Shown one piece after another: positions 1 to 59,800 of a stretch of 59,800 nt of DNA. Below the pieces are notes generated by a model. It saw only the letters and a list, made by a program, of their open reading frames with translations, was not told where the DNA came from and did not search any database. A program made the translations under genes and the position numbers. Position 1 is the first letter of the stretch, and the number at the start of each line of letters is the position of its first letter. Source of the DNA: a virus (lineage: Duplodnaviria; Caudoviricetes). The stretch spans positions 1 through 59,800 of the IMG/VR virus record IMGVR_UViG_3300044731_000564. One strand, written 5' to 3'.

Positions 1-155
1 TAGTATTGGAATTGCTATGTATTTTAGTTTGCAAATGGGTTATTTGTGGTTCGTTCCTATGGTTATTATGTAGTGGTAAATGGTGTGTTTTATGTGTTTT
101 ATTGTTAGTTCGTCGGATTGTTTTAAGCCATAATGTAGCTACTTTTGATTTACTA

Positions 156-192
156 TTGATTAAATCATTGATTTTATAGTTGATTAAATCAA
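156..192. promoter_or_regulatory. Paired operator-like near-palindromes TTGATTAAATCA
   Basis: Identical 12-mers at 156-167 and 180-191, directly upstream of the -7 box of ORF 215. Confidence 0.5.
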
Positions 193-202
193 ATAATAAT
201 TA

Positions 203-210
203 TATATTTG
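203..210 (+). promoter_or_regulatory. Bacteroidota -7 promoter element (TATATTTG)
   Basis: Matches TAnnTTTG; followed by CATT-ATG (start at 215). Confidence 0.6.
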
Positions 211-214
211 CATT

Positions 215-643
215 ATGGAATCAAAATCGAATAAAGGGGGCAAAAGAAATAACGCAGGTAGAAAGCGAACGTCTAACCCTAAAAAGGCAATTGTAATTTA
301 TGTAGATAGAAGTAATATTTTAAAGTTTGGTAGTGAGGAAAAAGTTAAGGAAAAGGTTTATGGCTTTATAAATAGTTTTGGTAGCGAAATAGAAATTAAA
401 AACACTATTGATACACCAAAAACTGAAACACCTACGTATAAAGAAACCACACAATTTAACATACCAACCCAACCAATTAAATTTAGAAGAACAGAATCAT
501 TTTTTATAGCATCTATGAAGGATTTAGATAAAGATGATACAAACGCAATATTCCAATTAAAAAAAGAAGCAGAAGAAAGTACTGATATTAGTGAAAGACA
601 AAGGGTTGCTATTTTACATTCTCTAAAAAACGGGACTTATTAG
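215..643 (+). CDS. putative DNA-binding regulatory protein
   Basis: N-terminal KGGKRNNAGRKR basic motif followed by a beta-strand/helix segment, as in small phage RHH-like regulators. Confidence 0.55.
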   Translation: MESKSNKGGKRNNAGRKRTSNPKKAIVIYVDRSNILKFGSEEKVKEKVYGFINSFGSEIEIKNTIDTPKTETPTYKETTQFNIPTQPIKFRRTESFFIASMKDLDKDDTNAIFQLKKEAEESTDISERQRVAILHSLKNGTY

Positions 644-650
644 TAATTCC

Positions 651-714
651 ATCGGATAATTAAACAGTTCCATCGAATATCTTAAAAAATAATTATTGGT
701 GTGGTTAATATTGC
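651..714 (+). promoter_or_regulatory. conserved composite promoter, copy 1 (ATCGGATAATTA-N8-CATCGAATA-N25-TTAATATTGC)
   Basis: Same three blocks and same spacing recur at 10135-10198; both copies precede small-ORF clusters. Confidence 0.65.
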
Positions 715-732
715 CTTTAAAAATAAACAACC

Positions 733-1011
733 ATGATACACACAATAGACAAGAAGATTATAGAAAATAGGATTGCTTTTTTAAAGGAACAAGAACAAAT
801 TTGGAGAAATATGAATACAAAATCAGATAGTATTACTGCTGATAATATTGGTTTAATGATTTCAGAAAACGAATTAATCCTATCAAAGATAGAAGAATTG
901 GAAGTTGTAGATGGAGATAGAGTTCAAGATGGTTATGCACGTGCGCATCCATATACATCATTCTCTCAATACCTAACCGACAATAATTATCTAATAGTTA
1001 AAACTAAATAA
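733..1011 (+). CDS. hypothetical protein
   Basis: ORF with A-rich start context, first in operon. Confidence 0.7.
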   Translation: MIHTIDKKIIENRIAFLKEQEQIWRNMNTKSDSITADNIGLMISENELILSKIEELEVVDGDRVQDGYARAHPYTSFSQYLTDNNYLIVKTK

Positions 1012-1013
1012 AC

Positions 1014-1211
1014 ATGAGTGAAATAAACATGAGCGCAAAAGAAAAGGCATCTGAATTAATAGTTAATTTTCAGATAAAATGTAAGTCATTAGACTATAAT
1101 GAAGCCAAACAATGCTCTTTAATAGCAGTTGATGAAATATTAAATGTCTTATTTCAACACCACGAAATTGATTATTGGCAAGAAGTAAAAAAAGAAATTG
1201 AACTTTTTTAA
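1014..1211 (+). CDS. hypothetical phage protein
   Basis: ORF starting at junction repeat; AKEKA...AKQCSLIAVDEIL...YWQEVKKEI pattern typical of small Bacteroidota phage proteins. Confidence 0.75.
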   Translation: MSEINMSAKEKASELIVNFQIKCKSLDYNEAKQCSLIAVDEILNVLFQHHEIDYWQEVKKEIELF

Positions 1212-1230
1212 TAGTTAAAACTAAACAAAC

Positions 1231-1425
1231 ATGATAGGAAGTTATTTAGAAAAGCATGAGATAGACCAATTAAATCAATTATTAAAACATGATGATACAA
1301 TTAATTATTGGATTACCACAAGAATTAATGGTGCTTCTCCCTCTATGGCTTGTAATGGAAATATAAGTTTACAGTTATTAAAAATGTTAGACGAAAAAAT
1401 AAAACCATTAATTAAAAGTAAATAA
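1231..1425 (+). CDS. hypothetical protein
   Basis: ORF bounded by junction repeats. Confidence 0.65.
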   Translation: MIGSYLEKHEIDQLNQLLKHDDTINYWITTRINGASPSMACNGNISLQLLKMLDEKIKPLIKSK

Positions 1426-1456
1426 ATAATTATCTAATAGTTAAAACTAAATAAAC

Positions 1457-1672
1457 ATGAGTGAATATATGATAGGTTGCTCACCTTTAACGAGCAGGAT
1501 ATATGCAGGAAAAGTATTAGTCAATGGTGAGTGGGCTAAAGGAAAGAAAGATATTACTGAAATGGCAGTACTATCAGTTGCTCAACATCTACTGCAAAAA
1601 CAAGAATCAGTAACTTTTAATTATGATAATAAAAAATACAAGTTACAAGTAATAGAAATTGAAAATCTATAA
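1457..1672 (+). CDS. hypothetical phage protein
   Basis: ORF bounded by junction repeats; SPLTSRIYAG motif. Confidence 0.75.
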   Translation: MSEYMIGCSPLTSRIYAGKVLVNGEWAKGKKDITEMAVLSVAQHLLQKQESVTFNYDNKKYKLQVIEIENL

Positions 1673-1691
1673 TAGTTAAAAACACAAACAA

Positions 1692-1934
1692 ATGACTTGG
1701 AATTATAGAATATTAGCATTTGAATATTTTGATGAAGTAATGCTTAAAATATGCGAAGTGTATTATGATAAAAAAGGTAATCCTAATGGTTATATTGAAG
1801 ACAAAGGATGCTATTCAACAGAAGGCATAAAAGGTTTAAAATGGACTTTGAAAAAATATAATGAAGCACTATCAAAACCTATTTTATATGGTGATAAAAA
1901 ATTTCCTAATCAATATAAAAACCCAAACAAATGA
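1692..1934 (+). CDS. hypothetical phage protein
   Basis: MTWNYRI...EVYYD...P motif common in small phage proteins. Confidence 0.75.
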   Translation: MTWNYRILAFEYFDEVMLKICEVYYDKKGNPNGYIEDKGCYSTEGIKGLKWTLKKYNEALSKPILYGDKKFPNQYKNPNK

Positions 1935-2182
1935 CACCAAAACACAAGTACGAATTTAAAATTTACAACGGAAGAGTAAAGATATATGTTGATGGATATG
2001 TGATGTTCTCGTTCAACCAAATAGATTTCGCAGGGTATTATGCGTACAAAAATGACGAGCAACTTTACGGGTTGGATATATACCTTCTTAGAGAAAAAGC
2101 AGGGAAGTCAAGGATGGATATTTACTTCAAGACAAAGCAAAATTGGCTCTCTGTTTTAAAATTATTAGATGAAAATTTATAA
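1931..2182 (+). CDS. hypothetical protein
   Basis: ATGA-coupled ORF. Confidence 0.7.
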   Translation: MTPKHKYEFKIYNGRVKIYVDGYVMFSFNQIDFAGYYAYKNDEQLYGLDIYLLREKAGKSRMDIYFKTKQNWLSVLKLLDENL

Positions 2183-2289
2183 CCCAAAAAATAAATATTA
2201 CATACTTTAAAAAATAAAAGTAATATTTGCAATTAATAAATAACATAACACGACCTTAATGATTAATTTACATAACTTTTATAAAAAAA

Positions 2290-2364
2290 ATACCCCTGAT
2301 TCGGGTGCTGCGGTTTAATACGTCTTTGGTCGGACTAAGTTACGCACACTCGATGATGGGGTAT
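2290..2364 (+). ncRNA. putative structured leader RNA upstream of the replication operon
   Basis: GC-rich island in AT-rich intergenic DNA; nested pairing ATACCCC/GGGGTAT, TCGGGTG/CACTCGA, TGCG/CGCA. Confidence 0.45.
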
Positions 2365-2378
2365 GAATTTTTAAAGCC

Positions 2379-2579
2379 ATGAAAGAAAAATGGGTAGTAT
2401 CTCACAGCCTTATTCAAGGAAGTTATCACGTAGAACCTCTTGATAATTATTTAGAATCAAATATTTTTATACTTTTTAGTAAAAAAATACAGCCACAATT
2501 TTCTGCAATTGCAATTTTTGATACACAAGACGAGTGCTATGATTTAATTAATACTATAAAAAATAACCCCAATGGCTAA
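2379..2579 (+). CDS. hypothetical protein
   Basis: ORF overlapping the initiator start. Confidence 0.6.
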   Translation: MKEKWVVSHSLIQGSYHVEPLDNYLESNIFILFSKKIQPQFSAIAIFDTQDECYDLINTIKNNPNG

Positions 2580-3300
2580 AGGACAAGACCCTGCTTTTTT
2601 ATTTTACCCTAATGATTGGATTGGTGGAACTATGGGGATGACTTTTGAGGAAAAAGGAGCATATATGGAGTTGCTTATGTTACAATTTAATAGAGGTCAT
2701 ATGACCAAACATATGATAGGTCAAACGGTAGGTCAACTGTTTGGTCGAATTGAGGATAAATTTGTGTTAGACAAGGAAGGAAGGTACTATAACGAGAGGT
2801 TGGAATATGAAAAACAAAAGAGAGAAGACTTCACTAAGTCACGCAGAAACAACATATTAGGAGTAAATCAACACAATAAAAACAAAGAAAATAAAGAAGG
2901 TCATATGACCTCACATATGAGCAATCATATGGTAAATGTAAATAATATATATAAAGAAGGTAGTAATATAATAGATAGTAATAACAATAAAAATAAAAAT
3001 GACGAAGAAAAAAAAGAACTACACCCTCTTCAAAAAGCGATTAAGGAAAAACTACCAACCGTTTCAAAATTAAAAACACAACTAACAGAAAAGGATTGCG
3101 AAAGACTTGTAGATGAATTTGATAAAAATGTTATTTGGGAAATTTTAGAGGCAATGGAAAATAAAGCTGATTTACTAAAAAAATACAGTTCTGTGAATCT
3201 AACAATAAGAAGTTGGATTGCTATACGCAGAGAAAAAGAATTAGAAAAAGCCACAATAGGAGTAGAATACACCACAAACAACCAAATAAAACAAGGATGA
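2572..3300 (+). CDS. replication initiator (DUF1376/YdaU-like N-terminus)
   Basis: DPAFLFYPNDWIGGTMGMTFEEKGAYMELL N-terminal motif; Asn-rich linker; directly upstream of DnaB. Confidence 0.8.
   Translation: MAKGQDPAFLFYPNDWIGGTMGMTFEEKGAYMELLMLQFNRGHMTKHMIGQTVGQLFGRIEDKFVLDKEGRYYNERLEYEKQKREDFTKSRRNNILGVNQHNKNKENKEGHMTSHMSNHMVNVNNIYKEGSNIIDSNNNKNKNDEEKKELHPLQKAIKEKLPTVSKLKTQLTEKDCERLVDEFDKNVIWEILEAMENKADLLKKYSSVNLTIRSWIAIRREKELEKATIGVEYTTNNQIKQG
2694..2931. repeat. iteron-like repeats / putative replication origin inside initiator gene
   Basis: AGGTCATATGACC at 2694 and 2898 (14-bp perfect palindrome 2898-2911); CATATG at 2698, 2710 and 2902, 2914, 2926 (12-bp period); AT-rich tract follows. 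Confidence 0.65.
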
Positions 3301-4766
3301 AAATATCAGAATTAGAAACATTTGGCAAGGTTCAGCCTCACGCCTTAGATTTAGAAGAAGCGGTTTTAGGGGCTATTATCTTAGAAAGCAATTACGTGCC
3401 TAAAATTGAATTAATACTTCCGAGTGATGCTTTCTATCACCCAAGCCATAAAACTGTCTATAAATCAATCCTAAGCCTTAAAAACGCAAAGTTTAACGTT
3501 GACTTGTTGACTGTAATTGATAAATTGAGGTCAAACCAAGAATTAGACAAGATTGGAGGTGCTTATTTTGTTACAGAATTAACTAACAAGGTTACATCGT
3601 CGGCAAATGTTGAGTTTTATGCAAAAATAGTATTTCAAAAATGGGTTAATAGGGTTTTAATTGAGATGTCAAGTAAACTTATTGAAGATGCCTATACCGA
3701 TATAATTGACCCATTAGAGTTGCTTTATAAGTCGCAAAAGAAACTTACCGATGTTGTTGAAAAAATAATAGGTCAGAAGCAAGTAGAGATGCGAAATGTT
3801 TATTTTGGCGCAATAAATAATATTGCAGAAAGGTTTACTAATAAAGATACGATTCAATTTACGGGTAATCCAACGGGATTTAGAAAGTTTGATAGAATGG
3901 TTGGAGGTAGAAAAAAATCAGAGTTTGTTATAGTAGGGGCTAGACCATCTATGGGAAAATCAACATTTACTTTACAAGAAGCGGTTACAATGGCAAACGA
4001 ATTTAAGATACCTGTTTGTTATTTTTCTATTGAGATGTCAGCACATCAAATGATTATAAAAACGGCAGCACATTTAGCAAAGGTTAATAGTGAAAATATT
4101 GAAAGGGGTCAGATAAATAATAGCGAATATGAAAATGTAATTCAGAAGTTAACAGAACTGATGGATGATAATATGCTTATTATTGATGATGGCACAGCAC
4201 CAACGATTACAGAGATAAAAACAAAAGCTGCCTTATATAAAGAAAAATACGGAATACAAGCAATATACATTGACTATCTTCAACTTGTAAGACCAACAGA
4301 AAAGGGAAGAACACGCGACCAAGAGATAGACGAAATAGGTAGAGGGCTAAAAGAACTTGCAAAGGACTTGGATATGCCTGTAATAGCGTTATCACAACTT
4401 AGCAGAGAGGTAGAAAAAAGAGCAGATAAAAGACCTATGCTATCAGATTTAAGGGATGGTGGTAATATTGAGGGTCATGCAGACGTAGTAAACTTTTTAT
4501 ACAGACCCGAATATTATGGAATATCGGTATATCTTAATAATAGTGAATTTTATGGATTAACAGAAGTAATAACGGCTAAAAATAGAAATGGAAAAATAGG
4601 TGTAAGTTACTTTAAGTTTAATAAAGAAATATCTACATTTGAAGAATTATCAGATAATGATGAGTATGAATTAAATAAACAGTCTTCTACCATAAAAAAA
4701 CAAGCAGCAGAATCAAAAGATTGGACAAAACCTAAAAGTAAAAATTCAGACGATATACCATTCTAA
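3297..4766 (+). CDS. dnaB: replicative DNA helicase DnaB
   Basis: PHALDLEEAVLG, Walker A GARPSMGKS, IDYLQL, ALSQLSR, RPMLSDLR, KNRNG; start placed at the ATGA overlap with the initiator stop; ends in SSB-like DDIPF. Confidence 0.97.
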   Translation: MKISELETFGKVQPHALDLEEAVLGAIILESNYVPKIELILPSDAFYHPSHKTVYKSILSLKNAKFNVDLLTVIDKLRSNQELDKIGGAYFVTELTNKVTSSANVEFYAKIVFQKWVNRVLIEMSSKLIEDAYTDIIDPLELLYKSQKKLTDVVEKIIGQKQVEMRNVYFGAINNIAERFTNKDTIQFTGNPTGFRKFDRMVGGRKKSEFVIVGARPSMGKSTFTLQEAVTMANEFKIPVCYFSIEMSAHQMIIKTAAHLAKVNSENIERGQINNSEYENVIQKLTELMDDNMLIIDDGTAPTITEIKTKAALYKEKYGIQAIYIDYLQLVRPTEKGRTRDQEIDEIGRGLKELAKDLDMPVIALSQLSREVEKRADKRPMLSDLRDGGNIEGHADVVNFLYRPEYYGISVYLNNSEFYGLTEVITAKNRNGKIGVSYFKFNKEISTFEELSDNDEYELNKQSSTIKKQAAESKDWTKPKSKNSDDIPF

Positions 4767-4778
4767 AACAAAAACAAT

Positions 4779-5081
4779 ATGAAATTCAAACATAATGAAA
4801 AATTTAATTATCAAGATGATGTGCCATTAGAATTTTTCAAAAATAAATTATCAAGACTTGTTTATAAAGGAAGCGATTTAGGTCGATTTGAATTTATGAT
4901 ACCTGTTTGTTGGGATGGTAAAGAATTGTTAAATGTAAGAGTAGGTGATGAAAATAAAATGACAGATAGACCCTATATTGTATTTTATGAATTTATAGAA
5001 GTAGAAAATGAATCATATAACATTGTAAATCTTTATAGAGGCAAAAACCCATTGTATAAATCTGAAAATAAAAACGTATGA
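4779..5081 (+). CDS. hypothetical protein
   Basis: ORF in operon. Confidence 0.65.
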   Translation: MKFKHNEKFNYQDDVPLEFFKNKLSRLVYKGSDLGRFEFMIPVCWDGKELLNVRVGDENKMTDRPYIVFYEFIEVENESYNIVNLYRGKNPLYKSENKNV

Positions 5082-5356
5082 TAGGACAACAACTTTCACC
5101 AATACTTTTAGAAATAGAAGAAATTATAATAGAGAATGAAGTAAACTTAGGTATTAAGCCAAATTACAATAAGGAAGCACTTAGGTCGGCTACAAAAATA
5201 TTCATGTCGGTAATAACTGATAAGATGTGGGAATTACAACAATTAGAAAACATAGATATTGAAGATAGAGGTAATATGGCTATTAAATGTGGAAAAGAAC
5301 TTAGAGCCTTTGTAAAAAAGTTTACCGATATAGATACACATGAACTTTATAAATAA
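5078..5356 (+). CDS. hypothetical protein
   Basis: ATGA-coupled ORF. Confidence 0.7.
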   Translation: MIGQQLSPILLEIEEIIIENEVNLGIKPNYNKEALRSATKIFMSVITDKMWELQQLENIDIEDRGNMAIKCGKELRAFVKKFTDIDTHELYK

Positions 5357-5362
5357 TTATAA

Positions 5363-5761
5363 ATGGAAAACAAAATAAAACATATTTACGAAGTAGGAGA
5401 TAATATAAAAATTGTTAAGTATGGTCAGTTAATGTGGCAAAACAAAAAAGGTTATGCCGAAATGATTGCAAGTTCAAAACAATTTCAAAGGAAATGGGAT
5501 ATGAAACTATTTGGAATAGATGCTGAAAATGAGCCATTGGTTATAGATGAAAATGTAAAGCCTGACAACATAATTTCCGAAACAGAATTAATTTGGAATT
5601 ATGATAGGTGTCCTCAATTTGTAGGGATAGAAGATGTTATAGATAAAGTTTCAATTATACAAGGAACACCAAAATATAGTTTAGTAAAAACAGGTTCATG
5701 GTTTGTTGAAGAACAACTTGAACTAATAAATAAAAATTCAAATAAAACTACAAATGATTAA
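5363..5761 (+). CDS. hypothetical protein
   Basis: ORF in operon. Confidence 0.7.
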   Translation: MENKIKHIYEVGDNIKIVKYGQLMWQNKKGYAEMIASSKQFQRKWDMKLFGIDAENEPLVIDENVKPDNIISETELIWNYDRCPQFVGIEDVIDKVSIIQGTPKYSLVKTGSWFVEEQLELINKNSNKTTND

Positions 5762-5957
5762 ACTTCTTTCTTCTTTGCTCTATGAATAAATTTTTATGTT
5801 CCAATAAAACGTATGACAACTCGTAATTTTCGTCTGAATCACTTATTTCAATTTGAGCGTCGATGTACTCTATTACTTTCTGATAATCTTTTTTATCATT
5901 CTTGTAAATAAAACTTATCTGATGCTTTATCTCACTTGGTAACTCAACCTTTCTCAT
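5748..5957 (-). CDS. hypothetical protein (lone minus-strand gene)
   Basis: Fills a gap with no + strand ORF; helical, protein-like composition; divergent from the glycan cluster. Confidence 0.6.
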   Translation of the reverse strand: MRKVELPSEIKHQISFIYKNDKKDYQKVIEYIDAQIEISDSDENYELSYVLLEHKNLFIEQRRKKFNHL

Positions 5958-6026
5958 ATTAAAAATAAATATAAAATTACATCAAAATAATAAACTTAAT
6001 TTTAACCAAAATAAATATATAGGATT

Positions 6027-7562
6027 ATGAAAATTTGTATTACAACTGCTTACGATAGAAATTACAAAGAAGCAGGTAAAACACTATTCAATTCAATTAG
6101 AAGGCATACTAATTGTGAAGGGATAGATTTTAAAGTTATTACTTCCGACTTAGAAGTACTAAAGGAGTTGGGAAAAGAAAATTGTCACTTTGTTACTCCC
6201 GAAATAAAACTAAGATATAAAAATGTTAAGTATATCAAAGAACTTCCCGTAGAAAAATATGCTTCTTCGTGGTATAGGTTTGAAATTTTTAATATGCCCG
6301 AATACGATAGAGTTATTTGTATTGATTCTGACTGTATATGTGTTCAAGATATTTCTTACTTGTTTAGCGAAGAATTAAATGAATACGATTTAATATCTGT
6401 GGAAGACCACATTGTATCCAAAGTGTTTACTAAGTGTATGGATGAATTAGAGAAACAACAACTTTGTAATTTAATTAATCTTAGAAAAAGGATAAAGGAT
6501 GGTAAAGTAGACATTCAACCTGCCTTATTGGTTGCCAATAAAAGCATAGTCAATAAGACATGGTACACAAAATTATTAAACTATGCTAATACATCTCCAT
6601 TCTCTTACTCTATTGATGAAGGAGTTTTAAATGACTTTATATATATGGATAAATTAAAAATAAAATTACTTCCGTTAGAGTGGGACTATCAAGATTGCTA
6701 TGAAACAAATTGCCCTGAACTTGCAGTCCCATCTAATCCAATAATAATCCATTGCCAAGAATCTAAGCCATTTAAAAAACAAAAAATTAATTTAGATAAA
6801 AGGATGCACAAATGGCATGACCTATGGTGGGAAGAAAATAAGCCAATAAAAAATAGCAAAGAAAGTTTTATACCTGTCGATATAGAAACATCTATTACAA
6901 TTAAAAATAGTGTTTTAGATAAGATAGCAATTAAACATGAATCAGATAAATCTTCAAGATTTCATAACTATGCGGTAAAATACGACAAGATATTATCGCC
7001 ATACAGAGATACATTTAAGTCAATATTAGAAATTGGGGTATCTCGTGGGCAGTCAGTTTCTATGTGGGCTGACTATTTTTCAAAAGCTATAATTCATGGT
7101 GCTGATATTTCAAAGGCATCTCAAATTTGCGAAGCATATTCTGATAGAATTAAATTTCATTTGCTTGACCAAAGAAACGAATCCCAACTTAAAAACATGA
7201 AACAGTTTTCACCATTTGATTTAATTATAGATGATGGAAACCACTTTTGGCACGAGCAGATACTTACCTTTAATACTATTTTTTCATTTTTAAAAAGTGG
7301 TGGTATTTATATTGTAGAGGACACTACAACATCATATTGGAAAGAGTATAAAAATTATACTATTTCTCCAACAGAATATTTTAAAACATTAGTTGATGAT
7401 ATTAACTTAAAAGGAGCAAGGGGTGCAGTTCCAAAAAATCCACCAATAGAGTTTGGTGGATTCAAAGAGGGGTGGCATAGAAGAGAAGACTGTCATGTAA
7501 ATGTACCTGCATTTGAATCAATACAATTTATGAATGGATTTATTGTAATTTACAAAAGATAA
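6027..7562 (+). CDS. GT8-like glycosyltransferase fused to class I SAM-dependent (sugar O-) methyltransferase
   Basis: N-half: YDRVICIDSD (DxD), DEGVLN, IIHC. C-half: SDK...HNY, ILEIGVSRGQS, FDLIIDDGNH, LKSGGIYIVED. Confidence 0.88.
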   Translation: MKICITTAYDRNYKEAGKTLFNSIRRHTNCEGIDFKVITSDLEVLKELGKENCHFVTPEIKLRYKNVKYIKELPVEKYASSWYRFEIFNMPEYDRVICIDSDCICVQDISYLFSEELNEYDLISVEDHIVSKVFTKCMDELEKQQLCNLINLRKRIKDGKVDIQPALLVANKSIVNKTWYTKLLNYANTSPFSYSIDEGVLNDFIYMDKLKIKLLPLEWDYQDCYETNCPELAVPSNPIIIHCQESKPFKKQKINLDKRMHKWHDLWWEENKPIKNSKESFIPVDIETSITIKNSVLDKIAIKHESDKSSRFHNYAVKYDKILSPYRDTFKSILEIGVSRGQSVSMWADYFSKAIIHGADISKASQICEAYSDRIKFHLLDQRNESQLKNMKQFSPFDLIIDDGNHFWHEQILTFNTIFSFLKSGGIYIVEDTTTSYWKEYKNYTISPTEYFKTLVDDINLKGARGAVPKNPPIEFGGFKEGWHRREDCHVNVPAFESIQFMNGFIVIYKR

Positions 7563-7563
7563 A

Positions 7564-8883
7564 TTGATGAAAATAATAGTTGCAGTAATAATCTACGATA
7601 GATTTAATAATTTAAAATTATGGATAGACATTTGGAAACAATGTATTACAGATAATGCAGAGTTGGTTATAGTTCATAACTATAAAAATGAAGACGATAA
7701 AAAGAAGTACAAAGAGTATTGCGATGATAATAATATAGAGTGCGTTTCAAGACCAAACATAGGAATGGATATAGGCGCAATGCAAGATGTATTCATGCAG
7801 AGGCTAAAAGGATTTAATAACTCTTGGGATTATTTGCTTTGGGTTACAGATGATACAATACCTATCAATAAAAACTTTATTGAGCAGTATATTCAAAAGT
7901 TTAAAGAATCAAACAAGGTAGGAGTAGTAGCACTTGAAATATCTAATGATTTTAAAAAACATATTCGCACGTCGGGTTTTATGATACGCAAAGATTGTTC
8001 TTTAAAGATTGTGTTTGAATCGAATCCCGTTAGAACAAAAAATGATTGCTACCTATTTGAACATCTAAGTAAAAACTCATTTCTTGAACAAGTAAACAGA
8101 ATGGGTTTGATTGCAATTGATGTGTCACCAAAATTAAAAACAGCACCACTTTGGGACACCGAAATTAGGGCTTATCTAAATAGGTGGGTTGAGTTCGATA
8201 AAAACTTTGAAGACATTAAAAGAGTAAAGGACAAGGTAATAGTTATTTGCCCGATATATAATTCATACCCTCAAATTATATCATCGTTGATTTGTCAGAC
8301 ACATAAGAATTGGATTTTAGTTTTGATACATGATGGAAAGGCTTCGGGTAGTTTAAAAAATATAATAGGACACTACGCTGATTCAAGGATTATATTTTTA
8401 GAATCGGAAACAAGAAAAGGCAATTGGGGACACTTTTACAGACAGTTTGGAATTGATAATATCGACAACCTTGTTCCCGATGCAGAATATGTAGTTATAA
8501 CAAATGCAGACAACTACCACGTTCCTACCTACCTTGAAAAGATGATGGAAGGTTTTATTACACAAGATATAGTTGCTACCTACTGTTCAACAATGGTTCA
8601 TAGCTACCTTTCTCCACAACAAGTAACCTATTTAGAGGTAGGACAACAGTCATCAACAGAACTAAGGTGGGAAGATTATACATGGGGAACAAATCAATGT
8701 AAACTTGAATTTGGAAGAATTGACTGTGCAGGGATAATGGTTAAAAAAGAGTGCGCTCAAAAGGTAGGGTGGAACGATATTGTAACACATAGTAGCGATT
8801 GGACTTACATATCCGATATTATAAAAGAGTACGGAGAAAAGAGAATTAACAAGGTTAATGGTTGCCTACTTGTTCACAATTAA
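7564..8883 (+). CDS. two-domain GT-A (GT2-like) glycosyltransferase
   Basis: RPNIGMDIGA and WVTDD in N-domain; VIVICPIYN, LIHDG, ITNADNY, SDW in C-domain. Confidence 0.85.
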   Translation: MMKIIVAVIIYDRFNNLKLWIDIWKQCITDNAELVIVHNYKNEDDKKKYKEYCDDNNIECVSRPNIGMDIGAMQDVFMQRLKGFNNSWDYLLWVTDDTIPINKNFIEQYIQKFKESNKVGVVALEISNDFKKHIRTSGFMIRKDCSLKIVFESNPVRTKNDCYLFEHLSKNSFLEQVNRMGLIAIDVSPKLKTAPLWDTEIRAYLNRWVEFDKNFEDIKRVKDKVIVICPIYNSYPQIISSLICQTHKNWILVLIHDGKASGSLKNIIGHYADSRIIFLESETRKGNWGHFYRQFGIDNIDNLVPDAEYVVITNADNYHVPTYLEKMMEGFITQDIVATYCSTMVHSYLSPQQVTYLEVGQQSSTELRWEDYTWGTNQCKLEFGRIDCAGIMVKKECAQKVGWNDIVTHSSDWTYISDIIKEYGEKRINKVNGCLLVHN

Positions 8884-8917
8884 TTTTAATTCGTTATTTT
8901 TATAAAAATTTTAGTAG

Positions 8918-10135
8918 GTGAAATTACATAAAAATTGCAGAGCGTGTGGTAGCACCTCTCTTATCGAGTACCTAAATTTAGGCGAACTTCCATTGGCAAA
9001 TAATTTAGGTAAGACAAAAGAGGAATCGAAAGAATTTGAGAAGTACCCACTTGCAGTTATGTTTTGTGATGATTGTGGACTATCGCAATTATCAGTAGTT
9101 ATAGACCCTAAAGTAATGTTTTCGTACTACCCTTATCGTTCAGCAGTTAATATGGGTTATGTAAACCATTGTACTGAAATGGCTAAAAGTTTACAACACA
9201 AGTATGGGTTTGATGACAAAATATTTCATATCGACATAGCAGGGAACGATGGCACACTTTTAAAGCAATTTAAGAAAGTATTAAACCATAGAGTTTTAAA
9301 TGTTGACCCTGCCGAAAACTTAGTAGAGATTTCAAGGAAAGATGGAATAGCAGCAGTACCTTCATTTTGGAATAGTCAGTTGTCGGGCTACTTAAAGGGA
9401 AGCATGGGGTCAACAGATTTAATTACTGCAACTAATGTATTCGCTCACGTTGATGATATAAAAGATTTCATTCGTGCTTGTAGAATAAATTTAAAGACAA
9501 ATGGGATATTGGTAATTGAGTGTCCTTACATTGTTGATTTCATAGAAAGGTTTGAGTTTGATACAATTTACCACGAACATTTAAGTTACATAAACATAAT
9601 ATCAGTATCAAGACTATGCTCTATCATGGACATGAAGATAATATCAGTAGAGAAGCAAGACATACATGGTGGCACAGTACGAATAACAATAACAAACGAA
9701 GAATCAACAAGACCAATAGAAGAGAGCGTTCATGTATTTATAAACAAAGAAATAGAGTTGGGATATAACGAAGTAGATAAATATATTCAATGGGGTATCG
9801 ACGTTAAAAAGATTATAGACAAGTTCTCTAAGCGAATTAACGAATTAAAGGATAGCGGTAAAAGTATTTCAGCTTTCGCTGCAAGTGCAAAGGGAAACAC
9901 ACTACTAAATAGCGCACACATAGACGATAATCATATCGACTATGTAGTTGACCAAACACCCGAAAAGTTAGGACACTATTATTCAGGCACAGGAATAGAA
10001 ATAGTCGATATAAAAACAATAGAAGAAAGACCAACCGACTATCTATTAATTCTTTCTTGGAACTTTAAAAAGGAAATAATAGAGAAGCTAAAACCGATAT
10101 ATAATGGCGAATTTATAACATACATAGATTGCTAA
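8918..10135 (+). CDS. NDP-hexose C-methyltransferase-family protein (Zn-binding + SAM MTase + C-terminal domain)
   Basis: CRACGS...LGELPLAN...CDDCGLSQL; DIAGNDG; TNVFAHV; FDTIYHEH; HGGT; AASAKGNTLLN; LILSWNF. Confidence 0.92.
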   Translation: MKLHKNCRACGSTSLIEYLNLGELPLANNLGKTKEESKEFEKYPLAVMFCDDCGLSQLSVVIDPKVMFSYYPYRSAVNMGYVNHCTEMAKSLQHKYGFDDKIFHIDIAGNDGTLLKQFKKVLNHRVLNVDPAENLVEISRKDGIAAVPSFWNSQLSGYLKGSMGSTDLITATNVFAHVDDIKDFIRACRINLKTNGILVIECPYIVDFIERFEFDTIYHEHLSYINIISVSRLCSIMDMKIISVEKQDIHGGTVRITITNEESTRPIEESVHVFINKEIELGYNEVDKYIQWGIDVKKIIDKFSKRINELKDSGKSISAFAASAKGNTLLNSAHIDDNHIDYVVDQTPEKLGHYYSGTGIEIVDIKTIEERPTDYLLILSWNFKKEIIEKLKPIYNGEFITYIDC

Positions 10136-10198
10136 TCGGATAATTATATTATTTCATCGAATAGGTTAAAATATATATGTAATCAATATTAATATTGC
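10135..10198 (+). promoter_or_regulatory. conserved composite promoter, copy 2
   Basis: ATCGGATAATTA-N8-CATCGAATA-N25-TTAATATTGC, same architecture as 651-714. Confidence 0.65.
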
Positions 10199-10203
10199 AT
10201 ACG

Positions 10204-10419
10204 ATGTTAATACTTAGAAATATGAAAGTTGGAGAGGAGTACGTTTGTAACGAATCAGACTTTCCAAGAAAGGGGAATGGAAACTTCTCTATTAAAAAAC
10301 AAATGCGAAAGTACGGACTAAGAGCATCTGACTTTGTGTTTATTGATATTAAAAAAGAAAACGTACACGAGAACGATTCTTATATTATTAAGAGAGTTTC
10401 TGATTCAACTAAAAAATAA
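10204..10419 (+). CDS. hypothetical protein (possible small DNA-binding protein)
   Basis: In-frame ATG just after the promoter motif. Confidence 0.6.
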   Translation: MLILRNMKVGEEYVCNESDFPRKGNGNFSIKKQMRKYGLRASDFVFIDIKKENVHENDSYIIKRVSDSTKK

Positions 10420-10422
10420 CTT

Positions 10423-10719
10423 ATGAAAGATAATTCACAACTTGCTTCAATAGAAAGAATAACAAGGCTTAATAATCTTAGAAGTTTATTCTATAACGCT
10501 AATCCTAAAAACAGAACAGATAAAGTTGAATCTATAAAACAAATGGTAGAGTACGGTCAGCCACTACTATATATAACAGATAATGATGGTTGTGGTAGTT
10601 CATCAATGATGAATTTAGGAATGGGTACTTGTTCTACTTGTTTAAATATAATGAGTATAGATGATAGCCATTGTAAGAGATGTGGCGAAGAAAAATTTAT
10701 AATTAATAAACCTAAATAA
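10423..10719 (+). CDS. hypothetical protein with C-terminal zinc ribbon
   Basis: CSTC...CKRC. Confidence 0.7.
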   Translation: MKDNSQLASIERITRLNNLRSLFYNANPKNRTDKVESIKQMVEYGQPLLYITDNDGCGSSSMMNLGMGTCSTCLNIMSIDDSHCKRCGEEKFIINKPK

Positions 10720-10720
10720 G

Positions 10721-11050
10721 ATGAATCCAAGTAAAGAAATAGAAACACTACATAGTATAGTATTAGAACTATTAAAAAAAGATGATAGGTATAAAGATTC
10801 AGATGATATTTTATTTGCTAAAATAGTTTCTATTCACTATGGAGGAATTGAAAAAACAAAAGCAATAACACTATACGATTATTTAATTGACACATTAGAT
10901 GACAAGAAACAAGTCCCATCTTACGATTCAGTTACAAGGGCAAGAAGAAAGGTTCAAGAGCATCACGAAGAAACAAGGGGAAAAAATTGGTTTCTAAGAA
11001 AAAAAATGCAAGACGAAGTAAAACAAATAATAATAGATTTATCTAACTAA
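10721..11050 (+). CDS. hypothetical phage protein
   Basis: DSD...PSYDSVTRARRKVQE motif recurrent in phage proteins. Confidence 0.75.
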   Translation: MNPSKEIETLHSIVLELLKKDDRYKDSDDILFAKIVSIHYGGIEKTKAITLYDYLIDTLDDKKQVPSYDSVTRARRKVQEHHEETRGKNWFLRKKMQDEVKQIIIDLSN

Positions 11051-11062
11051 AACAAAAAAACA

Positions 11063-11587
11063 ATGTTCACATCATTTACATCAAAAGACAGAGAGGAACT
11101 AACTAACCTATCTCAATCAGTATCAAACATTAAATTAGATATAAAGAAGATAATTACTTCTTTAGAATCAGAAGATAGCCAATCAAATGTAAAGACAACT
11201 CTAAATAGAATATTAGAGCAAGTTCAACAACCAACAAGTAGCTTTGATTTAGATAGAATTTTAGATAGAGTATCTTCTATTTTAAGCAAGGTTGATATTA
11301 TGTATAATAAAGAAAATGTAGCAACAGATGAAAGTGTTCTATCTGAAATTAAAAAAGCAGTTGACACACTTCTTTACAACAAAGAAATAGAAGTATTTAA
11401 TAAATCTCCAAAGGCTTTATACAAACCAAAGGAACAAGTAGGTAACTTTATAGTTCTATCTTCAAAACCAAAGCAGTTAGATGGACAACTAATTAAGTAC
11501 ACACATGAGTACTTAGTGTTCGATAATGAAACACAAGAAAATAGATTTATATTAGAACCTGTATTAACTCAATTCTCAAAAAAGTAA
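11063..11587 (+). CDS. hypothetical coiled-coil protein
   Basis: ORF with heptad-like N-terminus. Confidence 0.7.
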   Translation: MFTSFTSKDREELTNLSQSVSNIKLDIKKIITSLESEDSQSNVKTTLNRILEQVQQPTSSFDLDRILDRVSSILSKVDIMYNKENVATDESVLSEIKKAVDTLLYNKEIEVFNKSPKALYKPKEQVGNFIVLSSKPKQLDGQLIKYTHEYLVFDNETQENRFILEPVLTQFSKK

Positions 11588-11590
11588 ACT

Positions 11591-11827
11591 ATGATGCGAT
11601 TATTAGGATATGTTTCGGTGACCAAAATAAACTATGAATACAACAACGCTCACCAAGAGTATGCTAAGAATATAAATAGCATAAGACTACAAGCATACGA
11701 TAAGTTAGGTGATTCAACTATTGATGCAAATGATTTTAAAGCTAAACTTGTAGAACAAGAGAGGGAAGAAATTAAAAAGTTAGAACAGATAGAAGATTTT
11801 TATATGTCAATTTTAGATAAAAAATAA
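11591..11827 (+). CDS. hypothetical protein
   Basis: ORF in operon. Confidence 0.65.
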   Translation: MMRLLGYVSVTKINYEYNNAHQEYAKNINSIRLQAYDKLGDSTIDANDFKAKLVEQEREEIKKLEQIEDFYMSILDKK

Positions 11828-11832
11828 ATCCT

Positions 11833-12558
11833 ATGACACAAGAACAAGCATATCAAATAGTATCAAAGTATTTAAAATATGGGGATACACTAACAGATAG
11901 AGAGATTAAACTTATTCTAAGAGGCAATCCACCTGATACTTTTTTAAAAAGTGAAACAAACTTTAATGGTATAGACTTCTATTATATTCCTATTTCAATA
12001 TCAGAGGTGGTTTGCGATATTATGTTTCCTAATCATTATTTTGAAATTGGAACAACAAGTGTGTTAAATGTCGATGGCACTTTAGTATCAACTGTTAATA
12101 TGACTTTATTTACAAATAGTGATGACTTTTCAATACCTAAGTATGTTGGTTCGGCATCGGTTGTTACCGATAGTAGAAACATTGAAAATATAGAGTTAGA
12201 CTATCCAAGATGTTACTCAATGGCTAAGATGAACTGCTACAAGCAGATGGGTAACTACTTAGGTAGAAGTTTAAACAGATTAAATACTGAATCAGAAAAA
12301 AAAAGTAATGAACTATTTTCATCTATAACAAAAGAGGATATTGAATTTGAAACAATGAGAAAGGGATTGTTAGAAATAGATGATTATAAATTAGCAAAAC
12401 AAATACTCGAAGAAAGTCCATATAAATTTGAAGCAAGACTAAACAAATTAGTAGATGATAAACAGAAGCAAGAAAGAGGAAATAAAAAAATTGAAAAGGA
12501 AGCTATCAAAGTTAAAGGTAAAATACCTCACGTACATAGAAGCGTTAAGCAAGTATAA
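11833..12558 (+). CDS. putative ssDNA-annealing protein (Rad52/Sak-like)
   Basis: YIPI...beta-strands...SMAKMNCYKQMGNYLGRSLNR resembles the Rad52-like core; lies next to YqaJ exonuclease. Confidence 0.6.
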   Translation: MTQEQAYQIVSKYLKYGDTLTDREIKLILRGNPPDTFLKSETNFNGIDFYYIPISISEVVCDIMFPNHYFEIGTTSVLNVDGTLVSTVNMTLFTNSDDFSIPKYVGSASVVTDSRNIENIELDYPRCYSMAKMNCYKQMGNYLGRSLNRLNTESEKKSNELFSSITKEDIEFETMRKGLLEIDDYKLAKQILEESPYKFEARLNKLVDDKQKQERGNKKIEKEAIKVKGKIPHVHRSVKQV

Positions 12559-12760
12559 GTATTCGGCAGGTACATTAGCTGCAAGGCTTATAGACTACAA
12601 CATGACCAATGAACAAGTAGAAGAAATAATTAATTACCTCAAAGCAACAATACAAAAATATGGACACAGAATACGACCTAAAAGAAGAACAACAAGGGGT
12701 GGAACAATTTTTAAATATAACAAGGTGGCACGAACAAAGGTGGGGAAAGTTCACAAGTAG
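12455..12760 (+). CDS. hypothetical basic protein overlapping both neighbours
   Basis: Only ORF covering 12559-12659; overlaps about 100 bp on each side. Confidence 0.4.
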   Translation: MINRSKKEEIKKLKRKLSKLKVKYLTYIEALSKYKYSAGTLAARLIDYNMTNEQVEEIINYLKATIQKYGHRIRPKRRTTRGGTIFKYNKVARTKVGKVHK

Positions 12761-13400
12761 CGAGAATCATAAGCTAATGGGTAGTGGAAGAAAGAAAGAT
12801 GACTTGTTCGGTGTGGCGGCAATGACTTATATAAATAAAAAAGCAAGTGAGATAGGGCTTAACTTTTACGAGCAACCCGAACTTGAAGAAGTTAAGTCAT
12901 TGCTTCATGGCAAGTACTACGAGGAACAAGCGTTTGAAAGATTTGTTTTAGAAACAAAGATTAATAACTTAGCCTTGTGTGGTAGCGAAAATCCGATATT
13001 CATACCAAATCAAAAGTATATCGAATATGCAGGTGGAAGTCCTGATGCAGTTTCTATTGATGACGAAGGTGGGCTTCCAAAAGTGATTGTAGAAATTAAG
13101 AACCCAAAGAACCCATCTATACACTACGAAAGATTATTTTGGAAAACAGCACAAGACGTAGAAGATAATAATATTCAAGCGTACACTCAAATACAAGACT
13201 TAATGTGGATATGTGGTTCAGAGATTGGATACTTTGTTTCGCATGATTCAAGAAGAAAGAAGAAAAGCGAACAGATAAAAATAATAGAGATTAAGCCCAA
13301 TAAAATATTTGTTGAAGACCTTGAACACAGACTATCAAAGGCAATAGAAATTATAGAACTAAAACACAAGATACTTTCAGATGAGCAAAAGCAAAACTAA
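12660..13400 (+). CDS. YqaJ/lambda-exonuclease family recombination nuclease
   Basis: WHEQRWGKFTSSE, HGKYYE, GGSPDA, VEIKNP, YTQIQ motifs. Confidence 0.9.
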   Translation: MDTEYDLKEEQQGVEQFLNITRWHEQRWGKFTSSENHKLMGSGRKKDDLFGVAAMTYINKKASEIGLNFYEQPELEEVKSLLHGKYYEEQAFERFVLETKINNLALCGSENPIFIPNQKYIEYAGGSPDAVSIDDEGGLPKVIVEIKNPKNPSIHYERLFWKTAQDVEDNNIQAYTQIQDLMWICGSEIGYFVSHDSRRKKKSEQIKIIEIKPNKIFVEDLEHRLSKAIEIIELKHKILSDEQKQN

Positions 13401-13668
13401 AATATTAGAGTTTCTAATTACAGAACACGAAGATTTTGGAAACATATCCGTAAGATTTTCGGTTATTAAAAAACAAGAAGTAATGGAACTACCTAATGGA
13501 TTAGGTCAAGAAAATTACCACGAATATTACTTTGGAGATTTGATGGCAGTAGTTGATTTAGATACAAAGAAAAATAGACTACAAGAAGTATTAGATGACC
13601 CTATTAAAATGCACTTAGTACAATCTATTGCCGAAAAACAAATGGTTGATTTATTTGAAATGGAATAA
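13381..13668 (+). CDS. hypothetical protein
   Basis: ORF whose TAA stop is part of the first TAAC core of the cassette array. Confidence 0.65.
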   Translation: MSKSKTKILEFLITEHEDFGNISVRFSVIKKQEVMELPNGLGQENYHEYYFGDLMAVVDLDTKKNRLQEVLDDPIKMHLVQSIAEKQMVDLFEME

Positions 13669-13699
13669 CATCTGTTATAAGCAGCTTTAATTTTAAAAT

Positions 13700-13903
13700 A
13701 TGGAAACAATATATTTTCAACCAAAAGGAATAAGACCACAATATTGTGAAGCAGGTATGATACACGAAAGCGACCCCGAACATATTTGGTATTTAGATGA
13801 ACCTTGCAAAATTTTAATTAGTGAGGTCAAAATAATAGCAAAAGAGAATGTTACTTATGACAAAAAAAGTAGGTCGTATCTCGTTCAGCAAAGTTGCTTA
13901 TAA
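13700..13903 (+). CDS. hypothetical protein (cassette 1)
   Basis: Flanked by GTTATAAGCAGCTTT / AAAGTTGCTTATAAC; stop lies in the TAAC core. Confidence 0.75.
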   Translation: METIYFQPKGIRPQYCEAGMIHESDPEHIWYLDEPCKILISEVKIIAKENVTYDKKSRSYLVQQSCL

Positions 13904-13945
13904 CGGTTCGCAGGTTCACTTAGTTGCGATTTAAAAACGAAAATT

Positions 13946-14131
13946 ATGATAACAGAAAAAGATTATTTAGAAGCAAAAAATATTGTTTATACCTATGAAA
14001 GTAAGCAATTGAATAAACCTGTTGTTATAAGACAGGTATGCACTATCGGAGGCGAATGTAAGGTTAGAGGTGAAAATAATGAATGTAAGGGAACTGCTTA
14101 TTGTGGGTATAAAAAGCATACTTTCTTATAA
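13946..14131 (+). CDS. small Cys-rich protein spanning a cassette junction
   Basis: Starts in the loop of one attC-like site, reads through the GTT core at 14024, stops in the next TAAC core; 4 Cys in the C-half. Confidence 0.65.
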   Translation: MITEKDYLEAKNIVYTYESKQLNKPVVIRQVCTIGGECKVRGENNECKGTAYCGYKKHTFL

Positions 14132-14180
14132 CGGACGAGGCTAAACGGTCGTTTTAATGCCGTTTTAGCCTGTGTTAGCA
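14126..14180 (+). repeat. compact attC-like hairpin
   Basis: TTATAAC-GGACG-AGGCTAAACGG-loop-CCGTTTTAGCCT-GT-GTTAGCA; one unpaired base in the stem. Confidence 0.75.
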
Positions 14181-14285
14181 GTAGTACGGTAATTAACCAC
14201 AAATGCTCATTCGGAGAACTGAACCTTTTTCTTTTCTTTTTTTTGAGCGATGGCAAAAATAATTTTGAAAAAATTAAATAGATTT

Positions 14286-15059
14286 ATGAAGTATATGGGA
14301 AGTAAGGCACGATTTGCCAAAGAAATATTACCAATAACATTGCAAGGCAGAAAGCCAAACCAATATTATGTAGAGCCATTTGTAGGTGGTTGCAATATTA
14401 TGGATAAAGTGAAAGGCAATAGAATTGGTGCTGATAGCAATAAATACCTAATTGCATTATGGAAAGGATTACAAGATGGTAGAGAATTGATAATGGAAAT
14501 ATCAAAAGAACTTTATAGTCAGGCAAGAAACGAATATAATAACCGAACAAATATAAAGTTTGATGATTTTGAACTTGGTTGGATTGGCTTTATGGGTGGA
14601 TTTAATGGTAGATTTTATGGTGGTGGATATAGTGGAACACACGGAAGTAGAAACTATGTTGCTGAACAAATAAGAAACACCTTAAAGCAAAGAGAACTGA
14701 TAAAAGATGTTGATTTTTACAACTGCAATTATTCTGAATTAGAAATACCAAATGAAAGTATTATCTATTGTGATATTCCGTATCAAGGTACAAAAGAATA
14801 TGATACAAAGGATAAGTTTAATCACACTTTATTTTGGGATTGGTGCAGAAAAAAGAGTGCTGAAGGACACGAAGTTTATGTAAGCGAATATAATGCACCT
14901 TATGACTTTGAGTGTATTTGGGAAAAGAAAATAAATGTATCAATTAGCCCAAATAAGACTTTACAGCAAACTGAAAAACTCTTTGTTTTAAAAAGCGAAG
15001 GGAAAAAAAGAAAAGAAAAAGATTTAACGCAGAAAACTCTATTCGGAGATGGAATGTAG
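14286..15059 (+). CDS. Dam-family (D12 class) DNA adenine methyltransferase
   Basis: MKYMGSK, YVEPFVGG (motif I), IYCDIPY (motif IV variant), VYVSEY, TEKLF; start placed at the in-frame ATG 14286. Confidence 0.9.
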   Translation: MKYMGSKARFAKEILPITLQGRKPNQYYVEPFVGGCNIMDKVKGNRIGADSNKYLIALWKGLQDGRELIMEISKELYSQARNEYNNRTNIKFDDFELGWIGFMGGFNGRFYGGGYSGTHGSRNYVAEQIRNTLKQRELIKDVDFYNCNYSELEIPNESIIYCDIPYQGTKEYDTKDKFNHTLFWDWCRKKSAEGHEVYVSEYNAPYDFECIWEKKINVSISPNKTLQQTEKLFVLKSEGKKRKEKDLTQKTLFGDGM

Positions 15060-15121
15060 TATTACTGCTAACTACCGAGTTTGCGCATACAATTTAGTGT
15101 AACTAATTAATAATCAAAACA

Positions 15122-15361
15122 ATGAATAATAAATTAAACGACATTCAAAACGATATTTGTACAGTTATACAAAATGGTGTACATAATAGTGAAATAGTAA
15201 AAACCATTGAAATAACAGGCAACTATTTGAACGCTCAAACAATAAGTAATTGGGCTAAAGAAAAAGGTATTGATTACACAAATGCTAAATACAGAATCAA
15301 AAGAGATAACTTAGAAACATTTGAATTATGGGGAGTTAAATTTGTAATAGACAACGACTAA
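15122..15361 (+). CDS. hypothetical protein (possible HTH)
   Basis: TISNWAKEKGIDYTNAKYRI resembles a helix-turn-helix. Confidence 0.65.
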   Translation: MNNKLNDIQNDICTVIQNGVHNSEIVKTIEITGNYLNAQTISNWAKEKGIDYTNAKYRIKRDNLETFELWGVKFVIDND

Positions 15362-15370
15362 AAAAATATT

Positions 15371-15661
15371 ATGTCAATATATAAATCAACAAAAAACATA
15401 TTACAGAAGTTAGGTAAACACGCTCCTAATGAGGTAATAATACTTCATGTTTTAAGAGATACTAAGGAGTGGTTCACAAGAGATTATCTAATAGACTATG
15501 TAAATAATCATAAAGGTAAAACATCAACGGGAACTGCAATATCATGTGCCTTAACAAATCTTCTATATGAAAAAAAGATTATACGCTCAAAGAACACTAA
15601 GACTTATAGAGGTGGTAGGGGAAACGCAATATATAAATACAAAATAAATGAGCAACCTTAA
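15371..15661 (+). CDS. putative winged-helix DNA-binding protein
   Basis: Helix pattern plus AISCALTNL and a terminal beta-hairpin with YK. Confidence 0.55.
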   Translation: MSIYKSTKNILQKLGKHAPNEVIILHVLRDTKEWFTRDYLIDYVNNHKGKTSTGTAISCALTNLLYEKKIIRSKNTKTYRGGRGNAIYKYKINEQP

Positions 15662-15866
15662 AACACCACTAAGCGCAAAGGATATAGCAAAGTCTAACTT
15701 TAAACAGTTTGAACTATTACCTAAACACTATCAAGAGGATATTACTAAAAGTATCAACCTTGCAAGGAAAGATATATTGTTAGATGTATTAGACTTAATT
15801 AAAAAAGATACAGAGCCTATACAATTAAGAGTTATATTGTGGGATATAATGGATGCTATAAAATGA
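15648..15866 (+). CDS. hypothetical protein
   Basis: ORF coupled to neighbours. Confidence 0.6.
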   Translation: MSNLKTPLSAKDIAKSNFKQFELLPKHYQEDITKSINLARKDILLDVLDLIKKDTEPIQLRVILWDIMDAIK

Positions 15867-16288
15867 GAGAGTTCAGACCCGACCCGAAGCCAATAAAAAA
15901 AGAGAAAGTAACCGATAAGAATTATTGGAGCAAGATAAGACTTAAAAGTGCCAAGAAGAAAGGTATCGCAAAACAAGATACTAATACATTAGACGAAATA
16001 TTCTACAACGAAATTTGGCAATCAAAACCACATATCTGCATAGAGTGTAGAAAGGAATTAACTGTTTCATGTGAAACTGACGATAGCGATTTTACCTTTC
16101 AGATTAGATTCTATATGCACCATATTTTGTGTAAACGAAAATATAGTCAATTTAGGCATGATGAAAGAAATATAGCTATGCTATGTTATACTTGTCATGG
16201 AAAAGCAGAATCAGCAATATCATACCCCAAAATGAATTGCTATAATCAGTTAGAAGATATTAAAAAACAATTGCTTAACTTTGCTTAG
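15863..16288 (+). CDS. HNH endonuclease (Zn-finger type)
   Basis: CIEC...HHIL...N...LCYTCH; start placed at the ATGA overlap. Confidence 0.85.
   Translation: MREFRPDPKPIKKEKVTDKNYWSKIRLKSAKKKGIAKQDTNTLDEIFYNEIWQSKPHICIECRKELTVSCETDDSDFTFQIRFYMHHILCKRKYSQFRHDERNIAMLCYTCHGKAESAISYPKMNCYNQLEDIKKQLLNFA
16276..16283 (+). promoter_or_regulatory. -7 promoter element (TAACTTTG)
   Basis: TAnnTTTG 20 nt upstream of the tail-fibre gene. Confidence 0.45.
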
Positions 16289-16303
16289 TAAAATACTATT
16301 TTA

Positions 16304-17974
16304 TTGGCAAATTTATTTCTACCTTATAATGATACAAAGCCATATAAACTATATGATGGTATTCTATTTCCAAGAAATATAAATAGTGGTAAGTATATAT
16401 GTATAATAGACACTAATAGAGGTGAAAGTCCAACTACAAAACCTTCTAAGTGGTTGCAATTAAACGCAATAGGTAGTGGTACTGTAACAAGTGTTGCAGC
16501 AAGTATAAGTGGCGCATTATCAGTTTCGGGAAGCCCAATTACAACGACAGGAACACTTGCTTTTACATGGACAGGAACTAATGCACAAGTAGTTTTAGGA
16601 GATGGAACTTTAGGTAGTGTTTCGGGGGGCGGAACTGTAACAAGCATTGCAACGGCAGGACTTATAAGCGGTGGAAACCCTACGCCAATTACATCAAGCG
16701 GAACAATAACAACTTCCATGAATACCAACAAACTTGTCGGTAGAGGAACGGCAGGAGTAGGTATTATGGAGGAAATTACACTTGGAACTAATTTATCTTT
16801 AAGTGGTACTACTTTAAATGCAACAGGAGGAAGTGGCACAGTAACATCGGTTAACTCGGGTATCAATATCAATGTTGATAACACCAATCCTGCTGCACCG
16901 ATTATCAACTCATTATCTGATAGATATAAGACATCATCAGTAACTTCTAATTCTGTCAGCAATGGCTCAAAGTCATTTACTGTCGATTTGAATTTAAGCT
17001 ACATTCCATTGCAAGAGATATTAGTTGTTTATAATCCTTCAAATCATATGCATGGCGAAGTGACAAGTTATAATTCTGCAACAGGTGCTTTGGTAGTTGA
17101 CATTAAAACACATACAGGAAGCGGAACTTATACATCATGGGTATTAAATCTTGATGGTACACCTGTCGATGCTTTAACAGGAAGTGGAACTACTAATGAG
17201 ATTGCATACTTCACAGGAGCGAAGACATTGAGTTCATTAGCAGTTGCAACATATCCTTCATTGACCGAGTTGAGCTATGTCAAAGGTGTTTCAAGTGCAA
17301 TACAAACGCAGATAAATGGCAAACTTTCTTCAACACTTGCTAATACAAACATATTTGTAGGAAATGCATCTAATATAGCTACTGCTGTGGCTATGTCAAG
17401 TGATGCTACAATAGCTAATACAGGTGCATTAACAATAGCAAATAACGCTGTTACTTATGCTAAAATGCAATCTGTTTCAACAACTTCAAGATTACTTGGT
17501 TCAAGTTCTACTACTACACCTGTTCAAGAGATAACACTTGGTACTAATCTATCAATGTCAGGCACTACGCTTAACGCAACAGGTGGTAGTAATGCAGGTT
17601 CAATCTCAATAACAATAAGTGGTTTTGGTGGAGTTATTTCAATAGGTCAAGTAGGTGGTTTTATGACTATACCTTTCAATGGAACAATAACAGGTTGGAT
17701 AATTTCATCAGTAGATTCAACAGGCGCAGCTTTAAGTGGTAGTTGTGTAATAGGTACTTATAAAGATACTTATGCAAATTTTCCTCCAACATCGGGTGAT
17801 GAAATATTTACTGACAAACCAACATTAACAGCACAATCTAAAAACCAAAATTTAGCACCTGCATTTATAGGAGCAGGAGCAACAGTAACATCGGGAGATA
17901 TGGTAGGTTTTTATGTAATTTCTTGTTCTACTTGCACTTTAATTAATTTAACTTTATTAATAACAAAATCTTAA
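16304..17974 (+). CDS. tail fibre-like protein
   Basis: G/T/S-rich; repeated GSGTVTSV; duplicated ITLGTNLSxSGTTLNATGG; TELSYVKGVSSAIQTQIN and NAVTYAKM fibre motifs. Confidence 0.8.
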   Translation: MANLFLPYNDTKPYKLYDGILFPRNINSGKYICIIDTNRGESPTTKPSKWLQLNAIGSGTVTSVAASISGALSVSGSPITTTGTLAFTWTGTNAQVVLGDGTLGSVSGGGTVTSIATAGLISGGNPTPITSSGTITTSMNTNKLVGRGTAGVGIMEEITLGTNLSLSGTTLNATGGSGTVTSVNSGININVDNTNPAAPIINSLSDRYKTSSVTSNSVSNGSKSFTVDLNLSYIPLQEILVVYNPSNHMHGEVTSYNSATGALVVDIKTHTGSGTYTSWVLNLDGTPVDALTGSGTTNEIAYFTGAKTLSSLAVATYPSLTELSYVKGVSSAIQTQINGKLSSTLANTNIFVGNASNIATAVAMSSDATIANTGALTIANNAVTYAKMQSVSTTSRLLGSSSTTTPVQEITLGTNLSMSGTTLNATGGSNAGSISITISGFGGVISIGQVGGFMTIPFNGTITGWIISSVDSTGAALSGSCVIGTYKDTYANFPPTSGDEIFTDKPTLTAQSKNQNLAPAFIGAGATVTSGDMVGFYVISCSTCTLINLTLLITKS

Positions 17975-17977
17975 AAT

Positions 17978-18496
17978 ATGCCTACAAAAGCATTTATACT
18001 AACTAAAGAAAAAAGAAACTCTAATACAATTGTAACCTTAGTTAAGTATGATTATACAGGTTCTTTTGTTGGGACTACAACAGTTGAAGTTGTACACCCT
18101 GCACCTATATCAACAATAGAACAAATTACATCTAACATTACTAACAGAGGAGCAAGTGAACTTGTTAAATTACAATCAGGTGTTAAGATTAATAATATCA
18201 TTACAACACTAATACCAAAATTTAATGTAGTTAATGTTGTTAGTGCAGACTTGCAATACACTATCTTAAATGCAACAAAGATTAGTGAGGAATTATTACA
18301 AGTTTCAGTATTGTTTGAAATTAATAGCCCAACAGTTATTTCAGAAAATAAAAATATAATTCTATCAAGACCACAAGTGGAGAATGATGTAACAGTTACA
18401 TTAGTAAACACATTAACAGCATTACAAACAGAAGTAGTTAATGAGATAGATATAGATAACTTATTACCTTTGATACCAACAGAATTTGATATTTAA
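17978..18496 (+). CDS. hypothetical protein (fibre-associated, internal duplication)
   Basis: Between two fibre-like genes; two similar halves. Confidence 0.65.
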   Translation: MPTKAFILTKEKRNSNTIVTLVKYDYTGSFVGTTTVEVVHPAPISTIEQITSNITNRGASELVKLQSGVKINNIITTLIPKFNVVNVVSADLQYTILNATKISEELLQVSVLFEINSPTVISENKNIILSRPQVENDVTVTLVNTLTALQTEVVNEIDIDNLLPLIPTEFDI

Positions 18497-18498
18497 CT

Positions 18499-20142
18499 AT
18501 GGCACATTATTGGGTAGGTGGAACAGCAAATTGGGATGGAGTATCGGTTGGTAAATGGGCTCCAACAAGTGGGGCAGCACCTTCGCTTGGGAATCCTACA
18601 ACAGCCGATGATGTTTACTTTGATAATAATAGTGGTGTAGTCACAGTAACTGTTGTTGGTTCAGGAGTTCCTATATCGGTTAATTGTAAAAGTTTAAATT
18701 TTATTAGTGGTTCGGGTTCTTTTGCAGGTACATTTAACACAGCAGCAGCAGTTACTATGAACGTGAATATAGCAGGTGTTGCAGGAGCAAATGTAACATT
18801 AAGTGCAAGTGCTACATATACAGGTTCAGGAGCAACACTTACAATATTTGGTAGCACAAGTACATTAACAGCTAATGGTATGACATGGGCAGCAAATGTT
18901 AATTTTAGAAGGTTGGTTTACACAATTACAGGAAATTGGACTACGGCAGGGTTAACTACATTCTCACTTAGTTCAGGAAGTACAACCACATTAACAGGAG
19001 ATGAATATATTTCTAATGGAGGAATAACATGGTCAAATACTAATACTAATGGAACAACTAATATAAGGTCAACAGGAGGTACAAATCAATCTACAAATAA
19101 TACAGGAGTATCTAATAGTTTCTTCTTTGATGGTAATTCTACTTTAGGTACTATGGTTTTTTTTCCAAGAAGCAGTGGCAATACAATACAATGGGTTAGT
19201 GGAACAATAACAGTAACAGGCGGCACTACTCAAACATTTTCTACAAGTGTTTCGGGGTTAATGACAATAAGTACAGGGTCTAATGTGGTATTTAATACAG
19301 TTATTATGAACGCTATACTCGGAAGGATGATTTTTGGTGCTGACTTCTATAATTCAGGTAGTTTAACATTAGGACAAAACGCTCAAACTTGTTCTTTAGG
19401 TACAAATGCTTATACTATTTATTCGGGAGGCGCATTAATAATTACAGCAGGTTGTAATGGTGTTGCAGGTACAACAGGGGTAAGCATGAACAGTACATCA
19501 AGTGTAGCATTAACACATAACAACGTAGGAACTTCCTTCCCTTTAATATTTAATTCGGGTGCAAACAATATAACTATTACTAATGGAGCAGTATTTACAA
19601 GAACAGGTGGTTCAATAACATATACAAGTGGGAATATAGTAACAACAAATACTACACTTGCCTTATCAACAGCAGCATCACCCTTTACTTTAAATACAAG
19701 TGGTATGTCTTGGAATAATGTATCATTTGCAGGTACTTTAACTTATACAATAAGTTCAGCATTAAGTGTTTTAGCTACCTTAACAATTTCGGGTAGTGTT
19801 ACTTTTGATGGAACGGCAGGTTGGACTTGCGCTAATTTATATTGTGTTACGGCAGGTCTTACAATTACACTTAAAGAAGCAATTACTTATAGAACTACTG
19901 CTTCTGCAATATTAACAGGCACAGCAGCATCACCAATTATATACAAATCTTCATCAACTTCTGTAAGAGCAATTTGGTACTTAGACAATGGAGCAACACA
20001 AGATGTAAGTTTTGTAAACGGACAATGGCAAGATGCTTCATTAGGTCAAACTATTTGGTCATTTAAAGGGGTATTAACAAGTACAATCAATTGGAGTTTA
20101 GGCACTAAGCCTCAAACAATGGGATATATAACAATCAATTAA
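18499..20142 (+). CDS. beta-helix/adhesin-like receptor-binding protein
   Basis: YWVGGTANWD...W...SG...PTTADDVYFD N-terminal motif; T/S/G/N-rich beta-solenoid composition. Confidence 0.7.
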   Translation: MAHYWVGGTANWDGVSVGKWAPTSGAAPSLGNPTTADDVYFDNNSGVVTVTVVGSGVPISVNCKSLNFISGSGSFAGTFNTAAAVTMNVNIAGVAGANVTLSASATYTGSGATLTIFGSTSTLTANGMTWAANVNFRRLVYTITGNWTTAGLTTFSLSSGSTTTLTGDEYISNGGITWSNTNTNGTTNIRSTGGTNQSTNNTGVSNSFFFDGNSTLGTMVFFPRSSGNTIQWVSGTITVTGGTTQTFSTSVSGLMTISTGSNVVFNTVIMNAILGRMIFGADFYNSGSLTLGQNAQTCSLGTNAYTIYSGGALIITAGCNGVAGTTGVSMNSTSSVALTHNNVGTSFPLIFNSGANNITITNGAVFTRTGGSITYTSGNIVTTNTTLALSTAASPFTLNTSGMSWNNVSFAGTLTYTISSALSVLATLTISGSVTFDGTAGWTCANLYCVTAGLTITLKEAITYRTTASAILTGTAASPIIYKSSSTSVRAIWYLDNGATQDVSFVNGQWQDASLGQTIWSFKGVLTSTINWSLGTKPQTMGYITIN

Positions 20143-20148
20143 ATTTAC

Positions 20149-20156
20149 TAAATTTG
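20149..20156 (+). promoter_or_regulatory. -7 promoter element (TAAATTTG)
   Basis: TAnnTTTG-CATT-ATG, same layout as 203-215. Confidence 0.55.
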
Positions 20157-20160
20157 CATT

Positions 20161-20445
20161 ATGATTTTAAACTTAAATTTCAAGCCGAAAGACTTAAACG
20201 GTAATATTTTAGAGGCGTGGGATGTATGTGGTGAATTTATCGCATCTGCGCTTATATCTATGCCCGATAAAAACCCAACTAAAATAGTTGAGTTGGCTAA
20301 GAAATGTAAGTCAAAGGAAGAATTTGAAGTATCATTAGAGGACATTACCTTTTTAAGAGAGTTCAATAAAAATCAAACAAGTTACTATGTTTTAGTTCAA
20401 GCAGAAATAGATAACGCTATTTTAATGGCAATAAACAAAGAGTAA
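20161..20445 (+). CDS. hypothetical protein
   Basis: ORF after promoter box. Confidence 0.7.
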   Translation: MILNLNFKPKDLNGNILEAWDVCGEFIASALISMPDKNPTKIVELAKKCKSKEEFEVSLEDITFLREFNKNQTSYYVLVQAEIDNAILMAINKE

Positions 20446-20736
20446 ATGGAAGAACACAACTTACCTTACAGAGTAATTGCATTTGCATTTGCGAGTGTAG
20501 TTTATATGTTTAAGTCAATGGGTATAGATGTTGATACTTTAGACGCATCTCAAATGCAACAATGGATTGAAAATAGAAATGAATTGATAAAACAAGTTGA
20601 TACGGGTTGGGGTATTACTATTCATATAGTAGAGGCAGTTTGTGTTGGTTTTACAGCATCTATATTAGCACCATTTGGTAAGCATATAGGCGAAAAGTTT
20701 TTAAAGTTTTTTAAGAAAAAAGGTATTGTAAAATGA
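20446..20736 (+). CDS. holin/antiholin-like membrane protein
   Basis: Two hydrophobic segments, basic C-terminus, upstream of endolysin. Confidence 0.55.
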   Translation: MEEHNLPYRVIAFAFASVVYMFKSMGIDVDTLDASQMQQWIENRNELIKQVDTGWGITIHIVEAVCVGFTASILAPFGKHIGEKFLKFFKKKGIVK

Positions 20737-21098
20737 TTGAATTTATAAAAAGTATAAACAGAAGAATAAAGATATATCCCGAAATATGGGGATTGCCTTT
20801 TGCTATTGCTTTGTTTTTTTTATCATCACCTATAATTAGGTACTTCGATAAAACGGCAGGGGTATTTGATATAGGAGTTTTGCAAGTTATATTCTTGCTT
20901 ATAATTATAACATTGTGTATTAATAGTCTATCATTCTTTGGTATAGAGTTCAATTTCAGTTCAGTATTCAATACTTATGTAAACTTTGAAGAAGATATAT
21001 GGAAAAACTTAACCGCATGGCAAAAGGCTATATTCTTTCTTGTATTATATTGTTGCTTATTCCTATCTATGGCTATTCTTTGCCTTGCGATAGTATAG
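20733..21098 (+). CDS. holin-like three-TM membrane protein
   Basis: Three hydrophobic helices; overlaps the endolysin start. Confidence 0.6.
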   Translation: MIEFIKSINRRIKIYPEIWGLPFAIALFFLSSPIIRYFDKTAGVFDIGVLQVIFLLIIITLCINSLSFFGIEFNFSSVFNTYVNFEEDIWKNLTAWQKAIFFLVLYCCLFLSMAILCLAIV

Positions 21099-21601
21099 TT
21101 TCTAATGAGGTAATAGTTGATAGAAATTGTATAATAGAAACAGCCGAAAAGGAAATAGGAGTAAAGGAACTAAGCAATAGGAATGATGGTAAAAGAGTTG
21201 AAGAATATTTAGCTACTACTAATTTAGGTGGTGGGTACGCTTGGTGTGCTGCATTTATAAAGTGGGTTTATATGAAGTGCGGATATTCAGTACCCTATGC
21301 AACGGCTTATAGCCCTACTTGGTTTAATAAGTCAAATACAATTTATACTAAAGGAATAAACAAAGAAGAAGATGTATCTATTAAGTCAGGGTATGTATTC
21401 GGTATTTGGTTTGCAGATAAGAACAGAATAGCACACGTAGGAATTATATACGAATGGAAAGCCGATAGTAATTACGTTGTTACAATAGAGGGTAACACTA
21501 ACGATAAATATTCAGTAGAAGAACAAGTAAACAGAGATGGAGAAGGAGTATATAAAAAGAAAAGACTTAAATCACAAATTTATAAAATAGCAAAGCCATG
21601 A
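21017..21601 (+). CDS. CHAP-family endolysin with N-terminal signal/SAR segment
   Basis: AWCAAF (catalytic Cys), HVGII (His), TIEGNT; hydrophobic N-terminus MAKGYILSCIILLLIPIYG. Confidence 0.88.
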   Translation: MAKGYILSCIILLLIPIYGYSLPCDSIVSNEVIVDRNCIIETAEKEIGVKELSNRNDGKRVEEYLATTNLGGGYAWCAAFIKWVYMKCGYSVPYATAYSPTWFNKSNTIYTKGINKEEDVSIKSGYVFGIWFADKNRIAHVGIIYEWKADSNYVVTIEGNTNDKYSVEEQVNRDGEGVYKKKRLKSQIYKIAKP

Positions 21602-22119
21602 AATACATAGTATCAATACTAATAGCGATATTGCTTCTATCATCTTGTGCAAGTGAGAAGCAATTAAAGAAAGCAATAAATAAGTACGGACAAAAGGAAA
21701 GTGCAAGGTACTTTCTCAAACACTACAAGGAATACTTTCAGAATAAAGACACATCGTACTACATAGTTAAGTACGATACTATCTACTATTACAACAAGCC
21801 CGATACAATTACTGCAACATTTAATTGCCTTGAAGATAGTTTCCAATATGAGAATGAGAAGATGAAGCTATCAATACGAAAACTTCAAGACAAACTATAC
21901 TATGTATTCGCTACTTGTAAGGGAGATACAATATACATACCCGTTACAGATACAGTCTATGTTTATAAGACAGAATACTATGCACCAACTGTTATAGATG
22001 ATAAAAAGAAGTCATCTTTATTTTCAGTTATAAGAGAGAACCTATGGTATATACTAAGTCTTTTATTTATAATCATACTTACACTTGCATATTTTCTTGG
22101 TAAAAAGAATAAAATATAA
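21598..22119 (+). CDS. putative unimolecular spanin
   Basis: Lipoprotein signal LLLSSC, beta-rich body (DT repeats), C-terminal TM helix and basic tail; directly after endolysin. Confidence 0.7.
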   Translation: MKYIVSILIAILLLSSCASEKQLKKAINKYGQKESARYFLKHYKEYFQNKDTSYYIVKYDTIYYYNKPDTITATFNCLEDSFQYENEKMKLSIRKLQDKLYYVFATCKGDTIYIPVTDTVYVYKTEYYAPTVIDDKKKSSLFSVIRENLWYILSLLFIIILTLAYFLGKKNKI

Positions 22120-22184
22120 TATTAAAAAAAATTAACAATTAATAATATAAAGTATTATTTTTGTCGAAATAGGTAATTACTTCG

Positions 22185-22610
22185 ATGAGTTTAAATAATG
22201 AGCAGTTAAAAGAGTTAAATTTTATAGAGGAAAATATAGAATTACTTGCTTTAGAGCCACAGACAGTATCAGCTATATCGTATAAGGAGAAGGAGTTATT
22301 GCTATTAAAAGAGGATTGTAAACTAATATATAAGATATACATTCCCGAAAACCACCCTATAATAAAAGATAGTTTACTAAGAGTAGGTAGAAAGATTTTA
22401 TTTACTTACAACAAGCCTATTAACGGCAAAAGAAGTCCCGATAGAATTTACGGAAATGTATTATCATACGAAAGAATACCTAAAGAGAAGGTAAAGATGT
22501 ACATACACTCACTACACGAAAATGATAAGGACTATATTAGGATAGATGTTATTTTCGAGAGAAAAGAATTAATACTAAATATAACAGGCAGACCATTAGA
22601 AGATTACTAA
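22185..22610 (+). CDS. hypothetical protein
   Basis: ORF. Confidence 0.65.
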   Translation: MSLNNEQLKELNFIEENIELLALEPQTVSAISYKEKELLLLKEDCKLIYKIYIPENHPIIKDSLLRVGRKILFTYNKPINGKRSPDRIYGNVLSYERIPKEKVKMYIHSLHENDKDYIRIDVIFERKELILNITGRPLEDY

Positions 22611-22627
22611 AGTACAGTTCAAATATT

Positions 22628-23323
22628 ATGAAGGATTACAAAGTTTTTATATCATGTCCAATTAACATATCTAAAAGATATTGTATTGATGACTTCTTTG
22701 ATAATATAATAAACTATAACTATAATAACCTACAATACTACTTCGTAGATAATAGCTATGATAAATGGTTTCGTAAAAATTTAATAGATAGATACGGATT
22801 TGAAATAGACCATGTAAGTCCAAAAGGCAAAAAGCCACATGAGTACATGGCAGATAGTATGAATATGTGCCTTGTTAAGTTCCTTAATAGTGATTGCGAT
22901 TTTTGGTTTATAAACGAGTGCGACGTATTCTGCGACAAGGAAGTAATCAATAGGTTGCTATCAAAGGAAAGACTAATTGTAGCATCGCCATACTTCATAC
23001 AACTAAGTCATAACTCATGCTTGGTAGGTACTGAATGTGAAAAGTTATATGGCAACTATACTAACAGACCTTTATCTTGGAAAGAAGACTTTATAAAGTT
23101 TAATGGATTAGAAAATAAAGTTACTTCGGCAGGGTTTGGTGCGGTACTCATTCATCGTTCAATACTTGAAGGCTATACATTTCACGCAAAAGAAAATTGC
23201 TTCGCAGATACAATGTTCTATATGGACATGACACATGAAAACATAGACGTATATAGAGATGAAAGTGTAATAGCAGAACATAGAAACATATCTTGGGATT
23301 TTAATACAGAGTATAAAAAATAA
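22628..23323 (+). CDS. GT-A fold (GT2-like) glycosyltransferase
   Basis: VFISCP, FVDNS, INECDV, AGFGAVLIHRSIL, ADTMF, EH motifs. Confidence 0.8.
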   Translation: MKDYKVFISCPINISKRYCIDDFFDNIINYNYNNLQYYFVDNSYDKWFRKNLIDRYGFEIDHVSPKGKKPHEYMADSMNMCLVKFLNSDCDFWFINECDVFCDKEVINRLLSKERLIVASPYFIQLSHNSCLVGTECEKLYGNYTNRPLSWKEDFIKFNGLENKVTSAGFGAVLIHRSILEGYTFHAKENCFADTMFYMDMTHENIDVYRDESVIAEHRNISWDFNTEYKK

Positions 23324-23328
23324 AAAAC

Positions 23329-23766
23329 ATGACAACTACAATTAAAGTAAACTATGCCGATGCTGAAATATTAAATTTAGCAATGGAAAGTATTTTCAAA
23401 AAGATGGAAGCAGGAACAAACCTTACACTACTAAGATATACAGCACTATACTTAGGGGATAAAATAAAACCATTGTATATTGAATATATATCTAAGAGCA
23501 ATGAACTACTATTTAAACACGTAGAAATGGATGGCGATAAGCCAAAAGAAAAAGTTATTTTAGATGCAAATGGAGAAAAGAGAGAAGATAAATTTATATG
23601 GAAAAATAGCAAGTCAAAAGAAAAGTTTAATAGTGAACTTGAAGCATTAAGAAGTCAAGAAAGCGAAATATCTATCTTGAAGTATGATGCTGCACTACTA
23701 TTAGAACAACCATTAAAGATGTCTGATACCGCATATATAACAATATTAAAATACATTGTACTATGA
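23329..23766 (+). CDS. hypothetical protein
   Basis: ORF. Confidence 0.7.
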   Translation: MTTTIKVNYADAEILNLAMESIFKKMEAGTNLTLLRYTALYLGDKIKPLYIEYISKSNELLFKHVEMDGDKPKEKVILDANGEKREDKFIWKNSKSKEKFNSELEALRSQESEISILKYDAALLLEQPLKMSDTAYITILKYIVL

Positions 23767-24320
23767 TAGATAAGTTTGCAAATGCCTTTGTTGCGGTAGC
23801 ACAATTTCTAAGCCCTAAAATAAAGGTATATGGCAATAGACCCGATGATATTCAATTAGAGTTTGAGAATAAGTTAGACTTTTATTCTGCATACGTCGAT
23901 AAATTAAAACTACAATGCACTATAAAAAGAGATATTATCTTAAAGCTACGAACAAGGGCTAACTCACCTGTTATACAAAGTTTAGAAAGACTTAGAATAG
24001 AAGAAGAAGTTATTGAAAGAGAAATAGAGTTGATGAACATAGAGATTGAAATAGCGGCTAAGAACTACTACCAAAGTGTATTTGCAGAAAGAGTTTCATA
24101 CTACGAAAAGACACAAAAGGAAATATCGGAGAAAGCGGAACTTGAAATGAATGATTTGATAGTTGAATGTAAGACAGTACTAAGTATAGATTCTGTTTCA
24201 GATAAGACAAAGGATATTATAAGTGGATTACTACTATCGGTTGATAATGGTTTTGCTAATGATACCGAAAGGAATAATGTTTATTTAAGAATAAAAGACG
24301 TACTATCTAAGATAGGATAA
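23763..24320 (+). CDS. hypothetical coiled-coil protein
   Basis: ORF, helical. Confidence 0.7.
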   Translation: MIDKFANAFVAVAQFLSPKIKVYGNRPDDIQLEFENKLDFYSAYVDKLKLQCTIKRDIILKLRTRANSPVIQSLERLRIEEEVIEREIELMNIEIEIAAKNYYQSVFAERVSYYEKTQKEISEKAELEMNDLIVECKTVLSIDSVSDKTKDIISGLLLSVDNGFANDTERNNVYLRIKDVLSKIG

Positions 24321-25168
24321 TGAAAAAAAAAGTTTACAATAGAAAGTCTAAGAAGTCATTTAACTCAACACAGTTAGATGCCTACATAAAGAAGCAACAT
24401 AGCAAGTTGACTTCATACGAAAGAATTAGAATGAATGATTCTTTGGGGATATTCTATAAAGATTCTGACTTAGCGAAAAGAACATTAGACCAAAAGTTAC
24501 AGATACTATCTTACATGAATAAGAAGTATGTGCTTTTAATAATGGACAACGAAGAACAAGACTTAAAGGATGTAAAGAAAGTATTTAGGCACTACATAAG
24601 TGAGGAAGCAAACTACGAATCAGACGAAGCAAGGAAAAGACTTAATGCCTTTATAATTGATGATAAGGATATATCTAAAAAGTATTTTGCAGGGACACAA
24701 AGGTTCTCAACTGAACTATATCTGTACGCATATAAAAAGGGAACACCTAATATAAACACCCCTAAGATGTCTATGGAGTATACAGATAGAGTTGAATCAA
24801 ACTATGATGTTTATGAGATGCTTACTAACTTACTTTTAAAGGGATATTACTTAGACCATATACTGCAACCTTATAACTTAGACTACGGACACTTTAAGAT
24901 ATTAGCAAGACTATTTAATGCTGATAAACCACTACAAAAGAAAGACCTAACAAAAAGAAATTACATAAACATATCAGATGAAAGGAAAGATTCTGTAATA
25001 AGAAGAACCGATTACTTAATAAAGTTAGGTATGATAGAGGCGCACTCTATTTCAGAGAAAGACGAAAGTGGCAAGTACAACTACCTAACAGTTCATACGA
25101 TGTCATCAAAGGGAATAATAACCTATACAGAGATAGTTAACACACTTATAAGATACAATGGAGATTGA
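24320..25168 (+). CDS. putative transcriptional regulator with C-terminal MarR-like winged helix
   Basis: YNLDYGHFKILARL...KKDL...YLIKLGMIE...MSSKG pattern. Confidence 0.55.
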   Translation: MKKKVYNRKSKKSFNSTQLDAYIKKQHSKLTSYERIRMNDSLGIFYKDSDLAKRTLDQKLQILSYMNKKYVLLIMDNEEQDLKDVKKVFRHYISEEANYESDEARKRLNAFIIDDKDISKKYFAGTQRFSTELYLYAYKKGTPNINTPKMSMEYTDRVESNYDVYEMLTNLLLKGYYLDHILQPYNLDYGHFKILARLFNADKPLQKKDLTKRNYINISDERKDSVIRRTDYLIKLGMIEAHSISEKDESGKYNYLTVHTMSSKGIITYTEIVNTLIRYNGD

Positions 25169-25215
25169 GAAAAAATATGTGCTTGTTTACAGCACAGATA
25201 AAAAAATAGAAAAAG

Positions 25216-25839
25216 ATGAAAACTCTATACGAAATAATAAAAAGCAGTACAAAAGAAAACATAGAAGAAACATTCAAGAGTTTACTGATGAACGAAGGTT
25301 ACGAAATTCTAAAAAGAATCTCGAACAATGATTCTGATATTACTCTTATTGCTAAATATGTTTCGACTTGCTATGACCCGAATAGCCCACCGATAAAGAT
25401 ACACCCCACAAGGGCATCATTAGTAAAACACGCAATCGAAGAATTAGGGATAGACGAAAGGTTGATAGATGGTAATGATGATAACTTTAGAAAGTATGTA
25501 GATTGGTACTACTCTCAAATACAAGACTATAACTTCGTTCTTATAAATACATTGAAAGAATTAATTGAGCAACAAGTAGGAGTAGCAAGAATGACTGTTT
25601 CAAGGGGTAGTGGAGAAAATCAATTAGATGAAGATAAGTTCTTCAAGGCTATCAACACTCAAAATACTTGTATGCAAAATGCAATCAACAATGTATCAGA
25701 ACTTGAATCGTTAAAGGCTAAGAGAGATAGAGATTTTGAACGTACTGATGAAGCAATAGCAAACGAAATAACAAGAAATTCAGACATGGCAGAGCAAGGT
25801 GCTATATACGCAAAGGAACTTAAAAATAAAGGCAAATGA
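25216..25839 (+). CDS. hypothetical protein (candidate small terminase by position)
   Basis: Helical 207-aa ORF two genes upstream of TerL; function inferred from position only. Confidence 0.45.
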   Translation: MKTLYEIIKSSTKENIEETFKSLLMNEGYEILKRISNNDSDITLIAKYVSTCYDPNSPPIKIHPTRASLVKHAIEELGIDERLIDGNDDNFRKYVDWYYSQIQDYNFVLINTLKELIEQQVGVARMTVSRGSGENQLDEDKFFKAINTQNTCMQNAINNVSELESLKAKRDRDFERTDEAIANEITRNSDMAEQGAIYAKELKNKGK

Positions 25840-26600
25840 TTATAGATTACGATAAAATAAAACCTATAAACTCATACGAGGTTATTAACGGAGAAAGAAG
25901 ACGTGCCGAAAGGGTACTTATAAAATTCAACTATGATGATATTCAAAGAATGAATATGTTAGGGGAAGGCGGTATGTTTTATATGTCAGATATGGCAACA
26001 AGGCAATATGAAAATAGTCTTGAATTTGGCTACGCATTAGCTACATCAAATAAAGACTACTTCATTAAGAAAGGAGATTACATTAATTGCGCCTATGATT
26101 TATTAGCAATAAAAAGAGCAGATAACGGAAATGAAGAAGCAAGGAGAGAAAACCACCCTGCACACATAGGTTCAGACTTAGAAGGGAACGAATACGTGAT
26201 ACCTACTTGTCAATGGTGGAACTTAACCGCTAAGATAAATAAAGATGGAGTTGAGCCGATACAAGGGTGGATATTTTTAGATATTGTAGAGTTAGAAGCA
26301 GAAGATACAACACTTGAAAGTGGACTTATTTTGCCAAAGGGTTTTGCAAATAGTGTTACCGATAGTAAATTTATTAGAAGTAAAATATTAGCAATTAACG
26401 AATTAGATAAAAAAGAATTAATTTTGTCAGTTGGAGATATTGTTTATGTCGATAGAAAGTCTTATAGAAAGGTTAAAGTAAATAATAGAGAGTATTTAAT
26501 AGTACCCACTTTAAGAATATCATTAGTAGAAAAATCAGTTCAAAAAAATAGTAAACAGAAAATGAAAAAGGTAGTTGATACTAAATCTTCAAGGCTATGA
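25836..26600 (+). CDS. GroES-like co-chaperonin domain protein
   Basis: EPIQGWIFL...TLESGLILP...VGDIVYV...NNREYLIV; second degenerate copy N-terminal (ERVLI...IKKGDYI). Confidence 0.7.
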   Translation: MIIDYDKIKPINSYEVINGERRRAERVLIKFNYDDIQRMNMLGEGGMFYMSDMATRQYENSLEFGYALATSNKDYFIKKGDYINCAYDLLAIKRADNGNEEARRENHPAHIGSDLEGNEYVIPTCQWWNLTAKINKDGVEPIQGWIFLDIVELEAEDTTLESGLILPKGFANSVTDSKFIRSKILAINELDKKELILSVGDIVYVDRKSYRKVKVNNREYLIVPTLRISLVEKSVQKNSKQKMKKVVDTKSSRL

Positions 26601-28638
26601 TATTAAGTTAGATAATCCACCAAAGGATGAAAAACTTATTTATGGTTACGATAAACCCAAAAGTGAACAAGTTTGGGAACGACCTTATCATTATACAGAT
26701 GAAACTTTTAATAAGCTAAGTTCTTATTATAAAGATGAAATAAAAAAGCAAGAAATAGAAAGAAGAGTATTAGGTTTTTGGTTTATGTTAAATGGAAAAC
26801 CAACCTACCTTACAGGAGATGCTTACTTTTATTTCACTCACTTTACAATAGATGGACAACACCCTTTATATATACATCACCAAGCAGAGGACTTTTACTT
26901 TTATAAGCATTGCGAAGAAGACCCATATTGCGAGGGTGTAATTATAATAAAACCAAGACAAGAAGGTTCAACAAGTAGGTTTCAATCTTTGTACCTTAAT
27001 CAAGGAACTTTAGAATTTAACGTACACTACGGTATTCAAAGCAAGTCGGGGGATGATGCTGAAAAGGTGAACTTTGACAAATTAGTTACATCATTCTCGT
27101 ACCTACCCGAATGGATGAAGCCTAACCTTCAAGGTACAGCATTCCCACCACACGAAGAATTAAGATTCGGTAAACCAAGAGTAACAAAGAAAAACGACGA
27201 AGCAAAGACATTCTTAAACACAGTTATAGATTGGAAGTCAACTGTATTCAACGCCTATGATGGTAAGAAATTAAAGAAATGGATAGGAGATGAATATTTA
27301 AAATTTCCCAAGACGTGCAGCTTTGATGATACGTGGAAGGTTGTAAGACCTGCGCTACGAAAGGCTAATGGTATGGCTTACATACTATCAACAATGGGAG
27401 AGGTAAATGAAGAGGCAGGTGATGTAGGAAGGAAACTATGGAAAGACAGCGACCCAAACAAGAGAACCGAAAACGGTAAAACTACAAGTGGGCTATACAG
27501 ATGGTTTGTTCCAAATTGGAGAGCATACTTTCACGAAACCTACAAAGGCAAACCACTAATCGACAAGTTTGGTTTTATTGATATTGAGAACGCAAAGAAG
27601 TTTATCAAGAACGAATACGATTCAAAGGAAACAGTAAAGGATAAGTTCTTCTTTGTAAGACAGAACCCTGCAAACGTAGAAGAAGCATTAAACTACGGTT
27701 CTTCAAGCAATGTATTTGACACTATAAGAATATCAAAAAGGCTTAATGAAATTGAAAAGTTTGAACCCACACAAGAGAGAGCAAAGCCATACTTAAATGG
27801 AAATTTATATTGGAAGGACAATATCAGATTCGGACAAGTAGTATTTAAGGAATCGAAAGATGGAGAAAGTGGTAAGTGGAACATATCTGACTTCCCTCAA
27901 TTAGCAGGGTTTGACAAGATAAATAACGTATTCAGAAAAGATGGTAAGATAAAGCACTTTGCTAATACCCCTTTCTTAGCAGGAGTTGACCCTTTTAGTT
28001 ATGACAATAAAGATGGTAAAGGATTTTCATTAGGAGCAATTTTAGTAAGGTTAAATTCTAATATGTATGCCAACGATAGGTCAAATAGGTACTGTTGCGA
28101 GTATATGTTTAGGGAAACACTATCTGAAATGTTTTATGAAGACGTAGCACTTACGTTATTCTTTTATGGTGCTAAGTTAAACTTTGAGAGAAGTGCTTAC
28201 AGTACGGGTCTTGAAAAGTTCTTAAAGAAACATGGACTTGTTGGATTCGCAATGAGAAGACCCGACGTAACAAAGAAGACTGCGTTTACAATGAGGGATA
28301 ATGAGTTGGGTACACCTGCATCGGAAGAAAATATAGCATTAGGTATTAGGTATATCGAAAATTATGTTTCAGAACCTAACCCATTAATAAACGAACATGA
28401 AATAGATTACTTAGATAACTTTTGGTTTGACAGAACACTAAAACAACTAATGGATTATAGTATAACAAACAAGACTAAGTTTGACTTAGTAGCAGCTATG
28501 ATTCAATGTGAGATTGGTTGTCAGCCCGATAAGAAAGTTTCAGAAGCAGCAAAAGACCACGTTAAAAATATGGAAGAAGTTTATAGATACCTGTTCAACA
28601 TTAAAGCCCCACAATCACAAATAAGAGAACTATCCTAA
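26575..28638 (+). CDS. terL: terminase large subunit
   Basis: Walker A KPRQEGST, Walker B WIGDE, motif C ILST, nuclease AGVDP...FE...KFDLV. Confidence 0.93.
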   Translation: MILNLQGYDIKLDNPPKDEKLIYGYDKPKSEQVWERPYHYTDETFNKLSSYYKDEIKKQEIERRVLGFWFMLNGKPTYLTGDAYFYFTHFTIDGQHPLYIHHQAEDFYFYKHCEEDPYCEGVIIIKPRQEGSTSRFQSLYLNQGTLEFNVHYGIQSKSGDDAEKVNFDKLVTSFSYLPEWMKPNLQGTAFPPHEELRFGKPRVTKKNDEAKTFLNTVIDWKSTVFNAYDGKKLKKWIGDEYLKFPKTCSFDDTWKVVRPALRKANGMAYILSTMGEVNEEAGDVGRKLWKDSDPNKRTENGKTTSGLYRWFVPNWRAYFHETYKGKPLIDKFGFIDIENAKKFIKNEYDSKETVKDKFFFVRQNPANVEEALNYGSSSNVFDTIRISKRLNEIEKFEPTQERAKPYLNGNLYWKDNIRFGQVVFKESKDGESGKWNISDFPQLAGFDKINNVFRKDGKIKHFANTPFLAGVDPFSYDNKDGKGFSLGAILVRLNSNMYANDRSNRYCCEYMFRETLSEMFYEDVALTLFFYGAKLNFERSAYSTGLEKFLKKHGLVGFAMRRPDVTKKTAFTMRDNELGTPASEENIALGIRYIENYVSEPNPLINEHEIDYLDNFWFDRTLKQLMDYSITNKTKFDLVAAMIQCEIGCQPDKKVSEAAKDHVKNMEEVYRYLFNIKAPQSQIRELS

Positions 28639-31001
28639 TGAAAAAAGATACAAATGTTTACGACTATAATTTTCATCTTATTCCTAAAGAAGAAAAAGAT
28701 GCTGCGTGGGGCTTGGCGTACTTTAAGTCGAAGTTTCCAACGATGTCAACCATAAATGGCTATAATGCAGACTTGTTAAATACTATTAGATTGTATGGTA
28801 TGAGTAAGCAACCTGAAAGTATATATAAAAAAATGTTTAACCCACAAGGTTATATGTCTAATGGTACTGCCACAAAGCAAAATGATTATACGGGTTTACA
28901 ATGGAATATACTTAGCCCATTAAAGAAATATAAAGATATAGTAATCTCAAACATAACATCAAAGATAGAAGTAGAGTGTAATGCGATTGATGAGATAGCA
29001 AATAATCAAAGACAAAAAGATAAACTTTTACTTAAACTAAAAAAACAGACAGACGATTACTTAGCACAAATAAGCAAAAGAATAAAGTTACCATCACCGA
29101 TGAAGTCTAACTTCGTAGAAGATGAGAGTGTAGGAAAAGAAGGGCTATCTGAATTTAAAGACATTGACTTTGACTTTAGCAACGATGTAGAGTTGCAGAT
29201 GTATATGGACATATACTACAAGCAGTCGGTTGAGATAGCAAATGAAATGTGCATCAACACAATATTTGCTTTAAATGAGATAGATAATATATTCGATGAG
29301 ATAAGAAATGATATGTTAGACTTTGGGGTTGCAGCAATACAACCGATGATGGACAACAATACTTGTATGCCTAAGTTTAAGTGGCTACAAATAGCAAACA
29401 TATTAGTAGGTGGTGGAATAAGAAAGGACTATAAGGACATTGAGTATTGGGCTTATAACGAACTTGCAACTGTTAATCAGTTAATAGGTATGTTAGGAAA
29501 GAAGCTAACACCCGACGATGTAAGAGAAATATTTAAGTATGGAGTTATAACAAATGGTTACTACCAAAATGGTGTGTACAATACAAATTGGAGCAATGGA
29601 GTTAATGGTGCGATAGATTTTGAAAAAGTAACAAGATATGACTACGACCAAGTAAAAGTAGGAATAAGCTACTTCGCATTTAAAAGTCAGAACTACGAAA
29701 CAACAGAGTACGCTAAGACAAAGTATGGAACTACCAAAGCAAAAAAGAGAAAGTCTGATTACAAAAAAGAAAACGGAAACAAAGAATCAGAAGTAAAACA
29801 AGAGTGGGGTCAAGTAGTATATAAGGGCTACTACATATTAGGAATGGACAAGGTTTACGACTTCGGACTTCTTAATAACATGGTTAGAAAAGAGGGTCAA
29901 GAGGAGTTAGTAATGCTTGACATAATAATACAAAAGGCTTCTGATAAGAGTTTTACAGAGTTGTGCATACCGTTAGCAGATGGAATACAGTTAGCATTTT
30001 TAAAACTACAATTAGAGTTATTGAAGTCTATACCGAGTGGTTTTGCTTTTAGCATTGATAGACTTGCTGAAATAGCCTTTGGCGATAGTGGCAAGATGTC
30101 GCAGTTAGAGGTAATGAGAATGTTTACTCAAACGGGTAACTTCCCATACAAAGAGTTAGACGAAGATGGAAACCCAATAGCAGCAAGTGGTGCAAAGCCA
30201 ATAGACAGACTTCCAAACGGAGTTTCAGAATCAATAAACGGATATATAATGTCAATAAATTTCTATACCCAACAGATAGAAATGATGATAGGATATAATC
30301 AAGTAACAGCAGGTCAGCTACCTGCACCAAGAACAAGTGCAGCAGCAACAAACATAGCAGCAGAGGCAAGTGGACACGCAGTTAGACATTTAAGTAGTGC
30401 TATAAACAATATGGTTAAGAACCTTGCTACCTATACGGGTTCTTTAATTCAAGACATGGCTTCTTATGGTGGTGCAGGTTGGGAATCAATGAAGGACATG
30501 ATAGGTGAATCAAATATGAATGTTATCAAATCAATGGACAAGATAGCACTTCATAGGTTCAATATATTCTGTGTAGAAAAGTTAAACAAGATAGAGTTAG
30601 AACAGTTCAAGCAGTTTGTAATGGCAGCATACCAAAAACAAGAGATTGACTTAGCCGATGTATTGCTTGTATGGTTTTTAAATGATTATAAACAAGCGGT
30701 AGCGTTATTTAATATTAAAAGAAAGAAACAGATGGCTTTAGCACAACAATCTCAAATGGCTCAAATGCAACAACAACAACAGATGATGGCAGCACAAGCA
30801 CAATTAACACAAGCAATGGCTCAATTAGAAGCACAGACTAAGTTACAGTCAGTTGACATGAGAGGAAAGTTTGATGTAGCAATAGAACAAATGAAACAAG
30901 AAGGTAGGCTACAAGCAACTCAAATTCAAGGTGCAAACAAAGACCAAATGATTAAAACTAAGGGCAACGAAGACCTTAAAAAAGAATTATTAAAGCAGTA
31001 A
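28638..31001 (+). CDS. portal protein
   Basis: 787 aa directly after TerL; helical with Q/A/M-rich C-terminal barrel as in P22/crAss-type portals. Confidence 0.85.
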   Translation: MKKDTNVYDYNFHLIPKEEKDAAWGLAYFKSKFPTMSTINGYNADLLNTIRLYGMSKQPESIYKKMFNPQGYMSNGTATKQNDYTGLQWNILSPLKKYKDIVISNITSKIEVECNAIDEIANNQRQKDKLLLKLKKQTDDYLAQISKRIKLPSPMKSNFVEDESVGKEGLSEFKDIDFDFSNDVELQMYMDIYYKQSVEIANEMCINTIFALNEIDNIFDEIRNDMLDFGVAAIQPMMDNNTCMPKFKWLQIANILVGGGIRKDYKDIEYWAYNELATVNQLIGMLGKKLTPDDVREIFKYGVITNGYYQNGVYNTNWSNGVNGAIDFEKVTRYDYDQVKVGISYFAFKSQNYETTEYAKTKYGTTKAKKRKSDYKKENGNKESEVKQEWGQVVYKGYYILGMDKVYDFGLLNNMVRKEGQEELVMLDIIIQKASDKSFTELCIPLADGIQLAFLKLQLELLKSIPSGFAFSIDRLAEIAFGDSGKMSQLEVMRMFTQTGNFPYKELDEDGNPIAASGAKPIDRLPNGVSESINGYIMSINFYTQQIEMMIGYNQVTAGQLPAPRTSAAATNIAAEASGHAVRHLSSAINNMVKNLATYTGSLIQDMASYGGAGWESMKDMIGESNMNVIKSMDKIALHRFNIFCVEKLNKIELEQFKQFVMAAYQKQEIDLADVLLVWFLNDYKQAVALFNIKRKKQMALAQQSQMAQMQQQQQMMAAQAQLTQAMAQLEAQTKLQSVDMRGKFDVAIEQMKQEGRLQATQIQGANKDQMIKTKGNEDLKKELLKQ

Positions 31002-31003
31002 TA

Positions 31004-31021
31004 AGTTCAAATAAACATTTC
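31004..31021 (+). promoter_or_regulatory. late-gene motif AGTTCAAATA(AACATTTC)
   Basis: Also at 22616, 32068 and 33497, each in an intergenic gap upstream of a start codon. Confidence 0.55.
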
Positions 31022-31043
31022 TAAACAATTAAAAATAATAACA

Positions 31044-32060
31044 ATGAGTAACACATTAGAAGAATTAGGCAAAGAAATAATTGCCGACAAGCAAAAAGAA
31101 GCACAAGAATTAGAAGCTAAAAAATTAGCGGAGCAACAAGCACAGCCTAATACACCTATCAACTACGATGATATTGATGATGAAACATTTAGGAAGATAG
31201 CCGAAAAAAAGGGTATATCATTTAAAAAAGAAGATACAGAAACAGAGGAGCAAAAGAACAAAAGATTAAAAGACGAAGAGAACGACTTCTACTCTTTTGC
31301 TATCACTAAAGCAAACCTAAAGCCCGAAGATTTAGCAAAGCCTAATCTTGTAAAAGAAAAGGCAGACAAAGATTTAGTATATGAAGATTTCAGAGCAAAG
31401 CAATTAGAAACAAGCAAGAATCTAAGTGAGGCTATCATTAAAAAAAGATTTGACAAGATATACGGTGTCGAAGAATTTAATGCATACGAAGAAGATGAAG
31501 ACTACAACACTCAAAAAGAAGAATACGAATTAGACAAAGAGTGGAAAGAATCATTGCTTAAACTAAGAGCAGAAAAACTAAGAGGCAAAGTAGAGAAGCC
31601 TATACTTAATGCAAAGGAAGAATATAAAAGGTTTAAGGACAACCAAAAAATTAGTTACCAAGCAAATGAAAAAATAGATAACTTTGCAAGTAAATTAACT
31701 TCGGAATACATATATACGTCGGATGAATTTGGAGATTTACCGATTAAAATAGAAAACTTCGATAGTTATAAAAAACAGTTGGTTGACGATTTAAGACAAA
31801 CAGCTTTGATAGTTTTACATAACAATCCGAATGGGAATTTGGATGTTATAGATGGGTTAGCAAAAGATAGAATCTATGCAGACCACAGAAAACAAATTGA
31901 AGCCGCAATTAAATCAAGGGCATACAACGAAGGAGTGTTAGAAGGCAAAAGACCGTTTAAAAATCCAATTACTGAACCTGTTAATACGGGAGTACAACAG
32001 ACCGATGTTCAGAAAAAGATTGAAGCAATAATTAATGCGGCTCAAAGCAAACGAGTATAA
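31044..32060 (+). CDS. putative capsid scaffolding protein
   Basis: Highly charged helical protein between portal and major capsid. Confidence 0.6.
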   Translation: MSNTLEELGKEIIADKQKEAQELEAKKLAEQQAQPNTPINYDDIDDETFRKIAEKKGISFKKEDTETEEQKNKRLKDEENDFYSFAITKANLKPEDLAKPNLVKEKADKDLVYEDFRAKQLETSKNLSEAIIKKRFDKIYGVEEFNAYEEDEDYNTQKEEYELDKEWKESLLKLRAEKLRGKVEKPILNAKEEYKRFKDNQKISYQANEKIDNFASKLTSEYIYTSDEFGDLPIKIENFDSYKKQLVDDLRQTALIVLHNNPNGNLDVIDGLAKDRIYADHRKQIEAAIKSRAYNEGVLEGKRPFKNPITEPVNTGVQQTDVQKKIEAIINAAQSKRV

Positions 32061-32109
32061 CACTCATAGTTCAAATATAAAATTAACGTAAAAAAATAAT
32101 AATTATACT

Positions 32110-33489
32110 ATGTCTAATTATATGCAAAATAACATACCCTCAACGGGTAATGATTTAGGCGTAAGTGCGGTGTATTTCAATTCAGTTGAACAAGCTAACA
32201 TACACCCATATTACATGAGAAAAATTGTTCAGCCTTTCGGAAACCAAAGATTAACTTCTTATATTTCTGAAAACTCAACGCCATCAACAAGACCTGCGGC
32301 AACTTACTTTCACAATGAAACAGAAAGATTCCAACAACCAATATATGTACAAACTACTATTGCGGCAGCAGGTGCAGGATTACCTGTTACAATCACAATT
32401 CAACCTGCATCATTAGTAGGAACAAAATCACCGTTAGCGGTTGGTTTCCAAATCTTATTTAATGATGATTCAGTTGGACAGATTACAGCTATCCCTGCTG
32501 AAAACACATTTACAATCGAACCTGCACTATCTACACAAACAATTAGTGTAACAGCAGGTGAGGCTTTAGTGTTCTTCCCTGTTTCAAATGTAACAGAGGG
32601 TTCATGTGCAGGTAATTCGGGATTAAGAAAACTTCCTGTATTATTCAACAACTCAATGCAACAAGTTAGATTAGATGAAACTATTACTGACGAGGCTTAT
32701 GCTTCATTCAGCGAAGATGTTACATTCTTTGATTGGGCAGGTGCAGATGGTAACTCTTACAAGTGTTGGACTTCGGCTACATTGAAAGACAGAGAAACAC
32801 AATTCCATAACGGTATTGAAATGACTGCATTAACAGGACTTCAGTTCACTAATGGTACTCTTACAGGAGATGGTTTCAGAGGTACAAACGGTGTATTGCC
32901 TATCATCAGACAGTACGGTAATCAAATTCCTTACTTCGGTAACGCAGGTGTTCAGGTAACTGACTTTGAATTTATGATGACACAAGCAATCATAGACAAA
33001 GCACCTAAGTCTTATATCGTATCAGCAGGTGTTGATTTCGTTAAAGATGCTAACAAGGCTTTGAAGGATTACTTTATCAATGGTGCAGTTACTTACGGCA
33101 ACATGGGTGGAGAAGGGAACTCATTATCTTGGGGATTCGATTCTTACAAGTTCATGGGTGTAACTCTCAACTTCCAAACCAACGAAACCTTCAACGACCC
33201 TTCATTCTTAGGCGCAGCAGGTTACAATTACAGAGGTTCAGCAGTTTGTATGCCTACCGAGAAAATGGTTAAAGGTAATGCAAATGTTAACTATGTAGAG
33301 TTAGTTAGATTACAAGGTCAATGCTCTCCTGTACTTGGCTATCAGCACTATGTAGTTGATGGAACAGGTATGCTTCAAAATTCATATTTCAGACCGACTT
33401 CTTGCAGAAAGATGACATTCACTTGGTTCGACCAAATTGGTGTTGAAGTTTTTGCAGCACGTCACTTGTATATGTTCCAAAAAGGATAG
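32110..33489 (+). CDS. major capsid protein
   Basis: 459 aa; position after portal/scaffold; strongly biased codon usage (TTC, AAC, GGT); HK97-like layout with insertion domain, GFRGTNGVL. Confidence 0.82.
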   Translation: MSNYMQNNIPSTGNDLGVSAVYFNSVEQANIHPYYMRKIVQPFGNQRLTSYISENSTPSTRPAATYFHNETERFQQPIYVQTTIAAAGAGLPVTITIQPASLVGTKSPLAVGFQILFNDDSVGQITAIPAENTFTIEPALSTQTISVTAGEALVFFPVSNVTEGSCAGNSGLRKLPVLFNNSMQQVRLDETITDEAYASFSEDVTFFDWAGADGNSYKCWTSATLKDRETQFHNGIEMTALTGLQFTNGTLTGDGFRGTNGVLPIIRQYGNQIPYFGNAGVQVTDFEFMMTQAIIDKAPKSYIVSAGVDFVKDANKALKDYFINGAVTYGNMGGEGNSLSWGFDSYKFMGVTLNFQTNETFNDPSFLGAAGYNYRGSAVCMPTEKMVKGNANVNYVELVRLQGQCSPVLGYQHYVVDGTGMLQNSYFRPTSCRKMTFTWFDQIGVEVFAARHLYMFQKG

Positions 33490-33534
33490 TTAAATCAGTT
33501 CAAATAAACATTTCATATTAAAAAAATAAAAATC

Positions 33535-34380
33535 ATGGCTTTAATTCACTATACTACCCCAAACAAAAGTTCAGCTTACACTATCGCAGGGACACCTATT
33601 AATAGAAATATAACGGTAATCCCAAATAGATGTATTGTCACTATAAATGGTTCACCAACGAACCTTAGATATATTTATGGATGCAATACAATATTATTAG
33701 AGGAGCAAGTTAAGTTGGGGTACAAAGAGGATAGAAAGATAGAAGATAGGGATGTAATTAGACTTATCAACGGAAACCATTTTTCAGATGATGCCGACAA
33801 GACAAGAATAGAATACCTTGACAAATGCTCTTATAACAGAGATGCAGAGGGTAGAGATAAGTCTATTCAACCATTGTTTTATCGTGTTGACTATGTAAAA
33901 GAAAGCACAGTTAATGTGCAACTTGAAATGGCTATGTATGAGGCTAAGAAACTAATACTTGAAACACTTAAAAAAGATTCAGTTAAACTTAGAAGGGTTG
34001 GAGAAATTCTTTTAGGTAATATTGATTCACAAGAGGATATTCAAATAATAGAATCGCTATTGACTATTGCTAATAAATTTGAAAACAATAATAAAGACAA
34101 GTCGGGTGCTAATAAAATATTAGCAACTTACAAGTCAATCTCAAATGACTTATCAGAGAAAATTGATGAGTTAATTAAAGAGAAAATTATTGTTCCATCG
34201 GCTACCAAAGTAATTACAGTAGAGGATAATAAAGAACTTATCTCATTTAAAGTTGGAAGTCCTTTTAAGAAAAAATTAGAAGATTTCTTTCAGACCAAAG
34301 ATGGAGAAGCACAACTATTAGTACTCGAAGAGTTACTTAGTACCAAGAAGAAAAATTCATTAGCATCACAAACAGTTTAG
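33535..34380 (+). CDS. hypothetical virion-module protein
   Basis: ORF directly after MCP. Confidence 0.7.
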   Translation: MALIHYTTPNKSSAYTIAGTPINRNITVIPNRCIVTINGSPTNLRYIYGCNTILLEEQVKLGYKEDRKIEDRDVIRLINGNHFSDDADKTRIEYLDKCSYNRDAEGRDKSIQPLFYRVDYVKESTVNVQLEMAMYEAKKLILETLKKDSVKLRRVGEILLGNIDSQEDIQIIESLLTIANKFENNNKDKSGANKILATYKSISNDLSEKIDELIKEKIIVPSATKVITVEDNKELISFKVGSPFKKKLEDFFQTKDGEAQLLVLEELLSTKKKNSLASQTV

Positions 34381-34413
34381 ATTTAACAATAACCACTTAA
34401 AAAAAATAATACA

Positions 34414-34776
34414 ATGGCTAATATAATCAAAGCAGGTGTGTTAAGAAGAAACTCAAATTGGTTGGGTAGCGGATTAACACTTAATGCACAAACATTCAAT
34501 GTAGCAGACATTGAGAACGTTAGAAATTGCTACGTGAAGGACACGTACAACTTCGATATTTCAACACCTCAATTAGTAGGTGGAGAGATACCTAATGATT
34601 CACCACTAATCGTAGGCGCGGAAGAAGCAATTGCATTTACTTACAGAGATGGTGCTGATGCACGTTTCACACGTTATGTAATTAGCGGAAACCAAGCAAC
34701 CTTTATTACGGCTCTTAATGATGCTAACAACATCACTACATTAAGCCCTGTAAACGGTTACACGTTAGTAGGATAG
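34414..34776 (+). CDS. putative capsid decoration/structural protein
   Basis: High-expression codon bias; followed by terminator. Confidence 0.55.
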   Translation: MANIIKAGVLRRNSNWLGSGLTLNAQTFNVADIENVRNCYVKDTYNFDISTPQLVGGEIPNDSPLIVGAEEAIAFTYRDGADARFTRYVISGNQATFITALNDANNITTLSPVNGYTLVG

Positions 34777-34802
34777 TTTAAATTAATTAACTTAACAATA
34801 TA

Positions 34803-34834
34803 ATGGTGGGGGAGTAAAATCCCCTACCATTTAT
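34803..34834 (+). terminator. intrinsic terminator-like hairpin
   Basis: ATGGTGGGGGA-GTAAAA-TCCCCTACCAT then TTAT, ending the capsid genes. Confidence 0.7.
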
Positions 34835-34848
34835 TAACATTACAAACT

Positions 34849-36480
34849 ATGGGTTTAGTAATAAATAGTGCCAATATAGTTGAATTTGATTATTCAGTAA
34901 ATTACAATCTAAATTCAGAGGAAGTAACAATGATTAGCGAAACTACCTATCAAACGGGTGGTGCAGCAAATGTTATAGGTATTAACTTTAGTATTACATC
35001 GCCTTCGGGAGATACATACTACGATAATACAAACTTCCTATTGCCTGATATTTCACCTTTGTCCATAGACCAATCATTCTCCAAAGATATGATAACCTTT
35101 GCAGGTTCAGTTCAGTATGGAGTGTGGACTATTGTAGGTAGTATAAAAGACCAAGATGGTACTATATACACCCTTACTAAGACACAAGATATTTGTAAGC
35201 CAAAATCAAATTCATCAACACAAGGTAGCGATAGTTATGCCACAGTAGGGGTATCATTAGACTGCAACCAAAACTTATTAATTTATCAAGACAAGACTAC
35301 CTATACCTATCAGAGTGTAAGGAGTACAAGTGTTGTCTATTCGGGTATCATGCAGTACCCTGCAAGTGCAGAACTATCTAACCTTGCATTTACAAGTTCA
35401 TTCTTTGTTGATTCACCCGTTTATGATGGCAGCTATATCTTTACAGTAGATAATGTTGCTACATATGACTTCGATGATTTACAGAGCGTAACAATTGCTT
35501 ACACAGCAACAAAGACATTTAAGGCTCAATGTGTTTCTTTATGTAACATTAGATGTGCCTTTGAAAAATATTTTGCAGTATATACAACAGCACTTGCCAA
35601 CGGAAGCAAGAACCTTAATACTATTAAGGACAATATGCTTTCGTTAATAGGATATATAAAGAGTGCTGAATTTGCTATATCATGTGGTGGAGATGCAAGT
35701 GATTCAATTACTGCAATAGAAGACATTACGGGATATGAGTGTGATTGTGGTTGTGGGCAAGGAGTAGCGAGGGGTGTATTCACAATGCAAAACATAATAG
35801 TAAAGGCAGGTGAAGGAGATATAACAGTATCAACATCAACAGTAGGTAAGACAACTACATTTACTATTAACGATATAACCTATGTCATAGAAACAAATAC
35901 AAGCGGAGTAACAATAACAACAGAAACAGTAGGTGGAGTTACTACCTATACTATTGATGTCTGTGTTGATGTGCTACCTATATGTAATTCAATAACAATA
36001 CAAGGAATAGACGATGAAGATATAGACGTAGAAGAATCACAAGGGTTTCCAAGTGGTTCGTTATTAAGTTCTTTATTTGCTTATATATCAACTCAATTCA
36101 GCAATTTAAAAACATTATTAGGAACACCAAATTGGATTGATATTGATGATGCTGATTTAGATAATGGTTGGACTGTTAATGGAACTCTTCAATATAGAAA
36201 GAACGCAATTAATGGAGTAGAAGTAAGAGGTAGCATATTTGCTATCGACCCATTAAACAATCTTATAACAACACTACCTGTTGGATTTACACCTGCAACA
36301 ACTTATTTTGAGTTTACACAGTTAACAACTATTGGTTATGCGTTAGGAAATTCAGACCCAATAACTTGTCGTATTGAAATATTAACAACAGGAGAGGTTT
36401 CTCTTACATATAAAGATTCTGTACCTGCAAGTGGAACATATTATTTATATCTTGACTTTATTAAATTCTCAACAGTATAA
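34849..36480 (+). CDS. structural protein, beta-rich with Cys cluster and fibre-like C-terminal domain
   Basis: Ig-like T/S/Y-rich N-part, ECDCGCG, C-terminal NGW...LQYRK...VEVRG...TLPVGFTP receptor-binding-like motif. Confidence 0.65.
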   Translation: MGLVINSANIVEFDYSVNYNLNSEEVTMISETTYQTGGAANVIGINFSITSPSGDTYYDNTNFLLPDISPLSIDQSFSKDMITFAGSVQYGVWTIVGSIKDQDGTIYTLTKTQDICKPKSNSSTQGSDSYATVGVSLDCNQNLLIYQDKTTYTYQSVRSTSVVYSGIMQYPASAELSNLAFTSSFFVDSPVYDGSYIFTVDNVATYDFDDLQSVTIAYTATKTFKAQCVSLCNIRCAFEKYFAVYTTALANGSKNLNTIKDNMLSLIGYIKSAEFAISCGGDASDSITAIEDITGYECDCGCGQGVARGVFTMQNIIVKAGEGDITVSTSTVGKTTTFTINDITYVIETNTSGVTITTETVGGVTTYTIDVCVDVLPICNSITIQGIDDEDIDVEESQGFPSGSLLSSLFAYISTQFSNLKTLLGTPNWIDIDDADLDNGWTVNGTLQYRKNAINGVEVRGSIFAIDPLNNLITTLPVGFTPATTYFEFTQLTTIGYALGNSDPITCRIEILTTGEVSLTYKDSVPASGTYYLYLDFIKFSTV

Positions 36481-37181
36481 TGGTATCAGTAAATTCAGTT
36501 TATCAAAAGGTATTACTACTCACTAACAAGTCGGGTGGTGCAGGGTACTTAGTTCCCGAAGATTTTAATAACTATATAGCAATGGTTAATACCGACAAGA
36601 TGAACAATGAGTTTAGCAGATTTCAACAAACTCAAAAGGTTACAGATACGGTAAAGCCATTTATAGTTACTAAGAACATACCTATATCATCTAACGGTAA
36701 AGTATTATATCCTGATGACTACTATTTTTTCTTAGCATTAGGAACGTATAATAAAGATGAATATGTTTCTGAAACTGCAAAGTGCAACGATGAAGGTATC
36801 ACACCTAACTATAACAACATAACACAAGTACCTATTAAGCTAATAGATAATGATAAGTTTAGAGTAAGAAATTTATCTCCACTATATGTAGGTAATACCG
36901 ACTTTCCTTTTGCTACTATGTACAACGATTATATCCAAGTAGCACCAAGAAACTTAGGGGTATGCTTTATGGACTACCTTAAAACACCAAGCACACCTTT
37001 TTGGGGATATACTACCGATATTTATGGCTTACCCGTTTATGATTCTGCAACAAGTACAGACTTTGATTGGGATGAGAATACAGAGAACGATTTAGTAAGA
37101 ATGATTTGCCTGTACTTTGGAGTAGAGGTAAGGGAGTATGAATTTAGCAAATTAGTAATTCAAGCAAATGAAGCACCATGA
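36480..37181 (+). CDS. putative tail ring/adaptor protein
   Basis: VYQKV...NK...GY..PEDFN, YPDDY, DYLKTP..P.WGY pattern seen in crAss-like/podoviral adaptors. Confidence 0.65.
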   Translation: MVSVNSVYQKVLLLTNKSGGAGYLVPEDFNNYIAMVNTDKMNNEFSRFQQTQKVTDTVKPFIVTKNIPISSNGKVLYPDDYYFFLALGTYNKDEYVSETAKCNDEGITPNYNNITQVPIKLIDNDKFRVRNLSPLYVGNTDFPFATMYNDYIQVAPRNLGVCFMDYLKTPSTPFWGYTTDIYGLPVYDSATSTDFDWDENTENDLVRMICLYFGVEVREYEFSKLVIQANEAP

Positions 37182-37510
37182 TAGAATTTTTTTCAGTAAT
37201 AATTATTATAACACTATGGATTAATGGTTTATACATTCTAATAAAAGATGGAATGATATTAGGGTTCATTAGTCAATGGAAGCAAGACTTAATTAACAAG
37301 ATAACTCACTTACCACAAACTAATTATTGGGTATCAATTTTATTAAAACCTATAATGACTTGCAGACCTTGTATGAGTTCTGTACATGGAATAATAGTTT
37401 ATATGTTGTGTGTTATTTCTTTAGGAGTTAAGTTTAGTTTCGTTATACTTTTGCTAACTTTGATTTGTACAGTTCCAATCGTTTATTTAACTACTAAAAT
37501 TATAAAGTAG
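37178..37510 (+). CDS. small membrane protein with CxxC
   Basis: Three hydrophobic segments; KPIMTCRPCMSS. Confidence 0.7.
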   Translation: MIEFFSVIIIITLWINGLYILIKDGMILGFISQWKQDLINKITHLPQTNYWVSILLKPIMTCRPCMSSVHGIIVYMLCVISLGVKFSFVILLLTLICTVPIVYLTTKIIK

Positions 37511-37511
37511 A

Positions 37512-38117
37512 ATGTTAGTTAGAGATTTGGCAATGGAGGTTTATAGGATTATAAACGGTGGTGATGTATCAGATGATAGTGGCTTAGACCTTATTGACTA
37601 CATGGAAGAGGTGCAACAAGTAGCAGCTAAGAAGATACAAGAAACATTCTTTAATAATTACAAAGCATTTGGCGAAGCATACATAGATGAAAATTATATA
37701 GAGGTTTATGAGGAGAATGAAATACTTTACAACGAAGTTCAAGATGTATATTATATAAAAGTCCCTGCACCGATATTAATGCTACCTAAAGGTTACGGTA
37801 TTCAGTACATAGGTTTAAGTCAGTCATTAGATAGCCCATTCGCAAGGCTTACAATAGGAAATCAAGGAATATACGCTAACATACCAAGCGACATTACATC
37901 GTACATAGCAACACAAGAAAGAATACAGTTTTCTAATTTACCTTATGGAGTTAAAAACTTAGTAGTAGCATTAGTTCCTGCAAAGCCAACTAACATTAGC
38001 GAAGATGATGCAAGTGATATTAAGAATGAGGTTGTAAAAAGAATGTTAATGTCAAAGGGTATCATACAAGATAAAGTAAACAACTCAAACCCAACACCTA
38101 CAAATAATGGACAATAA
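37512..38117 (+). CDS. putative tail ring protein
   Basis: Position and size in the tail module. Confidence 0.55.
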   Translation: MLVRDLAMEVYRIINGGDVSDDSGLDLIDYMEEVQQVAAKKIQETFFNNYKAFGEAYIDENYIEVYEENEILYNEVQDVYYIKVPAPILMLPKGYGIQYIGLSQSLDSPFARLTIGNQGIYANIPSDITSYIATQERIQFSNLPYGVKNLVVALVPAKPTNISEDDASDIKNEVVKRMLMSKGIIQDKVNNSNPTPTNNGQ

Positions 38118-39945
38118 ACTTTCGGCATTTATAACATTAGACGAGGTAGTAAAACAGTATCTAATAGATATTGATGCGGTTGATACTAAGAACTATAATC
38201 GTGCTATCGCTCACGCAATGAGAGGGTACAACGAATTAGAGTGGGATGTACTAAAGAAATTTACAGCAAGGATACTACCCGTAGATTCAGTAACAAAAAC
38301 AGTTACACTACCCGAAGACTTTGTTCAGTACACAAGAATAGGATTCAAGAATCAAGTAGGTGAAGTTATAGACTTAACCTATGACCCTAATTTAGTAACA
38401 GAAATAACAGCCGAAGACTGCCATTGTAACGAGTGTGGTTGTAACGATGAAGTATGTGCAGCAACAGACAAGTACGCACTAACTAAATCTGAAATAGTAC
38501 TACCAACAGAACAGAAGGTATGCGACTATGCGACTTCGATAGAATTTACAACAGAGATATGTGATTACAGAGCAATAGTTTCTTTATCGTTTCCTTTAAC
38601 ATTAAATTCTTATGTGTTAAATGGAGAAACAATAGACATAAATGTTGTATGCAATAACGCATCAGAACAAGAGGCAGTTTTAGTTGGAATAGGACTTACA
38701 AAGTCAAACCCTACTACCTATACAGCTTTGGCTACTTATGATTATTGGACTACTATTAGTTACACTAATCAAGTAGGAACACCATCACTATATACACTAC
38801 AACAAATATCTTGTACTACCGATAATTCATACTATGGATTCCCATTTACGGTTACATCATTATTGATAGATGGTGAAACAAGTGTAACAAATAAGTTAAT
38901 AACAACACAACAAGAGTTTGAAGATTTCTTTGAGGCATTAGGTTTTGATGTAAACTCTACCAAGACAATTTCAGCAACCGAATCAACAACAGTATATACT
39001 AATGTAACGGTAACAGACAATAAAGGAGAGGAAACAACTATATACTTTTTTCCAAGAAGTTGTACCTTAGAAACTAATGATGTTACCTATGAAAAGAAAG
39101 TAACTACTTGCTTGTCGGGAGATAAAGTAACAAAAGAAACGTGCGCACCCGTACTTATAAATTCAACAGTTGACCTTTACGACTATTCAGTTGACTTTGG
39201 TGGTGCATTAGGATTGCCAACAGAGGTATTATACAATAAAGATGGTCAAGAATATAGTTTAGGAACAATAGACACATTAGACGAACTATATACAGAATTA
39301 ATTGCATTAGGTTGGGGATTAGTTTCTTATGACGATGCTATAATGGTACTCATAGGTAGTGAAAATATTTGGGGTGATTTTGAATTTGTAGATACACCTT
39401 TACTTGTTACACCCGACACTATACTTGAATATCAATCAGTAAACGTAGTAGAAAAGTGTTCAACAGAGATAGTGTGCGAGTTAGAAGTATTAGAGTGTGG
39501 TTGTATAGTACCAACAGATGAAGTTATTAATACCTTGTACGCAGCTAATCTTATTGATAACGCTATGTTTCAAAGGTATATTAATGGCGGTGAAATAAGC
39601 ACTACATGGAGGCAACCGATGAACGCTTATGGCTTCTATAATGTAGATGTACATAAGGGGATTATTAAGTTAGACCCATTCTTTCGATACGATGCTATTT
39701 ATTTAGAGTACTACACATCATCAAGAATACAATCAAAGGACTTCTTAGTACCCGTTTTAGCAAGGGAATATCTTATATCTTATATGCACAAGATGAGTAT
39801 TCTAAGAAAGAACAACGCACCACTTTGGCAAATAGAGAAGGCACAGAAACAAGCAAGAGCCGAAAAGCATAACCTAAGATTAAGATGGCAACCGATTAGA
39901 TACAGAGAGATAGTAGATTTATTCAGAACAACAAGCAAGAGTTAA
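38107..39945 (+). CDS. putative tail ring protein with large repeated insertion
   Basis: Ring-like ends (TLPEDFVQYTRIG; IYLEYY...VPVLAREYLISY) separated by about 400 aa of acidic repeats. Confidence 0.6.
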   Translation: MDNKLSAFITLDEVVKQYLIDIDAVDTKNYNRAIAHAMRGYNELEWDVLKKFTARILPVDSVTKTVTLPEDFVQYTRIGFKNQVGEVIDLTYDPNLVTEITAEDCHCNECGCNDEVCAATDKYALTKSEIVLPTEQKVCDYATSIEFTTEICDYRAIVSLSFPLTLNSYVLNGETIDINVVCNNASEQEAVLVGIGLTKSNPTTYTALATYDYWTTISYTNQVGTPSLYTLQQISCTTDNSYYGFPFTVTSLLIDGETSVTNKLITTQQEFEDFFEALGFDVNSTKTISATESTTVYTNVTVTDNKGEETTIYFFPRSCTLETNDVTYEKKVTTCLSGDKVTKETCAPVLINSTVDLYDYSVDFGGALGLPTEVLYNKDGQEYSLGTIDTLDELYTELIALGWGLVSYDDAIMVLIGSENIWGDFEFVDTPLLVTPDTILEYQSVNVVEKCSTEIVCELEVLECGCIVPTDEVINTLYAANLIDNAMFQRYINGGEISTTWRQPMNAYGFYNVDVHKGIIKLDPFFRYDAIYLEYYTSSRIQSKDFLVPVLAREYLISYMHKMSILRKNNAPLWQIEKAQKQARAEKHNLRLRWQPIRYREIVDLFRTTSKS

Positions 39946-42900
39946 TGATACAAAAGGTAAATCCTATTAAGGGTATAGATATAGATTCTCATGCTTCTTT
40001 AGCAGACCCTAATAGCGTTAGGTTTGCTAAGAATGTAGAGGTTAAGAATATAGGAAACGATGAGTACCCAACAGGAGAAAATGGTGGAGTAGTGAAGCCC
40101 GTTCTATCAAACAGTACTAACTTTAATACCGACATACTACCGAGAGAGAGAACATTTACAATAGACCTTTCAGCACTTGACCTAACAGACCCACAACTAC
40201 TATACGGATATATAGTTGACTATGTAGAAACAGTTTCACTTGAAACGATAACAGTAGAGGCGGACTTAGATAATTTCTTTACTACGTTAGGGTTTACTGT
40301 AATAGGAACACAACAGTATCAGATAACACTTGTAAACGAAGTATGGCAGAAGGTTACATTTATTCAAAGTCAGGTAACAACAGTATATGACTTCGTACTA
40401 ACAGACGAAGGAGATTTAGTAGGCACAAATATTACAATAGGTAGTCTATATGACATTAGAAGGAACGAAATGTATTTCTTTAATAGAAATAATAGCGGAA
40501 GACACCATATAATAGTTTACAACGATAAGTATGAGATATATACTAAAATTATAGAAGCACCTATACTTGGCTTTAACTATACACATAGAGTAGGTTACGA
40601 CATAGACTTAGTAGAAGCAAAGGTATTAGATGATGATGAATTATTAGATGATGGTGAATTAAAAAGATTGTTGTATTGGACTGATGGAGTTAACCCACCG
40701 AGAAAGATAAATGTAGATAAAGCAATAGATGGGGATTACATAGATTCATCAAGTGGTGGCTTACATTACTCATCTGATGATGAATTTATTTGTGCCGTAA
40801 AGTACCCACCCGATATTTCACCATTTGTAAACTTTAGCGCAAGGGATAGCGACGTAGCAACAAATAATATAGCATTTAAAAACTTTCAATTCAGAAGTAA
40901 GTTTCTATATGATGATAATGATTACTCTACTTATTCGTCTATAAGCACGTTATCATTTATAGCAGACTATGCAGGTATTCAGTTTTCATTGCTACCTAAC
41001 TATACTAACATATCATTTTCAGCAGGTAGTATTATTGTAAGGAAAGTAGAAATAGCATACAGAGAAGGCAATACAGATGATTGGAGAACCTACGAGATAA
41101 TAGATAGAAGTGAAATAGTTTCTAATTCTATTTATAATTATAACCCTATTGATAACACCTTTGAGTATAACTTTTATAACAATAGAGGTTATTCAGCAAT
41201 AGCAATAGAACAATCAGAAAAGCTATTCGATAGCCACCCTATATTAGCAAGGACACAAGATATGCTAAGTAACAATACTTTAGCATACGGAGATATTTTA
41301 GAAGGATATGATAACATAGATTTAAGTGTTGATACACCTACTATAACAGTTGATTATGATGATATTGATGTTCAATTAATAGACTTAAATTCAAGCATAG
41401 ATATAAGATTTAGTGCAGGTGGTAGTGGAAATACAACGGGTAGTGTTAGTATAATAAAACTAAGTGCATCAAGCGGAACTACATCAGTAATAGACACGCT
41501 ACCAATATCACAAGGAGTTGTTGGAACTACTGTAATAGTAAATTACCCTTTAAGCAGCATTGGAACACCTGTATTTAATGGAGATAAAATATATGTAGAA
41601 GTAGATATAACCCTTAAAGGAACTAATCTTGCAATACAATCAACGTCAACATTTGATGGCACTTTGTCAAATGTTCAAAGTCCACAACCTTGTGGTGTAG
41701 GAGATTTTGACGTTCAAATGACTGCTAATTTTGGTATTACATTGGGAATTACAAGAGTTCCATTTGAACTACAAATAAGTAACCCTTGTAACTCATATAA
41801 CATAATAACTTATGAATACACAAATGGAAACTTAGACTTCTTTAATCAGTTAAAACAAGGTGGTAAATATAAGTTTGGACTAATAGGATTTGATGATGCA
41901 AATAGAAGTTCATTTGTATCTAACATAGATGATGTTTATATTAACTCTATTGTTGAAAGCGGTGCAGATAAAAAGGTTACATTAACACTTGACTTTAATA
42001 ATCATGTGTTCCCCGATTGGGTTAAAAAAATATCTGTATGTAGGACAAAGAATGTATTAATAGATAGAAGTTTAGGATTAGGTTACTTGCAAACAGCTAT
42101 TGAAAATGTTACTTATGTTGGAACAGATAGAATAACATTTGAAATAACAGACCAAAACACTTTTAATTCGGATAACTACTTTAGAACATCAACAAACTAT
42201 TCTTATTCGGATGGAGATATAGTTAGGTTTATTACTAATAATAACGGAACTTTAAATACAGATATAATTGATAGGGTTATTAAAAGTGAAGATGGAGTTA
42301 CGTTTGCAGTAGATTGGGACTTACAATTAGCAACACCAAATGTTAAAAATGGAGATATAGTAGAGATATACACCCCTGCAAAACAACTAACAACAGACAC
42401 CTACTACGAAATAGGACAAAGGTTAGCACTAACAGAAACAGTAGGAGATAACAGAGTAGTTAATAATTCAGTTACATTAGAAACATTCGATACATACTTT
42501 ACCGATAGAACTTATTTAGGCACATCATTTCTATTTGAAAGCCATAGTAGAGCAGATATAATACCCGACAGTCAAGGTGAAGATATAGGTAGAAGTAATA
42601 TTGAAAACCCTAATGCAAGACAAGTATGGAAGCCTTCATTATTAAGATACTCATTAGTATTTAACCCTGATTCCTTTGTAAATGGGTTAAGTTCTTTCGA
42701 TGCAAGTAGGAAGAAATTATTTAACAGACAGTACGGAAACATAACTAAGATATACTGCAATCAAAGTGAGTTGCATATATTCCAAATAGATAATGTGTTT
42801 AAGTCTTTAATTAATAAAAGACAAATCAGACAAGCAGATGGTACTATACAGTTAATAGCAAGTGATGAAATTATTTCAGACCCTTTAGATACGTTAGGTG

Positions 42901-43778
42901 ATTATGGTTGCCAAAACGAAGAGAGTATAATATTCAGAGATAACAAGTTTACCTTTTGGGATATTAAAAGAGGGTACATGGTTCAGTACGATGGACAACA
43001 ATCAATACCTATTTCAGACTTAGGGATAGGTAGTTACATTCAATCTCAATCAAAGACCGTAACAGCAAGTTTTAATAATTTCAGCCCTATACTCTACATT
43101 AAATTAAATGGTGGCTACGACCCTATTAACAACAGATACCTAATAACTACATTCCAAAGAACACTTAATAGTGCCGATGAAATCCATATAGAAGATGGAT
43201 ATACATTAGATAAACATAGGGCTACCTTTTCATTCGATTTAGATGCTCAAAATTGGGCTTCATTCTACCCTTTCATACCCGAATTTTATAGCAGAATAGA
43301 TGGCAGTAAGTTAGGTATGATAATGGTTACGTTCAGACAAGGTATTCCATATTTCCATAACAAGAAAGATGAAACTACATACAACACATTCTACGGAACT
43401 GAAACAAATCAGTACATAAAACCACTATGTAATCTATCATCAACTACCGTTAAGAACTTTTTAGGTATGGGGTACGATAGCAAGTTTAAGTCTAATGCAG
43501 TAGAAAGTATTGCATACGAAGCAGTAGAAGTTACAACAAGTAATGGTCAAATATCAAATATTCCCTTATCTTTGTTTAAATTTAAAGAGGGAGTGTACTA
43601 TTCATCATTCCTTAGAAATACATCTTTAGGTAAAACAATTTTAACAGGAGATAATTTAAAAGGTAAATTTGCAGAAGTAATGCTTAAACGAGATACTACA
43701 CAAAAGACAGTTTACAATGAATTACAAGAGGTATTCTTTTATATAACCCCAAGCGAACAAACAAATAAAAATGGTTAA
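39945..43778 (+). CDS. tail muzzle/stabilisation protein (P22 gp10/crAss-like)
   Basis: 1277 aa beta-propeller-like; LYWTDGVNPPRKIN, YGNITKI, DYGCQNEES, GGYDP, WASFYPFIPE, KEGVYY, LKGKF motifs. Confidence 0.75.
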   Translation: MIQKVNPIKGIDIDSHASLADPNSVRFAKNVEVKNIGNDEYPTGENGGVVKPVLSNSTNFNTDILPRERTFTIDLSALDLTDPQLLYGYIVDYVETVSLETITVEADLDNFFTTLGFTVIGTQQYQITLVNEVWQKVTFIQSQVTTVYDFVLTDEGDLVGTNITIGSLYDIRRNEMYFFNRNNSGRHHIIVYNDKYEIYTKIIEAPILGFNYTHRVGYDIDLVEAKVLDDDELLDDGELKRLLYWTDGVNPPRKINVDKAIDGDYIDSSSGGLHYSSDDEFICAVKYPPDISPFVNFSARDSDVATNNIAFKNFQFRSKFLYDDNDYSTYSSISTLSFIADYAGIQFSLLPNYTNISFSAGSIIVRKVEIAYREGNTDDWRTYEIIDRSEIVSNSIYNYNPIDNTFEYNFYNNRGYSAIAIEQSEKLFDSHPILARTQDMLSNNTLAYGDILEGYDNIDLSVDTPTITVDYDDIDVQLIDLNSSIDIRFSAGGSGNTTGSVSIIKLSASSGTTSVIDTLPISQGVVGTTVIVNYPLSSIGTPVFNGDKIYVEVDITLKGTNLAIQSTSTFDGTLSNVQSPQPCGVGDFDVQMTANFGITLGITRVPFELQISNPCNSYNIITYEYTNGNLDFFNQLKQGGKYKFGLIGFDDANRSSFVSNIDDVYINSIVESGADKKVTLTLDFNNHVFPDWVKKISVCRTKNVLIDRSLGLGYLQTAIENVTYVGTDRITFEITDQNTFNSDNYFRTSTNYSYSDGDIVRFITNNNGTLNTDIIDRVIKSEDGVTFAVDWDLQLATPNVKNGDIVEIYTPAKQLTTDTYYEIGQRLALTETVGDNRVVNNSVTLETFDTYFTDRTYLGTSFLFESHSRADIIPDSQGEDIGRSNIENPNARQVWKPSLLRYSLVFNPDSFVNGLSSFDASRKKLFNRQYGNITKIYCNQSELHIFQIDNVFKSLINKRQIRQADGTIQLIASDEIISDPLDTLGDYGCQNEESIIFRDNKFTFWDIKRGYMVQYDGQQSIPISDLGIGSYIQSQSKTVTASFNNFSPILYIKLNGGYDPINNRYLITTFQRTLNSADEIHIEDGYTLDKHRATFSFDLDAQNWASFYPFIPEFYSRIDGSKLGMIMVTFRQGIPYFHNKKDETTYNTFYGTETNQYIKPLCNLSSTTVKNFLGMGYDSKFKSNAVESIAYEAVEVTTSNGQISNIPLSLFKFKEGVYYSSFLRNTSLGKTILTGDNLKGKFAEVMLKRDTTQKTVYNELQEVFFYITPSEQTNKNG

Positions 43779-44484
43779 TTTATTATTAGATATTTTTCAT
43801 GCAAATGAGGTGAATCATTATAATGCAATAGCACCTTTTGTAATTCCATTAGCAATAAGTGCAGCAACAAGTTTAGGTAAAGTAGCCTATGGTGCAGTTC
43901 AAGCAATTGGTGGCAATAAAAAGTTAAATCAATTAGAGAAGAACAGACCACAAAGGACTACCGACGAGAATATCCTTTACAATCAGAAGTTTGCAAGGGT
44001 AAATGCAGCTAATGGATTAGGTGGTTTAAACGATTATACAAATGATATAAACAGAACATACGCATCAAGTATAAACGCTATTTTAAGTGGCGGTGGAGAT
44101 ATTAACCAAGTAGCCGAACTAATGAGTGGAACTAATAATAGTTTTAATCAATTAATGAGGATGGATGCAGAGGCTAAATTAGCGAACCAAGATAAATTCA
44201 TAGCAGCAAACACAGCATTAGCTAATGAGAACATGGCTAATTGGGATTACAACATAAACATACCATTCCAACAGAAGTACGCAAGATATACACAAAGAAC
44301 AAATGCAGGTGCGCAGAATATAAACACAGGATTAGATGCTTTAGGGAAGACCGCATTAGCGGCAGCCACAGGTTTTTCACAAGATAATGATGGTAATTAT
44401 AAGTGGACAGGAGGAAAAGACGCAAGTTCTAATTATAACTCAACATACAATTCACAAACAGGAGAAGGAACTCTATATACATAA
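43771..44484 (+). CDS. putative internal virion/ejection protein
   Basis: A/G/N/Q-rich with hydrophobic N-terminal helix; follows muzzle gene. Confidence 0.6.
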   Translation: MVNLLLDIFHANEVNHYNAIAPFVIPLAISAATSLGKVAYGAVQAIGGNKKLNQLEKNRPQRTTDENILYNQKFARVNAANGLGGLNDYTNDINRTYASSINAILSGGGDINQVAELMSGTNNSFNQLMRMDAEAKLANQDKFIAANTALANENMANWDYNINIPFQQKYARYTQRTNAGAQNINTGLDALGKTALAAATGFSQDNDGNYKWTGGKDASSNYNSTYNSQTGEGTLYT

Positions 44485-45944
44485 TGGCAGAAAAATTTAC
44501 TATACTACCAAGCTTTGTAGGGCAAGAATCTAATACAGCAGTATTAAATGATAATGTCTTTGCTGATAAACTAATAGAAGCATCAAGGCTTAAATATGCA
44601 ATGGATGAAGCTAAACATCAAGCAGAACAAGAAAGGTTAGCAAAGTCAATAGACTTTAAGTCGGGGGATATACTACAAGTAGATATGGAGTATATTAATG
44701 GTCAAAGAGATGAATATTTAAAATGGATTTCTGCTAACACTGAATTATTAGCAAAACAAGACCCAATGACAGTTTCAAAGCAAAAGCAATGGAAGAATAA
44801 AATAGACACCCAAACAGATATAGCGATAGGAAGAAAGAAACAAGTAGATAATCAGCAAACATATCTTCAAACTGATGCAGCAAGAAGTTCGGGGTATGGA
44901 TTACAAGAAGATTTTGATGCAGTTAATAACTTTGCTAATACTCCAATGGGTGAATGGAAAGGGTATAATGCAAGAGATTTATATAACGAATTAACTTACT
45001 TTAAAGATTACAATATAGAAACACAAAAAACAGTTGATGATAAGGGATATACTAAGACTACAATAAACAAAACACCTTCCGAAGATATAATATCTATTGC
45101 AGACAAAAAGATTAATAGCCCCGAATACAATCAGTTAGTAGGACACTATTTAAAATTATCTAATGGTGCAAGAAACAAAACTACAATTGATGCTGATGTT
45201 GTATATTATGACCCCGAAGATTTTAAGAAAAATGGTGATATGGCAACACCTAAAGTAATTAAACTATCACAAATAACACCCGACAATATAGGAAGCATAG
45301 TTCCATATAAAAAATCAGCATTAGACGAAGCATATAAAAATCTTAAAGAGGAAGATAAGCAAGTTCCTTCAAGTAGTGGTGGAAGTGGTAGTGGTGGTAG
45401 CGATAATAAACCAATAACAAATTGGGTTTCTGATTGGACACTATCAATCGTTAATGACACTATAACGGGTGGCGTAGATGTGTTTGATTCAAGTTCAAAA
45501 ACAGTTTCGGGTAAAAGATTTAATGCACCAAGCGATTTAACAATGCCAATTGTAGGTTCTAAAAGTGGTGAAAAAGAAAGAGTTGTTGGTATATACAAGA
45601 AAAATAATGGGAAATACTATGTAATGAGAGATACTGATTTTTCTCTTAATAAAAGTGGTACTTATTCAATAAAAGAAGGCAAACAATTAGAAAGCGCTAA
45701 TAATGAAATAAAAAGTATGTGGACAGATGTAATTGCGCCTTATTATAGAAGCACATACGGAACTGCATCTGATACAGAATTAGAAAAATATAGATTACAA
45801 ATGTGGGAGAACAATCCACAAGAGGCTAATCAATTAGGAATACCAAAACCAATTAACTTTAACAACAACACAAGTACAACAAATAATACAAGCGGAAAGA
45901 AATATAAAGGATTAGATAAAAACGGAAACCCAATATTTGAATAA
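44484..45944 (+). CDS. putative internal virion/ejection protein
   Basis: Coiled-coil N-half, G/S linker; between ejection-like gene and giant gene. Confidence 0.55.
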   Translation: MAEKFTILPSFVGQESNTAVLNDNVFADKLIEASRLKYAMDEAKHQAEQERLAKSIDFKSGDILQVDMEYINGQRDEYLKWISANTELLAKQDPMTVSKQKQWKNKIDTQTDIAIGRKKQVDNQQTYLQTDAARSSGYGLQEDFDAVNNFANTPMGEWKGYNARDLYNELTYFKDYNIETQKTVDDKGYTKTTINKTPSEDIISIADKKINSPEYNQLVGHYLKLSNGARNKTTIDADVVYYDPEDFKKNGDMATPKVIKLSQITPDNIGSIVPYKKSALDEAYKNLKEEDKQVPSSSGGSGSGGSDNKPITNWVSDWTLSIVNDTITGGVDVFDSSSKTVSGKRFNAPSDLTMPIVGSKSGEKERVVGIYKKNNGKYYVMRDTDFSLNKSGTYSIKEGKQLESANNEIKSMWTDVIAPYYRSTYGTASDTELEKYRLQMWENNPQEANQLGIPKPINFNNNTSTTNNTSGKKYKGLDKNGNPIFE

Positions 45945-48900
45945 TGCCAAATGAAGAATTAATATTAGACGAGCAAAAGAAGCAACAACTTGATAGTAAT
46001 ATCAAAAATATGCTATCTAATGGGGCAACACAAGAAGATGTAATGAGTTACGCATCAGACTTTAAAACAAAGTACGGTCAAAAAAAAAGTCTTATTGGAA
46101 ACACTACCTCAAAAACTTTGGAGAATGGTGTATCAGATACTCCGAAAGTTGAAGATTTTGCTTCACAAGCAGGTGGATGGAGTGGTGGAAACAAGGAACA
46201 AGCACAACCACAAACAAAGCCACAAGAATTAAAGACACCTGCCTATGGTGGGATGAAAGAGAAAATACAAGTTGTAGATAATAGTAAAGATATGACTTCA
46301 TCTGAAATGAATGAAGTCGATAAGAATATTCAAAAAACACTAATGAGAGGTCAAGGATTAGTGGTTGATGATAATGCTGTAATTCCCGATACATATACCG
46401 TTGATAGTGATGTTCAAAGTTTTTTAAGTGGTATTGAAACAGATAAAAAAGAAGAAGTAGGTAAATACTTATATAATTTAAAGATTGGGAATAAAGGTGA
46501 GTTTACTAAGCTATATGATAAATATTTACAAGGTGAGTTAACCGAAAATGATAAATTTAAAATAGAGAGTAGGGCAATAAATAACAAGTTGCAGACATTA
46601 GGGAATGATGCTAATATTTACAATAAAAGAAACGATATAGAATTAGCCAATAATTCAATAAAGGAATATAACGATTTAATAAATGTACAAAAGGAGATAA
46701 TAAAAAAATATCCTGATGTTTATAATAAAGAACAAGCGGTAATAAATAATCAAGCTGCTTTTGATGCACTTAAAGAAATAAATCCAATTACGGGTGGTAT
46801 TGCAGAAGGTCTTAATAACCTAAGAAATGTACCTGCAAAATTATTTGTTGATGCACCTGCTACTATGGCAAAATTCTTTAATGATAAACTTGAAGAAATG
46901 CAAGGTCTTGATGCAAATGCTTATAGTGGTGCTGACAAGGCTTATGATGCAATAAGAGAGTTTACAGATGATTATTTAAAAATTCCACAAACACAGAAAC
47001 CATTATTTAACGATAAAGGTAATTTAGACTACCAACAAGTAATACCTAAAACAGTACAGACATTAGGCGATATGGCTGCCTTAATGATAATGGGTGGGAG
47101 ATTAGGTGCTATTGGGGAAGGTGCTGTATTAGCCAAAGGAACGGCTGATGCAATAGGACTAACAGTAGCAGGTTATTTATCACAAGTTACAGATTATTAT
47201 GATTCAGCAAAAGAATTAGATTTAAGCGATACTGATGCAAGACAATATGCAGAGAATGGTGCTTTTGCTAATGCTATGTTAGAAAATGTAAATCCGAATT
47301 TAAAATTTCTTAGAAATACAAATGCTATTCCTACTGCAATAGAAGAATTAATAAAACAAGGAATAAAGCCAACGGCAGGTGAAATAGCAAAGAAAATATT
47401 AACAGAAGTAGGACAAGAAAATGCACAAGAACTATTACAGTCATTAAGTGATTTAATGGCAGGTGTAGCAGCTAACCAACAAGCAGGTAAGCAACTATTT
47501 GATAGCCAACTATCACCTGAAAACATAAAAGAAACTGTAATACTTACAACATTAGTAACAGCACTTGCAGGTGGTGCTAATATATCAATGGAGAACCTTC
47601 AAAGAAAGGAATCTAAATATGCTTTAATGCAATACTTTAAAAATAAACCTACCGAAGTATTAGATGCAATAAATACACAAGTTCAGAATGGTTCAATTAC
47701 ACAAGCACAAGCAGATAAATTACAAATAGATTTAACAAAGCAAACAATCACTCAATCTAAAACACCAACTAATTTATCTGACGAACAAAAAATTGAAGTT
47801 CAACCATTATTAGAACAAAAACAAGAACTTGTAAAAGAACAAGAGAAAGTAGATGATGCCTTTAAGGGTAGTTTTAAAGAACAGATAGAAGTTATTGACA
47901 ATAAAATAAACGAAATAGCAAAACCAAAATTAGAAGAAATAAAACTTGAAGAAACAAAACCCGAAGCACCTAAACAAGAAGTAATATCAGAAGAAGACTA
48001 CGATGGACTAATAGTAATGCGAAATATAGGCATTTTAGAGGAAGGTGAAGCTGAAAAAATAAAAGCATACGAAGACAGTTTAGATAAAAATTTACAAGTA
48101 AATACAACCGACAATGGCAAAGAAAAAGGGCAAGAAGAAGATGTGTTAAGCACTCAAACCCCAATCCAAGAAGATATAGCAACTGAACCCGTAAGTTCTG
48201 ATGTTATGTCTGAAACACCTACTGAATTAAGAGATGTAGAGAGTACGGCTAAAGCGTTGGCGAAAATTGGGATTACGTCAAAAATACCTGCATCATCTGA
48301 ATACAAAAGAACTGAACCAAAGGAAGTTTCCGAAGCCTACCACAAAGCCAAAGCAGATGGTAGCAACCCTGAATTAGTGAATGCAGTAGAATCCCTACTA
48401 TCTAAAGAACAAACACCAAAATCAGAAAACAAAAAAGTTGATGTAGTAGGTAGTGGTGTAGTAGATAATAAAACAAAGCAACAGTTGTTGGATGAAAGGC
48501 TTGATAAAATAAAAGAAATAAAGGATAAGGCGGAAGGCACAAGAGAGGAAAGGACGAAACGGTATAAGGAGTTGGTAAATGAATTAGGTGATGAAACTGC
48601 CGCTTTAAAAAAGTTACAGGAAGAAATAAACGCAAGGGCAAAAAAAGAGATTGATAAGCTACCTGAATTGCCTAAAACAGAGAGTGAAGTAATCAATGAA
48701 AAAGGGGAGAATGATTTTAAAAAGATAAAAAAGGATTTAGGGTTTAAGTCAAATGATTATAGTTGGGGCAAAAGCCCTATGGATGAAGATATGGGCGATA
48801 TGCTTTTAAGCAAGGATAAAGAATCTGTTATTTTCATAAAGCCAAATGAAGTTGAAGTTTACGATGAGAAAAATGACCAAACAGATACTATTACAAATGG

Positions 48901-51900
48901 TGTAAAAATTGAATTAGTTTCAACTAAAGAAAGTTCAAGAGGTAAAGGGAAGGCAAAGGAAATGGTGCAGAAAGTTACCGATTGGGCAGATAAAAACAAT
49001 ACCGATTTACATTTAGACATTGCCCCACAGGATAAATCAACAACAGAAGCTGGACTTAAAAAATTATACGAATCATTTGGATTTGAATTTGATGGCATAC
49101 ATGGAATTAGAAAACCAAAAGCAGTAGAACAATCCATTGAAAATAAATCTATACCTAAATCCCTAAATGAAATAAAAAGTGGTATCTTTGCGTATGGGAA
49201 AGATAATAGTAAAACGACTAAGCGAATACAATACTTGGGGGCAAATGAAAGCACGTTGCCTAAACAAGACGCACAAGAACTTCAAAGATTACGGGGGGAG
49301 AGGGATAGCTATATCTCCGAATTGGATAAACAACTTCAATCAATTTCTGATAGATATGGGGAGCAGACCGACCCCGAAACATTCAATAGAGAGGATAGAC
49401 AACAATGGGGATTACTGCAAAGAGAATTGCAAGTGGTCGGACAAAGTAGAACAAAGTTGGAACAGGAGAACTACTCTAAAAGTAGAGTACAAGGGGGAAA
49501 TGGTAACAATGCTGTATCTGCAACAAATAACGGGGATAAAACACAGGAGATTAAGGGCAAGGATATTCGAGCAGAATATGACAGTAGAGGAGGCAGTAGC
49601 GAAACCACTAATGAATTGCGGGAGAAAGATAAAAGCGAACAATCCCTACCCACCCAAGAAGTAAAAGTAGAGGGAGATGCACTAAAAAATGTAGAATACA
49701 GTTTAATGCGACCAAAGACCAATGTATTAGTTTATGTTTCTCCCGAAAAATTATTAGAACAAGCAGCAAAAGATAATCCCGATTTTGATGTAACAAATAA
49801 GAAAAATCAAATAGGTAATCGTGTTCAAAAGGCAAAAGATTTTATAAATAATTACATTAAAGATAATAGGTGGATTAATCCTAAGACAAGAGAAAGAGGT
49901 AATACTAAAGTTAAATTTGAACCAAGCCAAGTAAGCGTTAATGATGGTAAAATAGGCTTTGAAGATGGCAGACATAGAGTTCTTGCTGCAAAAGAAATGG
50001 GATTAACTTCTGTTGGTATAGAAGTACCCAAAGAGCAAGAACAATATTTTAAAAGTAAGTTTTCAAATGTAAAAGTAGAACAAAACAAAAAAGAACTATC
50101 TAATACTTCCGATAAAAAAGACATGAAAGAAGAACGTGTCGAAAAGGTGGGTTCTGAAACATATAGAAATACAAAACATAAAGAAGGCAGAACTAAGACT
50201 AAAACTATTGCCGATGGAACTCAAATAAAAGGAACTTATAAAATAGTTTCTTCCGACGATGTATTAGCATCTCATAATGAAGAAACATTTTCTAAAACAA
50301 AGGGGTTTCCAACCGATGAAAAAGGGAATACTGTAAACGATAGAAATTATGAAACAGATATAAACGCACAATCAGAAGTAGGTATAATTGCAGAAAACCT
50401 CGATGATAGAGCAATTTCTCAAACACCAATAGTTACTAAAGATGGGATTATAGTTGATGGTAATAACCGAACTATGAGCCGTAAACTTGCAGCTAAAAAC
50501 GGTACTGATGCAAATTATATTCAAGCACTAAAAGAAAATGCAGACCTATATGGATTTACAGAAGAAGATGTTGATGCAGTAAAAAATCCAATGTTGGTAT
50601 TTGAGGCTAAAGAAGATTTACCTTATACTACTAAAACATTTTCACGTTTCAACAAAGAAGAAAAGAAAGCTAAATCACCAAGAGAGAAAGCAGTTGAAAT
50701 AAGCAAAACAATAAGCGATAGAGCAAGAAGAATTATTGCAGAAATATACGAAAACGCAGAAACTCCAAGTGATGTAACAAGCGACCCAAAGAAAGTAAGC
50801 GAATTAAAAAAGATATTTATTGATGAGGGGATAATTCAAACAAATGAATTGCCTAAATATTTTAATTTAGAAACAGGAACGGCTACAAGAGATGGAGTTT
50901 CTTTTATTGAAACGATATTAATGGGTAGCGCATTAGATGAAAATACCATTCGCACATTAGATATGGATGGTATGGGGAATGTTAGAAATATCATATTAAA
51001 ATCAGTTGTTAGTCTAACTAAAAATGCAGCACTAAAAGAAGATTCATTACAACCTAATATACTAAAAGGAATAGAATTAGTATCTAAGGCAAAAGCATCT
51101 AAAACATCTGTACTTAGCCTTATTGGACAACTTCAAATTTATGAGATTAGCAATTATAGTTCAGAAGACTTAGCTATTGCAATACTATTAGAAGGTAAAG
51201 GGTTTAATGACTTTTTAAAAATTTATAATTCCGAAGTAGGAACAGAATCTTTGTTTTACGGAAAAATGACAAAGGATAAATTAATCGACAATTTACTTAA
51301 TCAAAAAATAAAAAACTATGAACAAGTTAGAAAAAATTTACGCAATGATGCCGAACAAGGAAAGGGAGAAGTTCAAGATGGCAATGGAAATATTGGACAA
51401 GAAGACAAAGGAAGCGAAGCAAATAAAGGAGAAAAAGAAAATAAAATAGAAGATGAAGGTAGTGTTGATAGAGAGAAAGGTGTTCCTTTTATAAAAAAGA
51501 TATTTGATAAAATTAGAAGTATAACAAAATTAAATAAAGTACAACATAATAGACTTTTTGATATTGATACTAAATTATCAAAAGAAATTGCGGATGCTTA
51601 TGAAAAAATGAAGCACAACCCTAATAACCCTAAAGTAAAGAAAGCTTATAAGGCAATGGTTGAAGAAACAAAGCAACAATATGACGCTTTGATTGAAGGG
51701 GGATTAAAAGCAGAAAGATGGACAGGCAAAGGAGAGCCTTATGCAAATTCAAAAGAAATGCTAAGTGATTTAAAGGAAAACAATCATTTATGGTTTCTAC
51801 CAAATGAAAGTGCGTTTGGAGATAAAGATGCAGCTACAAAATATAAAGACAATATTGGTTTACAAGATTCAGGTATTACTATTGATGGGAAACCATTAAC

Positions 51901-54900
51901 TAATTCGGAAGTATTTAGAATTGTTCACGATGCGGTTCATGGAATAAACGGAAGTGAATTTGGCGCAATAGGAGAAGAAAATGCTACACTACAACATTTA
52001 TCAATGTATTCTGATGAAGCGTTACCTGCCGTAGTTGCACAAACAAGAGGGCAAAATAGTTGGGTTAATTTTTCAGGGGTTAACGATTCTGCAAATGCTA
52101 AATTTAAAGAAGCGGCTAAACTTGAAAAAGAAGGTAAATATGATGAAGCAAAAAAAATTAGGGAAGAAGCGCAAAAAGAGTTTACATTTGCAGAACCGAA
52201 AATAGGATTATTACCAAATAAATATAATTTTAGATACTATGGAACAAAAAACGCAGAACTCGCAAGTAAAGAGAGAACTAACACCCGAAGTGGAGATGGT
52301 AATAAGGGAGAATCCAAGCCATTACCTACACTCGGATATGGAAAGAATGTGGCAAGAGAATCAAAATCTTTCAGTTCAAGAAGCAATAGCGAAGGTAGAA
52401 CGATTCGCACAAGCTATGGGGATATAGTTCCTAAAGCAATACATACAGTTAAGCAATCGTTAGTTGATGGAATAAAAAAAGCATTCCCTAAAGCAACTAT
52501 TGATAAAGAACTTTTTGAAGTAGATGCTGATATTTTCCATAAAGCAGCCACAAAAGCGAAATCTGTAAATGAGTTCGGTGCAGCAGTAGATGTGTTGTCA
52601 CCAAAAGAATATTCTAAATATAGACTGTTTATAACAGAAGATGGATTGACAGGCATAGCACTATCACCTAACGGTGATTTGGGAAGCGGTTTTGATATGT
52701 CGGGCAAACCAAGAAGATTACCTCAACTATTAGTATTAGGCATTGAAAATGGAGCAACTCACGCCAATGCTTTCCACACAATACTTCCAAACTATTATAC
52801 TGCATTTGGATTTAAGCCCGTTGCACGTAATCTTTGGAACGATGCTTTAAAGCCCGAAGATTGGAATTATGAAACATTTAAGGATTTTAACAATGGCAGA
52901 CCCGATGTAGTTCACTTTATTTGGGATGGTGGCGATAGAAACACTATACATGAACGTATAGGTCAATTTGATAACTATAACGACTACCATAAAGAGCAAA
53001 CACCTGTAATTAACACATGGAAGGAAGCGCAAGAAATTGTACAACAATCCCTCAAAGAAACACCTACATCAGAAAAACAAAACAAAATATCCGATGCAGC
53101 CAACAAACTTGCAGATGACTTTGCAAAGAAGTTCAAGTCATCACCACCACCTAAGTTCTATGATAAGGATGGTAACGAAATGCAGATATTTACAAAGGGG
53201 GCAACGTGGAATGATATGGTTGATGCTATCGCAGAAGGAATTAGACAAGCAGGTAAAGTAGCACAAGGAGCAGTAGATATAGCAAAGGTAATTAGCGAAT
53301 ACCTTGAAAGTCAAAAGTGGTTTCAAGATTTAACCGATGCCAATAAAAAAATAATTACCGAAAGAGTAAAGTCTAAGTTCTTAGAGGAAAAATCAAAGGA
53401 GATAAAACCACCTGTTGAACCACCTACTGAAAATAAAAAAGAATTAGATAGTGAAGAATTATTACCTGACGATAAAGCATTTTTAAAAAGAGTAGCTACA
53501 TCTACTAACATATCTAAAGAAGCAAAAGATATTTTAGAGAAAGAAGGTTTAAAATATGTTCCGAGAAGTTGGGATGAAGCAAAGAAAATTGCACAAGAAT
53601 TAAAAAAAGAATTTACTGAAAGAGAACTGTTATCAATGATTGATAATGGCAAATTCAATAATGATATAGGAACATTTATCATGGCTGAAATGATGAATGA
53701 TTCTATGTTATTAGAAGAAAAAGCAGATACACCCGAAGCAAGACTAAAGGCTGCCGAAAAATCAGCAAGGCTATATATTAAAGCAGATGAAATATTTAGA
53801 GGTTGGGGTAGGGGTATTAATGCTATTCGTGCTTTCTATCGTGATTCACCATTAGGAGTAGTTTTAAAAACTAAAAAACAATGGGAGGAAAGAGTTGATA
53901 ATGCGCTTAAAGGTCAAGAAAAAACAATCAAAGAATTATTAGATGATATTAAAGATTCAGATGAGTTTAGAGATTTCTTGAATGAAGAAGTTAATAAAAA
54001 ATTAAAGAACAAAAAGCCTATAATTAACAAGGCAAGACACAAGAAGATAATTGACTTTTTTGATTCTTTGAAGTCCACTAAAGCAGACCCCAATAAGCCA
54101 CAAGCATCATCTATTATACCACCACAAATTTTAGATAACGCAATAGAGTTTATGAAACAAGCAACATTAGCAGGGTCTTCTGTTAATGATATTATTAGGT
54201 ATGGTATTGAACACATAAACTCAAACATAAAAGAGGCGTGGGATGAGAATGAATTTAGAAAAAAGTTTGAGCCAAAGATTCAACAGTTAATTGATTCATT
54301 AGAAGAAAATGATTGGAATAGTGTTATGCAATCATTAAAGACTAAGAATAAACAAGCCAAAGTTTCTGTTACAACAAAATATACTAACCTATTAAATAAC
54401 ATTAAGAAACTTTCATCAAATGAAAGAGCATCAATGGTTAGAGGGTTAATAGGTAATTTATATTCAGATAAGATAATAACTAAAGAACAGTTATCGGACT
54501 ATGTAAATAACGAAATAGATTTACAAGATATTATAGAAAGTCTTGATGATACAAATAAGGAATTAGTTATAAGTAAATTAAATCAACTATCAACTACTAT
54601 TGTATCAGCAAAAGAAGGAGCAAAAGGAGATGTTAATGTAACCGATATATTAAGGCAGAGGAAAGAAATGCTTGACAGGTGGAGAACTAAATTAGATAAA
54701 TTAGAACCACAAAAGAGAGATGATTTTCTTAGAAAAATAATGAATAAGGTTATAGAAGCAGGTGGATTAGAGTATGATGATTTTAGACAAATGTATGCAG
54801 AGGCAATAGGTCTTCCTGTAATGACAGATGAAATTGCAGCTAAGATTAAAGAACTTGTATTAAATAAAAATAAATTTGTAGAATCATTTAACAAGGCTAA

Positions 54901-56998
54901 AGAGTTACTTGAAAAAGATAAACTTACAGATGCAGAATACGAATCGTTTAAGAAAGAAGCAGAATTAGCCGAAAAAGTAGCAGAGAAAAGCGCAAAGGAA
55001 TTAAATCTACTTGTAGGTAAAACGGGTAATGTAAGCGACTTGATAGGTACTCTTATGCAAGGTTCAGCACTATCATTAAGGTCAACTGTAAACAACGTAT
55101 TATTTAATGCGGTTAATATGCCTATAAAAATGGCAAGTAGCATAACAAGAACAGGAATAGAGCAACTTGTATTCAGAGGGCTACCAACATTAATACCTAA
55201 ACTAAAGGGTAAGGAGTTCTTTAAAAGAAATCCATATAACGCATTTAGTGGTGGAGTTAGTGCAACAGAGTATGCAGGTATAGGACTAAAAAAATCACTA
55301 AAACAAATATATACAGGTGCAGGTGAAAAAGATTACTTCAATCACGAAATAAGAGCAGGGCTACAACCTAAAGAAGCACTTAGTAAGATATGGAAAAACA
55401 TAACGGGTGCAAGGAAAGATTCTATTAATGATAATATATATCACGCAATAGAGGGGACAATGGGATGGCTACCTGAAACTATGTTTAGATTGCAGAACGT
55501 AGGGGATAAGCCTATAAGATTTTATGCAGAAGCAAAAGAAGCAGCACGTATAGCAAACGAAAAAGGACTTACAGGGAACAAAGCTAAATTATTTGTACAA
55601 TTTCCCGACGAACAAAGCAAAGAAAGAATACAAAAGGCAGGTGATGAAAGTGTATTGACACAAGAAAATAAAATTAACGAATGGGTTAAAGACTTTCAGA
55701 ATTATCTAACAAGACAATCAGAAAAAGAAAATAGTAAGTTAGGCAAGTTTGCATTTAACTTAGTAAAGGTATTTGCAAAAAGTACAATGCTATTTACCAA
55801 GACACCTGCAAACGCAGCAATGATGGTAATGAAGTTGGCAGTACCCGAAGCATCTGCAATAACAGGTCTTGCTCAAATATCAAGGTCTATAAAAACAAAT
55901 GATAAATCATTATTCGATGATGGAATGAAGAACCTATCTATTGCATCAGTAGGATGGGGATTAGCTTATTTAACGGCAAACTTAATAGCAACAGGACTTA
56001 TAACACCACCACCTGACGATGAAGATAAAAAGTCTAAAAGAGGTTTCTATGAAACAGGGTATAAGTTAAATTGGAGTGCATTTAATAGATGGATGGATGG
56101 TGGAAATATTAATCCAATGAAAGGTGATGTTGTAACAGATATGAGCATATTAGGAACATTAGGGTATGTAATGTCTGCAACATGGGCAAGGTCAAAGCAA
56201 AGCAAGAATTATTTAGATGGAGCGTTCAATGCCTTTGGAACATCATTTAATGCAAGTGTAGAACAAGCAATACTAAGAAACGCAGGTGCAGCAGCAACGG
56301 CAATTAAAAATCATTCGGTTAGTGATTTATTAATATCATACCTTACAAGCCTTGAAAATATTATATCGCCAAGAGGTTTATTTGACTTAGTTGAGTATAA
56401 TAGTTATGTTCCCGATAAAACTTTATTAACCGATAAGGAAAAAGTTTTAGCACCATTAAAGATGAGATTCTTTGGAGGAGATAAAAAGAATATTCCCCCT
56501 ACTATTGATATGTTTGGTGAAGAAGTAAAGAGATACGGAGATAGCGATAGTTGGGTAGCATCATATTTTTTAGGTACAAGAACATTGCAAATAGACCCTG
56601 CAAAAGAGAAACTTGCTAAAATGTATTTAGAACTTGAAACAAATAAAGACCTACAAAAAGGGGTATATCCAACTAAACCCGAACCTTCAATAACTATTAA
56701 TGGTAAAAAAGTTGAACTTACTAAAGATGAATATTTAGAATATCAAAAAATGATAGGGAAGTCAAGATTTGATTGGATTAAATATACATTTGATGGGGCT
56801 AGCATAGAGGATGAAGATAAAAATACTATGGTGTTTGAAGACTTGAATGAAGCACAAAAGATTGATGCTATAAAAGATTCTTATTCAAAAGGGTATAATC
56901 AAGGAGTTAAAAACTTCATAGAGGTAAACCCTAAATTTGAAGAAGCAAATTTTGAAGATGAAACTAATAGAGTTTCAATACAAGGTAAGCCCGATTAA
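45944..56998 (+). CDS. giant polyvalent internal virion protein (GNAT, ParB-like, DdrB-like ParB, His-motif domain, second GNAT-like domain)
   Basis: 3684-aa ORF; SRGKGKAK...LYESFGF (GNAT), EDGRHR (ParB), SH...DRNY...DGNNR (DdrB-ParB), FRIVHDAVH...GEENA...TRGQNSWVNF, LPNYYTAFGF...GRPDVV. Confidence 0.85.
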   Translation: MPNEELILDEQKKQQLDSNIKNMLSNGATQEDVMSYASDFKTKYGQKKSLIGNTTSKTLENGVSDTPKVEDFASQAGGWSGGNKEQAQPQTKPQELKTPAYGGMKEKIQVVDNSKDMTSSEMNEVDKNIQKTLMRGQGLVVDDNAVIPDTYTVDSDVQSFLSGIETDKKEEVGKYLYNLKIGNKGEFTKLYDKYLQGELTENDKFKIESRAINNKLQTLGNDANIYNKRNDIELANNSIKEYNDLINVQKEIIKKYPDVYNKEQAVINNQAAFDALKEINPITGGIAEGLNNLRNVPAKLFVDAPATMAKFFNDKLEEMQGLDANAYSGADKAYDAIREFTDDYLKIPQTQKPLFNDKGNLDYQQVIPKTVQTLGDMAALMIMGGRLGAIGEGAVLAKGTADAIGLTVAGYLSQVTDYYDSAKELDLSDTDARQYAENGAFANAMLENVNPNLKFLRNTNAIPTAIEELIKQGIKPTAGEIAKKILTEVGQENAQELLQSLSDLMAGVAANQQAGKQLFDSQLSPENIKETVILTTLVTALAGGANISMENLQRKESKYALMQYFKNKPTEVLDAINTQVQNGSITQAQADKLQIDLTKQTITQSKTPTNLSDEQKIEVQPLLEQKQELVKEQEKVDDAFKGSFKEQIEVIDNKINEIAKPKLEEIKLEETKPEAPKQEVISEEDYDGLIVMRNIGILEEGEAEKIKAYEDSLDKNLQVNTTDNGKEKGQEEDVLSTQTPIQEDIATEPVSSDVMSETPTELRDVESTAKALAKIGITSKIPASSEYKRTEPKEVSEAYHKAKADGSNPELVNAVESLLSKEQTPKSENKKVDVVGSGVVDNKTKQQLLDERLDKIKEIKDKAEGTREERTKRYKELVNELGDETAALKKLQEEINARAKKEIDKLPELPKTESEVINEKGENDFKKIKKDLGFKSNDYSWGKSPMDEDMGDMLLSKDKESVIFIKPNEVEVYDEKNDQTDTITNGVKIELVSTKESSRGKGKAKEMVQKVTDWADKNNTDLHLDIAPQDKSTTEAGLKKLYESFGFEFDGIHGIRKPKAVEQSIENKSIPKSLNEIKSGIFAYGKDNSKTTKRIQYLGANESTLPKQDAQELQRLRGERDSYISELDKQLQSISDRYGEQTDPETFNREDRQQWGLLQRELQVVGQSRTKLEQENYSKSRVQGGNGNNAVSATNNGDKTQEIKGKDIRAEYDSRGGSSETTNELREKDKSEQSLPTQEVKVEGDALKNVEYSLMRPKTNVLVYVSPEKLLEQAAKDNPDFDVTNKKNQIGNRVQKAKDFINNYIKDNRWINPKTRERGNTKVKFEPSQVSVNDGKIGFEDGRHRVLAAKEMGLTSVGIEVPKEQEQYFKSKFSNVKVEQNKKELSNTSDKKDMKEERVEKVGSETYRNTKHKEGRTKTKTIADGTQIKGTYKIVSSDDVLASHNEETFSKTKGFPTDEKGNTVNDRNYETDINAQSEVGIIAENLDDRAISQTPIVTKDGIIVDGNNRTMSRKLAAKNGTDANYIQALKENADLYGFTEEDVDAVKNPMLVFEAKEDLPYTTKTFSRFNKEEKKAKSPREKAVEISKTISDRARRIIAEIYENAETPSDVTSDPKKVSELKKIFIDEGIIQTNELPKYFNLETGTATRDGVSFIETILMGSALDENTIRTLDMDGMGNVRNIILKSVVSLTKNAALKEDSLQPNILKGIELVSKAKASKTSVLSLIGQLQIYEISNYSSEDLAIAILLEGKGFNDFLKIYNSEVGTESLFYGKMTKDKLIDNLLNQKIKNYEQVRKNLRNDAEQGKGEVQDGNGNIGQEDKGSEANKGEKENKIEDEGSVDREKGVPFIKKIFDKIRSITKLNKVQHNRLFDIDTKLSKEIADAYEKMKHNPNNPKVKKAYKAMVEETKQQYDALIEGGLKAERWTGKGEPYANSKEMLSDLKENNHLWFLPNESAFGDKDAATKYKDNIGLQDSGITIDGKPLTNSEVFRIVHDAVHGINGSEFGAIGEENATLQHLSMYSDEALPAVVAQTRGQNSWVNFSGVNDSANAKFKEAAKLEKEGKYDEAKKIREEAQKEFTFAEPKIGLLPNKYNFRYYGTKNAELASKERTNTRSGDGNKGESKPLPTLGYGKNVARESKSFSSRSNSEGRTIRTSYGDIVPKAIHTVKQSLVDGIKKAFPKATIDKELFEVDADIFHKAATKAKSVNEFGAAVDVLSPKEYSKYRLFITEDGLTGIALSPNGDLGSGFDMSGKPRRLPQLLVLGIENGATHANAFHTILPNYYTAFGFKPVARNLWNDALKPEDWNYETFKDFNNGRPDVVHFIWDGGDRNTIHERIGQFDNYNDYHKEQTPVINTWKEAQEIVQQSLKETPTSEKQNKISDAANKLADDFAKKFKSSPPPKFYDKDGNEMQIFTKGATWNDMVDAIAEGIRQAGKVAQGAVDIAKVISEYLESQKWFQDLTDANKKIITERVKSKFLEEKSKEIKPPVEPPTENKKELDSEELLPDDKAFLKRVATSTNISKEAKDILEKEGLKYVPRSWDEAKKIAQELKKEFTERELLSMIDNGKFNNDIGTFIMAEMMNDSMLLEEKADTPEARLKAAEKSARLYIKADEIFRGWGRGINAIRAFYRDSPLGVVLKTKKQWEERVDNALKGQEKTIKELLDDIKDSDEFRDFLNEEVNKKLKNKKPIINKARHKKIIDFFDSLKSTKADPNKPQASSIIPPQILDNAIEFMKQATLAGSSVNDIIRYGIEHINSNIKEAWDENEFRKKFEPKIQQLIDSLEENDWNSVMQSLKTKNKQAKVSVTTKYTNLLNNIKKLSSNERASMVRGLIGNLYSDKIITKEQLSDYVNNEIDLQDIIESLDDTNKELVISKLNQLSTTIVSAKEGAKGDVNVTDILRQRKEMLDRWRTKLDKLEPQKRDDFLRKIMNKVIEAGGLEYDDFRQMYAEAIGLPVMTDEIAAKIKELVLNKNKFVESFNKAKELLEKDKLTDAEYESFKKEAELAEKVAEKSAKELNLLVGKTGNVSDLIGTLMQGSALSLRSTVNNVLFNAVNMPIKMASSITRTGIEQLVFRGLPTLIPKLKGKEFFKRNPYNAFSGGVSATEYAGIGLKKSLKQIYTGAGEKDYFNHEIRAGLQPKEALSKIWKNITGARKDSINDNIYHAIEGTMGWLPETMFRLQNVGDKPIRFYAEAKEAARIANEKGLTGNKAKLFVQFPDEQSKERIQKAGDESVLTQENKINEWVKDFQNYLTRQSEKENSKLGKFAFNLVKVFAKSTMLFTKTPANAAMMVMKLAVPEASAITGLAQISRSIKTNDKSLFDDGMKNLSIASVGWGLAYLTANLIATGLITPPPDDEDKKSKRGFYETGYKLNWSAFNRWMDGGNINPMKGDVVTDMSILGTLGYVMSATWARSKQSKNYLDGAFNAFGTSFNASVEQAILRNAGAAATAIKNHSVSDLLISYLTSLENIISPRGLFDLVEYNSYVPDKTLLTDKEKVLAPLKMRFFGGDKKNIPPTIDMFGEEVKRYGDSDSWVASYFLGTRTLQIDPAKEKLAKMYLELETNKDLQKGVYPTKPEPSITINGKKVELTKDEYLEYQKMIGKSRFDWIKYTFDGASIEDEDKNTMVFEDLNEAQKIDAIKDSYSKGYNQGVKNFIEVNPKFEEANFEDETNRVSIQGKPD
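49183..49190 (+). promoter_or_regulatory. internal -7 promoter element (TATCTTTG) for nested HNH gene
   Basis: TAnnTTTG-CGT-ATG, similar to TAnnTTTG-CATT-ATG at 203 and 20149. Confidence 0.55.
49194..49664 (+). CDS. HNH homing-endonuclease-like protein nested in +1 frame of the giant gene
   Basis: EYNTWGQMKARC...YGGRGI...W...F..DMG.RP....SIERIDNNGDYCKENCKW....Q..NRR plus C-terminal HTH-like tail. Confidence 0.88.
   Translation: MGKIIVKRLSEYNTWGQMKARCLNKTHKNFKDYGGRGIAISPNWINNFNQFLIDMGSRPTPKHSIERIDNNGDYCKENCKWSDKVEQSWNRRTTLKVEYKGEMVTMLYLQQITGIKHRRLRARIFEQNMTVEEAVAKPLMNCGRKIKANNPYPPKK
51318..51449 (+). CDS. nested 43-aa helical protein in +1 frame of the giant gene
   Basis: MNKLEKIYAMMPNKEREKFKMAMEILDKKTKEAKQIKEKKKIK; start context AAAAAATAAAAAACTATG matches real gene starts. 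Confidence 0.5.
   Translation: MNKLEKIYAMMPNKEREKFKMAMEILDKKTKEAKQIKEKKKIK
52239..52427 (+). CDS. nested 62-aa helical protein in +1 frame of the giant gene
   Basis: Amphipathic, protein-like sequence while the host frame is low-complexity linker; start context ATACTATG as for the MCP gene. Confidence 0.6.
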   Translation: MEQKTQNSQVKRELTPEVEMVIRENPSHYLHSDMERMWQENQNLSVQEAIAKVERFAQAMGI

Positions 56999-57039
56999 GT
57001 TTAAAATAAAGTAGTAACTTTATAGTCTAAATACTTCTT

Positions 57040-57300
57040 ATGAAAGAGATACATCTGAACATAGGCGAGTTTAAACTAAATGATGAGGATGAGCCGATAG
57101 ACTTGTGGGCTATGTCAGATGCTAATGGTGCTAAGTTTTATTTTTATTACATTGATGACGATGAAAAGGAACAGATACAATACCTAATAACAGTAACACC
57201 CGAAGTAATTAAGATACTGTACTCAATCATCTTCGTTTCTAATATGGAGCAGAATAATAAATCGCAAATATTTATAAATCAACCTTATAATTCAAATTAA
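57040..57300 (+). CDS. hypothetical acidic protein
   Basis: ORF after giant gene. Confidence 0.65.
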   Translation: MKEIHLNIGEFKLNDEDEPIDLWAMSDANGAKFYFYYIDDDEKEQIQYLITVTPEVIKILYSIIFVSNMEQNNKSQIFINQPYNSN

Positions 57301-57332
57301 TTAATTATTTTTACATTGTAAATTTCAAAACT

Positions 57333-57410
57333 ATGAAAGCAGTACACATCAACACTAAATGTTCAGAGTGCAATCCCGTACCTAAACCTAAAAAACCAAT
57401 TAAAAACTAA
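57333..57410 (+). CDS. 25-aa CxxC micro-protein
   Basis: MKAVHINTKCSECNPVPKPKKPIKN; AAAACTATG context; TAATG-coupled to next gene. Confidence 0.45.
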   Translation: MKAVHINTKCSECNPVPKPKKPIKN

Positions 57411-57913
57411 TGGCTTTTTCATCTAACGCACCCGTATTAGAATATAAATCAGTAGATACATTCCCTTTGTCGGAAACATTAACAGGAACAGTTACAAGCA
57501 ATGGTAAAATTGTAGTAGGTGTAGGAACACTATTTACTACTGAAATTGGATATAATGGAGATGATAACTCTATTGTAAGAAAACCCGATTTAGGTTATAT
57601 ATGGAATGGATTAAGTGGAGCAGGAGGTGGAGAATGGAGGCAAGTAACAGACGTTATAAGCGACACATTACTATATATAGATAGTGAATTTGATACACCA
57701 CTAACAGCAGATGTTATAAAAAGAATACCTACTTGTAGGGCAACTAAGGTTGATTATTTGGGACATGAAGGTACACCATCAATAGATGGTATTGATGTTA
57801 AATTAGGTGAAAACGGTTTTTGGAAGATAGCTGAATTTACAAATAAGCCTATTCAACCACATATTATAGGAGGAACAAGTGGAGATATATTGCACTTAAC
57901 GGTAACCTATTAA
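57410..57913 (+). CDS. putative structural/tail-associated protein
   Basis: TGTVTSNGKIVVGVGTLFTTE...V..V.SDT.L motif typical of fibre N-termini. Confidence 0.6.
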   Translation: MAFSSNAPVLEYKSVDTFPLSETLTGTVTSNGKIVVGVGTLFTTEIGYNGDDNSIVRKPDLGYIWNGLSGAGGGEWRQVTDVISDTLLYIDSEFDTPLTADVIKRIPTCRATKVDYLGHEGTPSIDGIDVKLGENGFWKIAEFTNKPIQPHIIGGTSGDILHLTVTY

Positions 57914-57915
57914 TA

Positions 57916-58011
57916 ATGGGATTGATAGTAGTATTAGTTTTAGTGGTATCTATTTTTGGTGGAGCATTATTAGGTTACTTGGTAACTAAATATGTTTCAA
58001 AGGAAGAATAA
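57916..58011 (+). CDS. 31-aa single-TM micro-protein
   Basis: MGLIVVLVLVVSIFGGALLGYLVTKYVSKEE. Confidence 0.5.
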   Translation: MGLIVVLVLVVSIFGGALLGYLVTKYVSKEE

Positions 58012-58035
58012 AAAAAGGGAGTATCTCTACTCCCT
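58010..58035 (-). terminator. intrinsic terminator between convergent transcription units
   Basis: AGGGAGTA-TCTC-TACTCCCT hairpin with A-tract on the left (U-tract on minus strand). Confidence 0.7.
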
Positions 58036-58087
58036 CTACCAAAACAAAACTATAACAAACGAAATAAATCTTAGGATACAATATTAA

Positions 58088-59002
58088 TTATTTTTCTATA
58101 TAAAAAAAATAATTATTTTTCATATACACATCTCTACCCAACAAGTCATAAGTGTTGGGTACTTTATTTTTAACGATAGTCTTAATAGCGATTATCTTAT
58201 AAGCCTTTGATACATTATTAATGTCAGTTTCTACTATTCTTAGGTAGGTAATATCAGAAGATGGAACAAATGGAACAATGGCATCATAGACTTGATTTAC
58301 GGAAGAATAACCGTTTGCTTGGAATACATGAAGGCTTTTGAAATTAACTGCATCATTAGACCATTGCACGTCGAATTTAAGAGTTTCATATTCAGATAGT
58401 GTATTAAAGGAAACATAGATACTATTATCTACATAGTTAGCACTAAATTCATCTAACTCAATAGGTAGGAATGTAGCGTTATCAAAGACTAATCCATCGA
58501 CATCGTAGCCATCTAATACTTGATTTTGAGAAAAGTCAGATACATTGCTTATATCCTCAATTAGAACATATCTAACAGTATCAATATAAGAGTAAGGATA
58601 GAATACAGTATTGTTATTAACACAAGTAGTACCGATAAGAGTATAGTCCACATTATCACTCGAAAGATAGATGTTAGCTTCTTCGGGATAGCTATTACAT
58701 TCGTAATTGTAGGTAGTTTCATATAGTTTGATAAATGTTTCGGGTCTTAATACGATTTCGGTATCTAATTCAAGTGCTATGTAGCCACCAAAACCTAACG
58801 ATACAAAGTTAATAAAAGGCATTTGAATATCGCTATTTTCGGGAACACTCAAAGCATTTAAAGGATTAGACCTATTGATAGCTACTGCATTACCGTTATT
58901 ATTTTCACCCTGTATAAAGTACACAATACCACTCGGATATACTTGCGATATACAATTTACAGGTAGTATTAAAAAGATTAATAAGTATTTAATAGCCATC
59001 AA
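58088..59002 (-). CDS. secreted Bacteroidota-type surface protein (LPIEL domain, degenerate T9SS CTD-like end)
   Basis: Signal peptide; FVSLGFGG...DGYDVD domain; LPIELDEF...TLSE...FDVQWSND; YDLLGR. Confidence 0.75.
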   Translation of the reverse strand: MMAIKYLLIFLILPVNCISQVYPSGIVYFIQGENNNGNAVAINRSNPLNALSVPENSDIQMPFINFVSLGFGGYIALELDTEIVLRPETFIKLYETTYNYECNSYPEEANIYLSSDNVDYTLIGTTCVNNNTVFYPYSYIDTVRYVLIEDISNVSDFSQNQVLDGYDVDGLVFDNATFLPIELDEFSANYVDNSIYVSFNTLSEYETLKFDVQWSNDAVNFKSLHVFQANGYSSVNQVYDAIVPFVPSSDITYLRIVETDINNVSKAYKIIAIKTIVKNKVPNTYDLLGRDVYMKNNYFFYIEK

Positions 59003-59565
59003 TTAGTTACCAATAAGGTTACATAGTTACACATCTTGCCATACTTTTCAGCACGAATAAGCCCTAACCCCATTCTTTCGGCTCTTGGGTCAAGAAGTAT
59101 AGCGTTATGAACGGGTGAGTTCTTCCAATCTTCAAATATTTGTTTAGCAGTAAACTCACCATTCCATTTGCCATCAAGATTTTCACCGATAAAACCTCTT
59201 ATAGAAGTATCATATATTTCAATTCTATCTTTAGGTGTCTTTCTTTCATCAATATATTCAACATTAGTATCTTCCCAATGAGTAATCATAAAGTCTGCAT
59301 CGCTATTCTGTTGGTTGTACATTGCTAACCAAAGGCTATGTTGAAGTGATGCCACTACAAGTACTGTATCTTCTTGTAGGGTATCTAAGTTCATTTCAGT
59401 TCTATAAGCGTTATAAAGAACGTAGAACTCATACTTTACAGGGGTTTTAAATTCAGAGTAGGTAGGCATTTTAGGAGTTTCATCGGTAACACTATCATCT
59501 CTAAAAGCAAAAGAAGAGATAGATATTAGTAATAATACTATCACGAATTTAAGAATGTTGTTCAT
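58999..59565 (-). CDS. secreted CAP/SCP-domain protein
   Basis: Signal peptide; NAYR...H...H...GEN...WKNSPVHNAILL...MGLG. Confidence 0.88.
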   Translation of the reverse strand: MNNILKFVIVLLLISISSFAFRDDSVTDETPKMPTYSEFKTPVKYEFYVLYNAYRTEMNLDTLQEDTVLVVASLQHSLWLAMYNQQNSDADFMITHWEDTNVEYIDERKTPKDRIEIYDTSIRGFIGENLDGKWNGEFTAKQIFEDWKNSPVHNAILLDPRAERMGLGLIRAEKYGKMCNYVTLLVTN

Positions 59566-59566
59566 A

Positions 59567-59800
59567 TTAGTTTCCCTTTATAATCTTGAATGAGGCACTC
59601 TCGTTTGAACTGTTTATGAACTCCAAAAGATAAATGCCAACGGGATACTCTTTAGTATTGATTGTAATGTTACTACCCGATTCCACATCAATAATCTTAC
59701 CATCAAAGGTACGAATAATTACATCACCGATAGTATCGGAAACAATATTTAATGTATTCTTAAATGGGTTAGGGTAAACATTTACAGAAATATTACTTCT
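59567..59800 (-). CDS. T9SS type A C-terminal sorting domain protein (3' part only, runs off window)
   Basis: Manual translation ...VYPNPFKNTLNI...FDGK...YPVGIYLL...FKIIKGN*. Confidence 0.85.
   Translation of the reverse strand, partial: RSNISVNVYPNPFKNTLNIVSDTIGDVIIRTFDGKIIDVESGSNITINTKEYPVGIYLLEFINSSNESASFKIIKGN

Follow-up and report, generated by a model that had tools for sequence, protein, structure and literature searches.

Integrons are bacterial devices that shuffle whole genes, with CALIN being by definition devoid of an integrase, and integron chemistry involves cleavage in the ..AA|C of the folded strand. Shufflons and the Gin/Cin/Min systems provide a constant N-terminal coding part with alternative C-termini by way of a site-specific crossover within the gene, at which Rci or serine invertases invert oppositely oriented segments. 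Phage attC clusters have, to our knowledge, so far only been known as orphan sites usable by a bacterial integrase. Such integrase-free clusters are reported from virulent phages including the Polaribacter phage P12002L with two methyltransferases (Qi et al., 2023; PMC9892861), and one attC site of P12002L was recombined with attI1 under IntI1 (section 3.4 of the same paper, as far as its available text goes). According to the accessible part of PMC8876359, ORF-11 and ORF-18 of attI1 and the short ORFs of attC sites start in the recombination site, cross the crossover and serve cassettes without translation signals.

The window analysed here, the whole stretch of 59,800 bases of an IMG/VR virus record with a completeness estimate of 54%, represents part of the genome of a Bacteroidota-type phage from freshwater. 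Its long ORFs are all located on the + strand at a GC content of approximately 32%, the runs containing the stretch are freshwater and lake metagenomes, and the DNA of its methyltransferase matches phages of Croceibacter, Polaribacter, Flavobacterium, Cellulophaga and Bacteroides. Upstream of the ORF of interest (13946..14131, + strand) a YqaJ-like exonuclease is encoded (12660-13400, + strand), and an HNH endonuclease (15839-16288, + strand) is located downstream of the methyltransferase. Elsewhere in the window, ORF 45944-56998 constitutes a single frame of 3684 aa, and three successive small ORFs at 1200-1694 share an almost identical intergenic word of 19-31 nt (TAGTTAAAA.. ..AAAC) upstream of their ATG. 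Another intergenic word, TCGGATAATTA...CATCGAATA.., common to 644-735 and 10136-10194, was spotted by eye and was not recovered (~646, ~10136) by a fixed-spacing pattern search.

Region 13666-15072 is a three-cassette orphan array in which hairpin sites alternate with cassettes. Its cores are, from 5' to 3', TAAC 13666-13669, GTTA 13674-13677, TAAC 13901-13904, GTTA 14024-14027, TAAC 14129-14132, GTTA 14174-14177 and TAAC 15069-15072, and these delimit two types of modules, hairpin sites of the form 5'-TAACG, stem, loop, stem, TGTTA-3' and cassettes of the form 5'-GTTA...TAAC-3' whose own two ends are complementary. All features are on the + strand. The array opens with S0 (13666..13677), a minimal TAAC-ATCT-GTTA junction without a hairpin whose TAA is the stop codon of the 95-aa ORF 13381-13668; a similarly 'empty' junction, with GTTA directly after TAAC, is found in G004, one of the four viral contigs (G001-G004) that share the following hairpin site with the window. 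Cassette 1, a 231-bp A-module (13674..13904), possesses complementary ends (inverted repeat I11 of 15 nt, 93% complementary; 14/16 in an anchored test) and its own ORF of 67 aa (13700-13903). Next comes S1 (13901..14027), a long, B-type and attC-like hairpin site of 127 nt supported by its conservation and its 10-bp arm stem, which is composed of TAAC, a 6-nt spacer, the left arm from 13911, the loop, the right arm at 14012-14021, TT and GTTA. The subsequent mini-cassette, an A-module of 109 bp (14024..14132), is start-less, encodes a four-Cys tail with the stop codon in TAAC and has ends complementary over approximately 17 nt with one indel. The short hairpin site S2 (14129..14177) comprises TAACG, a spacer, a stem of approximately 10 bp, an 11-nt loop (14149-14159), the stem and TGTTA; loops of this type end in ATG, which leads to spurious ORF calls in short sites, for example at 4036 and 7626 of contig L169. 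Cassette 3 (14174..15072) encodes a D12-class (Dam-type) DNA adenine methyltransferase (ORF 14250-15059; Pfam PF02086, PHROG 56), with ends complementary at 13/16 and an arrangement like that of the P12002L methyltransferase cassettes.

The ORF 13946..14131 of 61 aa combines two of these modules, an N-terminal helix module provided by the S1 loop and arm and a 35-aa four-Cys tail. Its ATG is located inside S1, whose TAAC is part of the core TTATAAC (13898-13904), the frame continues across the core GTTATAA (14024-14030), read as GTT ATA for V I, and the stop TAA (14129-14131) is contained in the core TTATAAC (14126-14132). An initial annotation had proposed that the start and the first ~26 codons lie in the loop and right arm of an attC-like site, which agrees with the pairing of CAGGTT (13911-13916) with AACCTG (14016-14021), whereby the right arm encodes ..LNKPV. 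Equally borne out are the attC-like architecture of a site whose GTTA core is spanned by the ORF and the course of the frame through GTTATAA at 14024 into a 109-bp mini-cassette supplying the four-Cys end and the TAAC stop. The mini-cassette (14024-14132), in which the initial annotation saw no separate gene, holds no in-frame ATG. Since the S1 start module is joined to a start-less tail cassette with its stop in TAAC, the ORF is, to judge from its sequence, a real composite gene. The 61-aa protein, the 67-aa protein and the alternative bodies described below matched no Pfam or PHROG family, and a search of the ESM Atlas returned a best score of 0.87 and no family. The AlphaFold model of the 61-aa protein (mean pLDDT 67.8, pTM 0.28) predicts an N-terminal helix and a small, poorly defined beta part.

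Within the window, the 7-mer GTTATAA is not enriched (29 matches versus 25.0 +/- 5.8 expected, with 29 reached in 27/100 shuffles), and the folding energy of single DNA sequences is weak evidence (z-scores of -0.4 for S1, -2.4 for S2 and -1.1/-1.8 for the cassette). Exact copies of GTTATAAG, on the other hand, are clustered, 4/12 falling within 460 bp in alternating orientation (simulated P ~8e-4). The case is built on the comparison with other genomes and not on the window by itself. The lack of 7-mer enrichment and the weak folding energies would also fit a small protein family of the ordinary, non-modular kind whose inverted repeats arose by chance, a reading which we regard as extremely improbable, being contradicted by the switching of partners at the core, the co-variation of cassette ends and hairpins, the selection on the protein and the reading phase.

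The block consisting of the S1 5' leader, the ATG and ~26 codons recurs with 82-89% nucleotide identity in the viral contigs G001-G004, can be aligned in the metagenome contig L033 and has a diverged copy in L034. These S1-bearing phages share almost no other gene: homologues in G001-G004 are limited to 6 ORFs of the window, of which the 61-aa ORF alone is represented in all four. The gene upstream of S1 is different in 7/7 contexts. Downstream, starts of the S1 family lead into at least seven different bodies: the window, G001 and L033 continue with the four-Cys tail, G002 has the initial part of the tail with a Cys-rich body of greater length fused to it, and unrelated bodies occur in G003/L191, G004, L034, L177 and L180. 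Across relatives, 95% of the cells of the 10-bp arm stem are paired, with two compensatory pairs; the copy in the window has two mismatches and a folding energy no better than shuffles. The loop contains an A-rich leader, the ATG and ~22 codons, and is predicted to function as a portable translation start of 26 codons, the last few of which are derived from the right arm and the core. This leader is less constrained than the tail (dN/dS 0.2-1.2), with the 5' untranslated part more conserved than the codons.

The junction also has a preferred reading phase. Among the ORFs that emerge from long hairpin sites and continue for at least 25 codons past GTTA, 29/39 read GTT as a codon, with 2 and 8 in the other phases, and in big arrays such as L169 the long sites regularly contain an ATG whose ORF crosses GTTA into the next cassette. 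As a separate observation, an ORF on the minus strand of L025 (G002; 7408-7740) reads through a degenerate left core (CTAC for TAAC) and the entire next hairpin, and its stop is the TAG within a GTTAG core, as in ORF-11 of attI1.

The tail switches partners as well. It is present in 20/20 database homologues, eight of which have an S1-type N-terminus and 11 of which display nine other, unrelated N-termini with the joint at V(I/S)RQ, equivalent to the GTTA core, so that 19/20 homologues combine the tail with ten different N-termini at the core; the remaining homologue, P0020, is joined inside the module. P0020 and G002 represent the two junctions located inside the tail module, off the core. 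At the DNA level, similarity in six tail contexts begins with GTTA (ATTA in one) and ends with TAAC, and the neighbours of the tail cassette are six different right-hand sites in the six contexts and four different left-hand sites. Among the GTDB genome contigs no relative of the tail protein was found. Partner switching exactly at the PV|V junction, on which the initial annotation had made its proposal depend, is hence seen in both directions with GTT always a codon, and the comparisons indicate that exchange at GTTA has occurred many times.

The peptide encoded by the tail cassette is under purifying selection, with six synonymous and no non-synonymous differences to G001 and dN/dS ratios of 0/0.353, 0/0.216 and 0/0.281 for three pairs. 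At the same time the ends of the cassette co-vary as a stem, GTTA-TAA.. occurring with ..TTA-TAAC or GTTA-GCA.. with ..TGC-TAAC, which is reflected in the second versus the last residue of the tail protein (I/T/K with L in 12/12 cases and S/R with C in 6/6). The four-Cys tail is expected to be a putative small metal-binding C-terminal module on short early proteins. Terminal inverted repeats and near-identical copies (~86-96% nucleotide identity) in many unrelated contexts, always read in frame, could also be expected of a selfish miniature inverted-repeat element that inserts the 109 bp in frame at the 3' ends of genes, with the Rickettsia palindromic elements as an analogue. We consider such an origin very improbable, as the window and every relative contain the cassette only once, six junction pairs are without a target-site duplication, the peptide is under strong purifying selection and the same cores delimit hundreds of different cassettes besides this one.

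Complementary ends are a general feature of the cassettes. In an anchored inverted-pair test covering 196 kb of five phages, GTTA ranked first among 256 cores, with 17 of 3883 examined GTTA pairs complementary at >=14/16 positions versus ~1.3 expected and 0-1 in 20 shuffles. The complementarity spans 15-29 nt, compared to 7 for the corresponding feature of integrons, and different cassettes can share identical 16-nt ends and nearly identical hairpins of 48 nt. Wobble pairs in the cassette ends are predominantly G.T and not A.C when read on the + strand (66 versus 13), an excess which points to the + strand as the strand that folds. For the 67-aa protein encoded by cassette 1, viral contigs contain 84 relatives, and 12/75 loci analysed passed the core filter. 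Eight of these twelve (L277, L278, L280, L290, L292, L294, L297 and L343) have complementary, co-varying ends (13-15 of 18) which fall into three co-varying types, and the other 4/12 reach only 8 of 18; in most other loci within L277-L356 the 67-aa gene is a plain gene. A family that includes plain genes alongside cassettes with matched ends might provide a case series on the birth of cassettes.

Short hairpin sites of the S2 type are widespread. A pattern search in viral contigs yielded at least 144 matches in at least 119 loci, and in at least 135 of these matches a stem of >=6 bp adjoins the loop. Among 94 distinct sequences 12/12 stem pairs co-vary, with 355 compensatory cells versus 115 +/- 11 after shuffling, a value reached in 0/500 shuffles, and a near-invariant G.T pair adjoins the core (TAACG/TGTTA). 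Strict hairpin sites number 22 for TAAC/GTTA versus 0-8 for 11 control cores. In bacterial contigs, 71/122 pattern matches are without an adequate stem and are attributed to chance (for example in Helicobacter), so the analysis was confined to the 51 matches, mostly from Bacteroidota, whose stem has >=6 bp. Rfam, which is without an attC model, gave no family at the gathering threshold or at E up to 10, three weak matches being due to chance.

Alternative neighbours of the array modules are also found in lake water. Logan contigs from four lake runs match the window and then depart from its sequence at 13894/13900, 14133, 14173 and 15069/15074, which correspond to cores, and the summed contig depth peaks at S1, 14160-14263 and 14992-15095, with uncovered bins in contig runs being ignored. 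As assembled contigs and not reads, these data show alternative neighbours rather than events. A joint from 13925 to 14007 is distrusted, as it derives from a single contig with a 25-nt side. Many lake contigs part from the window outside the cores, at 14242; the 70-nt leader after S2 (14173-14242) is a repeated 5' leader with a summed depth of up to 100 versus ~15.

The window record (54% complete), the complete 35-kb G001 and G002-G004 contain no tyrosine or serine recombinase and no Y1 transposase; PF00589 has no match in any of the five and, in a search restricted to this model, none in P12002L. Two array-rich contigs, L357 (3957-4763) and L358 (4242-5039), nevertheless encode a tyrosine recombinase of 265-268 aa that is Xer-like, with best matches to XerA (184-194 bits, cut-off 220), XerC/D and the integron integrase (151-159 bits, cut-off 265). 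Relatives of the 265-aa protein are encoded at 44 loci (L359-L402) in viral contigs, large phage contigs of up to ~290 kb. The 5' side of these 44 loci holds 121 strict hairpin sites in 149.7 kb versus one in 200 kb on the 3' side, and among loci with >=1.5 kb of 5' flank, 27/31 have at least one site and 21 at least two. The arrays are co-directional with the recombinase gene (loop words 32 versus 0; ORFs 64.5 versus 9.1 kb), which points away from the array as intI does. Just ahead of the gene, the arrays end in the TAAC of the last cassette and a conserved TAT-rich word that the window does not contain; in 27/35 loci TAAC+TAT occurs no more than 130 nt from the start of the match, and the other eight have near variants. 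The enzyme could be a dimer-resolution or lysogeny enzyme which is merely located beside the arrays. In contig 29 of a Flavivirga genome (G005), six short matches to tyrosine-recombinase C-termini occur every 1.4-4.5 kb at ~215-230 kb.

Several of these features would be compatible with hairpins that act mainly at the RNA level in early transcripts, in processing, termination or translation start, similar to the PeSLs of T4-type phages, with modules shuffled as a by-product by relaxed homologous recombination or template switching at short conserved linkers, through RecT/YqaJ-type functions and without a site-specific enzyme. The YqaJ-like exonuclease in the window, the wobble bias in favour of the sense strand together with the near-invariant core-adjacent G.T, the identical ends and near-identical hairpins on different cassettes and the occurrence of sites in phages without any recombinase are in line with such a mode, and T4-type PeSLs mediate such shuffling and form mini-circles, as described in the available portions of PMC2839356 and PMC4122927. 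We nevertheless hold a regulatory role with incidental shuffling to be unlikely. Region 13300-15300 contains no intrinsic terminators and eight sigma-70-type promoters versus 10.5 +/- 3.6 expected, in a scan that does not cover Bacteroidota promoters; the junctions of new adjacencies share 4-8 nt only; and neither the matched 'barcode' ends of each cassette nor the 121-to-1 association with the recombinase and the conserved terminal TAAC site are explained by it.

In the reading as a canonical integron or CALIN, to which the proposal of the initial annotation belongs, S1 would be the attC site of the upstream 67-aa cassette, the crossover would be G|TTA at 14024 and a host integron integrase would move cassettes, each event re-joining an N-terminal module to a new C-terminus. 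The attC-like architecture, the complementarity of the cassette start to its own 3' end and the observed GTTA switching agree with it; the comparison with G004, relative to which the mini-cassette and the S2 centre of the window lie between S1 and a GTTAGCAGTAGT.. cassette start, can be read in this way, and IntI1 recombined the P12002L phage site at G|TT, as given in the accessible text of PMC9892861. We nonetheless consider it quite improbable. S1 does not travel with an upstream cassette nor the tail cassette with its right-hand site, each having a different such neighbour in every context; the wobble bias designates the + strand, opposite to the canonical bottom strand for this orientation; and 5/5 Flavobacteriales genomes with S2-type sites lack an integron integrase over the cut-off (TIGR02249, best 122.6 of 265 bits).

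The main crossover is probably TAA|C rather than G|TTA. This assignment derives from the folding of the + strand and from the recombinase pointing away from the array, assuming an integron-like chemistry. G|TTA, the working boundary in the canonical reading, would be abandoned in view of the wobble bias, the geometry of the arrays relative to the recombinase and a TAAC-bounded block of S1 and mini-cassette which is common to the window, G001 and L033 with different sequence outside. A TAA|C crossover would make S1 and the tail one cassette of 228 bp (13904..14131, + strand), the mobile unit being a hairpin site plus the next cassette, and the GTTA within the ORF would be a secondary, evolutionary junction and not a working cassette boundary. 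Such a unit fits both the S1-plus-tail block that is kept intact and the predominance of left-only linkage (7 cases versus 1 of right-only linkage, of which only ~3 versus 1 are independent). In 12/30 homologous cassette pairs both neighbours differ, and no single mobility unit fits all data.

The best explanation, which we regard as fairly probable, is that the locus is an orphan array of an integron-like cassette system of Bacteroidota phages, with ORF 13946-14131 as a composite gene. In such a system, the Xer-like recombinase of a phage, or a host enzyme where the phage is without one, would act on the folded + strand with TAA|C as the crossover; what usually moves would be a hairpin site with the following cassette, here S1 and the tail (13904-14131), and a rarer exchange at the inner GTTA would create new combinations of N- and C-termini. 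Combinatorial protein building as originally proposed is thereby retained as an evolutionary pattern and not in its details, as the integrase is absent and the boundary is probably a different one. An actively reshuffling array is not supported, since the window contains no integrase or known site-specific recombinase and the phage gives no sign of ongoing reshuffling. In a wider and more tentative proposal, Bacteroidota phages may possess an integron-like capture system of their own, with the Xer-like recombinase, a terminal TAAC+TAT-rich site and co-directional arrays, in which hairpins serve as start modules of fixed phase and the exchange of cassettes assembles small proteins combinatorially, as a DNA-level analogue of exon shuffling, orphan arrays being stocked from the pool.

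Of the systems described, the integrase-free cluster of P12002L, a Flavobacteriia-type lytic phage, is closest, with TAACG..stem..GTTA sites that flank small cassettes including DNA methyltransferases. The window methyltransferase is ~70% identical in DNA to that of P12002L, whose homologous region contains TAACG..hairpin..GTTA sites and cassette ends complementary over 29 nt, and attC1 and attC2 of P12002L appear to be the hairpins seen in L037. The available text of PMC9892861 mentions neither a linked recombinase nor start-less cassettes, ORFs starting in a site or cassette ends complementary over a long stretch, and our literature searches returned no account of phages with a linked recombinase, start modules or tail cassettes devoid of a start. 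Like attC sites, S1 and S2 are imperfect palindromes with conserved ..AAC/GTT.. cores, a variable centre and co-varying stems, and the 5' core of a cassette pairs with the inverse core at the 3' end of the same cassette. An ORF and its downstream attC moving as one unit, as in integrons, was not found, linkage being if anything to the upstream site, and the phages and Flavobacteriales genomes searched encode no IntI over the cut-off.

Integrons also comprise fused cassettes, and the ORFs of their sites likewise have their own start in the site, with the inserted cassette supplying the stop or the rest of the frame, but as far as the accessible part of PMC8876359 goes they encode a short coupling peptide, whereas the phage site module constitutes the N-terminus of a conserved protein. 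The phage system further differs from integrons in its uniform junction phase, in a recombinase that is not IntI and in cargo co-directional with the recombinase. The PeSLs of T4-type phages resemble the array as short repeated stem-loops between small accessory genes in hyperplastic regions and as points of modular exchange, but are, in the consulted portions of PMC2839356 and PMC4122927, units of promoter and terminator exchanged by homologous recombination; the array is distinguished by invariant TAAC/GTTA cores, matched cassette ends and ORFs that cross sites. Compared to shufflons and Gin/Cin/Min, all modules are on one strand and no invertase was found in the window. With recombination sites that carry gene starts and start-less tail cassettes, a machinery for the reordering of genes would also build new small proteins, in lytic phages whose fast-evolving early region is the usual location of anti-defence genes. 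Arrays that lie next to the gene of a recombinase other than IntI suggest a capture system that is independent and carried by the phages themselves.

What the first reader, a model, noticed from the sequence alone, without database searches (positions are those of the whole stretch)
49183..49664. Complete HNH endonuclease gene hidden in the +1 frame of the giant gene, with no intron or intein
Seen: 156 codons with all the family motifs (W..MK.RC, YGGRGI, SIERIDNNGDY..ENCKW, Q..NRR) lie wholly inside the 11-kb ORF. The host frame stays open across all 471 nt and reads as hydrophilic linker. The segment looks more G-rich than its flanks and has its own TAnnTTTG box 3 nt before the ATG. Established: homing endonucleases normally avoid damaging host genes by sitting in introns, inteins or intergenic space. 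Inference: another strategy, in which the element keeps a stop-free alternative frame and is tolerated as a disordered linker in a modular virion protein.
Basis: partly seen in the sequence, partly recalled or inferred. Interest (0 to 1): 0.9.

Follow-up and report, generated by a model that had tools for sequence, protein, structure and literature searches.

The report
Hidden HNH-like gene inside giant gene
A complete homing-endonuclease-like gene sits in a shifted reading frame inside a giant phage protein gene, and its codons are chosen so that the giant gene still reads through; this arrangement was first published in 2025, so this is a new and unusually clear example.

Summary
An intact 156-codon ORF (ATG 49194 to 49664; GTG option at 49179) lies in the +1 frame of the 3684-aa giant ORF and matches PHROG 3377 'HNH endonuclease' (E 1.3e-44). 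The host frame has no stop across it. That is not chance: none of the 60 HNH codons that could create a host-frame stop ends in T (P about 1e-14 to 1e-15), and 0 of 79 relatives elsewhere have this frame open. No intron (Rfam) or intein signal was found. The block fills the whole linker between a GNAT-like and a ParB-like module. Independent lake-water runs carry it.

The same +1 arrangement occurs in two other giant genes (L082, L083) and in a PolA intein-like insert (L081). It is also inferred in six more proteins.

The idea is not new. Arsenault et al. 2025 described out-of-frame HNH insertions without intron or intein in actinophage methylases, and their Pacc40 gp60 hidden ORF belongs to this same family (46.8% identity).

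Caveats:
- The family has Arg where the canonical HNH His sits, so nuclease activity is unproven.
- The TAnnTTTG box is at chance level.
- Expression and mobility are inferred.
- No exact empty-site allele was found.

Verdict: a new member of a known kind, with the strongest dual-coding signal so far.

The parts
45944..56998 (+). Giant host ORF (3684 aa). It is a polyvalent-type multi-module protein encoded downstream of the terminase, portal and virion structural genes.
   Evidence: Pfam PF18763 ddrB-ParB at residues 1424-1552. Neighbouring genes match terminase, portal and virion-protein PHROGs. The modules are shuffled among 64 giant homologues.
48413..49132 (+). Module A (residues about 824-1063), a GNAT/acetyltransferase-like module that ends just before the block.
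   Evidence: phrog_1249 acetyltransferase at residues 994-1056. P0003, P0006 and P0016 align to residues 824-1060, 832-1072 and 843-1078 at 70-81% identity, then diverge. In the representative search, module A matches end at query residues 102-104.
49133..49675 (+). The dual-coding block, which is the whole linker between modules A and C. Its GC is raised. In the host frame it reads as a hydrophilic peptide with no Cys (residues about 1064-1244).
   Evidence: GC 0.41-0.43 against 0.30-0.34 in the flanks. There are 0 host-frame stops. DNA similarity to L082 and L083 is confined to the block. A contig in run X13 diverges from the window right after 49135. The AF2 model shows helices at query 114-224 (pLDDT 81-92 over 131-210) and disorder at 228-277.
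49194..49664 (+). HNH-like (phrog_3377) gene in the +1 frame: 156 codons plus stop. An alternative GTG start lies at 49179.
   Evidence: The AF2 model has mean pLDDT 90.6. All nine invariant family residues are kept.
49183..49190 (+). TATCTTTG, a match to TAnnTTTG 3 nt upstream of the ATG. It is not distinguishable from chance.
   Evidence: 90 matches in the window against 97.3 expected.
49165..49178 (+). A-rich stretch (AAATGAAATAAAAA) just upstream of the GTG at 49179. It resembles the A-rich leaders, without Shine-Dalgarno motifs, of this phage's other genes, so it is a candidate internal initiation region (inference).
   Evidence: Only 4 of 40 gene starts have an SD-like motif, and most have A-rich upstream sequence.
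49676..50068 (+). Module C (residues about 1245-1375), a ParB-like module with the motif 'GFEDGRHRVLAAKE'. It begins 12 nt or more after the HNH stop.
   Evidence: 85 of the 150 listed representatives match only this module, from query residues about 283-296 onward. Real identity starts at about query residue 286.

Best explanation
This is a Pacc40/ShiLan-type out-of-frame HNH-like insertion element.

A gene of a widespread phage family annotated as HNH homing endonuclease occupies the whole linker between two modules of a giant polyvalent phage protein. The family combines an N-terminal ββα-type domain with a C-terminal helix-turn-helix-like module. The gene is read in the +1 frame.

Ribosomes translating the giant gene read straight through it in frame 0. 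That reading yields a hydrophilic insert of about 180 aa that stays in the protein as a linker. Nothing is spliced.

The host frame is kept open purely by synonymous codon choice in the HNH-like gene. No codon that precedes an AA-, AG- or GA-starting codon ends in T.

Inferred steps:
- The HNH-like protein is made separately by internal initiation, at ATG 49194 or GTG 49179, behind an A-rich leader without a Shine-Dalgarno motif.
- It acts on DNA to copy the block into block-less linkers of related giant genes during co-infection.
For: Real, intact gene:
- phrog_3377 at E 1.3e-44.
- A 162-codon open run in a frame that otherwise has 0.089 stops per codon.
- All 9 residues invariant in a 32-sequence family alignment are kept.
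- A confident fold, pLDDT 90.6.

Selection on host-frame openness:
- 0 of 60 risky codons end in T, against 21 of 95 non-risky ones. About 21 host-frame stops are expected. P(no stop | protein, phage codon usage) is 3e-14. In 20,000 synonymous permutations of its own codons, none was stop-free.
- The result is replicated in three other loci: L082 0/87, L083 0/100 and L081 0/72, with P from 1e-11 to 2e-20.
- Among 79 IMG/VR relatives, none has this frame open. The mean is 0.14 stops per codon.

No splicing element:
- No Rfam match at E<=1 in 48000-51000.
- No Hint or intein Pfam hit.
- No Cys in the host-frame peptide.
- Only about 60 nt before the ATG and about 12 nt after the stop lie outside the ORF.

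Mobility and recurrence:
- The block sits in unrelated flanks in the window, L082 and L083.
- In the orthologous giant proteins L082 and P0067 the block core is 85% identical, against 16-33% in the upstream flanks and 36-68% in the downstream ones.
- Six further proteins carry a host-frame peptide compatible with a +1 HNH at 54-66 of 89 positions. The background mean is about 14 and the 99.9th percentile about 25 in the long proteins. For the two short fragments (P0124, P0175) the percentile is 57 and 51, because the match itself dominates the few offsets.

Assembly:
- 10 of 24 runs hold at least half of the sampled words.
- A contig from run X7 covers 48976-49341 without a difference.

Precedent: the hidden ORF of Pacc40 gp60 is 46.8% identical, E 1.7e-19.
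Against: - No exact empty-site allele of this giant gene was found. No representative joins module A directly to module C (0 of 150 listed).
- No read or contig joint skips the block in the four runs laid.
- No near-identical copies exist, so dN/dS in the two frames could not be computed.
- The canonical HNH general-base His is Arg (R67), and the family has no invariant His.
- No Pfam HNH model matches. The best structural match is weak: PacI, Z 5.8.
- Expression of the inner ORF is untested. The only RNA contig lies upstream, at 48731-48989.
- The TAnnTTTG box is at chance level.
- The T3 depletion at non-risky sites could reflect a foreign origin rather than selection for a hydrophilic linker.
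Confidence: 0.8

Rival explanations
1. The inner gene is a domesticated or non-catalytic DNA-binding protein, for example a regulator, and not an active homing nuclease. The dual coding is real but the block no longer moves.
For: Arg replaces the catalytic His, and no His is invariant in the 32-sequence alignment. No Pfam HNH hit. Structural similarity to HNH enzymes is weak (PacI Z 5.8, Gme HNH Z 2.8). The embedded copies are only 61-66% identical in the core, so no recent transfer is visible between the window, L082 and L083.
Against: The block lies in unrelated flanks in at least three giant genes. It is far more conserved than its flanks between L082 and P0067. The same family is nested in an intein-like insert of a PolA gene (L081), which is a classic homing-endonuclease niche. 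Relatives are annotated as homing or HNH endonucleases in many phages.
Confidence: 0.25
2. The inner ORF is a decaying relic that is no longer translated. Only the host frame is functional today.
For: No expression data exist for the inner ORF. No recognisable promoter signal. No close relatives are available to test purifying selection.
Against: It stays open for 162 codons where 0.089 stops per codon are the rule. All 9 invariant family residues are retained. The HNH frame is more conserved than the host frame in 3 of 3 embedded pairs (0.47-0.52 against 0.38-0.42). The model is confident.
Confidence: 0.1
3. The HNH-like domain is made as a C-terminal fusion by a +1 ribosomal or transcriptional slip on the A5 run at 49174-49178. 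The product would be the first 1078 residues of the giant protein joined to the HNH-like domain.
For: The +1 frame opens at 49176, right inside an AAAAA run, with 6 sense codons before the ATG.
Against: A5 runs are common in this 32% GC genome. Relatives are free-standing proteins that start at the equivalent position. No conserved slippery site was seen in L082 or L083.
Confidence: 0.05
4. The segment is removed by an unrecognised self-splicing intron, by translational bypassing, or by protein splicing.
For: HNH genes commonly live in group I introns and inteins. The related L081 copy sits inside an intein-like insert.
Against: No Rfam hit at E<=1. No Hint or intein Pfam hit and no Cys. The flanks outside the ORF are too short for a ribozyme core or a Hint domain. 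If the RNA were spliced, nothing would select for the stop-free host frame seen.
Confidence: 0.03
5. The arrangement is an assembly artefact or chimera.
For: This is a metagenome-assembled record estimated at 54% complete.
Against: The stretch 48600-50300 is held in 24 runs of 22 studies. X5 holds 0.94 and X6 0.87 of the sampled words, and neither is flagged as a possible source. A contig from X7 bridges the left junction with 0 differences. The same arrangement is found in independent contigs L082 and L083. A chimera would not yield a stop-free host frame.
Confidence: 0.01

Closest known systems
Hidden out-of-frame ORF in Mycobacterium phage Pacc40 gp60 (helicase/methylase). Source: Arsenault, Gosselin & Gogarten 2025, Genes 16:178, PMC11855218; I read the abstract and sections 1, 3 and 4.
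   Same: It is the same protein family: P0001 against the Pacc40 hidden ORF gives 46.8% identity over residues 17-93, E 1.7e-19. It is also an insertion inside a host ORF that stays open, with no intron or intein detected. The authors likewise call the HNH assignment 'less certain'.
   Different: In Pacc40 the hidden frame is +2 of the host; here it is +1. The Pacc40 DNA is 63% GC, and all three frames of that segment have 0, 0 and 1 stops, so the open host frame costs little there. Here GC is 32-42% and about 21 stops are avoided by codon choice. The host gene there is a methylase-type enzyme. Here it is the inter-module linker of a polyvalent giant protein.
ShiLan domain: an out-of-frame HNH in actinophage DNA methylases (same paper).
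   Same: An in-frame insertion without stops, with the HNH in another frame, no splicing element found and internal initiation proposed. The host-frame product is predicted as a helical hairpin or loop, comparable to the long helices predicted here.
   Different: The ShiLan HNH is a canonical HNH with flanking zinc fingers (195 aa), placed in the third frame and inserted at a conserved enzyme site. That paper shows a disjunct presence and absence among close relatives, which I could not show here.
Inteins with out-of-frame homing endonucleases: the cyanobacterial dnaX intein (bioRxiv 10.64898/2026.09.14.751524; abstract and one discussion section read) and endonuclease VII-like HENs in actinophage inteins (bioRxiv 10.1101/2025.01.02.630785; passages only).
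   Same: The endonuclease is encoded in an overlapping frame while the host frame stays open. Locus L081 found here is of this type: a PolA gene with an intein-like insert and an HNH-like gene in the +1 frame.
   Different: In those cases the read-through peptide is removed with the intein. In the window there is no intein and the peptide must stay in the mature protein.
Free-standing homing endonuclease genes that split host genes. This is recalled, not checked here: the T-even phage mobE/nrd 'genes in pieces'.
   Same: A homing-type endonuclease gene is inserted into a coding region without intron or intein.
   Different: Those insertions break the host gene into two ORFs. Here the host ORF stays continuous.
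Polyvalent proteins of phages and conjugative elements (Iyer et al. 2017, PMC5512222; search listing and abstract only).
   Same: The host gene has the same architecture: many shuffled modules including ddrB-ParB.
   Different: That work describes in-frame domains. An overlapping-frame mobile gene in the linkers did not appear in the titles or abstracts of my three literature searches.

Membership tests
Out-of-frame HNH insertion element (ShiLan/Pacc40 type, PMC11855218) | The insertion lies within a host ORF and adds no stop in the host frame. | tested here: met
   0 host-frame stops across 49179-49664, and the giant ORF is continuous over 45944-56998.
Out-of-frame HNH insertion element (ShiLan/Pacc40 type, PMC11855218) | A complete HNH-like ORF lies in an alternative frame of the same strand. 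| tested here: met
   +1 frame, 156 aa, phrog_3377 at E 1.3e-44. Homologous to the Pacc40 hidden ORF, E 1.7e-19.
Out-of-frame HNH insertion element (ShiLan/Pacc40 type, PMC11855218) | No self-splicing intron and no intein. | tested here: met
   Rfam gives 0 matches at E<=1. No Hint or intein Pfam hit. The flanks outside the ORF are about 60 nt and about 12 nt. An unknown ribozyme class cannot be excluded by these tools.
Out-of-frame HNH insertion element (ShiLan/Pacc40 type, PMC11855218) | Disjunct presence and absence among related host genes (evidence of homing). | tested here: inconclusive
   The block occurs in unrelated flanks and is more conserved than its flanks. A contig in run X13 diverges at 49135. 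No exact empty-site allele was found, with 0 of 150 representatives joining A directly to C.
HNH (ββα-metal) endonuclease superfamily | Match to a curated HNH profile. | tested here: inconclusive
   PHROGs 3377, 374, 2081 and 953, all named HNH endonuclease, match. No Pfam or NCBIfam HNH model matches.
HNH (ββα-metal) endonuclease superfamily | ββα-metal fold. | tested here: inconclusive
   The model has strands at 64-67 and 79-82 and a helix at 84-90. The best PDB representative is the HNH restriction enzyme PacI, 3m7k_A: Z 5.8, rmsd 2.9, 78 residues aligned. That is below the level the tool regards as safe. Foldseek found nothing at E<=0.001.
HNH (ββα-metal) endonuclease superfamily | A catalytic His (general base) at the end of the first strand. 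| tested here: not met
   The position is Arg (R67, invariant), and no His is invariant in 32 sequences. The assignment of motif positions is my own reading of the alignment and model.
HNH (ββα-metal) endonuclease superfamily | A conserved Asn, plus an Asn or His on the helix. | tested here: met
   N78 and N90 are invariant. Their roles are inferred by position only.
Intein | Hint-fold splicing blocks, an N-terminal Cys or Ser, and a C-terminal His-Asn followed by Cys, Ser or Thr. | tested here: not met
   No Pfam hit. The host-frame peptide has 0 Cys. Only about 20 residues lie before the HNH ORF and about 5 after it, between modules A and C.
Group I or group II intron | A ribozyme core recognisable by covariance models. 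| tested here: not met
   0 Rfam matches at E<=1 on both strands of 48000-51000.
Polyvalent protein (host gene) | One giant polypeptide made of many shuffled conflict-related modules, including ddrB-ParB. | tested here: met
   PF18763 at residues 1424-1552. The modules recur in different orders in 64 giant proteins.

The most novel reading that the evidence does not exclude
A lineage of HNH-like mobile genes has specialised in living inside the flexible linkers of giant polyvalent phage proteins. Its codon usage is tuned to avoid host-frame stops. It may also be tuned to make the read-through peptide hydrophilic and helical, so that the element 'pays rent' as a linker. Its DNA breaks may be one driver of the module shuffling typical of these proteins.

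Support so far:
- At least 9 distinct host proteins carry the block.
- The host-frame peptide has fewer hydrophobic residues than stop-free synonymous resamplings in the three giant-gene copies (0 of 3000 resamplings as low, each), but not in the intein-nested copy L081.
- In-frame module-level polymorphisms sit next to the block in natural populations.
Probability: 0.3. Interest if true: 0.7.

Novelty: new member of a known kind. Interest (0 to 1): 0.5.

Why it matters
Overlapping-frame mobile genes are invisible to standard gene callers, and so far they are documented only in high-GC actinophages, where open alternative frames are cheap.

This case, with at least three sister loci, shows the same life-style in AT-rich freshwater phages. 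There it demands about 20-30 avoided stops per copy. That gives a clean, quantifiable signature of selection on two frames at once.

It also points to polyvalent-protein linkers as a permissive niche for such elements. A simple search recipe follows from this work: take the host-frame translation of a conserved endonuclease motif and use it to find more copies.

It does not overturn current ideas.

Tried and rejected
Searches that found nothing:
- blastn of 48000-51000 against GenBank phages: no match.
- Pattern scan of IMG/VR with the host-frame 605-aa segment: no relative.
- tblastn of the host-frame block peptide against GenBank phages: no match.
- Genome-contig scan with the host-frame alignment: none confirmed.
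- PDB sequence search with the HNH-like protein: only chance-level rows, E 0.45 or higher.
- Foldseek against the PDB: nothing at E<=0.001.

Reads:
- No joint skipping the block appeared in the four runs laid. These were Logan contigs at depth about 2-5, which drop rare variants, so this says nothing about absence.
- The RNA run X20 gave one identical contig at 48731-48989 and no cover over the block. This is no evidence either way on transcription of the block.
- No SNPs were listed inside the block, so no dN/dS could be computed.

Tree: only the quick search finished. It is poorly resolved (5 of 53 branches starred). It shows only that the window's nearest rows are L083 and L082, and that L081 is separate.

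Representative search:
- P0084 first looked like an A-block-C relative. Its middle part is an unrelated linker, with compatibility 26/89, which is background.
- P0092, P0073, P0095 and P0099 extend into the block only as low-complexity alignment.
- P0197 and P0168 are also at background.

GRAVY of the host-frame peptide is not consistently lower than in resamplings: 1118, 10 and 733 of 3000 were as low. Only the count of hydrophobic residues is lower.

Tools unavailable or unused:
- Supplementary files and the GitHub material of PMC11855218 were not seen. They may list further elements of this kind.
Full report
**What is there**

The window is an IMG/VR viral record of 59.8 kb, estimated at 54% complete. 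Almost all its genes are on the + strand. Genes for terminase, portal and several virion structural proteins precede a 3684-aa ORF at 45944-56998.

That ORF carries a ddrB-ParB domain (PF18763, residues 1424-1552). Its modules recur in different orders in 64 other giant proteins. This is the architecture described as 'polyvalent proteins' (PMC5512222; listing and abstract only).

Inside it, in the +1 frame, lies an ORF from GTG 49179 or ATG 49194 to the stop at 49662-49664.

**Is the inner ORF a real gene?**

- It matches phrog_3377 'HNH endonuclease' at E 1.3e-44, and four more HNH or restriction-endonuclease PHROGs.
- tblastn finds relatives in 874 GenBank phage records, all below 60% identity.
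- A pattern scan finds relatives in 79 IMG/VR loci, with a best full-length identity of 45%. That scan was seeded by exact 8-mers such as YCKENCKW, so the sample is biased towards that motif.
- In the +1 frame the giant gene has 329 stops (0.089 per codon). Its longest open run is these 162 codons, and the next longest is 83.
- An AlphaFold2 model built on a 32-row alignment has mean pLDDT 90.6. The alignment holds the window, L081-L084, and 27 of the 79 loci, chosen for coverage.

**Is the open host frame chance?**

No. The host frame is the +2 frame of the HNH-like gene. A stop arises there only when a codon ending in T is followed by a codon starting with AA, AG or GA. Openness can therefore be bought with synonymous changes alone.

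| Measure | Result |
|---|---|
| 'Risky' codons ending in T | 0 of 60 |
| Other codons ending in T | 21 of 95 |
| T at third positions | 0.13, against 0.34 in the phage's genes |
| G at third positions | 0.33, against 0.12 in the phage's genes |
| Host-frame stops expected from the protein sequence and the phage's codon usage | 21 |
| Probability of no host-frame stop | 3e-14 (1e-15 with the giant gene's own usage) |
| Synonymous permutations of the gene's own codons that are stop-free | 0 of 20,000 (mean 7.4 stops) |

In the 79 IMG/VR relatives the same frame has on average 0.14 stops per codon, and none of the 79 is stop-free.

**Not an intron, an intein or an artefact**

- Rfam finds nothing at E<=1 on either strand of 48000-51000.
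- Pfam finds no Hint or intein domain.
- The host-frame peptide has no Cys.
- Homology to module A (GNAT-like) ends at about residue 1063. This comes from P0003, P0006 and P0016 and from the representative search.
- Homology to module C (ParB-like) starts at about residue 1245.
- The block of about 540 nt is therefore the whole A-C linker. Only about 60 nt before the ATG and about 12 nt after the stop lie outside the inner ORF. That leaves no room for a ribozyme core or a Hint domain.
- RNA splicing would also remove any reason for the stop-free host frame.

On the assembly, the stretch 48600-50300 is held in 24 lake or freshwater runs from 22 studies. Ten of them hold at least half of the sampled words, and four are flagged as possible sources. 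A contig of run X7 covers 48976-49341 without a difference.

**The same arrangement elsewhere**

I searched with the host-frame peptide rather than with the HNH protein. This turned up:

- P0067, a 2212-aa protein with 52% identity over 117 residues and otherwise almost no similarity.
- Locus L081 in IMG/VR.
- Loci L082 and L083 in metagenome contigs.
- L084, from the same scan, which is free-standing and serves as a control.

| Locus | Host ORF | HNH-like ORF (+1 frame, stop to stop) | Risky codons ending in T | P(no host-frame stop) |
|---|---|---|---|---|
| L082 | at least 2422 codons | 228 codons | 0/87 | 3e-19 |
| L083 | 1813 codons | 264 codons | 0/100 | 2e-20 |
| L081 | 616 codons (cut by the contig end) | 253 codons | 0/72 | 1e-11 |

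DNA similarity among the window, L082 and L083 is confined to the block, and the flanks do not align. The host proteins are otherwise unrelated or only weakly related.

L082's host protein is an orthologue of P0067. The block core is 85% identical between them, against 16-33% upstream and 36-68% downstream.

A full HMMER scan of 1.84 billion representatives with residues 960-1400 gave 165 hits. Of the 150 listed:

- 85 carry only module C.
- 56 carry only module A.
- None joins A directly to C.
- P0124, P0138, P0142, P0147 and P0175 carry a block peptide that a +1 HNH-like ORF could encode at 54-62 of 89 core positions.
- P0067 scores 66 of 89 on the same test.
- The background mean is about 14. 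The 99.9th percentile is about 25 in the long proteins, but 57 and 51 in the short fragments P0124 and P0175, where the match itself dominates the few offsets.

For these six proteins the inner ORF is inferred, because their DNA could not be read.

L081 is a different niche. It is a family-A DNA polymerase with an insert of about 340 aa between the motif A and motif C regions. The first 110 residues of the insert resemble Hint/intein domains in the ESM Atlas searches, which is lead-level evidence. The HNH-like gene lies in the +1 frame in the middle of that insert.

**Signs of constraint in both frames**

- Among the three giant-gene copies, core amino-acid identity is 0.61-0.66 and identity at HNH third positions is 0.63-0.67.
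- Sixteen free-standing pairs of the same amino-acid divergence have third-position identity of 0.48 on average, with a maximum of 0.56. That comparison used 59 free-standing segments: those of the 79 loci that cover residues 20-97 without a stop or an N, plus L084.
- The restricted base choice at these positions contributes to this.
- The HNH frame is more conserved than the host frame in 3 of 3 pairs (0.47-0.52 against 0.38-0.42).

The host-frame peptides of the three giant-gene copies contain fewer hydrophobic residues than stop-free synonymous resamplings. The values are 0.19 against 0.26, 0.21 against 0.31, and 0.18 against 0.26, with 0 of 3000 resamplings as low in each case. The intein-nested L081 copy shows the opposite, 0.30 against 0.24. 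This fits selection for a benign linker only where the peptide stays in the protein. Two cautions apply: GRAVY does not show the same effect consistently, and a foreign codon usage could mimic it.

An AF2 model of residues 960-1400 predicts long helices for the host-frame reading of the HNH core (query 114-224; pLDDT 81-92 over 131-210) and disorder for the rest (query 228-277). It lies between well-modelled A and C modules. The alignment behind this model is thin in that part.

**What the inner protein is**

The family alignment has these invariant residues: R21, C22, G37, I38, R67, Y74, N78, N90 and R123. No His is invariant. In my reading of the model (strands 64-67 and 79-82, helix 84-90), R67 takes the place of the HNH general-base His.

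The best structural match is the HNH restriction enzyme PacI (Z 5.8, rmsd 2.9, 78 residues). The C-terminal part weakly resembles helix-turn-helix DNA-binding modules, including those of I-TevI and I-HmuI (Z about 2.5). All of this is below the tool's safe range.

Nuclease activity is therefore an open question. DNA binding is likely. The C-terminal module is present once in the window, twice in L082 and three times in L083.

**Expression**

TATCTTTG at 49183-49190 matches TAnnTTTG, but the motif is no more frequent in the window than in shuffles (90 against 97.3).

Only 4 of 40 genes have an SD-like motif, and most starts are preceded by A-rich sequence. GTG 49179 is preceded by AAATGAAATAAAAA. 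Internal initiation without a Shine-Dalgarno motif is therefore plausible, but it is an inference.

**What is known**

Arsenault, Gosselin and Gogarten (2025, PMC11855218; abstract and sections 1, 3 and 4 read) described exactly this strategy. Their cases are the 'ShiLan domain' and the Pacc40 gp60 insertion in actinophage methylases: out-of-frame HNH-type ORFs, an open host frame, no intron or intein, and proposed leaderless initiation.

I fetched Pacc40. Its hidden ORF is 159 codons, lies in the +2 frame of the host and has 63% GC. It is a member of the same family as the window's ORF (46.8% identity, E 1.7e-19). In that GC-rich segment the three frames have 0, 0 and 1 stops, so openness there is nearly free.

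Out-of-frame endonucleases inside inteins are also described, in 10.64898/2026.09.14.751524 and 10.1101/2025.01.02.630785.

Three literature searches listed no report of such elements in polyvalent proteins or outside actinophages and cyanobacteria. Supplements were closed.

**Verdict**

What this case adds:

- A different frame offset (+1).
- An AT-rich setting that makes the dual-coding selection measurable (P about 1e-14 to 1e-20 per copy).
- A new host niche: the linkers of giant polyvalent proteins, with at least nine host proteins.
- A same-family copy nested in an intein-like insert.

Still unshown are expression of the inner ORF, nuclease activity, an empty-site allele and homing.

Noticed in passing
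L081:1-1851 (IMGVR_UViG_3300043607_000016): This is a family-A DNA polymerase gene with an insert of about 340 aa between the motif A and motif C regions. The insert begins 'CIAEGQ...' and ends '...LVGN|S'. Its first 110 residues look Hint/intein-like in the Atlas searches. A 252-aa HNH-like gene of the same family lies in the +1 frame in the middle of the insert (482-1240), with the intein frame open. It is an out-of-frame-HEN intein.
   Followed up: partly
window 48360-49117: A contig in run X13 joins 48360 to 49117 with 18 other letters between. This is an in-frame replacement of 756 nt (module A) by 6 codons in a related strain. Module-level indel polymorphism therefore exists in the natural population (table 5c).
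   Followed up: no
window 49135: A contig in run X13 matches the window up to 49135, the end of module A and the left edge of the block. It then continues for 36 nt with sequence not found anywhere in the window. In frame it reads as a hydrophilic peptide. It may be an allele with another linker instead of the block.
   Followed up: partly
L082:2224-2907, L083:5969-6760, window 49500-49640: The C-terminal helix-turn-helix-like module of the HNH-like protein ('YKGE..T....L....GI....I..RI..GM.VEEA...PL') is present once in the window, twice in L082 and three times in L083. P0067 lacks one repeat relative to L082, through an in-frame 48-aa gap.
   Followed up: no
window, all gene starts: Only 4 of 40 gene starts have an SD-like motif, and the leaders are A-rich. 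TAnnTTTG is not enriched. The host's initiation mode looks SD-independent, but the host taxon stays unknown.
   Followed up: partly
window 48731-48989: A 259-nt contig from a freshwater metatranscriptome run (X20) is identical to the giant gene upstream of the block. DNA carry-over in the library cannot be excluded.
   Followed up: no
window 44484-45944 / 45944; L083 2723-4258 / 4258: In both the window and L083 the giant gene's ATG overlaps the stop of a preceding gene of 486-511 aa with no known family. This suggests conserved synteny and translational coupling.
   Followed up: no
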